Assembly: GCA_004431415.1 (NCBI GenBank)
Contig: QPMI01000063.1
Coordinates: 62,001 to 126,000 of the forward strand
Source of the DNA: Cyanophora paradoxa CCMP329
Taxonomy: Eukaryota > Plantae > Glaucophyta
Length of the DNA: 64,000 nt
Reading direction: 5' to 3'
Part shown: piece by piece, positions 1-64,000 of the stretch
Layout: every line of letters begins with the position of its first letter
Position numbering within the stretch: the stretch's first letter is position 1
Notes under the pieces: generated by a model
What the model was told of the DNA's origin: nothing
Databases searched by the model: none
What the model saw: the letters and a program-made list of their open reading frames with translations, nothing else
Position numbers and translations under genes: made by a program

Positions 1-3000
1 TGCGCCTCTGGAGCGGCACGCGGACGGACGAGCAGGTCATGGAACACTACTTCAACGTCGGGCCGACGCGCTCCTCGATCCATCTGCACTACCCCTTCAA
101 CGACTGCGCGATATCGGGGAGCGGGACGCGCCGCGCCCTCGACGGGTCCGGGAACGTCCGACACGCGCTGGCGAGCTATCTCATTCCCTTCCCTCGCCGT
201 TTTGTCGCACGTTTTCTTAACGTCATCCGCAGGTCAACGACGACGCCTACTTTGCTTGCCCGGCGGGCGCTTCCGGCATGACCATCCCGGCGCCGACCAT
301 CCTGACGGCCTCTGCCACAACCTCCACGAGCGTCCTGGTCTCCCTGACGTGGCAGACGGGCAGCTTCATCGCGAACGTCGAGGTCCGCTGCGGCGGCCTC
401 GGCGGCCCGTACCGCGCGGTCAAGGCCGTGGAAGACGCCGGGGCGGCCGCGGGCGAGACATTCATCCTCAACACGGTCCCCTCCTACGAGGGCTCGTACA
501 CGCTCACGTGCACTGCGCTGGCCAGCACGCTTTCGGACGCCTTCTCGGCTGCCTCCGCGAGCGTCGCAGTCAGCGTGCCGGCGGGCGGCTCGCTTCCCAC
601 GCAGTCCGGTGATTGCTGTCTCTACATTTTCGTATACGCTATTCGATTTCGTACTCACGCCGCCCCCGTTGCAGCGCTCCTCCCCGCCGGGAACAGCAAG
701 GTGTACAACGTGTACAACCGCCCCCTCATCGACATCGACGATGAGGACGTCGACCGCGAGCTCGTCTACGCCGCGCCGCTGCCCAGCTACCCGCTCGGCA
801 GCCGCGCCGCGTCGACCCGCATGGCCCTCGTCTTCAGGAAGGGCCGGGACCTCGTCTACTGCGACTACGACCTAAAGTCCTCGCTCTGCACGGCCCTGCA
901 GCGCTACTCGGTGAGCGCGCGCGCGCAAGAGCCCGCCGCGAGCTCTTGCTGGGAGACCCGTTGTGACCGGTCGCGCGCAGGGCGTGGTTTCGGAGAGCTC
1001 GCAGTTCGCGTTCTCTTCCATGCTCCCCTTTTTGGCGGTCGATCCCGACCGGCGGTTCTCCCCGCACGCCCTCGAGGCGCACCAGGGCAACTGGATCTGG
1101 GGGGCGACCTCTGCGAGCAAGGCAGACCTGCTGGGGCCGACCCTGGATTCGTGCCTCCAGCCGCCGGCCGCCTGCTCCGACGCCGCCTGCCACTACTTCG
1201 CGGCCCAGAGATGGGCTGCGTACGCCTTCGACGGGTCGTGCGACCCCGGCGCGCTCGGCGCTGTGCGGCCGTGGCCGAGGGAGGTCTGTTCCTCGAGCGC
1301 CGGCGATCCCGACCCGTATCTCTTCATGGACATCGCGCGGAACTTTTCCCACGACTTCCGCCTGTTCCACGCTCTGTACGGGCAGAGATTCTATGACGCG
1401 GTGCGTTCGATTTGTGCAGCTGCAGGTTGGGTGGGAGGCCCTCTCAACTCCGGTGCGGCGCAGACGTCTGGGCCGAAGGCCGCAGCGGCGGAGGGAGGCT
1501 GCGCTGAACTGTGGGCTGTCGCCCTCGGGTCGGTTTCCATCTTCACGCCCACGGTACGAATGATGCCACAAGTCGCCCGTCGAATCCGCCCCCTGTGCTC
1601 ACTCGTGGCGTACAGACCGCCCCGGATGCTGATTCGAGCAAGCTATCAAGGGTTCAGGCGAGCCAAGCTTTTCTAGCTCCAAGCATGCATGCTCATGGCT
1701 CTGCTCACTGCGATCCACAGACCGAGTACCTGAGCCTGCTCGACTCCCAAGGGGCGGGCGACGCCGATATGGACTCCGGGCTCGGCTTCGAGTCGTTTGC
1801 GAACGGCTACTTCGCCAAGGAGTGCACGCCCTGTGAGCACCTCGCAGCTGCTCTGGCCTTTCATGACCTATATGACATTGCCACCGCAATTACCGCAGTC
1901 TACGACGCGGAGCCGGCGTCGGTGGGGCGGTCGACCGGCGGCTCGCGGGCGGCGGAGGACGTGCAGGGGAGCTACGGGGAGAGCTTCGAGGCGCTGCTGC
2001 TCGAGGACGTCCAGGTCCGGCCGCGCCTCGCGCCGCGCCCCTCAAAGCTGCGCCGGCAAAGCTGATCACGAGGCCCGGGCGCGCAGGTCTTCACGTTCTC
2101 GCAGCGGGGCCTCGCGTTCTTCGCCAGCTACGCCTCCGCGGGGCCCATCGCCTCTTTCCCCCTCATCAAGGTCCGCCCTGCCGTCCATTCCTCGCCGTGG
2201 CGCCGCGGGCGCCTCACGCGCGCCGGTCGGGCGGCAGGCCTGCGCGCCCCAGACGGGCGTCGTGCTGCTCGCGTTCGACCTCGCCGCCATCGCCCCGGCG
2301 GGCTTCTCGCACAACGCCGAAACTGTCTACAAGCGCCTCCCGTGCGCCAAAAGGCTATCGTTGCTTATCGAATTGCAAGCTCGGCTTCGCTGAAATTCGG
2401 GTTTGGCCCATCGGTGCGCAGGTGGCCCGGCGAGAAGGGCTCCTCGTTCGCGGACGCGTACCTGCCCCCGGCCTCGATCGTCGAGCTGCGCGCGGACGGG
2501 CGGACGGAGGAGGGCGGCCCGCTGCGCTACCACGCGCTCGTCCGCCTGCCCTTCTTCCCCACGAGCCCCGCGACGTGCCCCTTCGAGCTCGTCGGCGCCT
2601 CCGTCTGCCCCGGCCTTGACGTCGCCCACGTGACCGCGATCTTCTCCTGTGCGCTCTCTGTTTCGGATTCTTTCCTTGCGAGATCCATCTTACATGCACG
2701 TCTAAAACTAATACCGATCCCCGCCAGGGGCCGTGCACGAGTCGAGTCTCGCCGAACGCGCGTCGTCCGCGGACGCGTCGTACTCGTACCGGTCGGGCGT
2801 GGCGATGCACGGGCCGCCGAAGGTCCTCCGCACGGACACGCTGCCCCTCTCCCAGCACTGGATTGTGAGCCGAATCTAAGTTGGGGTCTCTGGAGGCTTC
2901 ATTCGATAAGCGCTCACCCCATCGCCTCCAGGTCCAGAACGAGCGGCCTCTGATGGCCGGCCGCGGCTTCGGGTACCTCGAGGTGCGCGATCGCTGAAAC

Positions 3001-6000
3001 GAGCGAGATGCGAGCCTTTGCGTGAGCATCCGGGCTCAGCTGACTTCGCGCAGGGCCGCTGGGTGGAGGCGCCCGGGTCCAGGTACAGCTTCTACGTCAC
3101 GGGCGACCAGGCGTGCAGGATCCCGGAGTCCTCTGGGCGCGAGCGCTTCGCCCCAGCGCGTCCTGATGGCAGTGCCCGCCGCAGATTTTCCGCGTTGCAA
3201 AGGCGGACGGGTACCAGAGCGGCATGGCCGGGCAGCTCAACGGGAGCGTGCGCATCTATGGCGCGTCGACCTGGGGCGGGTCCCTGGCGGAGTGGACCTC
3301 GGTGCTCCTTTTCCACATTTGTTTCGCCGTTCCCGGCCCTTCGTCGGCTTCAACTCTGACCCTGCGCTCCAGGTGGCCGCCGCGGCGTACAAGGACGGTG
3401 TCCTCTACGTCGTCCGCGAGATCCACTCCTCCGCAACTCAGCGCTCGTTCTCTTTCGCTACGAGCGACAAGGACAAGCCGAGGCCGCGGCTCATCAAGGA
3501 GAAGCGGCTGCAGCGCACCAACGAGCGCGCGCTGTCTTCGCAGCTGCTCCAGGTCAAGGGCGTCGACGGCCCGTCCTTTGACGCTGCGTCGGTCAGCGTC
3601 GCGATCGTGCTGGACAGTTGGGTCGCAAACATCGCCGGCGCCTACACGGTGGAGGACTACAGCGCTCTCGACGCGGCGGCGTTCGGGCTCGACGTGCGGA
3701 ACGCTTCGGGGCCCGTCCCGAGCTGCCCATCGTTCTCTTCGCCGTGTCGGAGCCGGCCACCTTGATCTCGCTCCACACGCAGTGCCCGCCGGGCACCGTC
3801 TGGAACGCCGACGCCGCCGTCTTCAAGCGGTCGGTCTCGGTGAAGGACCTCTGCACGCCGCTCTCGCCGGGCCTCTTCTCGGCGCGCGCGGGGCTACTCA
3901 TCGAGTCGGAGGCAGAGCAGTGCTCCTCGGGAACCTACAGCACGGGAGGGGCCACCGCGTGCCTGCCGTGCCCCGCGGGGACGTGGTCGGCCGCCGGGAG
4001 CTCCGGGTGCTACAGCTGTCCCCAGAACGAGTTCGCCTTGGCCGAGGGGATGCCGTGCACGCCGTGCGAGACGGGCGCGTTCACCGTCAGCGACCGCTGG
4101 ACGCGCCAGTGCTTCAAATGGTGCGCGCTCGTGGCTCTTGCTATGTAGAACAGAACCACGGCTCACGCACGCAATTCGGCAGCTTGGGCGGCCTCTTCCT
4201 CAAGAACGAAAACGATCGGCTCTTCTGTCTCAACTGCCCCGCAAACCAGTACTCCTTTTATGGAACGATCGACCGCTGTTCAAATTGTTCGAGAGGAAGC
4301 TTTCCAAACAGAGACGGATCTGACTGCACTAACTGCACGGTCCGAAATCACATAAATGCGACCAAATTGCTTTCCTCTGACTGAGCGCGCCTGACTGCAG
4401 GCCGGCTGGTACCAACCTCGCGAGAACGAGCCGTGCGAGCCGTGTCCGATAGGAAGCTGGAGCCGCGCCGGCCAGTTCGGCAGCTGCTTCACCTGCCCCG
4501 CGAACCAGCTGTCCAACGACAACGGGGGCGGCTGCAAGCCGTGTCCGCCGGGGCTCGAGGTCAAGATCAGCCCCAAAGGCGCTCGCGCCTGCGATCTGTG
4601 CTTCCAGGATTACGCGTCTCCCACTGGCCTGGGATGCAGCCGGTGCCCGGGCGGGTACATCAGCCTCCCCGACCGCTTGCAGTGCCTTCCGGTGCGTCGC
4701 AACCGCACTGAGTTATCTTCGCGCCGCTCACGTGCGCCGCGAAAAGTGTCCTCCGGGGACGTACGAGGACGCCAACATTCCTGGCGTCTGCACCCCGTGC
4801 CGGGTGAACACGATCGCGCCACTGCAGGCCTCGACGAACTGCACCGCCTGCCCGCTCGGCTCCTACTCGTCCCCGGACCGCACCATGTGCTTCGACTGCA
4901 GTGCGCCACGATTCCAACGACGCGACGAGCCTTCCGAGGATTGTTGCTGATGTGCGCGCAGCCCCGGGCTCTTACAGGCCGGCCAACTCTACCATCTGCC
5001 TCCCCGTCGGGGCGCGGAGCGTCGCGCTGGTCGGCTCGTCCGCCTTCTCCGTCTGCGGCAACGGCTCGGTCCCGAACGTCGAGAGGAGCGAGTGCCTCAA
5101 GTGCCCGAAAGGTGCATGCGCTCAGGCTCTGAAGTATCAGAGCGCTCTAGATATTTCCACCGCTGTTCGCTGAACGTCGATCTATTCCTCTCTTGCAGGG
5201 ACCTCGCGTTTCGATGACAACTGCCTCACGTGCGTATTATTCGATGCGATCAATATGCCGTGTTCGCACGCGAAACTGACGATCTTGGCAGGTGCGACCA
5301 GAACGCTGTGGCCTCGTTGGAGGGGACCCCAATCTGCAGCCTCTGCGCGCCGGGATACGTCTCCGCAAGCGACTTCCAATCCTGCATTCCGTGCCCGGCC
5401 GGTGCGATAGCCTATTTGCTTTTCTATCACACGCTGGCAGCAGCTGACGTGCTTGCTAGGGATGTACCGCGGCGCCGACATGGCCTCGTGCCAGCCCGTC
5501 CCGAGAACGGAGTCGCAATGGAGGGCTCGCCGTCCTTCGTGCTCTGCCAGGACGGGTACGTGGCCAATCAGGCGCGGGACACCTGCCTCCCCTGCAGCAA
5601 AGGGTACTACAAGTTCAACAACACCTGCCAGAAGTGCGCGCAGCGCGCCCGATACACTCTGAATATTTCCGATGATGACGCTGCTAACATTGTGCATTTT
5701 GCGCAGCTGCCCCGAGAATATGGTCGCCTCGTTTGAGGGCAGCGCGAACTGCACGCGCTGCCCCCCGGGACAGGTTGCTTCAGCCGACCAGCAGACTTGC
5801 TTCCTGTGCTCAGAAGGCATCGCTCTTTTGCTTTCGGACTCAACCTATCAACGTAATCGTTAACACTGACGACCGTGCAGGAACGTACCGGGCAGAGGAC
5901 ATGTCGCGATGCGAGCCTGTGCCGCACAAGACCGTCTCCATCCCGGACCGCTCGTGGTACCAGCCGTGCGAGCCGGGGTGGGTCGCCAACAACATCGCCA

Positions 6001-9000
6001 CTATGTGCCTGCCGTGCCCGAAAGGGTCGTACGAGGACGACGGGGCCTGCCGCGCCTGCGCTACAAACACGATCACCCCCGCGGAAAACATGACGTCCTG
6101 CGAGCTGGTGTGATTTTCGGTCTGTTGCGCGGCTATGGCATTTTGGCGTGACTTGCTCCTTCAGTGTCCGCCCGGATACGTCTCGGCGGCCGATCTCCAG
6201 AACTGCGTTCCGTGCGGAGCAGGTCCGCACGCCTTCCACATTGTGCCGAGCAGCTGCAGGCAAGGAAGTTGTACTGAAGCCACTCCAGGAACGTACCGCG
6301 CCGAGAACATGACCGACTGCACGCCCGTCCCTTCCGCTCCGTGGCACTCGCCGGCTCGCCCACCTGGACCGTCTGCGATGCGGGCTACGTGGCCGACGGG
6401 CCTCGGGCGATCTGCATTCCCTGCCCCGCGGGTGGATATTTAAATTTTTTTCCTTCTGCACCAACGGAACTCACACCTTCTCGCAGGCTCGTACCAGGTC
6501 AACGACTCCTGCATCTTGTGCGAAACGAACTGGGTCGCAGCGACGCCCGGCCTCGACCGCTGCGAGCAGTGCGACAACGGGACCGTCGCGGCCGCCAACG
6601 GCCAGTTCTGCGTCCGTGCGCACGACATCCTCCCACGATGGAACTCGCATCTTGTTTCTCACTCTGACTCTGCTATTCTCAGCGTGCCTGCCGGGGTTCT
6701 ACCGGCACGAGGGCATGGTCGAGTGCGAGCGGGCGCCCCGCGGGGCGATCGCGGCGGCGGGCAGCCGCAACTACACGATGTGCGACCGGGGGAGCCGCCC
6801 CGACCTCGAGGCCACCTCGTGCGACGTGTGCGAGCGGGGCACGATCGAGGTGGGCTGGGAGTGCATCGACTGCATCGGTTCGCATTGCTTGCGGCTTTGG
6901 CTGCTTTGAGCAGTCGTAGGTCTGAAAGGATCGCAGGACTGATGTACGCCCCCGACCGCGGCATGACGAGCTGCAAGACCTGGTGGGCTCCGCCCCGTAG
7001 GCGTATGCATCCGCCGTCGACCGCGCCGCTTACTTGCGGTGCACAGTGCGCGGGGGACGATCCCCACGCCGGACAGGCAAGGGTGCACCCCGTGCTCGCG
7101 GGGGTACTACAGGGCGGAGAACATGACGTCCTGCGAGCAGGCGCGCCGTTTCCTTTCTCGCTCGACGTCAATGCCGCGACCACAGATTAATGTTGAAATT
7201 CGCCGCAGTGTCCGCACGGCCAATACACGAGCGCACAGGGCTTCTGGTACTGCAATCTTTGGTGCGGCGACACCGCACTGTAAAACGCAGCGAGCTTCGA
7301 GCCAATCGGTCCGCTGACCTCGCGCCGGCAGCCCGCGCGGGACGGAGAGCTCCCTCAACCGGGCCGAGTGCGACCTCTGCCGGGCCGGTTTCTACGAGCG
7401 GAACAGCACCTGCGTGCCCTGCCAGGTGCTCATCGCGCCATGGTTTCTGCTTGTTTCCGGCGCCAAGGCCGACGGTGGCGTCAGGACGGATTCTGGAGCG
7501 CGCTGGGGGCGTCCGAGTGCACACCGTGCACGCCGGGCTACATCAGCAACGACGACCGGTCGGGCTGCCTTCCCTGCCGCGGGGGACCTTCCACGGGGAC
7601 TCGGTGCACCATCTGTTGTCCCAGCTCCAACATATGCCTGCTTGTGCTCATTCACTCGGCTTTGCAGAACGCATGCTTGCCATGTAAAACTGTGCGCTTG
7701 GCACCGGACGCCAGTAGCTTTACGTTCGCTGACAGCTTACCCGCCACGCATTACTAGGGCCTCTGGTCTCCTCTGGCGACGAGCGAGAGCTGCCTGGAGC
7801 CGCCCTGGGGCCACTTCGCGTCCAACGACAGCACGCGCTACATCCCGTGCGACGCCGGCTTCTTCGAGTGGCTCCCGAAGAACACCTCCCGCCCACGCAA
7901 GTGCCTGCAGGTGCGCTATCTCTGCGTACATTTCCTGCGAACGCAAAGTGCGCGTTCTCATTTCTGGTGCAGTGTCCGCTTGGGACGTACGCGCCAAAGG
8001 AGGGGACGTTCGAGCACTGCACGAATTGCTCGCTGGGCTTCTACTCTGCACCCGATTTCCGTTCATGCCTGCCGTGCCCGCTGGTGGGTTGCCGCGCGAT
8101 TCTTCTGCCTCTGCGCAGAGCACTGACGCTGGTTGTTGTTGCAGGGGTCCTACAGGGACTCACACTTCGCCACATGCCAGCCGTGCCCGATCACGACCGC
8201 CGCGCGCCGGGAAGGCATGGTGCAGTGCGAGCCGTGGTGCGCTTTGGCAGATATATATATACCCGCAAGCTTAAGCGTCACGCGTCACTGTGTGCCGACG
8301 CCGCGCCTCCTCCCTCAGTCCCCGGGGAAGGTGCCGAGGAAGGACAGGGCCGAATGTGTCGGTGCGAGCTCTCGAATTCTCGCAGTTTCAATCACACAAC
8401 CAGCGCATTTTCGTCGTTCGCATCGTTCCTAATGCGGCACGACAGACTGCGAAGGCGGGTACATGCCTATTAACGGGACGTGCGTACGATGCGATTCTGT
8501 GTCGACCGCATTGCCTGGAGGTTCGATGCCGAACTTTTTCTGCATTCGCCCTCTGCGCGCGCTGACGTTGGTTGTCAGACCCGACCTGCACGCCCTGCCC
8601 CGAGGGCTTCGTCGCCAACGACCTCGGGACGGAGTGCATCGCCTGCAACGTGTCGATGTACCGGCCGGCGGGCGCCATGTCCTGCATCAAGTGCCCCCGC
8701 AACACCATCTCCGGCAACGGTAGCCCGGGCTGCACGCAATGCGCTGGCGGAGAAGTCGTGCGTGGTTTCATTTCACAATTGCGATCATTGTTCTTCTCTT
8801 ATTTGACCTTCGCCGAATGCGGTTGCAGTCGGACGAAACCCAAGCGTTCTGCAGCCCCTGCGCTCGTGGGCAGTACCGCAACGTGTCCATGGATTACTGC
8901 ACGCCGTGGTCGGTGCCGCTTGCACAAAAGCAGTTGCGCTGGTGGCTCATGCAGGCGTCGCGCACGCAGCCCGCCGGGCTTTATGGCGGGCGAAAATGGC

Positions 9001-12000
9001 GCGTCCGCCTGCCTCCCTTGTGCGGCCACGCAGCTCTGTCCGGGTCCGACCTGTCCCGCGTGCACTCGAGCTCGTTCCGCTTGCCGTTCTGACAACAATT
9101 TGCAGTCGGCACGGCCGACCCTGTCGAGATACCCCGCTACCAGGACGTCATCGGCGGGATCAAAGACCTCGTCGCTGGCGCCCGAATAGTGCCGCAGCGC
9201 AGGCGAGTGCGATTGCTCGGCTGCGCTGAGCCGACCAAGTTTAGTGACGGCCGCCGCAGGGGTCTGCTCCAGGACGCCATCGACGACTTCGTCGTGGAAA
9301 CCTTCGTGGACGACACCGTCAACGCGACCATCACCCGCCCCGAGATCGAGGACGAGTCCGTCGCGTTCGCGCAGCTCTACCGCATAATCACGTACATCGC
9401 GGCCGCCGTCGGCGCCCTCGTGCTCGTCGCCGCGATCGCCATCTGCGTCCACCTGAAGACCGGATCCGGAGACCGGGCTGCGGAGCGCTACCGCCGGGTA
9501 CGTATACGTGCCCCCCTTGACACTACGACGGATAAATCCGCGCGCGGCCGGGCTCTTACAGCGGTGTCCGATCAGGTCGCCAAGATCAACGTCCTGTACA
9601 GTGAGGTGGTCGACCAGACGCTGCAGGAGAACGAGGACCTGGAGGCGGCGTTGGACGTTCTCCGCGCCGGCGGCGCCGTTTTCGCGATCGCCGGCCTGGG
9701 CTTCTTCGTCATTGCGGCGGCGTTCGTCGTCCTCCAGTACGCGATCGCGAACTACACGGTCCTCCAGACGCTCCTCGGCGGTGCGTCCCCCTCGGCGGGC
9801 AGCATCACGGGCGTCTTCGCCGTCCGGGCGGCGTTCGTGGGATACCCGGGATCCTGCATCATGCGAGGCTCTGCGGATCCCTCCGGCTTTGCGAACGCGT
9901 CGGATGCATCGTGGGTCGGCGCGACGGCCTCTTTCCGTGGCATCGCGCCGGTGGACGACGATCCGAATTCACTCCCGCAGCTGTCCGCGTTCTACAACGA
10001 GACACAGCGGGCGTGCATGTGCGCCCCGTTTGTAAAGAATGACGCGCATTGAACTTCGAATGACTCGGAGCCTGCAGAGTGGACTGGATGTGCCAGAACT
10101 GCACGCTGTCGGCCGCGACGAACGTCTCCGTCGAGCTGCGCCTCGCCTCCCGCATGGCGCTCGCGGTCGCCGTCACGTACAAGATCGAGGTGCGACGACG
10201 ACGTCGGCTCGCGCTGTAAGCGCCTCGCCGCGCTGACGGCACCTGGTCACGGGCGGCAGGTGCCGACAAACTTGACCGTCGAGGGGCGCGTCCGCACCCG
10301 ATCGGACGCCACGCTCGGCGTGTTCCGCGGCCTCCGGCCCGTGGTCGCGCCCCTCTCCCTCGTCCCGCTCCACTTCGAGGTGCCAAATTAAACTCGCGCT
10401 CCTGTTCTTGCGTCCTTCTCCCGATCTGTGCCTCACGGTGAACGCAGGACGCGCGCGACGGGAGCCCGCGCTACGACACGTCGCTCTGGCCGTCTTCAAA
10501 CCGGGGCGCAGAGGCGGAGGAGGAGTCCTTCGTGCGTAAAACTCGCTCTTTGATCATCTCGTTGGGTTGTCGCCGCCGTGACGCACGCCGGCAGAGCCTG
10601 TGCTCGTTGACGCTCCCGCTGTCGCACCCGTCCTGCGCGGGCGAGTCGGTCGCGTTTCGCGCGGCGTTCGAGCTGAGCGACGTCCACGTCAGGGTGCCCC
10701 GCCCGCACGGACGGCCGCTTGTCCGATTGCGAAAGCTGACGCCAGTCGCGCGCAGGTCAGCCGCGTGGAGCGCGCCTCGCTCCTGGACATGTTTGCCGAT
10801 CTGTCGGCCCTCACGGGAAGCGCCATCAACATCGGCTGCCAGCTGCTCCTCGCCTTCGTCGCCCTCCTGCAGCTCATGCAGGCGAGCCGAAGCGATCTCT
10901 TAAATCTGTCGCATTACGTTCGTCGTCTCAAACCGGCTCGCCTCGCAGCGGTACCCGAGGTTCGCGAAGTACGTGGCGCGCCCCGAGACGCTGCAGATGG
11001 CGCTCGTCGACGCGAAGAGCTCGCGCACCGGCTCGGCCTCCGACGTCTCGAGCGAGCACCTCAGCGTCCTCGCCCCGGGGCACGGACCGTCGTCATCGCC
11101 GACGAGGGCGACGCGTTCGGGCAGCACCCGCGAGGGCGGCGGCGCTCATGGGTCGCCCGTGCGAGCGCCTTCCTCCGGCGCGGCAGCGCCTCCTCCGCGC
11201 ACGACGAGCCGCACCAGGCGGGGCCCCGCCGCGCGGCGTGGGCACGGCGCTGGCACTCCCGCCCGCCGACACGGGCGCGAGTCTGCCGACGCTGGCCCAG
11301 TTCCTGGACACGCAGGGCCTCGGCGAGGCGCGCCCGGCCGAGCGGGTCGGGGCGCTGGCGCCGCTGTGGGTCGGCGCCGCCAACCGCTCAGCAGAGCCGC
11401 CTCCGCCGGATTCCATGCCGAGCGCGAGCCCGGCGAACAGCGCACTCCGCGACGCGGCGGCGGCTCTGGGCACGGCCCTCGAGGTTCCGTTACCTACTCC
11501 GGCGCCCCCGCCCCGCCTGCCGCCGCTCGCTTCGAGTCCGGCTCTGGCGGAGAGCAGAAGCAACTGCGACCTCTGGCGGCGATTGCGGCTCGCCCGGGCA
11601 CTTTCGACCCGGCGCCGCGCTCTTTGGCCGGCGCGCTCGCGAGGCAGAAGGCGCTGGACGACTCGGCCCGGCCCTCCCCCGCCGCGGACCTCGCCTCTGT
11701 GTCCGCGTCGCGATCGTCGATCGCGAGCTCGGCTGCGATGGCCGCGGCGGGCGCCGCGCCCCGCAGCGCGGCCTCCGCGCTTGGGCTCCAGCTCCCGCCA
11801 GCCGCAGTACACGACGAGGTCGCCGCCGGTCTGGCGGAGCTACACGGTCCCGGGGCGCCGGCCGGGGCGCCGGGCCCAGCCGACGGAGAGGCCCAAGCGC
11901 TGCGGCCCGCAGCCGATTCGACGTCCATGGCCAAGCAGGCCGGCCAGCAGGGGCGGGCGCCCTCTCCCGCCGCCCAGAGGCCGGCCGACGCCGCCGCCTC

Positions 12001-12502
12001 GTCGCGCTCCAGCGCAGTCGCGATCGCGAGCGTAAAGGCGAGCTCCGCTTCGCCGCCGCCCTCCTTCGTCGGCAACCCAACGTCGTCGCCTCCCTCCGAC
12101 GGCGGCGGCGCCCGCGGGCCGCGTTCGGCGCCAGCCGCTCGGGAGCAGCCGGCGCAGTCGCATGCGCAGGCTCCTCCGCCGAGCGCCTCCGGCCGCAATC
12201 GCGGCTCCGGCTCTGGATCCGTTGCCGCATCGTCGCTCGCGATCGAGAGCGCGGGCTCAGGCCACGCCCCGTCGTCGGCCCCCGCCTCGGACCCCCGCTG
12301 GGATCGGGGCGGGTCGCGAGTCGGGCGGCATGCGCAGCCCGAGCCGGAAGGCACAGCGCGCGCGAAGTCGAGCGCGCGGGGCGGGGCGACCGGGCTGGAT
12401 TTGGGGCTCGCCGTCCCGGACGGATTCGAAGAAGTCGAAGCCGGTGGAGCGCTGTCCGCGAAGAAGCCGCACGACCGCTACGGCGACTTCACCTCCATAT
12501 AA
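1..12502 (+). CDS. Giant multi-exon cysteine-rich membrane protein, copy 1 (5' end outside window): LamG-like remnant, long CxxC/GCC2-GCC3 (ephrin-receptor-like) repeats, three hydrophobic helices, Ala/Pro/Ser-rich tail
   Basis: Short introns splice in frame (e.g. 156-232, 3111-3184, 5817-5880, 7141-7208, 10882-10948). Exons encode RLWSGTRTDEQV (LamG end), repeated C-x2-C-P-x-G-(T/Y/F) units (CLPCPAGTWS, CTACPLGSYS, CTPCPEGFV) and hydrophobic segments IITYIAAAVGALVLVAAIAICV, VFAIAGLGFFVIAAAFVVL and LSALTGSAINIGCQLLLAFVALL. Stop TAA at 12500-12502. Several 1-nt homopolymer indels interrupt the frame. Confidence 0.85.
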
Positions 12503-13252
12503 TGCGTAAATATTTATTTCTATCATAGTATAATCTTAATCTTTTTTTCGAGAGACTTCGGTGGGGCGAACCCCCGTAGGTAGTGATATTAAGGATGAAA
12601 TCTTAATCTGATGCTGTCTTTCATCAGGTATTTCATGTTAGGAGATGCGTGATTTTTGTTTGCCTTTCCTAGTTAGCTCAGGGCAAAAATCACAGGCGCG
12701 GCGCTCGCAATTGCAATCGATTCGATTTTAGTGGGCAGATTGCACGTGCGCAACGATCGTCCATGTTCAGGCGCACTGCTTCTAGTCAGTTAAAGTCGTG
12801 TAGAGGCGCTAAATGGCGTTCAATTTGACAATCATTGTTTAGTCATTGAGCTTGAGCCTGTGAAGGAGAGGTCTGGAGACACAGTGGAGAGCCTTATTGA
12901 GCTAAAGCCTTTTCATCGTGAAGAGGGGGGGAGGGGGGGGGGGAAGGGAGGGAGTGAACGGCTTTTCAGAGTATTAATTGTTTTCGAATCTTGAATTTGT
13001 TTTTTGGTGAATTACCACCATCACTGCCGCAGTGCGGCGGGGGGGGCATGCAACCGGTCTCTCTCTGCACCGCCCAGGACCCCCGTGTCGCCTGTTCCGG
13101 TGTCACCCGCCCTTCCTCCTGCTTCGCTGCAGCTGCCCTCTCTTCGGCGCCGGCAGCGATCTTCATCACCTGCTTGTGGCCCTTCCCCTAGGCCTACTTC
13201 CGGCCCCTCCTCGGCTCTCTCCTCGCCTCTTCCTTCCCGTAGGCCTCCGCCG
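1138..13252 (+). repeat. ~12.1-kb direct segmental duplication; partner 28595-40722
   Basis: Identity starts at CGACCCTGGATTCGTG (1138/28595) and ends at GTAGGCCTCCGCCG (13252/40722). It includes introns and 3' flank. Differences are mostly homopolymer indels plus one diverged patch. Confidence 0.95.
12550..12592 (+). repeat. Short hairpin motif GAGAGACT(T/A)CGGTGGGGCGAACCCCCGTAGGTAGTGATATTAA; also at 40019-40061 and 41360-41403
   Basis: Three copies, each with a GGGG-CGAA-CCCC stem-loop followed by GTAGT. The third copy has unrelated flanks, so the motif is discrete. It resembles a rolling-circle transposon terminus (inference). Confidence 0.6.
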
Positions 13253-13450
13253 ATAAGCCTTTTGATAGAGGCTAGAAAGGAGAAGGCTGGGAAAGTTAAC
13301 AGGGAACTCAAAAAGCTCACCATAGCAGGGACACAGAAACTTTCAGAAGTGAATAGCCAGAGATGGTATAATGACTTTCAGACTACTAAGGAGTCATATA
13401 CAGCTCCTAAACCTCAAAGAACACTAAGAGAAAGGACCAAAACTAGCTAG
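13253..13450 (+). pseudogene. 5'-truncated remnant of an island ORF (ISLLIEARKEKAGK...RERTKTS*)
   Basis: Purine-rich open frame starts at the junction with no start codon of its own; fused by chance to GC-rich host DNA in ORF 13004..13450. Confidence 0.5.
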
Positions 13451-13678
13451 TTTGCTAGGCAAAAACTCGTTTTTTCCAAATATATGTATGACTGATATAC
13501 ATATATGCATATGATATACACATAGTCTTGTAGATCTTATCAAGCGCTTCACAGCGATATGCAGAACGTTGCGTTTTGATGATCTGGTGATGAGATATAA
13601 CAGTTTGAAGATGCAAAAGTCACTTGCCATAGTAGACTTGGTGAAACACTAGCCCAGGAGTCGACTTGGTGGTAAGCC

Positions 13679-13749
13679 GTTTTTGGCTCAGAGAATAGAG
13701 CGCTTGATTTCTGACTCAAAACTACGCGGTTCAAATCCGCTCGGGAACC
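13679..13749 (+). tRNA. Degenerate tRNA (pseudo-tRNA; anticodon TCT/Arg or CTG/Gln ambiguous)
   Basis: Acceptor GTTTTTG/CGGGAAC (three G-T pairs), D arm GCTC-AGAGAATA-GAGC, anticodon stem TTGA/TCAA with 8-nt loop TTTCTGAC, T arm GCGG-TTCAAAT-CCGC. Positions 8-9 are missing. Confidence 0.6.
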
Positions 13750-14387
13750 TTTACTTCGTTCGCCGTGAAACTTGAAAAGTAAAAAAAAAAACGCGGTTTT
13801 TTCTAGATTAATGCTGTACCCGTCTAGAAAATCAATATTAACGTTTGCTACGATATCTCAACACCAACTTATCAAATCGATGCGCTTAAAACGTCATAAA
13901 ATCGAGCATTTCAAGGCGGTCACAGCGCTTATGAGCCATATCGGAATTTCACTAACTGTAACTCCAAATCGCGATGAAACCGATTTTGAATTTTGATTAT
14001 AAATTCGATTAAAATCCATTAAACGTGAGTTTTTAATATAGATCACTAGCAAGTTATCAAATCGATGCACTGACGGTCGAATATAATCACATATATCATA
14101 CATAACAATAACTTGCAATCACATATACGAATCTCAATGTGTATAGATCGCTATTACGATTAAAGCGAGTTTTGAAATTCAAAATTAATTCGATTAAATT
14201 CGATTATAACTCAAAAATCGCGATTTATAACCATATACTTATCGTTTCGATCAACTTATGATATCGAATATTCAACTATATTATATTGCTTCGATAACTG
14301 TGATCCCATCTATGATCCCATCAATCTAACACTGCATTTAGTAAGCATCTCCCCTTGATTCCCCCTATTATATTATATTTATATTTA

Positions 14388-14825
14388 AGTGGACTCAAGG
14401 TTGACTCATATTAATCGTAAAAGTAGTAAAAGTATATGGATTTTGTTACGAATTCAATGCAAGGGTTGACTAAGTGGGTTGAGTTGACTCAAATTTCACA
14501 GGAAATATTTGGGACCAAAAGTTTTCTAAAAAGGATTTCAAAAAATGTGTCAACTCCCCCCACTTAGTCAACCCTGACCATAAACAGTAAGGATTTGAGC
14601 TAACATGTATCACAAAGTGAACATTTTGAGTCCACTTAGAAGATCCACTTTTGAAATCAAAGTTGATTTTGCTTGAAATTTCAAAGTTGATCTAAAAGTG
14701 AGTCCACCCTGATTGATTATGGTAACAAAGTTGACTAAGTTGACTAAGTTGAGTCATCTTAAGAAATTCAAGGAGACTAAGAGTTCAAAATGTTTATGAA
14801 AAGTGAGTCAACTTAGACCACTTAT
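14388..14825. promoter_or_regulatory. Iteron/origin-like cluster 1 (GTTGACT / AGTCAAC / GAGTC repeats in convergent orientation)
   Basis: Many direct and inverted copies around AT-rich spacers; perfect 16-bp inverted pair GGGTTGACTAAGTGGG (14463-14478) / CCCACTTAGTCAACCC (14559-14574). Function inferred. Confidence 0.55.
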
Positions 14826-15100
14826 GATAACAAAGTTAAATATTTAATTGATTTAATCGGAAAAGAACATGATTTAATCGAATTTATTGATATAATTCCG
14901 ATTAGATTCATTTAGAATTCAATTAAAATCAATCGAAGTTATTGATATAATTCCGATTAACTACAATTAAGATACAATATCGATTAATCGAGTTTATCGA
15001 TATAACATCGATTAAATTAATTGAAATTGCATATAAAAATATGAAAATTCATGTGAAAATTCAAATAAATTAATCGATTTTATTGATATAACATCGAATC

Positions 15101-15173
15101 ACACATATGAATATTCATATTTTAATCCTGAGGCGGAACGCCGAGGGATTAAAATATGAATATTCATATGTGT
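15101..15173. other. Perfect 28-bp-arm hairpin 1 followed by GTCAAC (putative att/terminus site)
   Basis: ACACATATGAATATTCATATTTTAATCC (15101-15128) is the exact reverse complement of 15146-15173; inner GGCG-GAA-CGCC mini-hairpin. Confidence 0.85.
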
Positions 15174-15664
15174 CAACTCTCTTCATCAATTGCATACAAT
15201 GATGTCCCAGATACTCTACCCCAAAATGTAGAGGATCCTCAACGAATTCGCTTGTATGCTCCTGTTTCCCAGCAACCTTTCATTCAGTTCTTCAATGAAA
15301 TAACAGTTACACTTCTTAACTCTGTGGTTCCTGAGGGATTCCCAAATGAGAGAGTGGTTTATAATAATCAAGTTCCCATGGCTTTACAATCTCTCTGTCG
15401 TCCTGCAAACAATCAAATCGGTCATTATTACTTGTATTTCGTCCAACCTCACTTGCATTTCGGTCGGGTTATTGCTCTGTTGGAAATGGGGGAGCTGCTT
15501 CATATGATCTGCATGTTACTGATCTTGGAACCTATCGAATTCTGATTGTTGGAGCAAGAACAGATATTGCTGCTGTGTCTGCTCTTCGTGGGTATAATCC
15601 CAATGACATTTTGAATACAGCATTTTATTCCGAGCCAGATATTATAGACGACCCCACCCCATAA
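15156..15664 (+). CDS. Virus-type fibre-associated protein A (~169 aa after restoring one G near 15466); paralog of the C-terminal half of the next gene
   Basis: Adding one G to CGGGTT continues HFGRGYCSVGNGGAASYDLHVTDLGTYRILIVGARTDIAA...PTP* (TAA 15662-15664). This aligns with YDNFGIAY...FGIYKCILYAERTDAIA of gene B. Confidence 0.65.
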
Positions 15665-15687
15665 AAGATATATCTGTTTAATGTAAA

Positions 15688-16514
15688 ATGGCTGCCCCAG
15701 TAGAGCGAATTATTACACCCCAACTCTCATTAGCAGCACCTGCGAATCACGTTTTGCAGCATGCTACCTTTGATGATGTAGAAGGTCTCCAATCGACAGA
15801 AGTACAACCTACCATGAATACATTTGGTTCCACCCATAAACTGAGATTGCAGGAACTCAGATGTGATAAAAATAATGGAATAGTTAAGACAACGAAACTC
15901 CTTGTCACAAATGCAAACTTTTCTGCCCATTATGGAGACCCAGACAGTTATGGTGATCCTCTGTCTACTTATTCTTTTGAATCTCGGTCGGGAGCTATTA
16001 ACTGCAAAACGGGGGAGCATATATTGGTGATGGTCTTCGGGTTGGTGGAGCTGTTGGTGCGCCTCTTTTCGTAAATGATCAACCCAATCCCATTGATCCA
16101 AACACCAGAATTCGCACCTATGTCCCCAGTATGAATGCACCATATATTATCAAGATCTTCCCAATTGTTGTGAATGAACAGACATCAGTAGTTGATTCTC
16201 TTGTTGAAATTGGTGACCACTACAAGGTGGTCGTGGATATTCCACCAGATGTTTATGCTGTCTGTCAAGTAGAGGGTGGAACCCCAAATATTGCAGTTGT
16301 GATCACCCCATATGACAATTTCGGAATTGCTTATCATGGAGTGAATTTCGGTCTTGAAGATTACCAGTTCTTGGTGAGAGCCACCAGGTTTGGTATCTAC
16401 AAATGCATTCTCTATGCTGAGAGAACCGATGCTATTGCAAAACAGAATACATATGCAGAATATTACGGCACAAATCGCTACTTCCCCATTTTCGGGCAGG
16501 ATACTGCTCCATAG
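15688..16514 (+). CDS. Virus-type fibre-like protein B (~275 aa; ORFs 15688..16074 and 16131..16514 joined by one missing G in the run 16011-16015)
   Basis: The restored frame reads SRSGAINCKTGGAYIGDGLRVGGAVG, like the GAL-x2-GG-x2-IG-x2-L-x-VGG fibre repeat of phage and giant-virus proteins. It runs with no stop into MNAPY..., and the C-terminus has a P-x-Y...ITP...YAERxD motif seen in phage tail-fibre-associated domains. Confidence 0.7.
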
Positions 16515-16539
16515 AAATCTCAGGTATATATAGAGAGGG

Positions 16540-16812
16540 ATGGATGATAAAACAAAGAAATTCATAGAATCTGCAATGATGGTTCATGGTGATGCTAAAT
16601 TCGATTATACTGAGACAGTGTATAAGAAAGCACAAGAGAAGGTCTCTGTTAGATGCCTTAAATGCAACAAGATCCTGCAAACCTACCCATTTAATCATGT
16701 AAGGGGCAGTGGATGCAGAGAATGCAACAAGAAATCCTCTCATGCATATAGAAAAAAGACGACATCAGGAATTGTGATAGATGATAAACCAGTGGTACTG
16801 TACTTTGATTAG
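16540..16812 (+). CDS. Zinc-ribbon protein, DUF723/CapR-like repeat
   Basis: FIESAMMVHGDAKFDYTETVY...KVSVRCLKC...NHVRGSGCREC matches the F-I-x2-A-x2-VHG-x-K-x-DY...V-x-I-x-C...H-x2-G-x-GC-x2-C repeat common in phage/NCLDV endonuclease-associated proteins. No nuclease domain here. Confidence 0.75.
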   Translation: MDDKTKKFIESAMMVHGDAKFDYTETVYKKAQEKVSVRCLKCNKILQTYPFNHVRGSGCRECNKKSSHAYRKKTTSGIVIDDKPVVLYFD

Positions 16813-16958
16813 ATCTTTGAGAGAGAGATGAGGATCTTGCCCCATTTTCCCTTTGTGATTATGCATGTATCAAAACAGTTTGGACAGGTCTTATGGTAAT
16901 GCAGCAGGATGATATCCACCAACTCATAAGGTAGCACTCTTGCTAAGATGGTTCGCAT
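16809..16958 (-). CDS. Small 49-aa ORF with F-box-like and CxxC motifs (not in ORF track)
   Basis: MRTILARVLPYELVDIILLHYHKTCPNCFDTCIITKGKWGKILISLSKI*. It fills the gap exactly, its stop overlaps the convergent gene's stop (TTAG 16809-16812), and it is divergent from speD across 40 bp. Confidence 0.5.
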   Translation of the reverse strand: MRTILARVLPYELVDIILLHYHKTCPNCFDTCIITKGKWGKILISLSKI

Positions 16959-16998
16959 TCTACCAATCGCGTTTTTAATTTTTCTAAATTATTCATAA

Positions 16999-17400
16999 AT
17001 GAATACTCATCGAGGCTTCCATGTGATGCTGGATTACAAATTCAGAACCCAATTAGCAGTAGGAATGGAGGACTTGGAGACAACAACCAGGTGGTTAATG
17101 CAGTTCTTGCAAACTATTATTCAAGAGCAAGGTATTCGAGTAGTTCACAAGCATTGCGAGATTTTCGATGGTGGTATTTCTCCTCCTGGTTTTGCAATGG
17201 TTCTTCTGCTGGATGAGAGCCACTGCACTGCTCATTGTTACTCAAATGAAGGTATGTTGGCGATTGATATATTCAGTTGTGGATTAGAAGCAGAGAGAAA
17301 AACCACGAGAGTATCTCATGAGATAGATGAGAGAATAACAGGTGTGTTTTCAGGGTTGGAGAAATCGGAGAAACATAGAGTATTGCGATTTCCGAGTTAG
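16999..17400 (+). CDS. speD: S-adenosylmethionine decarboxylase proenzyme, prokaryotic class 1 (pyruvoyl-dependent)
   Basis: GFHVMLDY...GFAMVLLLDESHCTAHCY...MLAIDIFSCG: E-S-H self-cleavage motif and DIFSCG; 133 aa, intronless. Confidence 0.88.
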   Translation: MNTHRGFHVMLDYKFRTQLAVGMEDLETTTRWLMQFLQTIIQEQGIRVVHKHCEIFDGGISPPGFAMVLLLDESHCTAHCYSNEGMLAIDIFSCGLEAERKTTRVSHEIDERITGVFSGLEKSEKHRVLRFPS

Positions 17401-17450
17401 TTGACACTGAGAAATTCAGAATTTCAGATGGGCTTACTGAAAATGGTGTA

Positions 17451-17665
17451 GTAGGCACTTTAAAATCGAAGTAGGCACTTTTTAATTGAAGTTAGGCACT
17501 TTTAATTGACGTTAGGCACTTAGGCACCTTTTCTGGAAATTCTCTATAAAAACTAAAATCAACGTTTTGAAAAACACAAGTTGATGTATTTGGGACTTCT
17601 TTTTAATTCTCGATTAAGAAGTGCCTAACCGCCTAAACCGCCTACCAAAGATGCCTACTTCGATT
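17451..17665. promoter_or_regulatory. Iteron/origin-like cluster 2 (TAGGCAC direct repeats facing inverted GCCTA repeats)
   Basis: TAGGCACTT near 17452, 17472, 17493 and 17513 (20-21-bp period) plus TAGGCAC at 17521; AT-rich gap; inverted AAGTGCCTAA/CCGCCTA/ATGCCTACTTCG at 17619-17662. Confidence 0.55.
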
Positions 17666-17981
17666 GATCGATCGGAGACCATGCAACTCTGTGACAATTT
17701 TTCGAAGAGAAAATGCCCATCCCCAATCTTCTCAATTGTTTAATTGGAGACCATGCAACTCTGTGACACTTTTTCAATGCAAAAATGTACATCAGCAATC
17801 TCATCGATTGTTTAATTGGACATAATGCAGTACCGATATATTCCAATAGAAAATCCCGCAATCTAATCGATTGTTTAATTGGAGATAATGCAACTCTGTG
17901 ACACTTTTTGGGTGCAAAAATGTACATCCGCAATCCATCGATTGTTTAATTGGACATAATGCAACTCTGTGACACTTTTTG
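17661..17981. repeat. ~72-bp tandem repeat, ~4.6 copies
   Basis: Units start at 17661, 17733, 17805, 17868 and 17939 (CGATTGTTTAATTGGA...ATGCAACTCTGTGACACTTTTT). Confidence 0.85.
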
Positions 17982-18300
17982 CGTTTTTCGATACAGAATG
18001 GGCGGTGGTCTACTTCAATACCAAAGAGATATATCGAGTTTATGCGAATTTATGCGAATTTATGCGAATTAATCGCGATTATATCGTTCTTTAAGTAGTT
18101 TAATGTTAATCAATCGAAGTTATATATGTAATCGACAAAGAACATATTATATCGATATAATATCGATTGAATCAATCGTGAATATGCATTAAATTAAACG
18201 CGTTTATCATTTTTAATACAAAGTTTGCATTATTTTATACAAAGTTTGCATAAAAAGTTAAAGAAATTAATCGATAAATATGTATTTTAGTATTAAATTA

Positions 18301-18395
18301 ACACATATTGAAAAACGAATTTAAATCCAGAGTGAATCGAGATCGCGAAGCGATCGAGATGAACGAGGGATTTAAATTCGTTTTTCAATATGTGT
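18301..18395. other. Perfect 28-bp-arm hairpin 2 followed by GTCAAC; right boundary of island
   Basis: ACACATATTGAAAAACGAATTTAAATCC (18301-18328) is the exact reverse complement of 18368-18395; inner GATCGC-GAA-GCGATC. Confidence 0.85.
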
Positions 18396-18610
18396 CAACG
18401 TCGACTCGACGACCGTTACGACCCCGAAACCCGGACCCAAGAGGTTTGGGGGTACATACAACTCACGCCAGCTGTCTTGCAAGCTGCATGCGCCGCTGCA
18501 CTGCGGCTACAGTGCTGGAATCAGCAGCTGGATCCGATGATCTAGATTCTAGAAGCCCAACTGCTGCCCAAGCCCCAGAGTCCAGACTCTGCCAGGCTGT
18601 AGGCGGCGGT
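18394..18610 (+). repeat. ~200-bp host repeat, direct copy at 24982-25179
   Basis: GTCAACGTCGACTCGACGACCGTTACG...GTAGGCGGCGGT in both; the second copy lacks two short internal segments. Confidence 0.9.
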
Positions 18611-21600
18611 CACTAGTAAAAAGGGGTCCGAACTGATCGAATTGCGACCTAATTACGACCTAATTTATTAGATCGGAGTTCGGTCGGCCCGGCGATCTAA
18701 TACGGATCTAATTGCAATTAGGTCGGAGTTAGGTCGGAGCTTGCGCCGCCTATAGCTTATAGCTTATCCCTATAGAGCTATAGAGCTTAGCCCTTAGGCG
18801 TCCCTTATAATTAGAGCTAGCCCTAGGCGAGCGCTAGCCCGCCCGGCCCCGGCCCCCCCGCCCCGCCCCTAGCTATAGAGCTCATGCTCATCATATATAT
18901 AGACATCTATATGAGAAGCACTGTTCTATATCTAAACATGCAGCGGCGAGTGGGCAGAGGCCTAGGAGCGCCACGGCCCAGAGGGTTCTCCAGGAGATAT
19001 TCCGGGCCCGCGCTCCTCGCAGGACGCGGCGCCGGACGCCGCGCTCGGCGTGCCGCGCGGAGCTGCCCGCCGCCGCCGCCGGGCCGAGAAGCCCGTCCTA
19101 GGAGATAATGTCAGAATAAGGTCAGACGAGGGGTGTTCGGATGGGGGCGATCTGAAGGTGTGCAGCAGCGCGTATTGAAGAGTCATCTAAGATCATTTAT
19201 AAGGTTTAAGAGCGGCGGCGTGGCCTGGCGAGCGCGCACCAGAAAAGCCCGCAGCTCCGCACCAGAAAAGCGCGCACCCAATACGCCCGGAGCTCCTCAG
19301 CCTTTTCGCGTGGGGAGCTCGCCTGCGAGATCTGCGAGTTCCGGGATCGGGGTTAGATGCAGGCTAGTGCGCGGGGAAAGAGAGCGGACCCGCCGCAGCG
19401 ATTCCCGTTGCCCAGCGGCCCGGCAACGGTGCCAGGAAGTCGTCTCTAAAAGTGAGCTGCCGGGCCCTAAACTATGATCATTTAACTCGTATCCCTTTAT
19501 AAACCCCCGTGGTCGGCCGAAAGTCGGGTCTCCCTCCCCTAGGGACCCCTCGAACCTGGGCGAGCTCGGCGACGGGATGGTCGTGGAGCCGAGGAAGGCC
19601 GCCCGCGAGGGGGGAAGGAGCGGCGGAGGACCCGCTCCCGCGCGGCCGTTTCGCGAGCATCTGAGGCGAGGATCACGGCAATGCGCAGCGATTGGGCGGG
19701 AGCGCACGGGTGCGGCGTGCGGATCGGATTGTTTGCACCTTCGAGAGCGCACGACGCACCGCGAAGGCGCAACGCTCTGCAACATCTCTCTGTTCGATCT
19801 TGTTGCAGGCGAGCCGCGCCCTCTGCCGCGCCGCACCCAAGCGCCGACCCCCGCCGCAGTTTCAAGGCCGCGCGGCCGCACGCCGGCCGACCTGTGCGAA
19901 ACAGCGTCGGGTCGGGCTGAGAGCATGCAAGTGGCATTCTTACATCGACGCAAGATCCCTGTGATGTAAAGCGGGGAGCCGCGCCGAGCCTGGGCCCGGA
20001 TGAGCAAGTTCTCCCGAGGTCGGCGCAGCTGGAGAACGCAACGGGAGCTCTCGGGGACCGATCCAGCGCACCAAGCATCCCACGTAGCTCTCGGTACGCT
20101 GCTGGGCGCGAGCGGCCTGCCGCGATGTCGCACTTATCTGGGCGACGTCGCCTACGGCGGCTGCGGCGACGGCGGCGCTCCCCACTTGTCATAGCTAGTG
20201 TCTCCAGTGCATAGCTGCGCTCGCCGCTTGTCTTGCATACCTCAAGCTTGCAGCGAGGTCTTCCCGCTGGGGTACCGATTTTGGCTGGGGTACACAAACC
20301 GCAAATATCGAAGCCCACGCAGCCCGCTTCTGCCTTGCGGCACCCGCGGGCGAGTGGAGCGTGCAGCAGCGATCTCTCTAGTGTTGTGCGCACCTCGTAC
20401 GCGTGCAGGTCGGCAGCGAGAGCGGGCTGCGAGCGGATTTCGTCGAATCAAGTCCGAGGCCCGCCTCCCGCGAGCTGCCGGCCTCTCGGCACACTCGTTG
20501 CTGATCAGGAAGCTCTAGGAAGCGGGCAGCTTCCGCCCGGAGCCCCGAACGGCATTGTCCGCAGCCCGCCAGGTCCAATCCGCGGAACGCGGCTAAACTC
20601 GTGCTCTCGGACGCGCTGCGGTCGCTCTGTGGGCTATTCTTGCTAATCTTCTCACGCAGGAGTGCTTGACGGGCCTGTGCTCTCGCTACCGCCGGGGCCC
20701 GCTCGCCCTCTCTGACTCGCAGCCCCAGATCTTTGCCTGCCTCGAGGCGTGCAGCCCCGCGCGACTTCGCCTCGCGATCCTCGATGATGGTACGCTCTCC
20801 TCCCGGCCGGCCGCTCGCCGGCGCCGGATCCCCGCCGGGGCCCGCTCGCCCTCTCTGACTCGCGGCCGCAGATCTTTGCCTGCCTCGATGCGTGCAGCCC
20901 CGCGCGACTTCGCCTCGCGATCCTTGATGAAGGTACGCTCTCCTCCCGGCCGGCCGCTCGCCGGCGCCGGATCCCCGCCGGGGCCCGCTCGCCCTCTCTG
21001 ACTCGCGGCCCCAGATCTTTGCCTGCCTCGAGGCGTGCAGCCCCGCGCGACTTCGCCTCGCGATCCTCGATGATGGTACGCTCTCCTCCCGGCCGGCCGC
21101 TCGCCGGCGCCCGATCCCCGCCGGGGCCCGCTCGCCCTCTCTGACTCGCGGCCCCAGATCTTTGCCTGCCTCGAGGCGTGCAGCCCCGCGCGACTTCGCC
21201 TCGCGATCCTTGATGAAGGTACGCTCTCCTCCCGGCCGGCCGCTCGCCGGCGCCGGATCCCCGCCGGGGCCCGCTCGCCCTCTCTGACTCGCGGCCCCAG
21301 ATCTTTGCCTGCCTCGAGGCGTGCAGCCCCGCGCGACTTCGCCTCGCGATCCTCGATGATGGTACGCTCTCCTCCCGGCCGGCCGCTCGCCGGCGCCGGA
21401 TCCCCGCCGGGGCCCGCTCGCCCTCTCTGACTCGCGGCCGCAGATCTTTGCCTGCCTCGAGGCGTGCAGCCCCGCGCGACTTCGCCTCGCGATCCTTGAT
21501 GAAGGTACGCTCTCCTCCCGGCCGGCCGCTCGCCGGCGCCGGATCCCCGCCGGGGCCCGCTCGCCCTCTCTGACTCGCGGCCCCAGATCTTTGCCTGCCT

Positions 21601-24600
21601 CGAGGCGTGCAGCCCCGCGCGACTTCGCCTCGCGATCCTTGATGAAGGTACGCTCTCCTCCCGGCCGGCCGCTCGCCGGCGCCCGATCCCCGCCGGGGCC
21701 CGCTCGCCCTTGCTGACTCGCGGCCGCAGATCTTTGCCTGCCTCGAGGCGTGCAGCCCCGCGCAACTTCGCCTCGCGATCCTCGATGATGGTACGCTCTC
21801 CTCCCGGCCGGCCGCTCGCCGGCGCCCGATCCCCGCCGGGGCCCGCTCGCCCTCTCTGACTCGCGGCCCCAGATCTTTGCCTGCCTCGAGGCGTGCAGCC
21901 CCGCGCGACTTCGCCTCGCGATCCTCGATGATGGTACGCTCTCCTCCCGGCCGGCCGCTCGCCGGCGCCGGATCCCCGCCGGGGCCCGCTCGCCCTCTCT
22001 GACTCGCGGCCCCAGATCTTTGCCTGCCTCGAGGCGTGCAGCCCCGCGCGACTTCGCCTCGCGATCCTTGATGAAGGTACGCTCTCCTCCCGGCCGGCCG
22101 CTCGCCGGCGCCGGATCCCCGCCGGGGCCCGCTCGCCCTCTCTGACTCGCGGCCCCAGATCTTTGCCTGCCTCGAGGCGTGCAGCCCCGCGCGACTTCGC
22201 CTCGCGATCCTCGATGATGGTACGCTCTCCTCCCGGCCGGCCGCTCGCCGGCGCCGGATCCCCGCCGGGGCCCGCTCGCCCTCTCTGACTCGCGGCCGCA
22301 GATCTTTGCCTGCCTCGAGGCGTGCAGCCCCGCGCGACTTCGCCTCGCGATCCTTGATGAAGGTACGCTCTCCTCCCGGCCGGCCGCTCGCCGGCGCCGG
22401 ATCCCCGCCGGGGCCCGCTCGCCCTTGCTGACTCGCGGCCCCAGATCTTTGCCTGCCTCGAGGCGTGCAGCCCCGCGCGACTTCGCCTCGCGATCCTTGA
22501 TGAAGGTACGCTCTCCTCCCGGCCGGCCGCTCGCCGGCGCCCGATCCCCGCCGGGGCCCGCTCGCCCTTGCTGACTCGCGGCCGCAGATCTTTGCCTGCC
22601 TCGAGGCGTGCAGCCCCGCGCGACTTCGCCTCGCGATCCTCGATAAAGGTACGCTCTCCTCCCGGCCGGCCGCTCGCCGGCGCCCGATCCCCGCCGAGGC
22701 CCGCGACGCCCTCTCTGACTCGCGGCCGCAGATCTTTGCCTGCCTCGAGGCGTGCAGCCCCGCGCGACTTCGCCTCGCGATCCTCGATAAAGGTACGCTC
22801 TCCTCCCGGCCGGCCGCTCGCCGGCGCCGGATCCCCGCCGGGGCCCGCTCGCCCTCTCTGACTCGCGGCCCCAGATCTTTGCCTGCCTCGAGGCGTGCAG
22901 CCCCGCGCGACTTCGCCTCGCGATCCTCGATGATGGTACGCTCTCCTCCCGGCCGGCCGCTCGCCGGCGCCGGATCCCCGCCGGGGCCCGCTCGCCCTCT
23001 CTGACTCGCGGCCCCAGATCTTTGCCTGCCTCGAGGCGTGCAGCCCCGCGCGACTTCGCCTCGCGATCCTTGATGAAGGTACGCTCTCCTCCCGGCCGGC
23101 CGCTCGCCGGCGCCGGATCCCCGCCGGGGCCCGCTCGCCCTCTCTGACTCGCGGCCCCAGATCTTTGCCTGCCTCGAGGCGTGCAGCCCCGCGCGACTTC
23201 GCCTCGCGATCCTCGATGATGGTACGCTCTCCTCCCGGCCGGCCGCTCGCCGGCGCCCGATCCCCGCCGGGGCCCGCTCGCCCTTGCTGACTCGCGGCCG
23301 CAGATCTTTGCCTGCCTCGAGGCGTGCAGCCCCGCGCGACTTCGCCTCGCGATCCTCGATGATGGTACGCTCTCCTCCCGGCCGGCCGCTCGCCGGCGCC
23401 GGATCCCCGCCGGGGCCCGCTCGCCCTCTCTGACTCGCGGCCCCAGATCTTTGCCTGCCTCGAGGCGTGCAGCCCCGCGCGACTTCGCCTCGCGATCCTC
23501 GATGATGGTACGCTCTCCTCCCGGCCGGCCGCTCGCCGGCGCCGGATCCCCGCCGGGGCCCGCTCGCCCTCTCTGACTCGCGGCCCCAGATCTTTGCCTG
23601 CCTCGAGGCGTGCAGCCCCGCGCGACTTCGCCTCGCGATCCTTGATGAAGGTACGCTCTCCTCCGGCCGGCCGCTCGCCGGCGCCGGATCCCCGCCGGGG
23701 CCCGCTCGCCCTCTCTGACTCGCGGCCCCAGATCTTTGCCTGCCTCGAGGCGTGCAGCCCCGCGCGACTTCGCCTCGCGATCCTCGATGATGGTACGCTC
23801 TCCTCCCGGCCGGCCGCTCGCCGGCGCCGGATCCCCGCCGGGGCCCGCTCGCCCTTGCTGACTCGCGGCCGCAGATCTTTGCCTGCCTCGAGGCGTGCAG
23901 CCCCGCGCGACTTCGCCTCGCGATCCTTGATGAAGGTACGCTCTCCTCCCGGCCGGCCGCTCGCCGGCGCCGGATCCCCGCCGGGGCCCGCTCGCCCTCT
24001 CTGACTCGCGGCCCCAGATCTTTGCCTGCCTCGAGGCGTGCAGCCCCGCGCGACTTCGCCTCGCGATCCTTGATGAAGGTACGCTCTCCTCCCGGCCGGC
24101 CGCTCGCCGGCGCCCGATCCCCGCCGGGGCCCGCTCGCCCTTGCTGACTCGCGGCCGCAGATCTTTGCCTGCCTCGAGGCGTGCAGCCCCGCGCGACTTC
24201 GCCTCGCGATCCTCGATAAAGGTACGCTCTCCTCCCGGCCGGCCGCTCGCCGGCGCCCGATCCCCGCCGAGGCCCGCGACGCCATCTCTGACTCGCGGCC
24301 CCAGATCTTTGCCTGCCTCGAGGCGTGCAGCCCCGCGCGACTTCGCCTCGCGATCCTCGATGATGGTACGCTCTCCTCCCGGCCGGCCGCTCGCCGGCGC
24401 CGGATCCCCGCCGGGGCCCGCTCGCCCTCTCTGACTCGCGGCCCCAGATCTTTGCCTGCCTCGATGCGTGCAGCCCCGCGCGACTTCGCCTCGCGATCCT
24501 CGATGATGGTACGCTCTCCTCCCGGCCGGCCGCTCGCGGGCGCCCGATCCCCGCCGAGGCCCGCGACGCCCTCTCTGAGGGCGGGGGGCGGGGGGCGGGG

Positions 24601-24797
24601 GCGGGCCGGGGCGGCGGGGGAGCGCGGGGCAGCCCCCGGCCGCGGTCAGCGGCGATCAAATTGCGATCTTACTGAGACCTATCTGAATTAGATCGGAGTT
24701 CGATCGCAATTCAGTCCATGTCCCGATTTTATGGTCGGAATTCGATCGGTGGCCGATCAAATATATTAGGTCTCAGTTCAGCCTTTTTTTAAGTTGC
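18611..24797. mobile_element. Putative non-autonomous CACTA (En/Spm)-like element carrying a satellite array
   Basis: Starts CACTAGTAAAAAGGGGTCCGAACTGA exactly where the host repeat is interrupted. Subterminal ATTAGATCGGAGTTCG-type repeats occur at both ends, with a C-rich tract at ~18837-18870 versus a G-rich tract at ~24578-24630. The right end is degenerate (TCAGTTCAGCCTTTTTTT, 24773-24790). No TSD or transposase found. Confidence 0.5.
20689..24578. repeat. 143-bp GC-rich satellite, ~27 copies
   Basis: GGGCCC landmarks end at 20700, 20843, 20986, 21129...; units differ at only about five variable sites. Confidence 0.97.
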
Positions 24798-26398
24798 AGT
24801 CCCCGCAGTGCTGGTGTCTAGAGACTGTGGCCGGTAATTTACCAAAAAAAAACCGCATATTTTATAAAAGGAAGTATTCACGAAAACAAAAGAGCCGACC
24901 TATCGTGATCCACGAAGTACTTCGGTTTTTACCAAAAGGCCTCTTAAGAGGACCAGGGTATCCGGCGTGACGGCTCGCGACGTCAACGTCGACTCGACGA
25001 CCGTTACGACCCCGAAACCCGGACCCAAGAGGTTTGGGGGTAGATACAACTCACGCCAGCTGTCTTGCAAGCTGCATGCGCCGCTGCGCTGCGGCTACAG
25101 TGCTGGAATCAGCAGCTGGATCTAGATTCTAGAAGCCCAAGCCCCAGATTCCAGACTCTGCCAGGCTGTAGGCGGCGGTAGCGCGCGCTGATCATGACTC
25201 TCAGTGAGCATGCGCACATTGCGGCAGCTATAGCTAGCGCTGTGCACAGTACTATCATAGTATAGAGCTAGTGCAAGCGAGCAGCAGCTGCTGAGATAGA
25301 GCAAGCTGCGCAAGCCTATAGCTACACTGTGACAGGCAGCGCAGGAGCCTCGGAGCCAGGCTCGCGCAGTGCGCAGTGCACGTGGGCCGTGGCCGCCTGA
25401 AAGTGTCGCCGTGTCGCCATCGTCGTCGTGTCGCTATCCCCTCCGTGCATGCAGTCACTGAGTCAATTGCAACACATGCATGCGCTAAAGCTTGCCGCGG
25501 CCGGTGTCACCCGGTGATGCCGCAAATTAAAAGCGCATAGTTTGCGGCGTAAGGTGCAGCGGCCCGCACGCGTGCCTCATTACAATAGAAGCGGCAGCTC
25601 ATAATCATGATCAGCCGCAGCTGTAGCATGCGCAGCGCTGGAGCCGGCTGGGCCCCGCACGTTGACGAGAGTATCATGGCGTCGGTTGTGCGTGGGAGCT
25701 GCGCGTGGGTGCTGCCGCAGTCCCAGCCTGCAGCTACCCATGGCTTGCACCTTGATCGCCCCCCCGGTGCGCGCGCGCTCCGAGCTTGAGCACGCCCGGC
25801 CCCTGGCAAGAGCTGGGCCGGCGCCCCAGCCGGCAAGCATGCGCATACACGCGCATGCGTAGCCGCGCTGTGGGGGGAGCAGGCCCTCTTTCACCGATGC
25901 CTGCAGCTGACGCACATGCGCAGCTAGCGCTGCAGAACAGACGAGGGCGTGTACGGAGCTCGAGTGCCTGTGCACTGACACCGTCGAGGATGCTTCTCGA
26001 AGGTGCGCGCAGCGCGGGGCCCTCTTCGGAAGCGCTGCTGCGCTTTGCACGCCCTCGCGATCGCTCCTCAGAGCTTCGAGCTCGTTCGCTGGCCGTTCGA
26101 GCTCGAGGTCTAGATCATTGAATCACTTTTTGGCTATCGTCACGAGCATCCGAGGCCGCTGAGCTCAGCTACGATCTATAGGCTCCTAGCTGCTTTACCG
26201 ATAGGCGATACCGCGCCGGGATGCAATTCGAATCCTATACATTCCCGCCTCCGCAATTCATTCTGGAGCTGCAGGCTAGGGAAGGCCCGACGGTACCGGT
26301 GGACCTCGTCCCCCTCGACGTCTGAGGCGCCAAGAAGGGGAGCTCGGGCTCGCGCACAGCTGCAGCGGGGCTCGGGGGAGATCGACGCGTACGCCGCG

Positions 26399-29300
26399 AT
26401 GGAATCGACTCCAGCTGCGCATGTGCATACAGCGGGCGCGGGCGCCAGCGTGCACGTGAGCGTCCTGGCGCTCATCATCGCAATGTTAACGTTGTCCGCT
26501 GCGGCGCGCATCCGCAATGTGCTCGGCGACGTGCGCGCTCGGCTGCAGCCGCTCTCGGGGCACGTCCTCGACGAATCGATATCCCAGCGGTACCGGTGCC
26601 GCGGCCGCGGACACGCATCCCGTCGCCGTGCGCGGCGCCAGCAGCGAGGCGGGAGCTTATCCAGGAGCGCGGCAGCAGCCAGCGACGCGCTCGCCCCCCG
26701 AGCGGTGCCCAGCACTGGTGCCAGATCTGGACGGGATGCCCCACGTTCACGGAGCCTCCGGCCAGCGGACCGGCGGCTTCGAGATGGCGCGCAAAGCGAA
26801 GCCCGACGTCTTCGCGATCGCAACTGTTCGGCGGACCAAACGGCTGCGGCTGCTCGCAATCGCCCAGTCGGAAAGGTTTCGCCAGCGCCCCAGCTGATGG
26901 CTCACGGCCCGGCGGCTGGCCGCGGCTCCTCGGCCCCGCGCAGCTGCCGTCTGGCAGCCCGCAGGCTCCAGCTCCAGCTGCGCGGCCTCTTCCAGATCGC
27001 GCTCCTGGCGATGGGCGCCCGCCAGCTCGGGCTCCACGCCGACGCAGCTCCGACCAGAAGTGCGAGTTCCCCCCGGAACCCAGAGGTCTGGCCATGGGTC
27101 GTTGACGTCACCGTGCAGGCGCGCAGCTTTGGGGAAATTATTGGGACGTGAACTGGGGCTGGGGCGGGGACACGACCTTCATGTTCTGGTCCGCCTGCTG
27201 ACGCGGATCGCTCACGGGGTCTGCTCGCTCACGAGGTCGGCTGCTGCTGCAGGTTGAAAATTGACCAGGGACAGTCCAAGTACACCGGCATTTTGGCCTT
27301 CAAAGATGTACGCGAAGATCGATTTCGGGACTGAATTGAACCTGGAATCCGACTGGCTGCCCTCAGATATGGAAATTTCAGCTGATTCCAGGGTACGATT
27401 TCTACATTGATATGGACCAAGAAATGTCGCTGTGGTTCGCCCAACCGCACCTGATCATGCGCGTAACTCCGGAGCCGTGTCTCAACATTTGATCCTGCAG
27501 GTTCTGTCCGGAAAGCGACCCCTGCGACGCAAACGGAAACGTACTGGCGGGGGGCGGTCAGAGATACGCAGGGGGGTACACGTCATTTCTTTGGTCCTGG
27601 TGAGCGGCTCCGCTTCCCTTTCATGCAGCAATTCTAATCGAAAGGACCCGTGCAGTACCTACTGCGATGGCGGCACTAGCGGGTTCCAGGTCTACATAAC
27701 CGGTACATACGGATTTAAGGTGCGCAACCTGCAAGGGGCTGTGGAATGCAAGCATGTGGAGCCCTTCACGCGCTGTTTCCCTTTGGTCTACAGATTGGGG
27801 AGTGGACGGTCAGCGCGTGCCGTGCTCGCGTTCGATTTTAGGGCTCTGTGCTGAAGCCGCGCGGGGCGATCGTTGTTTCTGCGCAGCACTTCGCGTTCAC
27901 GCACGGAGGCGGGGCCGTCAATTTCTTTCGGAACGGCCAGCACATTGGGGGATACGGCCGCCCCGGTGGACTGCCGTGGAGTGAGTCCGAATTCAGTCCA
28001 CCTCTCGGTGCCGGTGCGCCGGCTGAGCGCGGCGCGCAGAATCGTGGGCGCAGTCGAGAGTGTGGACCTCCTGGAATGCCGGGAACACCATCGCGAACGC
28101 GCGGGTCGCCTACTTCGGGTGGTACGCCGGCGTGCTCTCCGGCACCGAGATCTGGAATGCGTACGAGAGCAACGCCGTCGCGACGAACCGGGGCCGATAC
28201 CTCGACGTCCGCATGGACATCTTCGACTGCGTCTTCCAGTGCGGCGCCGGTGCCGTCTGCGATCGGGTGCGCCGCGCGGCGTGCGCTGCCGGATGGGGCC
28301 CGTCTCTGATTGCTGCGCCTCACGTGTTTCGATCGGCAGTCCGGTAATGGGAGGCATCGAGGCGCAAGCCTTCCCGACTGCCCGCCGCGATATTCGCCCT
28401 CGCTCGGTCGGCCGTGTATTACGGAGCTCAACCTCCGGAAGCTTTTCACTGACGCTCCGTTTGCTGATCGTACAGATACCGGTGTCGTCTTGGGCACGAA
28501 CAACGGCGCCCAGGGGCCGAGGTCCCTCGCGATACCGGCCCTGACCTTCGGCGGGAGCGTCGTGCTGGAGGTGTGGGTGAGGCCGCTCCAGATTCGACCC
28601 TGGATTCGTGCCTCCAGCCGCCGGCCGCCTGCTCCGACGCCGCCTGCCACTACTTCGCGGCCCAGAGATGGGCTGCGTACGCCTTCGACGGGTCGTGCGA
28701 CCCCGGCGCGCTCGGCGCTGTGCGGCCGTGGCCGAGGGAGGTCTGTTCCTCGAGCGCCGGCGATCCCGACCCGTATCTCTTCATGGACATCGCGCGGAAC
28801 TTTTCCCACGACTTCCGCCTGTTCCACGCTCTGTACGGGCAGAGATTCTATGACGCGGTGCGTTCGATTTGTGCAGCTGCAGGTTGGGTGGGAGGCCCTC
28901 TCAACTCCGGTGCGGCGCAGACGTCTGGGCCGAAGGCCGCAGCGGCGGAGGGAGGCTGCGCTGAACTGTGGGCTGTCGCCCTCGGGTCGGTTTCCATCTT
29001 CACGCCCACGGTACGAATGATGCCACAAGTCGCCCGTCGAATCCGCCCCCTGTGCCCATTTTCGTACCCCCCAGACCGCCCCGGATGCTGATTCGAGCAA
29101 GCTATCGAGGGTTCAGGCGAGACAAGCCTTTCTAAGAAAGCTCGAGGCACGCATATTCATGACTTCGCTCACTGCGATCTTCAGACCGAGTACCTTAGCT
29201 TGCTCGACTCTCAAGGAGCGGGCGACGATGATATAGACTCCGGGCTCGGCTTCGAGTCGTTTGTGAACGGCTACTTCGCCAAGGAGTGCACGCCCTGTGA

Positions 29301-32300
29301 GCACCTCGCAGCTCTTCTGGCCTTTCATGACGTATATGACATTGCCAACGCGATCGCCGCAGTCTACGACGCGGAGCCGGCGTCGCTGGGGCGGTCGCCC
29401 GGCGGCTCGCGGGCGGCGGAGGACGTGCAGAGGAGCTACGGGGAGAGCTTCGAGGCGCTGCTGCTCGAGGACGTCCAGGTCCGGCCGCGCTTCGCGCCGC
29501 GCTTCTTAAAACGGCGTCGGCATATGTGTAACTCTGAGGGTTGGGCGCGCAGATCTTTACGTTCTCGCAGCGGGGCCTCGCGTTCTTCGCCAGCTACGCC
29601 TCCGCGGGGCCCATCGCCTCTTTCCCCCTCATCAAGGTCCGCCCTGCCGTCTCTTCCTCGCCGTGGCGCCGCGGGCGCCTCACGCGTGCCGGTCGGGCGG
29701 CAGGCCTGCGCGCCCCAGACGGGCGTCGTGCTGCTCGCGTTCGACCTCGCCGCCATCGCCCCGGCGGGCTTCTCGCACAACGCCGAAACTGTCTACAAGC
29801 GCCTCCCGTGCGCCAAAAGGCTATCGTTGCTTATCGAATTGCAAGCTCGGCTTCGCTGAAATTCGGGTTTGGCCCATCGGTGCGCAGGTGGCCCGGCGAG
29901 AAGGGCTCCTCGTTCGCGGACGCGTACCTGCCCCGGCCTCGATCGTCGAGCTGCGCGCGGACGGGCGGACGGAGGAGGGCGGCCCGCTGCGCTACCACGC
30001 GCTCGTCCGCCTGCCCTTCTTCCCCACGAGCCCCGCGACGTGCCCCTTCGAGCTCGTCGGCGCCTCCGTCTGCCCCGGCCTTGACGTCGCCCACGTGACC
30101 GCGATCTTCTCCTGTGCGCTCTCTGTTTCGGATTCTTTCCTTGCGAGATCCATCTTACATGCACGTCTAAAACTAATACCGATCCCCGCCAGGGGCCGTG
30201 CACGAGTCGAGTCTCGCCGAACGCGCGTCGTCCGCGGACGCGTCGTACTCGTACCGGTCGGGCGTGGCGATGCACGGGCCGCCGAAGGTCCTCCGCACGG
30301 ACACGCTGCCCCTCTCCCAGCACTGGATTGTGAGCCGAATCTAAGTTGGGGTCTCTGGAGGCTTCATTCGATAAGCGCTCACCCCATCGCCTCCAGGTCC
30401 AGAACGAGCGGCCTCTGATGGCCGGCCGCGGCTTCGGGTACCTCGAGGTGCGCGATCGCTGAAACGAGCGAGATGCGAGCCTTTGCGTGAGCATCCGGGC
30501 TCAGCTGACTTCGCGCAGGGCCGCTGGGTGGAGGCGCCCGGGTCCAGGTACAGCTTCTACGTCACGGGCGACCAGGCGTGCAGGATCCCGGAGTCCTCTG
30601 GGCGCGAGCGCTTCGCCCCAGCGCGTCCTGATGGCAGTGCCCGCCGCAGATTTTCCGCGTTGCAAAGGCGGACGGGTACCAGAGCGGCATGGCCGGGCAG
30701 CTCAACGGGAGCGTGCGCATCTATGGCGCGTCGACCTGGGCGGGTCCCTGGCGGAGTGGACCTCGGTGCTCCTTTTCCACATTTGTTTCGCCGTTCCCGG
30801 CCCTTCGTCGGCTTCAACTCTGACCCTGCGCTCCAGGTGGCCGCCGCGGCGTACAAGGACGGTGTCCTCTACGTCGTCCGCGAGATCCACTCCTCCGCAA
30901 CTCAGCGCTCGTTCTCTTTCGCTACGAGCGACAAGGACAAGCCGAGGCCGCGGCTCATCAAGGAGAAGCGGCTGCAGCGCACCAACGAGCGCGCGCTGTC
31001 TTCGCAGCTGCTCCAGGTCAAGGGCGTCGACGGCCCGTCCTTTGACGCTGCGTCGGTCAGCGTCGCGATCGTGCTGGACAGTTGGGTCGCAAACATCGCC
31101 GGCGCCTACACGGTGGAGGACTACAGCGCTCTCGACGCGGCGGCGTTCGGGCTCGACGTGCGGAACGCTTCGGGGCCCGTCCCCGAGCTGCCCATCGTTC
31201 TCTTCGCCGTGTCGGAGCCGGCCACCTTGATCTCGCTCCACACGCAGTGCCCGCCGGGCACCGTCTGGAACGCCGACGCCGCCGTCTTCAAGCGGTCGGT
31301 CTCGGTGAAGGACCTCTGCACGCCGCTCTCGCCGGGCCTCTTCTCGGCGCGCGCGGGGCTACTCATCGAGTCGGAGGCAGAGCAGTGCTCCTCGGGAACC
31401 TACAGCACGGGAGGGGCCACCGCGTGCCTGCCGTGCCCCGCGGGGACGTGGTCGGCCGCCGGGAGCTCCGGGTGCTACAGCTGTCCCCAGAACGAGTTCG
31501 CCTTGGCCGAGGGGATGCCGTGCACGCCGTGCGAGACGGGCGCGTTCACCGTCAGCGACCGCTGGACGCGCCAGTGCTTCAAATGGTGCGCGCTCGTGGC
31601 TCTTGCTATGTAGAACAGAACCACGGCTCACGCACGCAATTCGGCAGCTTGGGCGGCCTCTTCCTCAAGAACGAAAACGATCGGCTCTTCTGTCTCAACT
31701 GCCCCGCAAACCAGTACTCCTTTTATGGAACGATCGACCGCTGTTCAAATTGTTCGAGAGGAAGCTTTCCAAACAGAGACGGATCTGACTGCACTAACTG
31801 CACGGTCCGAAATCACATAAATGCGACCAAATTGCTTTCCTCTGACTGAGCGCGCCTGACTGCAGGCCGGCTGGTACCAACCTCGCGAGAACGAGCCGTG
31901 CGAGCCGTGTCCGATAGGAAGCTGGAGCCGCGCCGGCCAGTTCGGCAGCTGCTTCACCTGCCCCGCGAACCAGCTGTCCAACGACAACGGGGGCGGCTGC
32001 AAGCCGTGTCCGCCGGGGCTCGAGGTCAAGATCAGCCCCAAAGGCGCTCGCGCCTGCGATCTGTGCTTCCAGGATTACGCGTCTCCCACTGGCCTGGGAT
32101 GCAGCCGGTGCCCGGGCGGGTACATCAGCCTCCCCGACCGCTTGCAGTGCCTTCCGGTGCGTCGCAACCGCACTGAGTTATCTTCGCGCCGCTCACGTGC
32201 GCCGCGAAAAGTGTCCTCCGGGGACGTACGAGGACGCCAACATTCCTGGCGTCTGCACCCCGTGCCGGGTGAACACGATCGCGCCACTGCAGGCCTCGAC

Positions 32301-35300
32301 GAACTGCACCGCCTGCCCGCTCGGCTCCTACTCGTCCCCGGACCGCACCATGTGCTTCGACTGCAGTGCGCCACGATTCCAACGACGCGACGAGCCTTCC
32401 GAGGATTGTTGCTGATGTGCGCGCAGCCCCGGGCTCTTACAGGCCGGCCAACTCTACCATCTGCCTCCCCGTCGGGGCGCGGAGCGTCGCGCTGGTCGGC
32501 TCGTCCGCCTTCTCCGTCTGCGGCAACGGCTCGGTCCCGAACGTCGAGAGGAGCGAGTGCCTCAAGTGCCCGAAAGGTGCATGCGCTCAGGCTCTGAAGT
32601 ATCAGAGCGCTCTAGATATTTCCACCGCTGTTCGCTGAACGTCGATCTATTCCTCTCTTGCAGGGACCTCGCGTTTCGATGACAACTGCCTCACGTGCGT
32701 ATTATTCGATGCGATCAATATGCCGTGTTCGCACGCGAAACTGACGATCTTGGCAGGTGCGACCAGAACGCTGTGGCCTCGTTGGAGGGGACCCCAATCT
32801 GCAGCCTCTGCGCGCCGGGATACGTCTCCGCAAGCGACTTCCAATCCTGCATTCCGTGCCCGGCCGGTGCGATAGCCTATTTGCTTTTCTATCACACGCT
32901 GGCAGCAGCTGACGTGCTTGCTAGGGATGTACCGCGGCGCCGACATGGCCTCGTGCCAGCCCGTCCCCGAGAACGGAGTCGCAATGGAGGGCTCGCCGTC
33001 CTTCGTGCTCTGCCAGGACGGGTACGTGGCCAATCAGGCGCGGGACACCTGCCTCCCCTGCAGCAAAGGGTACTACAAGTTCAACAACACCTGCCAGAAG
33101 TGCGCGCAGCGCGCCCGATACACTCTGAATATTTCCGATGATGACGCTGCTAACATTGTGCATTTTGCGCAGCTGCCCCGAGAATATGGTCGCCTCGTTT
33201 GAGGGCAGCGCGAACTGCACGCGCTGCCCCCCGGGACAGGTTGCTTCAGCCGACCAGCAGACTTGCTTCCTGTGCTCAGAAGGCATCGCTCTTTTGCTTT
33301 CGGACTCAACCTATCAACGTAATCGTTAACACTGACGACCGTGCAGGAACGTACCGGGCAGAGGACATGTCGCGATGCGAGCCTGTGCCGCACAAGACCG
33401 TCTCCATCCCGGACCGCTCGTGGTACCAGCCGTGCGAGCCGGGGTGGGTCGCCAACAACATCGCCACTATGTGCCTGCCGTGCCCGAAAGGGTCGTACGA
33501 GGACGACGGGGCCTGCCGCGCCTGCGCTACAAACACGATCACCCCCGCGGAAAACATGACGTCCTGCGAGCTGGTGTGATTTTCGGTCTGTTGCGCGGCT
33601 ATGGCATTTTGGCGTGACTTGCTCCTTCAGTGTCCGCCCGGATACGTCTCGGCGGCCGATCTCCAGAACTGCGTTCCGTGCGGAGCAGGTCCGCACGCCT
33701 TCCACATTGTGCCGAGCAGCTGCAGGCAAGGAAGTTGTACTGAAGCCACTCCAGGAACGTACCGCGCCGAGAACATGACCGACTGCACGCCCGTCCCCTT
33801 CCGCTCCGTGGCACTCGCCGGCTCGCCCACCTGGACCGTCTGCGATGCGGGCTACGTGGCCGACGGGCCTCGGGCGATCTGCATTCCCTGCCCCGCGGGT
33901 GGATATTTAAATTTTTTTCCTTCTGCACCAACGGAACTCACACCTTCTCGCAGGCTCGTACCAGGTCAACGACTCCTGCATCTTGTGCGAAACGAACTGG
34001 GTCGCAGCGACGCCCGGCCTCGACCGCTGCGAGCAGTGCGACAACGGGACCGTCGCGGCCGCCAACGGCCAGTTCTGCGTCCGTGCGCACGACATCCTCC
34101 CACGATGGAACTCGCATCTTGTTTCTCACTCTGACTCTGCTATTCTCAGCGTGCCTGCCGGGGTTCTACCGGCACGAGGGCATGGTCGAGTGCGAGCGGG
34201 CGCCCCGCGGGGCGATCGCGGCGGCGGGCAGCCGCAACTACACGATGTGCGACCGGGGGAGCCGCCCCGACCTCGAGGCCACCTCGTGCGACGTGTGCGA
34301 GCGGGGCACGATCGAGGTGGGCTGGGAGTGCATCGACTGCATCGGTTCGCATTGCTTGCGGCTTTGGCTGCTTTGAGCAGTCGTAGGTCTGAAAGGATCG
34401 CAGGACTGATGTACGCCCCCGACCGCGGCATGACGAGCTGCAAGACCTGGTGGGCTCCGCCCCGTAGGCGTATGCATCCGCCGTCGACCGCGCCGCTTAC
34501 TTGCGGTGCACAGTGCGCGGGGGACGATCCCCACGCCGGACAGGCAAGGGTGCACCCCGTGCTCGCGGGGGTACTACAGGGCGGAGAACATGACGTCCTG
34601 CGAGCAGGCGCGCCGTTTCCTTTCTCGCTCGACGTCAATGCCGCGACCACAGATTAATGTTGAAATTCGCCGCAGTGTCCGCACGGCCAATACACGAGCG
34701 CACAGGGCTTCTGGTACTGCAATCTTTGGTGCGGCGACACCGCACTGTAAAACGCAGCGAGCTTCGAGCCAATCGGTCCGCTGACCTCGCGCCGGCAGCC
34801 CGCGCGGGACGGAGAGCTCCCTCAACCGGGCCGAGTGCGACCTCTGCCGGGCCGGTTTCTACGAGCGGAACAGCACCTGCGTGCCCTGCCAGGTGCTCAT
34901 CGCGCCATGGTTTCTGCTTGTTTCCGGCGCCAAGGCCGACGGTGGCGTCAGGACGGATTCTGGAGCGCGCTGGGGGCGTCCGAGTGCACACCGTGCACGC
35001 CGGGCTACATCAGCAACGACGACCGGTCGGGCTGCCTTCCCTGCCGCGGGGGGACCTTCCACGGGGACTCGGTGCACCATCTGTTGTCCCAGCTCCAACA
35101 TATGCCTGCTTGTGCTCATTCACTCGGCTTTGCAGAACGCATGCTTGCCATGTAAAACTGTGCGCTTGGCACCGGACGCCAGTAGCTTTACGTTCGCTGA
35201 CAGCTTACCCGCCACGCATTACTAGGGCCTCTGGTCTCCTCTGGCGACGAGCGAGAGCTGCCTGGAGCCGCCCTGGGGCCACTTCGCGTCCAACGACAGC

Positions 35301-38300
35301 ACGCGCTACATCCCGTGCGACGCCGGCTTCTTCGAGTGGCTCCCGAAGAACACCTCCCGCCCACGCAAGTGCCTGCAGGTGCGCTATCTCTGCGTACATT
35401 TCCTGCGAACGCAAAGTGCGCGTTCTCATTTCTGGTGCAGTGTCCGCTTGGGACGTACGCGCCAAAGGAGGGGACGTTCGAGCACTGCACGAATTGCTCG
35501 CTGGGCTTCTACTCTGCACCCGATTTCCGTTCATGCCTGCCGTGCCCGCTGGTGGGTTGCCGCGCGATTCTTCTGCCTCTGCGCAGAGCACTGACGCTGG
35601 TTGTTGTTGCAGGGGTCCTACAGGGACTCACACTTCGCCACATGCCAGCCGTGCCCGATCACGACCGCCGCGCGCCGGGAAGGCATGGTGCAGTGCGAGC
35701 CGTGGTGCGCTTTGGCAGATATATATATACCCGCAAGCTTAAGCGTCACGCGTCACTGTGTGCCGACGCCGCGCCTCCTCCCTCAGTCCCCCGGGGAAGG
35801 TGCCGAGGAAGGACAGGGCCGAATGTGTCGGTGCGAGCTCTCGAATTCTCGCAGTTTCAATCACACAACCAGCGCATTTTCGTCGTTCGCATCGTTCCTA
35901 ATGCGGCACGACAGACTGCGAAGGCGGGTACATGCCTATTAACGGGACGTGCGTACGATGCGATTCTGTGTCGACCGCATTGCCTGGAGGTTCGATGCCG
36001 AACTTTTTCTGCATTCGCCCTCTGCGCGCGCTGACGTTGGTTGTCAGACCCGACCTGCACGCCCTGCCCCGAGGGCTTCGTCGCCAACGACCTCGGGACG
36101 GAGTGCATCGCCTGCAACGTGTCGATGTACCGGCCGGCGGGCGCCATGTCCTGCATCAAGTGCCCCCGCAACACCATCTCCGGCAACGGTAGCCCGGGCT
36201 GCACGCAATGCGCTGGCGGAGAAGTCGTGCGTGGTTTCATTTCACAATTGCGATCATTGTTCTTCTCTTATTTGACCTTCGCCGAATGCGGTTGCAGTCG
36301 GACGAAACCCAAGCGTTCTGCAGCCCCTGCGCTCGTGGGCAGTACCGCAACGTGTCCATGGATTACTGCACGCCGTGGTCGGTGCCGCTTGCACAAAAGC
36401 AGTTGCGCTGGTGGCTCATGCAGGCGTCGCGCACGCAGCCCGCCGGGCTTTATGGCGGGCGAAAATGGCGCGTCCGCCTGCCTCCCTTGTGCGGCCACGC
36501 AGCTCTGTCCGGGTCCGACCTGTCCCGCGTGCACTCGAGCTCGTTCCGCTTGCCGTTCTGACAACAATTTGCAGTCGGCACGGCCGACCCTGTCGAGATA
36601 CCCCGCTACCAGGACGTCATCGGCGGGATCAAAGACCTCGTCGCTGGCGCCCGAATAGTGCCGCAGCGCAGGCGAGTGCGATTGCTCGGCTGCGCTGAGC
36701 CGACCAAGTTTAGTGACGGCCGCCGCAGGGGTCTGCTCCAGGACGCCATCGACGACTTCGTCGTGGAAACCTTCGTGGACGACACCGTCAACGCGACCAT
36801 CACCCGCCCCGAGATCGAGGACGAGTCCGTCGCGTTCGCGCAGCTCTACCGCATAATCACGTACATCGCGGCCGCCGTCGGCGCCCTCGTGCTCGTCGCC
36901 GCGATCGCCATCTGCGTCCACCTGAAGACCGGATCCGGAGACCGGGCTGCGGAGCGCTACCGCCGGGTACGTATACGTGCCCCCCTTGACACTACGACGG
37001 ATAAATCCGCGCGCGGCCGGGCTCTTACAGCGGTGTCCGATCAGGTCGCCAAGATCAACGTCCTGTACAGTGAGGTGGTCGACCAGACGCTGCAGGAGAA
37101 CGAGGACCTGGAGGCGGCGTTGGACGTTCTCCGCGCCGGCGGCGCCGTTTTCGCGATCGCCGGCCTGGGCTTCTTCGTCATTGCGGCGGCGTTCGTCGTC
37201 CTCCAGTACGCGATCGCGAACTACACGGTCCTCCAGACGCTCCTCGGCGGTGCGTCCCCCTCGGCGGGCAGCATCACGGGCGTCTTCGCCGTCCGGGCGG
37301 CGTTCGTGGGATACCCGGGATCCTGCATCATGCGAGGCTCTGCGGATCCCTCCGGCTTTGCGAACGCGTCGGATGCATCGTGGGTCGGCGCGACGGCCTC
37401 TTTCCGTGGCATCGCGCCGGTGGACGACGATCCGAATTCACTCCCGCAGCTGTCCGCGTTCTACAACGAGACACAGCGGGCGTGCATGTGCGCCCCGTTT
37501 GTAAAGAATGACGCGCATTGAACTTCGAATGACTCGGAGCCTGCAGAGTGGACTGGATGTGCCAGAACTGCACGCTGTCGGCCGCGACGAACGTCTCCGT
37601 CGAGCTGCGCCTCGCCTCCCGCATGGCGCTCGCGGTCGCCGTCACGTACAAGATCGAGGTGCGACGACGACGTCGGCTCGCGCTGTAAGCGCCTCGCCGC
37701 GCTGACGGCACCTGGTCACGGGCGGCAGGTGCCGACAAACTTGACCGTCGAGGGGCGCGTCCGCACCCGATCGGACGCCACGCTCGGCGTGTTCCGCGGC
37801 CTCCGGCCCGTGGTCGCGCCCCTCTCCCTCGTCCCGCTCCACTTCGAGGTGCCAAATTAAACTCGCGCTCCTGTTCTTGCGTCCTTCTCCCGATCTGTGC
37901 CTCACGGTGAACGCAGGACGCGCGCGACGGGAGCCCGCGCTACGACACGTCGCTCTGGCCGTCTTCAAACCGGGGCGCAGAGGCGGAGGAGGAGTCCTTC
38001 GTGCGTAAAACTCGCTCTTTGATCATCTCGTTGGGTTGTCGCCGCCGTGACGCACGCCGGCAGAGCCTGTGCTCGTTGACGCTCCCGCTGTCGCACCCGT
38101 CCTGCGCGGGCGAGTCGGTCGCGTTTCGCGCGGCGTTCGAGCTGAGCGACGTCCACGTCAGGGTGCCCCGCCCGCACGGACGGCCGCTTGTCCGATTGCG
38201 AAAGCTGACGCCAGTCGCGCGCAGGTCAGCCGCGTGGAGCGCGCCTCGCTCCTGGACATGTTTGCCGATCTGTCGGCCCTCACGGGAAGCGCCATCAACA

Positions 38301-39971
38301 TCGGCTGCCAGCTGCTCCTCGCCTTCGTCGCCCTCCTGCAGCTCATGCAGGCGAGCCGAAGCGATCTCTTAAATCTGTCGCATTACGTTCGTCGTCTCAA
38401 ACCGGCTCGCCTCGCAGCGGTACCCGAGGTTCGCGAAGTACGTGGCGCGCCCCGAGACGCTGCAGATGGCGCTCGTCGACGCGAAGAGCTCGCGCACCGG
38501 CTCGGCCTCCGACGTCTCGAGCGAGCACCTCAGCGTCCTCGCCCCGGGGGCACGGACCGTCGTCATCGCCGACGAGGGCGACGCGTTCGGGCAGCACCCG
38601 CGAGGGCGGCGGCGCTCATGGGTCGCCCGTGCGAGCGCCTTCCTCCGGCGCGGCAGCGCCTCCTCCGCGCACGACGAGCCGCACCAGGCGGGGCCCCCGC
38701 CGCGCGGCGTGGGCACGGCGCTGGCACTCCCGCCCGCCGACACGGGCGCGAGTCTGCCGACGCTGGCCCAGTTCCTGGACACGCAGGGCCTCGGCGAGGC
38801 GCGCCCGGCCGAGCGGGTCGGGGCGCTGGCGCCGCTGTGGGTCGGCGCCGCCAACCGCTCAGCAGAGCCGCCTCCGCCGGATTCCATGCCGAGCGCGAGC
38901 CCGGCGAACAGCGCACTCCGCGACGCGGCGGCGGCTCTGGGCACGGCCCTCGAGGTTCCGTTACCTACTCCGGCGCCCCCGCCCCCGCCTGCCGCCGCTC
39001 GCTTCGAGTCCGGCTCTGGCGGAGAGCAGAAGCAACTGCGACCTCTGGCGGCGATTGCGGCTCGCCCGGGCACTTTCGACCCGGCGCCGCGCTCTTTGGC
39101 CGGCGCGCTCGCGAGGCAGAAGGCGCTGGACGACTCGGCCCGGCCCTCCCCCGCCGCGGACCTCGCCTCTGTGTCCGCGTCGCGATCGTCGATCGCGAGC
39201 TCGGCTGCGATGGCCGCGGCGGGCGCCGCGCCCCGCAGCGCGGCCTCCGCGCTTGGGCTCCAGCTCCCGCCAGCCGCAGTACACGACGAGGTCGCCGCCG
39301 GTCTGGCGGAGCTACACGGTCCCGGGGCGCCGGCCGGGCGCCGGGCCCAGCCGACGGAGAGGCCCAAGCGCTGCGGCCCGCAGCCGATTCGACGTCCATG
39401 GCCAAGCAGGCCGGCCAGCAGGGGCGGGCGCCCTCTCCCGCCGCCCAGAGGCCGGCCGACGCCGCCGCCTCGTCGCGCTCCAGCGCAGTCGCGATCGCGA
39501 GCGTAAAGGCGAGCTCCGCTTCGCCGCCGCCCTCCTTCGTCGGCAACCCAACGTCGTCGCCTCCCTCCGACGGCGGCGGCGCCCGCGGGCCGCGTTCGGC
39601 GCCAGCCGCTCGGAGCAGCCGGCGCAGTCGCATGCGCAGGCTCCTCCGCCGAGCGCCTCCGGCCGCAATCGCGGCTCCGGCTCTGGATCCGTTGCCGCAT
39701 CGTCGCTCGCGATCGAGAGCGCGGGCTCAGGCCACGCCCCGTCGTCGGCCCCCGCCTCGGACCCCCGCTGGGATCGGGCGGGTCGCGAGTCGGGCGGCAT
39801 GCGCAGCCCGAGCCGGAAGGCACAGCGCGCGCGAAGTCGAGCGCGCGGGGCGGGGCGACCGGGCTGGATTTGGGGCTCGCCGTCCCGGACGGATTCGAAG
39901 AAGTCGAAGCCGGTGGAGCGCTGTCCGCGAAGAAGCCGCACGACCGCTACGGCGACTTCACCTCCATATAA
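26399..39971 (+). pseudogene. Copy 2 of the giant LamG/Cys-rich membrane protein gene, with 5' exons but an out-of-frame internal deletion at 28594/28595
   Basis: Possible signal peptide (MESTP...VSVLALIIAMLTLSAAA; start tentative). LamG exons at 27130-28590 (GEWT|HFAFTHGGGAVNFFRNG; YAGVLSGTEIWNAY; TFGGSVVLEVWVRP), then an abrupt join to sequence equal to copy 1 position 1138. Stop TAA 39969-39971. Confidence 0.7.
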
Positions 39972-42900
39972 TGCGTAAATATTTATTTCTATCATAGTAT
40001 AATCTTAATCTTTTTTTCGAGAGACTTCGGTGGGGCGAACCCCCGTAGGTAGTGATATTAAGGATGAAATCTTAATCTGATGCTGTCTTTCATCAGGTAT
40101 TTCATGTTAGGAGATGCGTGATTTTTGTTTGCCTTTCCTAGTTAGCTCAGGGCAAAAATCACAGGCGCGGCGCTCGCAATTGCAATCGATTCGATTTTAG
40201 TGGGCAGATTGCACGTGCGCAACGATCGTCCATGTTCAGGCGCACTGCTTCTAGTCAGTTAAAGTCGTGTAGAGGCGCTAAATGGCGTTCAATTTGACAA
40301 TCATTGTTTAGTCATTGAGCTTGAGCCTGTGAAGGAGAGGTCTGGAGACACAGTGGAGAGCCTTATTGAGCTAAAGCCTTTTCATCGTGAAGAGGGGGGG
40401 GGAGGGGGGGGGGAAGGGAGGGAGTGAACGGCTTTTCAGAGTATTAATTGTTTTCGAATCTTGAATTTGTTTTTTGGTGAATTACCACCATCACTGCCGC
40501 AGTGCGGCGGGGGGGGCATGCAACCGGTCTCTCTCTGCACCGCCCAGGACCCCCGTGTCGCCTGTTCCGGTGTCACCCGCCCTTCCTCCTGCTTCGCTGC
40601 AGCTGCCCTCTCTTCGGCGCCGGCAGCGATCTTCATCACCTGCTTGTGGCCCTTCCCCTAGGCCTACTTCCGGCCCCTCCTCGGCTCTCTCCTCGCCTCT
40701 TCCTTCCCGTAGGCCTCCGCCGCGTTCCCGTCGTCGGGTCTCTAGCTCGACCCTGGACGTCGACTCGAGCTCTCCGCTTGCCGCTGTCTACGACGTCGAC
40801 CGCGAGATACTTCCTCCGTCGTGCTCGGCGCCGGTTGTCAGTGCTTTGCGGCGGGGACGCAGTGCGGAAGGGGGAGGGGGGGGGGGGGGGGAGGGGGGAG
40901 GGGGCATGCAAAAAGATAGTGCCGCCCGGCGTCACAGTGGCAAGAAGGATGGGCTGAAGAGGGGGCTGAACCAGGAGTACGTCAGAAAAGGGGGCGGAAG
41001 TCTTGAAATTGTCGATTGTCCGCTCTGTTAATTTTAATATTTGCCGTAGGCCTCTTGATCATGGCATGATTGCAATGTTTTCGCACACACCGAAACACAT
41101 TGCAAATTGCTCCCCCTCCCTCCCTCCCCCCCCTCCCTCCCTCCCCCCTTTTCGATTTTCTCCCCCATGGCCATGGCCCGGGGACCAAGCTTAAAAATTA
41201 ACACCCCCGCCCCCGGCCCGCCGGGCCGGCCCCACCAACGCCCACCCTAGCCCAATTGCAAAATCCCGCCGTCCGCTCAGCACACATTAATTGATATGAA
41301 ACCTTCCTGATACTGAAGTTCATTTTTTATATTACTGGACATTTAAAATATTTGTTTTTGAGAGACTACGGTGGGGCGAACCCCCCGTAGGTAGTGATAT
41401 TAAAGACAACAAAGCAAAATAAGCAACAAGATCCGTGCTCCTGCGGAGCACTAAGTACGGCGAAGCCTCGCGGACGCCCTCGCAGCTGTCACAGTAGGCC
41501 TACAGGGCACTGGCCAGCGGCATGGCCGATCGCGAACAGCTTTAATTATATATATTTCGAAAATTCTGGCTGGAAGCTGGCTGGCTGACGGCCAGTCCAG
41601 CTAGCGCTGGCTGGCTAGAGGAATATTAATGTGCCGAGGAAATAAAGGGTGGAGCAGATTGAGAGGAGATTAATAATATTGTTGGGAAGGAGGCCCGGGA
41701 GGGGCCAGGTTCGAACAGAGCTTGCGAATCCCTTAAACAGAATCTCGAACGCACAGAGCTTGCGAATCCCTTAAACAGAATCTCGAACGCATATAGCACC
41801 GATGTGCAGGGCTGCGGAGGCGAGGGCGCACGGAAAGCTGTCCGGGCCTGTCCAGGATCGAATTTTCAGGGTCGGCTGGATTCTCGCGCCTTGTCGCGTC
41901 CTCGGAGCTCGCGAAAAGCTTTGAAAATATCTCGAATGAATACTGTAGCGATGCCCGTGCATGAGGATGCGACGGCGCGAGGAAAGCTGTGCAGGTGCGT
42001 TCAGGATCGAATTTTCGGGGTCGGGTGGGTCCTCGCGGCCTGGCACATTTCCAAAGCGTGCGGAAGGCTTCTTCGACATCTCAAATGGTTATGCTATTGT
42101 TCCGCGCATGCGCCGCGGCGTGGGCGCGGGGAAAGATGTCCGGGTCCGTGCAGGATCGGATTTTTGCCGTCGGCTGGGTTCTCGTACTCTTCCGCGTCTT
42201 CAGAGCTTGTGGAAGGCTTTGATAAAATCTCAAATGAATATTGTAGCGATGCGCATGCGCAAGGATGCGAGGGCGCGCGGAAAGATGCGCAGGTCCGTCC
42301 AGGATCGAATTTTCGGGGTCCGCTGGGTCCTCGCGGCCCGGCGCATTTAGAGACCGTGCAGAAGTCTTGTTCTACATGTGAAATGCTTTTTCTTTTGCTC
42401 CGCGCATGCGCCGCGGCGTGGGCGCGCGGAAAGATGTCCGGGCCCGTGCAGGATCGAATTTTTGCCACCGGGAGCCTTCCTGCGCTGTTCCGGCTCCGAA
42501 AAGCGGATCGCTGGAGTGCGCAGGTCCTGCTATGTCTATGCGCACCCGTACGCATCGATTGCGCGCGTCGCGGGACCGGCCGGAACCGGCCGGATCAAAT
42601 TTTCGGCCGACTCTTCGCACTGGAGCGTCGAGGGCGCCCGAAATCGAGCCTGCCTCGATGCGCTCGCGCTCGCGCGTCATTCTGTATCGTTCTGGGGCGT
42701 CCCTGGCGCGATTTCGTCGCGGGACCGGGCGGGACCGGGTCCCACCTTCTGACTCGGACTGCATGTGTCGGAGGTTAAGTACCAGAATTGATCCAGAGGG
42801 AAATTCGTTTTCGCGGGACGCCTACGGGGGAGCGGTCGTCTTAGCGGAGCCAGGACGCTAAAAATGGATTTAGAGAGGTCTGTGGGGGTTAGGGTAGCTG

Positions 42901-45900
42901 AGTCATTAGCGGCAATCGCGTCCGTGTCGAGGCAGAATTAATAATTCTGCCTCGAGGGAGTGCGACACGGAAATTATTTAGCAGGGGGGATCTTGAGTGG
43001 AAAAAAAGGTTAAAAAAGGAATTAGGGTCGTCGGTTTTTGGGTTTGAGAACAAGATCCGTGCTCCTGCGGAGCACTAAGTACGGCGAAGCCTCGCGGCCG
43101 CCCTCGCGCGCGCACGGCTGTCACAGTAGGCGTAGCGCACTGCAGCTGGCCAGCGGCCCGGCCGAACAGCTGGTTGGCTGGAAGCTGGCGGCCAGAGGCC
43201 TGGCTGGCCAGCTAGAGAGGAATGTAATTAATTAGGAGAAGGAATTAATAATTAGGGGAAGAGTTGGACTGGCTTGCTTTTAACAGGTAAAGCATATTGA
43301 GAGGAGAATAAATATATAATATTTGAGGCCCGGGAGGGGCGAGGTTCTCGCGATCGCAGCCAGGCGCATGCACAGAGCTTGCGAATCGCTTAAAAAGAAA
43401 CTCGAATGCATATAGTATCAATGTGCAGGGTTGCGGAGGCGAGGGCGCGAGGAAAAACCTGCAGGTCCATGCAGGATCGAATTTTCGGGGTCGGCTGGGT
43501 TCTCGCGCCCTGTCGCGCCCTTGGAGCTTGCGCTACGCTTTGAAAAGCTCTCAAATGAATATTGTAGCGATGCCCATGCATGAGGATGCGAGGGCGCGCG
43601 GAAAGCTGTGCAGGTCCGTGAAGGATCGAATTTTCGGGGTCGGCTGGGTCCCCGCGGCCCGGCGCATCGGCAAAGCGTGCGGAATGCTTTGTCTACATCT
43701 CAAATGCGTATGCTATTGTTCCGCGCATGCGCCGCGCGTGGGCGCGCGGAAAGATGTCCGGGGCTGTGCAGGATCGAATTTTTGCCGTCGGGTACCTTCC
43801 TGCGCTGTTCGGCATCCGAAAAGCGGATTTCGGGGGTGCGCAGGCCCTGCTATGTCTATGCGCGCCAGTGCGCATCGATTGCGCGCGTCGCGGACCGGGC
43901 CGGACCGGCTGGATCAAAATTTCGGCGGAGTCTTCGCACTGGAGTGTCGAGGGCGCCCGAAATCGAGCTTGCGGCGATGCGCTCGCCCTCGCGCGGCATT
44001 CTGTATCGTTCTGGGGCGTCCCTGGCGCGATTTCGTCGCGGGACCGGGCGGGACCGGGTTCCACGTTCTGACTTGGACTGCATTTGTCGGAGGTTAAGTA
44101 CCGGAATTGATTCAGAGGGAAATTCGATTTTCGCGGGACGCCTACGGGAGAGCGGTCGTCTTAGGGGTGCCACGACGCTAAAAATGGATGTAGAGAGGTT
44201 TGTGGGGGTTCGGGTGGGTGTGTTACCAGCAGCAATCGCGTCCGTGTCGAGGCAGAATTAATAATTCTGGCTCGAGGGAGTGCGACCAAGAGCTATGCGA
44301 TACAGGCGCGATGCGGAGGGCGGTCAAGACGTGCCGGAGATTCTCAAGTGCTGGTACATGCCTGCGGGGCCGCGCTTCTGCGAGGGCGCGCGGAAAGACG
44401 TGCAGGTCCGTCCAGGATCGAATTTTCGGGGTCGGCTGGGTCCTCGCGGCCCGGCACATCCGTAAACTGTGCGGAAGTCTTCTTCTACATCTTAAATGCT
44501 TATGCTATCGTTCCGCGCGTGCGCCGCGGCGTGGGCGCGCGGAAAGATGTCCGGGGCCGTGTGGGATCGAATTTTTGCCGTCGGGTACCTTCCTGCGCTG
44601 TTCCGGCTCCGAAAAGCGGATTTCGGGGGTGCGCAGGCCGTGCTATGTCTATACGCGCCAGTACGCATCGATTGCGCGCGTCGCGGGACCGGCCGGAACC
44701 GGGAGGATCAACTGTTCGGACTGCAGCGTCGAGGGCGCCCGAAATCGAGCTTGCGGCGATGCGCTCGCCCTCGCGCGTTATTCTGTATCGTTCTGGGGCG
44801 TCCCTGGCGCGATTTCGTCGCGGGACCGGGCGGGACCGGGTCCCACCTTCTGGCTCGGACTGCATTTGTCGGAGGTTAAGTAACGGAATTGATCCAGAGG
44901 GAAATTCGAAATTCGCGCGACGTGCACGGGAGAGCGGTCGTCTTAGGGGAGCCAGGACGCTAAAAATGGATCTAGAGGGGTCTGTGGGGGTTCGGGCAGC
45001 TGTGTAATGTCCATCAATCGCGTCTGTGTCGAGGCAGAATTAATAATTCTGTCTCGAGGGAATGTGACACGGAAATTATTTGGCACGGGGGATCTTGAGT
45101 GGAAAAAAAGGTTAAAAAAGGAATTTCGGTCGGCGGTTTTTGGGTTTGAGACAAGATCCGTGCTCCTGCGGAGCACTAAGTACGGCGAAGCCTCGCGGAC
45201 GCCCTCGCGGCTGTCACAGTAGGCCTATAGGGCACTCATCGACTGGCCAGCGAACAGCTTTCTGGCTGGAAGCTGGCTAGCTGACGGCCAGTCCAGCTAG
45301 CCCTGGCCGGCTAGAGGAATATTAATGTGCTGAGGAAATAAAGGGTGGAGCAGATTGAGAGGAGATTAATTATATAATATTGTTGGGAAGGAGGCCCGCG
45401 GCCGGGAGGGGCGAGGTTCTCGCGGCCAGGCGCATGCACAGAGCTTGCGCATCACTTAAACAGAATCTCGAATGCATATAGTATCAATGTGCAGGGCTGC
45501 GGATCCGGAGGCGAGGGCGCGCGGAAAGCTGTGCAGGCCCGTTCAGGATCGAATTTTTGCGTCGGCTGGGTCCTCGCGGCCCGGCGCATACGCAAAGCGT
45601 GCGGAAGACTTTACCTACATCTCAAATGCTTATGCTATTGTTCCGCGCATGCGCCCCGGCGTGGGCGCGCGGAAAGATGTCCGGGCCTGTGCAGGATCGA
45701 ATTTTTGCCGTCGGCTGGGTTCTCGTGCTCTTTCATGTCTTCAAAGCTTGCGAAAAGCTTTAAAAAGATCTCAACTGAATATTGTAGCGATGCGCATGCG
45801 CGAGGATGCGAGGGCGCGCGGAAAGATGTGCAGGTCCGTGAAGGATCGAATTTTCGGGGTCACCTGGATTCTTGCGCCCTGTCGCGTCCTCGGAGGTCTC

Positions 45901-48101
45901 GATCGAGATCTGAGGAAGGGCGCCGGGCTGCTGCTAGCCGTGAAGACTGTCATAAGTTGGACTCAGAAGTTCGTCAGTCACAACTAAATCCGTCATCGAA
46001 TCGTCAATGGCGCGAGATCGGTGAGATCTTTTTTTAATTCAAGATCTTGACAGATCTTGCCAATGTGTTCGCGAAATCTTTTTTGTATTCAGGATCTTGG
46101 CAAATCTGAGGAAGGGCGCCGGGCTGCTGAGACGGGATATAACTATAATTATATACTCGAAGATCGATCTGGGGCAGATCTAATTAATAATTATCTGGCA
46201 GTGCAGATCTCGAGGGCGCGCGGAAAGACGTGCGTGTCCGTGAAGGATCGAATTTTCGGGGCCAGCTGGATTGTCGCGCCCTGTCGCGTCGTCGGAGGTC
46301 TCGAAAAGCTTAACGAAGATTTCAAATTACTATTGTAGGGATGGGGCCGCGCAGGATCGAATTTTTGCCGCCGGCTGGGTTCACGGTTCTCGTGTTCTTT
46401 CGCGTCTTCGAAGCTTGTGGAAGGCTTAGATAAAATCCCAAATGAATATAGTAGCGAGGATCGAATGTTCGGGGTCGGCTGGGTCCTCGCGGCCTGGCAC
46501 ATCTGTAAAGCGTGCGGAACGCTTCATCTACATCTCAGATGCTTATGCTATTGTTCCGCGCATGCGCCGCAGCGTGGGCGCGCGGAAAGATCTCCGGGTC
46601 CGTGCAGGATCGAATTTTTGCCGTCGGTTGGGTTCTCGTGGTCTTTCGCGTCTTCGAAGTTTGTGGAAGGCTTTGATAAAATCTCAAATGAATATACCAG
46701 CGATGCGGCCTGCGTGAGGACGCGAGGGCGCGCGGAAAGTTGTTCAGGTCTGAAGAGGATCGAATTTTCGGGGTCGGCTGGGTCCTCGCGGCCGGGCGCA
46801 TGTGCAAACCGTGTGGAAGGCTTCTTCTACATCTGAAATGCATATGCTATTGTTCCGCGCATGCGCCGCGGCCTGGGCGCGCGGAAAGATGTCCGGGGCT
46901 GTCCAGGATCGAATTTTCGCTATCGGGCACCTTCTTGCGCTGTTCCGGCTCCGGAAAGCGGATATCTGGAGTGCGCAGGTCGTGCTATGTCTATGCGCGC
47001 CAGTACGCATCGATTGCGCGCGTCGCGGGACCGGGCGGGACCGGCCGGATCAAATTTTCGGCCGACTCTTGGCACTGCAGCGTCGAGGGCGCTCGAAATC
47101 GAGCTTGCGGCGATGTGCTCGCCCTCGCGCGTCACTCTTTAGCGTTCTGGGGCGTCCCTGGCGCGATTTCGTCGCGGGACCGGGCGGGACCGGGTCCCAC
47201 CTTCTGACTCGGACTGCAGTTGTCGGATCTCAAGTACCGGAATTGATCCAGAGGGAAATTCGATTCCGCGCGACGCCCACGGGGGAGCGGTCGTCTTAGG
47301 GGAGCCAGGACGCTAAAAATGGATCTAGAGAGGTCTGTGGGGGTTCGGGCAGCTGTGTAATGTCCATCAATCGCGTCCGTGTCGAGGCAGAATTAATAAT
47401 TCTGTGTCGAGGAGCTGCGACACGGAAATTATCTGGCAGGGGAGATCTCGAGTGGAAAAAAAGGTTAAAAAAGGAATTTCGCTCGGCGGTTTTTGGGTTT
47501 GAGAAAGAGGCTTCGCCTGAAAGAGGCTTCGCCTGACAAGCCCTGGGCCCCTGCGGGTCCCAAACATCGGGCGAAGCCTCTGCCGCCCCCCTCGCGCCCC
47601 CCTTGTTCATCGCGGCCCGTCGCGGCTGTCTTTGGGTCGGTGGGGCAGGGAGACGGGAGGGGAGGTTTGGTGATCATGAGAGGAAATATAAGTAGGGGGG
47701 TTGTTTCCGTGCAGGGCACGTCCCCCTTATAATTATTTATCGTGGTCCGTCGCGGCTGTCAGTATACGTAGCCTATTGCATGATTGGGGCAGGGATGGGA
47801 GGGGAGGGCTGGTGAGAGGGAATATAATTATGGGAGGAGTTGTCCTGAGAGGAGCTGTCCTGAGAGAATTTAATATTGAAATTCCCTGTCCCTGAGAGAG
47901 AAGAGCTGTCCCTGAGGGGAGGAGTGGTGCTGCCAATCAGGTAGTTGTAGTTGAGCTCCAGGTTCCGAGGAAATTGAGAGGAGATTGTTGAGGGGATGGG
48001 CGAGGTTCTCGCGACCAGGCGCATGTACAGGGGTTATGATTCGCTTAAACAAAGTCTCGAATGCATGCAGGATCGATGTCCAGGGCTGTGGAGGCGAGGG
48101 C

Positions 48102-49820
48102 GCGCGGAAATATGTGCATGCCTGTCCAGGATCGAAAATTTGGCGTCGGCTGGATTGTCGTGCTCTGTCGCGGCCACAGAGCTTGCGGAAGGCTTCGTTT
48201 AGATCTCAAATGAATACTGTAGCGATGGGCATGGGTGAGGACGCGATGGCGCGCGGAAAGATGTGCAGGTCCGTCCGGGATCGAATTTTCGGGGTCGGCT
48301 GGGTCCTCGCGGCCCGGCGCATTTAGAGACCGTGCAGAAGTCTTGTTCTACTACATCTCAAATGCATATACTATTGATGCGCGCATGCGCCGCGGCGTGG
48401 GCGCGCGGAAAGCTGCCCGGGCTGTGCAGGATCGAATTTTCGCTGTCGGGTACCTTCCTGCGCTGTTCCGGCTCCGAAAAGCGGATATCTGGAGTGCGCA
48501 GGCCCTGCTATGTCTATGCGTGCCAGTACGCATCGATTGCGCGCGTCGCGCGACCGGCCGGAACCGGCAGGATCAAAATTTCGGCCGACTCTCTGGACTG
48601 GAGCGTCGAGGGCGGCCCGGCGGCCGAAATCGAGCTTGCCGCGATGCGCGCGCTCTTGGCTGTCATTGTGACCGCTCTGGCGCGTCCCTGGCGCGCTCTC
48701 GTCGCGGGACCGGGTCCCACGTTTTGGAGTTTCGCGATCGAGCCCCGGGGTATAAATACCGGAATTGATCCTGGAGGGAAATTCGATTTTCCCTCGACGC
48801 CCACGGGAGAGCGATCGTCTTAGAGGAGCTTCGAGTCCAAAAATAAGTGTCACGTCCGTGGGCAACTATGTAATGTCCGGGACCGTTCGCCTTCGTTGCG
48901 GAGGTTGCGAATCAGGACGCTCGGACCAATCGAACTCGACTGGAAAAAAAGGAAAAGGGGGCGCGGAAATATGTGCATGCCTGTCCAGGATCGAAAATTT
49001 GGCGTCGGCTGGATTGTCGTGCTCTGTCGCGGCCACAGAGCTTGCGGAAGGCTTCGTTTAGATCTCAAATGAATACTGTAGCGATGGGCATGGGTGAGGA
49101 CGCGATGGCGCGCGGAAAGATGTGCAGGTCCGTCCGGGATCGAATTTTCGGGGTCGGCTGGGTCCTCGCGGCCCGGCGCATTTAGAGACCGTGCAGAAGT
49201 CTTGTTCTACTACATCTCAAATGCATATACTATTGATGCGCGCATGCGCCGCGGCGTGGGCGCGCGGAAAGCTGCCCGGGGCTGTGCAGGATCGAATTTT
49301 CGCTGTCGGGTACCTTCCTGCGCTGTTCCGGCTCCGAAAAGCGGATATCTGGAGTGCGCAGGCCCTGCTATGTCTATGCGTGCCAGTACGCATCGATTGC
49401 GCGCGTCGCGCGACCGGCCGGAACCGGCAGGATCAAAATTTCGGCCGACTCTCTGGACTGGAGCGTCGAGGGCGGCCCGGCGGCCGAAATCGAGCTTGCC
49501 GCGATGCGCGCGCTCTTGGCTGTCATTGTGACCGCTCTGGCGCGTCCCTGGCGCGCTCTCGTCGCGGGACCGGGTCCCACGTTTTGGAGTTTCGCGATCG
49601 AGCCCCGGGGTATAAATACCGGAATTGATCCTGGAGGGAAATTCGATTTTCCTCGACGCCCACGGGAGAGCGATCGTCTTAGAGGAGCTTCGAGTCCAAA
49701 AATAAGTGTCACGTCCGTGGGCAACTATGTAATGTCCGGGACCGTTCGCCTTCGTTGCGGAGGTTGCGAATCAGGACGCTCGGACCAATCGAACTCGACT
49801 GGAAAAAAAGGAAAAGGGGG
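48102..49820 (+). repeat. Recent ~859-bp tandem duplication inside the macrosatellite
   Basis: Near-identical ORFs at offset 859 (48235/49094; 48263/49122); junction at ~48960. Confidence 0.85.
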
Positions 49821-51730
49821 CGTTCGTTTTCGGATTACGGACAAGATCCGTGCTCCTGCGGAGCACTAAGTACGGCGAAGCCTCGCGGACGCCCTCGCGG
49901 CTGTCACAGTAGGCCTACAGGGCACTCACCGACTGCCAGGCTGGCCAGCGGCCTGGCCGATCGCGAACAGCTTTCTGGCTGGAAGCTGGCTGGCTGACGG
50001 CCAGTCCAGCTAGCGCTGGCCGGCTAGAGGAATATTAATGTACTGAGGAAATAAAGGGTGGAGCAGATTGAGAGGAGATTAATAATATAATATTGTTGGG
50101 AAGGAGGCCCGGGAGGGGCGAGGTTCTCGCGGCCAGGCGCATGCACAGATCTCGCGAATCGCTTAAACAGAATCTCGAATTCGAATTCATATAGCATCGA
50201 TGTGTAGGGCTGCGGAGGCGAGGGCGCGCGGAAAGATGTGCAGGCGTGGCCAGGATCGAATTTTTGCGTCGGCTGGATTGCCGCGCCCTGTTGCGTCCGC
50301 AGAGCTTGCGAAAGGCTTTTAAAACATCTCTGATGAATATTGTAGCGATGCCCGTGCGTGAGGATGCGAGGGCGCGCGGAAAGATGTGCAGGTCTGTCCA
50401 GGATCGAATTTTCGGGGTCGGCTGGGTCCCGCGGCCCGGCGCATCCGTAAAGCGAGCGGAAGGCTTCTTCTACATCTCAAATGCTTATGCTATTGTTCCG
50501 CGCATGCACCGCGGCGTGGGCGCGCGGAAAGATGTCCGGGTCCGTGCAGGATCGAATTTTTGCTGCCGGCTGGGTTCTCGTGCTCTTTCGCGTCTTCGAA
50601 GCTTGTGGAAGGCTTTGATAAAATCCCAAATGAATATAGTAGCGATGTGCTTGCGTGAGGATGCGAGGGCGCGCGGAAAGACGTGCAGGTCCGTGAAGGA
50701 TCGAATTTTCGGGGTCGGCTGGGTCCTCGCGGCCCGGCGCATCCGTAAACCGTGCGGAATGCTTTGTCTACATCTCAAATGCTTATGCTATTGTTCCGCG
50801 CATGCGCCGCGGCGTGGGCGCGCGGAAAGATGTCCGGGTCCGTGCAGGATCGAATTTTTGCCGTCCGCTGGGTTCTCGTGCTCTTTCGCGTCTTCGAAGC
50901 TTGTGGAAGGCTTTGATAAAATCTGAAATGAATATTGTAGCGATGCGCATGCGCGAGAATGCGAGGGCGCGCGGAAAGATGTTCAGGTCCGTCCAGGATC
51001 GAATTTTCGGGGTCGGCTGGGTCCTCGCGGCCTGGTGCATTTAGAGACCGTGCGGAAGTCTTCTTCTACATCTCAAATGCTTATGCTATCGTTCCGCGCG
51101 TGCGCCGCGGCGTGGGCGCGCGGAAAGATGTCCGGGCCCGTGTGGGATCGAATTTTTGCCGTCGGGTACCTTCCTGCGCTGTTCCGGCTCCGAAAAGCGG
51201 ATTTCGGGGGCGCGCAGGCCCTGCTATGTCTATACGCGCCAGTACGCATCGATTGCGCGCATCGCGGGACCGGCCGGAACCGGGAGGATCACCGAAATCG
51301 AGCTTGCGGCGATGCGCTCGCCCTCGCCCGTCATTCTGTATCGTTCTGGGGCGTCCCTGGCGCGATTTCGTCGCGGGACCGGGCGGGACCGGGTCCCACC
51401 TTCTGACTCGGACTGTGTTTGTCGGGGGTTAAGTTCCGGAATTGATCCAGAGGGAAATTCGATGTTCGCGCGACGTCCACGGGGGAGCGGTCGTCTTAGG
51501 GGAGCCAGGACGCTAAAAATGGATCTAGAGGGGTCTGTGGCGGTTCGGGCAACTGTGTAATGTCCATCAATCGCGTCCGTGTCGAGGCAGAATTAATAAT
51601 TCTGCCTCGAGGGAGTGTGACACGGAAATTATTTAGCAGGGGGGATCTCGAGTGGAAAAAAAGGTTAAAAAAGGAATTTCGCTCGGCGGTTTTTGGGTTT
51701 GAGAAAGAGGCTTCGCCTGAAGAGGCTTCG
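49590..51730 (+). repeat. ~2.1-kb near-identical duplicate of ~55380-57525
   Basis: Identical ORF translations at offset 5792-5793 (49755/55547; 50802/56595; 51156/56949). Confidence 0.88.
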
Positions 51731-53089
51731 CCCGAGGAGCTTCGAGTCCAAAAATAAGTGTCACGTCCGTGGGCAACTATGTAATGTCCGGGACCGTTCG
51801 CCTTCGTTGCGGAGGTTGCGTATCAGGACGCTCGGACCAATCGAACTCGACTGGAAAAAAAGGAAAAGGGGGCGTTCGTTTTCGGATTACGGAAGAGGCT
51901 TCGCCCGACAAGCCCTGGGCCCCTGCGGGTCCCAAACATCGGGCGAAGCCTCAGCGGCCCTTCTCGCGCCCCCCTTTATCATCGCGGCCCGTCGTGGCTG
52001 TTGCTGGGTCGGTGGGGCAGGGAGAGGGGAGGGGAGGGCTGCTGAGAGGGAATATAATTATGGGGGGAGTTGTCCTGAGTGGAGTTGTCCTGAGAGAATA
52101 TAATTATGGAATTAGGGGAATTGGTGAGAATATAATGAGGGGAGGAGTAGTGCCGCCAATCAGCTAGCTGTAGTTGAGCTCGAGGCCCTGAGGAAATTGA
52201 GAGGAGAGTGTTGAGGGGACGGGCGAGATTCGCGTGGCCAGGCGCATGCGGAGAGGTTATAAATCGCTTAAACAGAGTCTCCAATGCATACAGGATCGAT
52301 ATGCAGGGCTGCAGAGGCGAGGGCCCGCGGAAATATGTGCAGGCCTGTGCAGGATCGAGAATTTGGCGTCGGCTGGGTTCTCGTGCTCTTTCGCCCCCAG
52401 AGAGCTTGCGGAAGGCTTCGTCTAGATCTTAAATGAATACTGTAGCGATGGGCATGCGCCGCGGCGCGAGGGCGCGCGGAAAGATGTTCAGGTCCGTCAA
52501 GGATCGAATTTTCGGGGACGGCTGGGTCCTCGCGGCCCGGCGCATTTAGAAAGCGTACGGAAGGCTTCTTCTATATCTCAAATGCTTATAATATTGATGC
52601 GCGCATGCGCCGCGGCGTCGGCGCGCGGAAAGTTGCCCGGGGCTGTGCAGGATCGAATTTCTGCTATTGGGCACCTTCCTGCGCTGTTCCGGCTCCGAAA
52701 AGCGGATATCTGGAGTGCGCAGGCCCTGCTATGTCTATGCGCGCCAGTACGCATCGAATGCGCGCGTCGCGGGACCGGCCGGAACCGCCCGGATCAAAAT
52801 TTCGGCCGAGTGTGTGGACTGGAGGGTGGGCGGCAGCCGCAATCGAGCTTGCCGCGATGCGTGCGCTCTTGGCTGTCATTCGGACCGCTCTGGGGCGTCC
52901 CTGGCGCGCTTTCGTCGCGGGACCGGGTCCCACTTTTTGGGGTTTTCGCGATCGAACCGGGGTATAAATACCGGAATTGATCCACGAGGGTAATTCTTCG
53001 GATGACGCCCACGGGAGAGCGGTCGTCTTAGACGAATTCTAGGGGAGCTAAGAGTCCGGAAATAATTCAGTGGAGTCGAGTCACGTCTA

Positions 53090-53350
53090 CCGTAGAACAC
53101 AATATTATGTCATGCAAATTTATGTCGTTTGAAAACCCGAGCCTTCTATATGCGAAATATGACGTCCCCAAATTATGTCGGCATGAAATTTTCAGGCTTG
53201 TATGGGGCGGTAAAATTGGGGGATACTGTATGGGGCGGCTTAGCGAGCCCGTATTATGACGTCCCCAAATTATGTCGTTTTGTCCCGTCCGAGGCGACAT
53301 AATTTCGGGACGACATAATAAAGTACAGACCTTAATATTGTGTTCTACGG
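53090..53350. mobile_element. 261-bp MITE, Tc1/mariner-pogo type
   Basis: Perfect 18-bp TIRs CCGTAGAACACAATATTA / TAATATTGTGTTCTACGG, TA on both sides (53088-89, 53351-52), internal TTATGTCG / GACGTCCCCAAATTATGTCG repeats. Confidence 0.88.
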
Positions 53351-54236
53351 TATGTCACGTCGGAGATCGGTCGCCTTCGATGCGGAGGTTGCGAACTTGG
53401 AGATTCGGACGAATCGGAGAAGAGTGGAAACAAAGGAAAAAAGGGCGTTCGTTTTAGGGTTACGGACAAGCCCTGGGCCCCTGCGGGTCCCAAACATCGG
53501 GCGAAGCCTCAGCGGCCCACCTCGCGCCCCCCTTAATCATCGCGGCCCGTCGTGGCTGTTGCTGGGTCGGTGGGGCAGGGAGAGGGGAGGGGAGGGCTGG
53601 TGAGAGGGAATATAATTATATATATGGGAGTAGTTGTCCTGAGAGGAGCTGTCCTGAGAGAATATGATTTTGTAATTAGGAGAATTGCTGCAGGTGAGAG
53701 ATAATATAATGAGGGGAGGAGTGGTGCTGCCAATCAGCTAGCTGTATAGTTGAGGTTGAGGAAATTGACAGGAGATTGTTGAGGGGAGGGGCGAGGTTCT
53801 CGTGGCCAGGCGCATGCGCACAGCCTATAAATCGCTTAAACAGAATCTCGGATGCATGCAGGATCGATGTGCAGGGTTGCAGAGACAAGGGCGCGCGGAA
53901 ATATGTGTAGGCCTGTCCAGGATCGAAACTTTGGCGTCGGCTGGGTTCTCCTGCTCTGTCTCGGCCACAGAGCTTGCGGAAGGCTTCGAGTAGGTCTCAA
54001 ACGAATACTGTAGCGATGGGCATGCGTGAGGACGCGATGGCGCGCGGAAAGATGCACAGGTCCGTCCAGGATCGAATTTTCGGGGTCGGCTGGGTCCTCG
54101 CGGCCCGGCGCATTTAGAGACCGTGCAGAAGTCTTGTTCTACTACATCTGAAATGCATAAGCGATTGATGCGCGCATGCGCCGTGGCCTGGGCGCGCGGA
54201 AAGATGCCCGGGGTTGTGCAGGATCGAATTTTTGCC

Positions 54237-55079
54237 TTGAAAAACTTTCCCACCGCGTCGGCGCGCGGCTGGCTGCGGCCCGTCCATGGCGCCGCCGCTG
54301 TCGCTCAGCGTGACCAGCGTGAGGTAGGCGGCTGGCGCGCCGAGCGGCGGCGCGAAATGGGCGTCGAGTTGGCGCCTCGGCAGCCGGCCTTGTCGCCGGC
54401 CATTCCGCAGGAGATTCAGGAGCGCGCGCGTCAGGGGTTAGCTTCTATGATGTCTCCGGCTCGGCGAGCAGTGCCGCGGGAGCGGTCGCGGCGACGTCGG
54501 CTGGCCGCAATGTCGGCCAGCTTTCGCGCAAAGCCCACGCCGCCATGCGCCGCAGCGTTAGTGAACGCGCGGTAGCCGTGGTGTGGCACACTGGCGCGGC
54601 GACGTGTTCCGTCAACACGCGGACGGCGCCCGGCCCCCGCTCCCTTGCTTGGCAGCTGGGGCTCATCGGCGCTCTCTCATTTCGTTCCGCTCATCATCTC
54701 CTCGCAGTCGAGTCGCTAGATGGCGGTTCTTTTCCACATGCAGGGAAGCTCAGGTCTTTCCGTCGACTTTTGCTTGTCAGGCGTAGTGCCTCTCCTGCCC
54801 TCCGCTATACGTGGGTCTTCCCTAGGGCGGACTTCCACGTCTGGAGGGTGTTTGCGCGCTCTGTTTGCCTTCATCGGTCTGCGTAGGGCGCTGGGCTTTT
54901 TCTGCAGGTGTATCTTTCGGCCTCTCGCCCCATTTGTAGATATAGGACGTAGATAGAATTTCCCACCACTTAGACAGAGCACAGCACTCGACGGTCCTCA
55001 ATGTTATCTAGTCGGAGAGATAAATTGGGCGATGTGAAACTCCTAGTAGTTGTTGTTGTGTGCTAATGCAAATCCTTCC
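54237..55079 (+). mobile_element. 843-bp insertion with 18-bp target-site duplication (probable truncated non-LTR retroelement or SINE-like)
   Basis: CAGGATCGAATTTTTGCC at 54219-54236 and 55080-55097; removing the insert and one copy restores a normal array unit. No TIRs; (GTT)n near the right end. Strand tentative. Confidence 0.75.
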
Positions 55080-58000
55080 CAGGATCGAATTTTTGCCGAC
55101 GGGCACCTTTCTGCGCTGATCCGGCTCCGAAAACCGGATTTCTAGAGTGCGCAGGCCCTGCTATGTCTATGCGCGCCAGTGCGCATCGAATGCGCGCGTC
55201 GGGGGACCGGCCGGAACCAGCCGGATCAAAATTTCGGTCGAGTCTCTGGACTGGAGCGTCGAGGGCGGCCCGGCGGCCGAAATCGAGCTTGGCGTGATGC
55301 GCGCGCTCTTGGCTGTCATTCTGACCGCTGTGGGGCGTTCCTGGCGCGCTTTCGTCGCGGGACCGGGTCCCATTTTTTGGAGTTTCGCGATCGAGCCGGG
55401 GTATAAATACCGGAATTGATCCTGGAGGGAAATTCGATTTTCGCACGACGCCCACGGGAGAGCGGTCGTCTTAGCGGAGCTTCGAGTCCAAAAATAAGTG
55501 TCACGTCCGTGGGCAACTATGTAATGTCCGGGACCGTTCGCCTTCGTTGCGGAGGTTGCGAATCAGGACGCTCGGACCAATCGAACTCGACTGGAAAAAA
55601 AGGAAAAGGGGGCGTTCGTTTTCGGATTACGGACAAGATCCGTGCTCCTGCGGAGCACTAAGTACGGCGAAGCCTCGCGGACGCCCTCGCGGCTGTCACA
55701 GTAGGCCTACAGGGCACTCACCGACTGCCAGGCTGGCCAGCGGCCTGGCCGATCGCGAACAGCTTTCTGGCTGGAAGCTGGCTGGCTGACGGCCAGTCCA
55801 GCTAGCGCTGGCCGGCTAGAGGAATATTAATGTACTGAGGAAATAAAGGGTGGAGCAGATTGAGAGGAGATTAATAATATAATATTGTTGGGAAGGAGGC
55901 CCGGGAGGGGCGAGGTTCTCGCGGCCAGGCGCATGCACAGATCTCGCGAATCGCTTAAACAGAATCTCGAATTCGAATTCATATAGCATCGATGTGTAGG
56001 GCTGCGGAGGCGAGGGCGCGCGGAAAGATGTGCAGGCGTGGCCAGGATCGAATTTTTGCGTCGGCTGGATTGCCGCGCCCTGTTGCGTCCGCAGAGCTTG
56101 CGAAAGGCTTTTAAAACATCTCTGATGAATATTGTAGCGATGCCCGTGCGTGAGGATGCGAGGGCGCGCGGAAAGATGTGCAGGTCTGTCCAGGATCGAA
56201 TTTTCGGGGTCGGCTGGGTCCCCGCGGCCCGGCGCATCCGTAAAGCGAGCGGAAGGCTTCTTCTACATCTCAAATGCTTATGCTATTGTTCCGCGCATGC
56301 ACCGCGGCGTGGGCGCGCGGAAAGATGTCCGGGTCCGTGCAGGATCGAATTTTTGCTGCCGGCTGGGTTCTCGTGCTCTTTCGCGTCTTCGAAGCTTGTG
56401 GAAGGCTTTGATAAAATCCCAAATGAATATAGTAGCGATGTGCTTGCGTGAGGATGCGAGGGCGCGCGGAAAGACGTGCAGGTCCGTGAAGGATCGAATT
56501 TTCGGGGTCGGCTGGGTCCTCGCGGCCCGGCGCATCCGTAAACCGTGCGGAATGCTTTGTCTACATCTCAAATGCTTATGCTATTGTTCCGCGCATGCGC
56601 CGCGGCGTGGGCGCGCGGAAAGATGTCCGGGTCCGTGCAGGATCGAATTTTTGCCGTCCGCTGGGTTCTCGTGCTCTTTCGCGTCTTCGAAGCTTGTGGA
56701 AGGCTTTGATAAAATCTGAAATGAATATTGTAGCGATGCGCATGCGCGAGAATGCGAGGGCGCGCGGAAAGATGTTCAGGTCCGTCCAGGATCGAATTTT
56801 CGGGGTCGGCTGGGTCCTCGCGGCCTGGTGCATTTAGAGACCGTGCGGAAGTCTTCTTCTACATCTCAAATGCTTATGCTATCGTTCCGCGCGTGCGCCG
56901 CGGCGTGGGCGCGCGGAAAGATGTCCGGGCCCGTGTGGGATCGAATTTTTGCCGTCGGGTACCTTCCTGCGCTGTTCCGGCTCCGAAAAGCGGATTTCGG
57001 GGGCGCGCAGGCCCTGCTATGTCTATACGCGCCAGTACGCATCGATTGCGCGCATCGCGGGACCGGCCGGAACCGGGAGGATCACCGAAATCGAGCTTGC
57101 GGCGATGCGCTCGCCCTCGCCCGTCATTCTGTATCGTTCTGGGGCGTCCCTGGCGCGATTTCGTCGCGGGACCGGGCGGGACCGGGTCCCACCTTCTGAC
57201 TCGGACTGTGTTTGTCGGGGGTTAAGTTCCGGAATTGATCCAGAGGGAAATTCGATGTTCGCGCGACGTCCACGGGGGAGCGGTCGTCTTAGGGGAGCCA
57301 GGACGCTAAAAATGGATCTAGAGGGGTCTGTGGCGGTTCGGGCAACTGTGTAATGTCCATCAATCGCGTCCGTGTCGAGGCAGAATTAATAATTCTGCCT
57401 CGAGGGAGTGTGACACGGAAATTATTTAGCAGGGGGGATCTCGAGTGGAAAAAAAGGTTAAAAAAGGAATTTCGCTCGGCGGTTTTTGGGTTTGAGAAAG
57501 AGGCTTCGCCTGAAGAGGCTTCGCCCGAAGAGGCTTCGCCCGAAGAGGCTTCGCCTGAAATAATTGCAAGGGGGGAAAGAAGACCGAAGGTCTTCCCCCC
57601 CCTGGCTTCCCGTTCCCTCGCTTCAGCCAAAATTTTTCTATGAGGCCGTTTTCGAGGTCCAGTTTGCAACAAAAAATGATGGTTATTCGCGTTCGGATTG
57701 GCTCGGTGGACCGGTCAGCTCTCGACTTTCGAGCGTCGAATTCGAGGGGAAAAAGTGGTTTTCGAGGGGAAACTACCTTCTCTCTTACTCCGGTCTTCAA
57801 ATTCCTTGCGCAGTTCTGCATGGAACCAGTTCTCCCTAGCTGTCTCCTCTAGATTTCGGCTTCTTCGCAGTGCGTCGCGTACGCCTTGCTCTTAATTCGT
57901 TGCGCGGTTCTGCATGGAACCACTTCTCTCTACCTGTCAACGTCTCCTCTAGATCTACTAGGCTAGATTTCCGCCTGCAAACTGCTTGCGCATGCGTTGC

Positions 58001-58513
58001 TGCCTGCGCCGCTGCAGCTGATCGCAGCCGAGCACGCCCGGCCGGCCAGATCTAGACCGTACTCTCTTGCTGCGCTTATATCGAGCTTATATCGAGCTTA
58101 TATTGCAGAACCGCGTGTGCCGGCCGAGCACGCCGGCCGGGCCGGGCGCTCGGCGCTCTTGTTGCGATTGGCACCCGGACAGCAGACTAGCTAGTGTGCT
58201 GCGCACGACGTGGCCGCAGTGGCGCTTGTCCGCTCATTCGGCACCCCGCGTGCGCCCTGTGTTGCGCCGCGTGCACGTGCGTGCGCCCCCGCCGCCGCCT
58301 GAATCTGGCCTTTCATTCAGGCTTTTCTTTATTCGGTTAGATCGCAGCGTCTGCATATCAGCCCTTTTCTATTCTTTTCAATCATATATATATAATATGT
58401 GTCTATCTTTACTACTTCAACTAGAAGGAGCGGTGTGGAGTCGAGTCGGTCCTTGGCCCTGCAAGAAGGCTCTGTCTGCCCTAGCTAGGAGCTATCTGTC
58501 GGAGTCTTGGCCC

Positions 58514-58658
58514 TGGGGGAGGGGGGGGGAGGGGAGGCGGGGCGCACGGGGCGTGGGGGGGTGACGGGGGGCGGAGCGGAGGGGGGGGAAGGGGGCGGGG
58601 AGCGGGGTGCACAGCGGGGTGGGGGGGCGGCGGGGGCGAAGCGCTGGAGGGCGGGGCA
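58514..58658 (+). repeat. G-run-rich low-complexity tract (G-quadruplex potential)
   Basis: More than ten runs of 3-8 G just beyond the 3' end of gene copy 3; similar G tracts lie at 12924-12952 and 40393-40423 after copies 1 and 2. Confidence 0.7.
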
Positions 58659-58729
58659 TATATATATACACTTGCAATTGATCATCGGATCAAATTCACT
58701 AGATTATAGAAAGTGAAAAGATTTACACA

Positions 58730-61700
58730 TTATATCAACCCGTAGCGGTTGTGCGGCTTCTTTGCAGACAGCGCTCCACCGGCTTCGACTTCTTCGAATC
58801 CGTCCGGGACGGCGAGCCCCAAATCCAGCCCGGTCGCCCCGCCCCGCGCGCTCGACTTCGCGCGCGCTGTGCCTTCCGGCTCGGGCTGCGCATGCCGCCC
58901 GACTCGCGACCCGCCCCGATCCCAGCGGGGGTCCGAGGCGGGGGCCGACGACGGGGCGTGGCCTGAGCCCGCGCTCTCGATCGCGAGCGACGATGCGGCA
59001 ACGGATCCAGAGCCGGAGCCGCGATTGCGGCCGGAGGCGCTCGGCGGAGGAGCCTGCGCATGCGACTGCGCCGGCTGCTCCCGAGCGGCTGGCGCCGAAC
59101 GCGGCCCGCGGGCGCCGCCGCCGTCGGAGGGAGGCGACGATGTTGGGCTGCCGACGAAGGAGGGCGGCGGCGAAGCGGAGCTCGCCTTTACGCTCGCGAT
59201 CGCGACCGCGCTGGAGCGCGACGAGGCGGCGGCGTCGGCCGGCCTCTGGGCGGCGGGAGAGGGCGCCCGCCCCTGCTGGCCGGCCTGCTTGGCCATGGAC
59301 GTCGAATCGGCTGCGGGCCGCAGCGCTTGGGCCTCTCCGTCGGCTGGGCCCGGCGCCCCGGCCGGCGCCCCGGGACCGTGCAGCTCCGCCAGACCGGCGG
59401 CGACCTCGTCGTGTACTGCGGCTGGCGGGAGCTGGAGCCCCAGCGCGGAGGCCGCGCTGCGGGGCGCGGCGCCCGCCGCGGCCATCGCAGCCGAGCTCGC
59501 GATCGACGATCGCGACGCGGACACAGAGGCGAGGTCCGCGGCGGGGGAGGGCCGGGCCGAGTCGTCCAGCGCCTTCTGCCTCGCGAGCGCGCCGGCCAAA
59601 GAGCGCGGCGCCGGGTCGAACGTGCCCGAGCGAGCCGCAATCGCCGCCAGAGGTCGCAGTTGCTTCTGCTCTCCGCCGGTGCCGGACTCGAAGCGAGCGG
59701 CGGCAGGCGGGGGCGGGGGCGGGGGCACTGGTAACGGGACCTCGAGGGCCGTGCCCAGCGCCGCCGCCGCGTCGCGGAGTGCGCTGTTCGCCGGGCTCGC
59801 GCTCGGCATCGAATCCGGCGGAGGCGGCTCTGCTGAGCGGTTGGCGGCGCCGACCCACAGCGGCGCCAGCGCCCCGACCCGCTCGGCCGGGCGCGCCTCG
59901 CCGAGGCCCTGCGTGTCCAGGAACTGGGCCAGCGTCGGCAGACTCGCGCCCGTGTCGGCGGGAGGAAGCGCCAGCGGCGTGCCCACACCGCGCGGCGGGG
60001 GCCCCGCCTCGTGCGGCTCGTCGTGCGCGGAGCCGCCGCTGCCGGTCCGCAGGAAGGCGCTCGCCCGGGCGACCCACGAGCGCCGCCGCCCGCGCGGGTG
60101 CTGCCCGAGCGCGTCGCCCTCGGTGGCGATGACGACGGTCCGTGCCCCCGGGGCGAGGACGCTGAGGTGCTCGCTCGAGACGTCGGAGGCCGAGCCGGTG
60201 CGCGAGCTCTTCGCGTCGACGAGCGCCATCTGCAGCGTCTCGGGGCGCGCCAAGTACTTCGCGAACCTCGGGTACCGCTGCGAGGCGAGCCGAGTTGAGG
60301 CGAAGGCAATGCGACAAAAGAACGCTTTGGCTCGCCTGCATGAGCTGCAGGAGGGCGACGAAGGCGAGGAGCATCTGGCAGCCGATGTCGATGGCGCTTC
60401 CCGCGAGGGCCGACAGATCGGCGAACATGTCTAGGAGCGAGGCGCGCTCCACGCGGCTGATCTGCGCGCGGCCAGCGTCAGAATTCGCGATCGGGCGAGC
60501 GGCCGTTCGTGCGGGCGGGGCACCCTGACGTGGACGTCGCTCAGCTCGAACGCCGCGCGAAACGCGACCGACTCGCCCGCGCAGGACGGGTGCGACAGCG
60601 GGAGCGTCAACGAGCACAGGCTCTGCCGGCGTGCGTCACGGCGGCGACAACCCAACGAGATGATCAAAGAGCGAGTTTTACGCACGAAGGACTCCTCCTC
60701 CGCCTCTGCGCCCCGGTTTGAAGACGGCCAGAGCGACGTGTCGTAGCGCGGGCTCCCGTCACGCTCGTCCTGCGTTCATTGTGATGCACAGATCGGGAAA
60801 AGGACGCAAGAACAGGAGCGCGAGTTTAATTTGGCACCTCGAAGTGGAGCGGGACGAGGGAGAGGGGCGCGACCACGGGCCGGAGGCCGCGGAACACGCC
60901 GAGCGTGGCGTCCGATCGGGTGCGGACGCGCCCCTTGACGGTCAAGTTTGTCGGCACCTGCCGCCCGTGACCAGGCGCCGTCAGCGCGGCGAGACTTTGC
61001 AGCGCGAATCGTCGCCGTCGCACCTCGATCTTGTACGTGACGGCGACCGCGAGCGCCATGCGGGAGGCGAGGCGCAGCTCGACGGAGACGTTCGTCGCGG
61101 CCGACAGCGTGCAGTTCTGGCACATCCAGTCCACTCTGCAGGCTCCGAGTCATTCGAAGTTCAATGCGCGTCATTCTTTACAAACGGGGCGCACATGCAC
61201 GCCCGCTGTGTCTCGTTGTAGAACGCGGACAGCTGCGGGAGTGACTTCGGATCGTCGTCCACCGGCGCGATGCCACGGAAAGAGGCCGTCGCGCCGACCC
61301 ACGACGCATCCGACGGGGTCGCAAAGCCCGAGGGATCCGCAGAGCCTCGCACGGCGCAGGAGCCGGGGTATCCCACGAACGCCGCCCGGACGGCGAAGAC
61401 GCCCGTGATGTCGCCTGCCGAGGGGGACGCACCGCCGAGGAGCGTCTGGAGGACCGTGTAGTTCGCGATTGCGTACTGGAGGACGACGAACGCCGCCGCG
61501 ATGACGGCGAAGCCCAGGCCGGCGATCGCGAAGACGCCGCCGGCGGCTCGGAGCACGTCTGACGCCGCCTCTAAGTCCGCGTTCTCCTGCAGCGTCTGGT
61601 CGACCACCTCGCTGTACAGGACGTTGATCTTGGCGACCTGTTCGTTCATCGCTGTCAGAGCCCGGCCGTGGCTACGGGTTTCTCCATCATAATATAATGT

Positions 61701-64000
61701 CAACGGGGGGCACGTATACGTACCCGGCGGTAGCGCTCCGCAGCCCGGTCTCCGGATCCGGTCTTCAGGTGGACGCAGATGGCGATCGCGGCGACGAGCA
61801 CGAGGGCGCCGACGGCGGCCGCGATGTACGTGATTATGCGGTAGAGCTGCGCGAACGCGACGGACTCGTCCTCAATCTCGGGGCGGGTGATGGTCGCGTT
61901 GACGGTGTCGTCCACGAAGGTTTCCACGACGAACTCGTCGATGGCGTCCTGGAGCAGACCCCTGCGGCGGCCGTCACTACACTTGGTCGGCTCAGCGCAG
62001 CCGAGCAATCGCACTCGCCTGCGCTGCGGCACTATTCGGGCGCCGGCGACGAGGTCTTTGATCCCGCCGATGACGTCCTGGTAGCGGGGTATCTCGACGG
62101 GGTCGGCCGTGCCGACTGCACATGTACACTGTCGTCAGAACGGCAAGCGGAATGAGTGCACGCGGGACAGGTCGGACCCGGACAGAGCTGCGTGGCTGCA
62201 CAAGGGACGCAGGCGGTCGCGCCATCTTCGCCCGACATAAAGCCCGGCGGGCTGCGCGCGCGACGCCTGCATGAGCCACCAGCGCAACTGCTTTTGTGCA
62301 AGCGGCACCGACCACGGCGTGCAGTAATCCATGGACACGTTGCGGTACTGCCCACGAGCGCAGGGGCTGCAGAACGCTTGGGTTTCGTCCGACTGCAACC
62401 GCATTCGGCGAAGGTCAAATAAGAGAAGAACAATGATCGCAATTGTGAAATGAAAATACGCACGACTTCTCCGCCAGGGCATCGCGTGCAGCCCGGGCTC
62501 CCGTTGCCGGAGACGGTGTTGCGGGGGCACTTGATGCAGGACATGGCGCCCGCCGGCCGGTACATCGACACGTTGCAGGCGATGCACTCCGTCCCGAGGT
62601 CGTTGGCGACGAAGCCCTCGGGGCAGGGCGTGCAGGTCGGGTCTGGCAGCCAACGTCAGCGCGCGCAGAGGGCGAATGCAGAAAAAGTTCGGCATCGAAC
62701 CTCCAGGCAATGCGGTCGACACAGAATCGCATCGTACGCACGTCCCGTTAATAGGCATGTACCCGCCTTCGCAGTCTGTCGTGCCGCATTACGAACGATG
62801 CGAACGACGAAAATGCGCCGGTTGTGTGATTGAAACTGCGAGAATTCGAGAGCTCGCACCGACACATTCGGCCCTGTCCTTCCTCGGCACCTTCCCCGGG
62901 GGACTGAGGGAGGAGGCGCGGCGTCGGCACACAGTGACGCGTGACGCTTAAGCTTGCGGGTATATATATATCTGCCAAAGCGCACCACGGCTCGCACTGC
63001 ACCATGCCTTCCCGGCGCGCGGCGGTCGTGATCGGGCACGGCTGGCATGTGGCGAAGTGTGAGTCCCTGTAGGACCCCTGCAACAACAACCAGCGTCAGT
63101 GCTCTGCGCAGAGGCAGAAGAATCGCGCGGCAACCCACCAGCGGGCACGGCAGGCATGAACGGAAATCGGGTGCAGAGTAGAAGCCCAGCGAGCAATTCG
63201 TGCAGTGCTCGAACGTCCCCTCCTTTGGCGCGTACGTCCCAAGCGGACACTGCACCAGAAATGAGAACGCGCACTTTGCGTTCGCAGGAAATGTACGCAG
63301 AGATAGCGCACCTGCAGGCACTTGCGTGGGCGGGAGGTGTTCTTCGGGAGCCACTCGAAGAAGCCGGCGTCGCACGGGATGTAGCGCGTGCTGTCGTTGG
63401 ACGCAAAGTGGCCCCAGGGCGGCTCCAGGCAGCTCCCGCTCGTCGCCAGAGGAGACCAAAGGCCCTATTAATGCGTGGCGAGTAAGCTGTCAGCGAACGT
63501 AAAGCTACTGGCGTCCGGTTCCAAGCGCACAGTTTTACACGGCAAGCATGCGTTCTGCGAAGCCGAGTAAATGAGCACAAGCAGGCATTTATTGGAGCTG
63601 GGACAACAGACGGCGCACCGAGTCCCCGTGGAAGGTCCCCCCGCGGCAGGGGAGGCAGCCCGACCGGTCGTCGTTGCTGATGTAGCCCGGCGTGCACGGC
63701 GTGCACTCCGACGCCCCCGGCGCGCTCCAGAATCCGTCCTGACGCCACCGGTGACCTTGGCGCCGGAAACAAGCAGAAACCATGGCGTGATGAGCACCTG
63801 GCAGGGCACGCAGGTGCTGTTTCGCTCGTAGAAACCGGCCCGGCAGAGGTTGCACTCGGCCCGGTTCAGGGAGCTCTCCGTCCCGCGCGGGCTGCCGGCG
63901 CGAGGTCAGCGGACCGACTGGCTCGCTGCGTTCTACAGTGCGATATCACCGCACCACATATTGCAGTACCAGAAGCCCTGTGCGCTCGTGTATTGACCGT
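58730..64000 (-). CDS. Copy 3 (inverted, more diverged) of the giant Cys-rich membrane protein gene; 3' part
   Basis: Same exon/intron order as copy 1 ~7217-12500; uninterrupted 507-codon last-exon frame (58730..60253) ending HNRYGLI* instead of HDRYGDFTSI*. Confidence 0.88.

Follow-up and report, generated by a model that had tools for sequence, protein, structure and literature searches.

The locus raises two linked questions: why a long stem should stay perfectly paired while its sequence changes, and what kind of DNA such a stem would mark. The window (the whole 64,000-nucleotide stretch of DNA analysed) had been predicted to contain two hairpins with perfect 28-bp arms, shared boxes, unpaired WGAG and CGAG, and a GAA tip, and all these features were recovered from the sequence and by repeat search.

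15101-15173, plus strand: hairpin H1, 73 nt, with a 28-bp perfect stem, a 4x4 internal loop (TGAG/CGAG) and the tip GCG-GAA-CGC
15174-15175, plus strand: CA closing the H1-type end; A15175 pairs with T15099
18301-18395, plus strand: hairpin H2, 95 nt, with a 28-bp perfect stem and an AGAG/CGAG loop
18396-18397, plus strand: CA closing the H2-type end; T18299 pairs with A18397, the last base common to copies

The two hairpins have in common the outer box ACACATAT, the inner box TTWAATCC/GGATTWAA, and an apical GAA loop atop a short G+C stem. The unpaired bases on the left are TGAG in H1 and AGAG in H2, and on the right CGAG in both. The tip of H2 is longer and imperfect, terminating in GATCGC-GAA-GCGATC. 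H2 had been placed as far as 18399; a hairpin is indeed found there, but its stem stops at 18395, the remainder being unpaired CAAC. In both hairpins CA directly follows the stem, and its A is paired to a T lying two positions to the left of that stem, giving a 30-nt arm with one mismatch at its second position (C-C in H1, A-C in H2). Both stems are purely Watson-Crick, with no G-T pair among 56 and no mismatch. DNA folding gave -30.8 kcal/mol for H1 and -34.8 kcal/mol for H2 (z = -12.2 and -10.3), with no equally good fold in 200 shuffles of either; RNA folding gave z = -12.0 and -12.7, and each hairpin folds equally well from either strand. When the island was shuffled 20 times, the longest perfect stem reached 8-11 bp, compared with 28 bp in the actual sequence, and within the 64-kb window H1 and H2 are the only perfect stems of at least 16 bp (loop of at most 60 nt). 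Short-read contigs from other runs carry the same hairpins, indicating that they are not assembly artefacts. No long inverted repeat flanks the palindromes, which are therefore not telomere fusion junctions.

Comparing H1 with H2, 8 of 28 pairs have changed on both arms, with no one-sided change and no broken pair, so that all eight stem differences are compensated, as the original prediction had held. Seven of these lie in the 12-base middle segment and one in the inner box. The middle segments had been said to differ at all 12 bases; they differ and yet pair, but only 7 of the 12 positions are changed. This level of compensation was matched in 3 of 500 shuffles, and slid registers paired at 23-52%. 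The proposal that selection acts on a folded substrate is consistent with the compensation and with the position of the hairpins at junctions, described below, although templated copying of one arm from the other would yield the same pattern as selection.

The hairpins lie in an AT-rich island of a repeat-rich eukaryotic genome of 62-66% GC.

13253-18397, plus strand: AT-rich island, 36.5% GC, between GC-rich repeats (GC profile)
18398-18610, plus strand: GC-rich host flank, ~90% identical to 24982-25179

The left edge of the island was set by comparison with a paralogous host repeat (39471-40722), and its right edge, 18397, is the last base common to copies, with H2 on that border and GC rising across it from 27% to 59%. 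Similarity of the flank to 24982-25179 begins at GTCAAC (18394) and thus overlaps the last four bases of the element, GTCA. We found no target duplication around H1 or H2, and no second inverted end in the window. At least two fragments form a mosaic in the island, each terminated by a hairpin; they are arranged head-to-tail, with intact right ends and broken left sides. An AT-rich, virus-like, many-copy DNA family whose ends are the hairpins had been overlooked in the original prediction.

Independent public runs were examined as contigs rather than raw reads, and summed depth is accordingly not copy number; on this measure the island has 10-300 times the contig depth of its flanks. In run X2, 789 contigs matched to 7 kb, 437 of them at 99% identity or above and 352 at 95-99%: the family is present in many diverged copies. 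The sequence shared by copies stops at ...GTGTCA (18397 for H2, 15173-15175 for H1), terminating ...ATATGTGTCA, two nucleotides past the stem. At least five different flanks stand behind this same end, the window's own two included, and the first flank base is A (window, both hairpins), C (X4), C (X1) or G (X18). At H2, summed depth in runs X2, X4 and X1 is in the thousands (60-800 in X1) through the bin 18390-18404 and 0-150 past it; beyond 18397, two contigs in X4 and one in X1 enter other GC-rich sequence. An X1 contig with the window's own flank begins at 18368 (18398 - 30), exactly 30 bases within the element. At H1, a 1740-nt X18 contig departs from the window sequence at 15174 and is unlike it thereafter, and a 949-nt X15 contig aligned only as far as 15173. 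The hairpins had been predicted to sit at recombination junctions, and the copies in other contigs do part ways precisely where the palindrome stops on its outer side; the palindrome reads as defining the end of the element, as seen at one end and in integrated copies. Only the right side varies: high-depth contigs bridge the left border of H2 (an X2 contig, 18236-18329).

We additionally identified further hairpin variants in the same organism, with a third middle segment or with (CGAAGCG)n tips. The third-middle variant, seen as 30 letters of left arm, retains the outer box and the beginning of the inner box, of whose 8 letters 5 are visible, around another middle. All three variants listed (H1, H2 and the (CGAAGCG)n tip variant) have WGAG to the left and CGAG to the right, and no flip/flop was seen in this small sample. 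A scan for relatives, run by pattern through IMG/VR, JGI metagenomes and GTDB genomes, returned none.

The inner sides of the two hairpins are rich in repeats.

14400-14830, no strand assigned: iteron-like direct and inverted GTTGAC(TAAGT) repeats (repeat search, TRF)
14863-15100, plus strand: 55-bp repeat array left of H1, of AATCGA..TTATTGATATAA units (repeat search)
17440-18006, no strand assigned: iteron-like arrays (repeat search, TRF)
18018-18300, plus strand: subterminal region left of H2, with homology to that left of H1 (pairwise alignment)

Some 250-330 nt left of H1 and of H2 are mutually homologous and contain repeat arrays (by blastn, 18048-18173 matches 14872-14989), indicating that the hairpin is part of a larger end and not an independent insert. 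TRF resolves the array left of H1 into three copies of period 55 (14874-15040), and the region left of H2 into CGAATTTATG x3.6 and a 21-nt repeat x2. The stretch 14400-14830 has the highest summed depth of the island; the array at 17440-18006 holds 20-nt TAGGCAC repeats (17452-17521), inverted copies of these near 17610-17665, and a 72-nt repeat x4.6 (17660-17980).

Four genes were distinguished in the island.

15156-15665, plus strand: gene A, paralogous to gene B over the latter's C-terminal two thirds (three-frame reading, alignment)
15688-16514, plus strand: gene B, ~276 aa if whole, frame broken in the G-run 16010-16015
16540-16812, plus strand: small zinc-finger protein, 90 aa, treble-clef type, as in phage endonucleases
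16999-17400, plus strand: S-adenosylmethionine decarboxylase-like (AdoMetDC-like) gene, 133 aa, small, prokaryote/virus-type

The first eight codons of gene A fall within the H1 arm plus CAAC, suggesting that the gene is probably 5'-truncated at the junction. Its frame is broken near 15465, where an X2 contig carries an extra G; similarly, contigs with an extra G at 16010 were found for gene B. Among 5.8 billion clusters gene B has two homologues, P0055 (278 aa) and P0056 (274 aa), 69-70% identical. The zinc-finger protein matches Pfam DUF4379 under the cut-off (E = 2.6e-4) and PHROG endonuclease families (E = 1.6e-10 and 3.1e-8). The AdoMetDC-like gene has 54 homologues (best 53-60% identical) and matches PHROG 3125 and, over the cut-off, PF02675 (E = 6e-11), the only above-cut-off match in a Pfam scan of seven island ORFs. 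That scan gave no nuclease, HUH, Rep or integrase gene, and Pfam and PHROG together gave no integrase, capsid, polymerase, tyrosine recombinase or RepHel gene among the island ORFs. The gene content is virus-like, AT-rich and apparently intron-less.

We tentatively favour, with slightly less than even confidence, the reading that H1 and H2 are terminal palindromes of diverged copies of a virus-like element and act as a folded site for a strand-specific nuclease, likely of the HUH type. In its favour stand the compensated stems, the location of the hairpins at ends, the conserved inner side, the constant orientation, the third variant, the many diverged copies, the virus-like gene content and the Helitron precedent described below. 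The hairpin would probably be the folded substrate of an HUH-like strand-specific nickase, a self-priming end being the main alternative. On the nickase reading, a strand-specific nuclease encoded by the element, most likely HUH and of the rolling-circle or rolling-hairpin kind, would nick the DNA at the folded hairpin or cruciform or end a round of replication there. Folding may be nucleated by the GAA-tipped G+C mini-hairpin, the inner box and the asymmetric WGAG/CGAG loop may form a protein-binding feature that sets orientation, and the putative cleavage site would be the conserved outer box ACACATAT...ATATGTGT-CA, while the middle 12 bp would be free to vary provided that pairing holds. 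Joining of a linear product ending ...GTGTCA to the chromosome would follow, at H2 seemingly via the 4-base microhomology GTCA.

Several observations weigh against this reading. The island ORFs include no nuclease, Rep or integrase gene, and the ends seen are right-hand only. A CA-3' end is also a hallmark of DDE/retroviral-type integrases, and the GTCA overlap with the host paralogue is compatible with the passive joining of any linear end. Compared with Helitron hairpins the stems are much longer; the end lacks CTRR, and no flank starts with T. The absence of flip/flop in the three variants listed argues against classical symmetric rolling-hairpin replication, and the perfect pairing may stem from templated copying, not from selection. 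A broader proposal, that the hairpins are the telomere-like ends of an undescribed class of small AT-rich, virus-like replicons in a GC-rich protist, with lineage-specific iterons, a hairpin conserved in structure alone next to a conserved nick site, rolling-hairpin or rolling-circle multiplication and many end-anchored fragments in the nuclear genome, is possible but, in our judgement, doubtful.

If the hairpins are instead the natural fold-back or closed hairpin ends of a linear dsDNA replicon, as in parvoviruses, poxviruses or chloroviruses, with fragments captured by host end-joining, then arm complementarity would be renewed at each replication by copying arm from arm and would be no evidence of selection. 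We consider this unlikely, though a serious contender. It would account for the absence of wobble or mismatch in 56 pairs, for a palindrome that extends to the very end with the terminal A pairing with T, for tandem arrays adjoining the hairpin as at poxvirus ends, for two head-to-tail fragments with intact right and broken left sides, and for the four bases shared with the host paralogue where H2 meets its flank. However, hairpin transfer predicts both orientations of the asymmetric centre, which is oriented alike in all three variants listed; full arm copying would erase the second-position mismatch of the 30-nt arm; and the palindrome lacks a flanking long inverted repeat.

A fold-back terminal inverted repeat moved by a DDE/retroviral-type integrase, in the style of Polinton-like viruses or virophages and with 3' processing at CA, is improbable. 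CA is the last shared sequence after both stems, and integrated virophages and Polinton-like viruses are typically AT-rich islands in GC-rich protist genomes. In contrast, the island ORFs contain no integrase, capsid or polymerase gene, neither a second inverted end nor a target duplication is visible, and a self-complementary end of 73-95 nt is not known as a feature of such elements.

A role at the RNA level, as a giant-virus-type termination or polyadenylation signal (the hairpin rule) or as a small-RNA precursor, we regard as very improbable. The RNA folds are very stable (z ~ -12) and there are sub-threshold microRNA-precursor matches; however, no Rfam microRNA family matched at gathering, the best reaching 39.2 bits against a gathering score of 89, and these families were rejected. 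Giant-virus terminators were rejected too, and with them the Mimivirus-style alternative that the original prediction had set against its own: none of four island gene 3' flanks folds better than shuffles (z -1.1 to +1.9), and neither hairpin lies close behind a stop codon, H2 being ~900 nt past the nearest and H1 overlapping the start of gene A. The lack of G-U pairs among 56 and the equal folding of both strands suit a constraint at the DNA level, and the hairpins coincide with DNA junctions. Least probable of all are small independent fold-back (MITE-like) transposons landed by chance in AT-rich DNA. The perfect 28-bp inverted repeats, the high summed depth on the stems and an X1 contig in which GC-rich sequence comes within 4 nt of the left side of an H2-type hairpin might speak for them; against them, no target-site duplication flanks the hairpins, their left 250-330 nt are homologous between sites, and high-depth contigs bridge the left border.

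Were the nuclease-site reading true, this would be a natural case of eukaryotic DNA mobility or replication that reads shape over sequence, with an unusually clean signature of 28 perfect pairs, eight compensated changes and conserved outer and inner boxes. A model of the hairpin can serve as a precise marker when the ends of this abundant family of repeats are annotated in the genome, and the end sequence with its variants offers ready substrates with which to identify and assay the nuclease responsible. The genes of the family are almost without relatives in public data, so the family may stand for a group of protist viruses or plasmids not sampled before.

Compared with known systems, the locus shares some features with each of several classes. 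The telomeres of poxviruses and chloroviruses have an AT-rich, incompletely paired terminal hairpin followed inward by tandem repeat arrays, and the hairpin here likewise has tandem arrays inward. However, theirs is the axis of kilobase-long inverted terminal repeats and occurs as flip and flop, whereas the palindrome here spans just 73-95 nt and is seen in one orientation. As in parvoviruses, the DNA terminates in an imperfect palindrome (18397, or 15175 in H1, ends the 30-nt arm) whose asymmetric bubble is conserved and whose outer border is defined in the way that a terminal resolution site would give, and integrated parvovirus copies would end at the palindrome. Unlike parvoviruses, flip/flop is absent (three of three variants listed in one orientation), no NS1/Rep or capsid gene was found among the island ORFs, a single end is seen, the host is a GC-rich eukaryote of unicellular type, and the subterminal arrays are long.

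The attC sites of integrons are also folded single-strand recombination sites, conserved in structure and not in sequence, with unpaired bases setting the choice of strand. The locus differs in its eukaryotic context, in that no tyrosine recombinase was found among the island ORFs, and in that both arms stay on one side of the junction; the RYYYAAC/GTTRRRY boxes, already reported absent, gave no matches when both hairpins and their 20-nt flanks were searched by regular expression. In IS200/IS605, REP/TnpA(REP) and conjugative oriT (an inverted repeat plus nic), the target of the HUH enzyme is a folded hairpin, the cut falls a few bases beyond it, and hairpins vary between families with structure kept (cf. 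PMC3333891 and PMC8266576). Those systems are prokaryotic, with short imperfect hairpins, and nothing related to the hairpin was found by pattern in 185,579 prokaryote genomes.

Helitrons differ in having stems of ~8-19 bp against 28-30 bp here. According to PMC4778049 and PMC3627910, canonical Helitron1 elements have a 3' end of CTRR with a short hairpin ~10-12 nt upstream; the end here is GTCA, two nucleotides after the stem. Insertion of Helitron1 between A and T gives a 3' flank of T, whereas none of the five flanks here begins with T (A, C and G were seen). AT-richness, virus-like and apparently intron-less genes and long iteron arrays also set the element apart, and RepHel is not among the island ORFs. 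Helitron2 has asymmetric terminal inverted repeats and a 5' hairpin 0-2 bp from a T end; the right-hand ends seen here, read on the minus strand as T-G-hairpin, resemble that 5' hairpin. As in Helitrons, the stopping point of a eukaryotic mobile DNA is marked by a palindrome at one of its ends; a constant end combined with variable other ends is termed one-ended transposition. Pairing likewise outweighs stem sequence: the passages on the 3' palindrome of Helraiser in PMC4778049 present it as the terminator and report that a pairing-preserving stem swap kept ~90% activity, and those on Helitron2 terminal hairpins in PMC3627910 report compensatory changes between related elements, as we find between H1 and H2.

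We identified two long hairpins, H1 and H2, within an AT-rich, virus-like island (13253-18397), both of them present as originally predicted on reading of the sequence and by repeat search. The 28-bp stem of each consists of an outer box, a middle 12 bp and an inner box (TTWAATCC/GGATTWAA), with an asymmetric internal loop of unpaired bases (WGAG/CGAG) at its top.

15101-15173: H1, perfect 28-bp stem, TGAG on the left against CGAG on the right (sequence reading and repeat search)
18301-18395: H2, perfect 28-bp stem, AGAG on the left against CGAG on the right (sequence reading and repeat search)
Before H1: GTTGAC(TAAGT) repeats and a 55-bp array
Before H2: TAGGCAC 20-mers and a 72-bp array

The span predicted to end at 18399 does contain the second hairpin, but H2 itself stops at 18395, and the remainder consists of four unpaired bases, CAAC, which are found directly 3' of both hairpins. 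The tips are G+C-rich with a GAA loop, GCG-GAA-CGC in H1 and GATCGC-GAA-GCGATC in H2, the latter including the heptamer GCGAAGC; GCGNAGC is an extraordinarily stable DNA mini-hairpin, according to a 2026 review (PMC13037366). In both H1 and H2, the last A of the element is paired, across one mismatch, to a T located two bases to the left of the stem, indicating that the element end is the end of a 30-nt arm.

Folded as DNA, the two hairpins gave z-scores of -12.2 and -10.3 on the plus strand and of -12.7 and -9.8 on the minus strand, with 0 of 200 shuffles as good. The longest perfect stem in 20 shuffles of the island was 8-11 bp, against the 28 observed, and the 64-kb window contains no perfect stem of at least 16 bp with a loop of at most 60 nt besides H1 and H2. 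The left arms of the two hairpins differ at 8 of 28 positions, seven in the middle dodecamer and one in the inner box, and the corresponding eight pairs are altered on both sides, with no single-sided change, no broken pair and no G-T pair. Every change in the middle 12 bases is therefore matched on the other arm; the statement that these bases differ is a slight exaggeration, as 7 of the 12 do.

A covariance model built from H1 and H2 identified no third member in the window: the four top matches were H1 and H2 themselves, and the next scored 18.5 bits. This weak match (18635-18746) is an imperfect palindrome of CGACCTAATT-type units in the GC-richer flank, with arms of ~20 nt that are 80-90% complementary. 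An inverted repeat of 35 nt, 86% complementary across a 44-nt spacer, was found at 14462-14575; it is made of GTTGAC units, and its right arm holds ATGTGTCAACTC, 12 bases identical to those across the H1 end.

The island has a G+C content of 36.5%, against 61.5% for the window overall, 66% to its left and 63% to its right, and its surroundings look eukaryotic and repeat-rich, with few long ORFs that match a family. A GC-rich repeat of ~6 kb, for which there is no Pfam match, is present in three copies 95-99% alike, two direct (7216-13252 and 34683-40722) and one inverted (58740-64000), and comparison with the second copy places the left edge of the island at 13252/13253. Copies two and three face each other, with 18 kb between them (40.7-58.7 kb) in which G+C is lower (55-60%) and GC skew strongly positive; the arrangement may represent a segmental inversion or, alternatively, a composite element of very large size. 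Long G-runs and GGGA-type tracts recur in and beside this repeat (12900-12960, 40390-40420, 40870-40905 and 58520-58650). Two kb to the right of the island lies a satellite (20689-24578, with diverged units across 20546-24707) of ~27 units of 143 bp, 97% alike and 71-74% G+C, which gives rise to long spurious minus-strand ORFs.

Right of H2, the sequence is ~90% identical to 24982-25179. The similarity begins at GTCAAC, and thus overlaps the last four bases before the flank (GTCA). Homologous AT-rich sequence of ~250-330 nt with short repeats lies left of each hairpin, and further in there are iteron-like arrays, each site having its own. At the left edge of the island, contigs of three sequencing runs depart from the window sequence left of 13862, so that 13253-13861 may be a separate piece of a mosaic. 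A tRNA-like stretch followed by an A-run (13630-13795) resembles a SINE or a decayed tRNA gene; the match to the Rfam tRNA family (13679-13749, 21.6 bits) is sub-threshold, and an ARAGORN search found no tRNA.

We compared the window with assembled contigs, not raw reads, from public runs bearing the same organism label (X1, X2, X4, X15 and X18). Among the runs listed as containing the stretch, none is firmly assigned as RNA. In X2, 789 contigs matched 12300-19300, 437 at 99% identity or more and 352 at 95-99%. Their summed word depth, which is not a copy number, was 1,100-27,000 across almost the whole island (~230 and 72 in two bins of ~230 nt) and 38-175 outside it, except in an element-like stretch at 12534-12767. 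The high summed depth, together with the many diverged contigs, shows that the island belongs to a multi-copy family.

Across 18120-18560, depth in three runs stood in the thousands (hundreds in X1) up to the bin 18390-18404 and at 0-150 thereafter. Past 18397, two X4 contigs with an H2-type hairpin, which agree with each other at 70%, and one such X1 contig enter other GC-rich sequence. The X1 contig with the window's own flank starts at 18368, exactly 30 bases inside the element, where a 31-mer graph would be expected to branch; its 30 element-side letters compare with the 31 required to count as a bridge. At H1, a 1740-nt X18 contig matches 14616-15174 and continues into unlike sequence, and a 949-nt X15 contig aligns to 15173 and not beyond. 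These matches and departures indicate that the sequence common to the copies ends ...ATATGTGTCA, and at least five different sequences, including the window's own two, follow this shared end. The left border of the hairpin is unlike the right, being bridged by high-depth contigs (e.g. X2 18236-18329).

Neither an empty site nor a target duplication could be reconstructed from the island flanks: the left flank continues in a paralogue at 39471-40722 and the right in one at 24982-25179, and the two are not adjacent. X4 has no contig at 18405-18560, which is a blank and no sign of an empty site. A 213-nt X2 contig is identical to the right flank of H2 from 18394 on (18394-18487) and unlike the hairpin leftward; it comes either from a paralogue that lacks the hairpin or from an empty allele of the H2 insertion site.

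Further forms of the hairpin were found among the loose ends listed for 18120-18560. One has the same stems and a tip of (CGAAGCG) repeats, in unchanged orientation; another, of which 30 letters of the left arm are seen, keeps ACACATAT and TTAAA with a different dodecamer. In one X1 contig, GC-rich sequence comes to within 4 nt of the hairpin on its left side. The data show that this multi-copy, virus-like, AT-rich DNA has the hairpin as its conserved outer end; the hairpin has a centre of fixed orientation and conserved outer and inner boxes, and its middle varies freely with pairing kept.

Four plus-strand genes lie between H1 and H2. Gene A (15156..15665) and gene B (15688..16514) are paralogues without assigned function. 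The product of the third is a zinc-finger protein of 90 aa that resembles a phage endonuclease module (PHROG E = 1.6e-10), with a below-cut-off match to Pfam DUF4379, and that of the fourth a 133-aa S-adenosylmethionine decarboxylase (AdoMetDC)-like protein (Pfam E = 6e-11) with 54 homologues, the best 53-60% identical. Two homologues of gene B (274 and 278 aa, 69-70% identical) were identified among 5.8 billion clusters, both uninterrupted where the gene B frame is broken by one G missing from a G-run. Relative to other X2 copies, genes A and B of the window (15465; 16010-16015) are each one G short in a G-run: X2 contigs carry the extra G at 15465 in 198 of 198 of the depth and at 16010 in 2562 of 7150, the latter indicating that frameshifted copies are themselves numerous. 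The missing G could be an assembly error in a homopolymer or reflect genuine decay. The alignment of gene A with gene B is confined to the C-terminal two thirds of the latter, and the first eight codons of gene A are the H1 arm plus CAAC; thus, gene A looks truncated at the H1 junction, which no contig among the matches listed independently bridges. The AlphaFold model of gene B (mean pLDDT 32) was too poor for use, and the leads from the ESM Atlas were no more than weak ones, to viral clusters without names. Sigma-70 promoter-like and terminator-like sites were as numerous as in shuffles.

The full pattern ACACATAT-N12-TTWAATCC...GGATTWAA-N12-ATATGTGT occurred 0 times in IMG/VR, JGI metagenome contigs and GTDB genomes, and the five loci and one locus retrieved from IMG/VR by looser patterns contained no hairpin when read and are chance matches. 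Searches with gene B found no relatives in IMG/VR, GTDB genomes, the phage collection or PDB sequences, and the plasmid collection contained no match to the island. The AdoMetDC-like gene has relatives at 80 metagenome loci, none with a perfect stem of at least 16 bp, and the closest locus looks like a densely coding GC-rich prokaryote; this gene therefore gives the hairpins no context. We found no described element of this kind in the literature, where an organism-specific account may exist.

On the tests applied, the hairpins fall outside Helitron1, attC sites, hairpin-rule terminators, fold-back transposons and Rfam families. As predicted, neither contains attC boxes. The Mimivirus-style hairpin rule, named in the original prediction as the competing account, does not describe them: none of the four genes has a structured 3' flank (z -1.1 to +1.9), the stop codon nearest to H2 is ~900 nt before it, and the start of a gene falls within H1. 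A canonical Helitron end is defined by CTRR, a hairpin ~11 nt upstream and insertion before T (PMC4778049, PMC3627910), and the ends here do not have this form. No target duplication flanks H1 or H2.

We tentatively propose, with somewhat less than even confidence, that the hairpin is a folded DNA site that defines the element end and is cut by a putative strand-specific nuclease, the end then being joined to the chromosome. The inner box and the asymmetric loop would be where the nuclease binds, and its cut would fall after CA, next to the outer box; the released end would be joined to chromosomal DNA; the GTCA overlap with the host paralogue at H2 suggests microhomology at this step. The main rival is a linear replicon whose ends are fold-back or closed hairpins and whose fragments were captured passively. 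It would explain the perfect pairing without selection, but agrees less well with the single orientation of the centre (3 of 3 variants: H1, H2 and the (CGAAGCG)-tipped form among the loose ends listed) and the persistent mismatch at arm position 2, and we consider it rather unlikely. The CA end could instead point to a DDE or retroviral-type integrase, a reading we regard as improbable. Roles at the RNA level fit poorly and are very improbable; Rfam returned 0 matches at the gathering threshold, and the sub-threshold matches to microRNA precursors reflect any long hairpin. Independent fold-back transposons also fit poorly and are likewise very improbable.

A folded site cut by a strand-specific nuclease would have precedents, as HUH enzymes act in this way at Helitron ends, IS200/IS605 ends, oriT sites and parvovirus terminal resolution sites. 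In Helraiser, the 3' palindrome is a terminator, and a stem swap that kept pairing left ~90% activity, according to one study (PMC4778049). It is possible, if on balance doubtful, that the element represents an undescribed class of protist replicon. In kind, it is hairpin-ended mobile or viral DNA, and on our reading it works like HUH-driven elements, the ends of which are likewise defined by hairpins.
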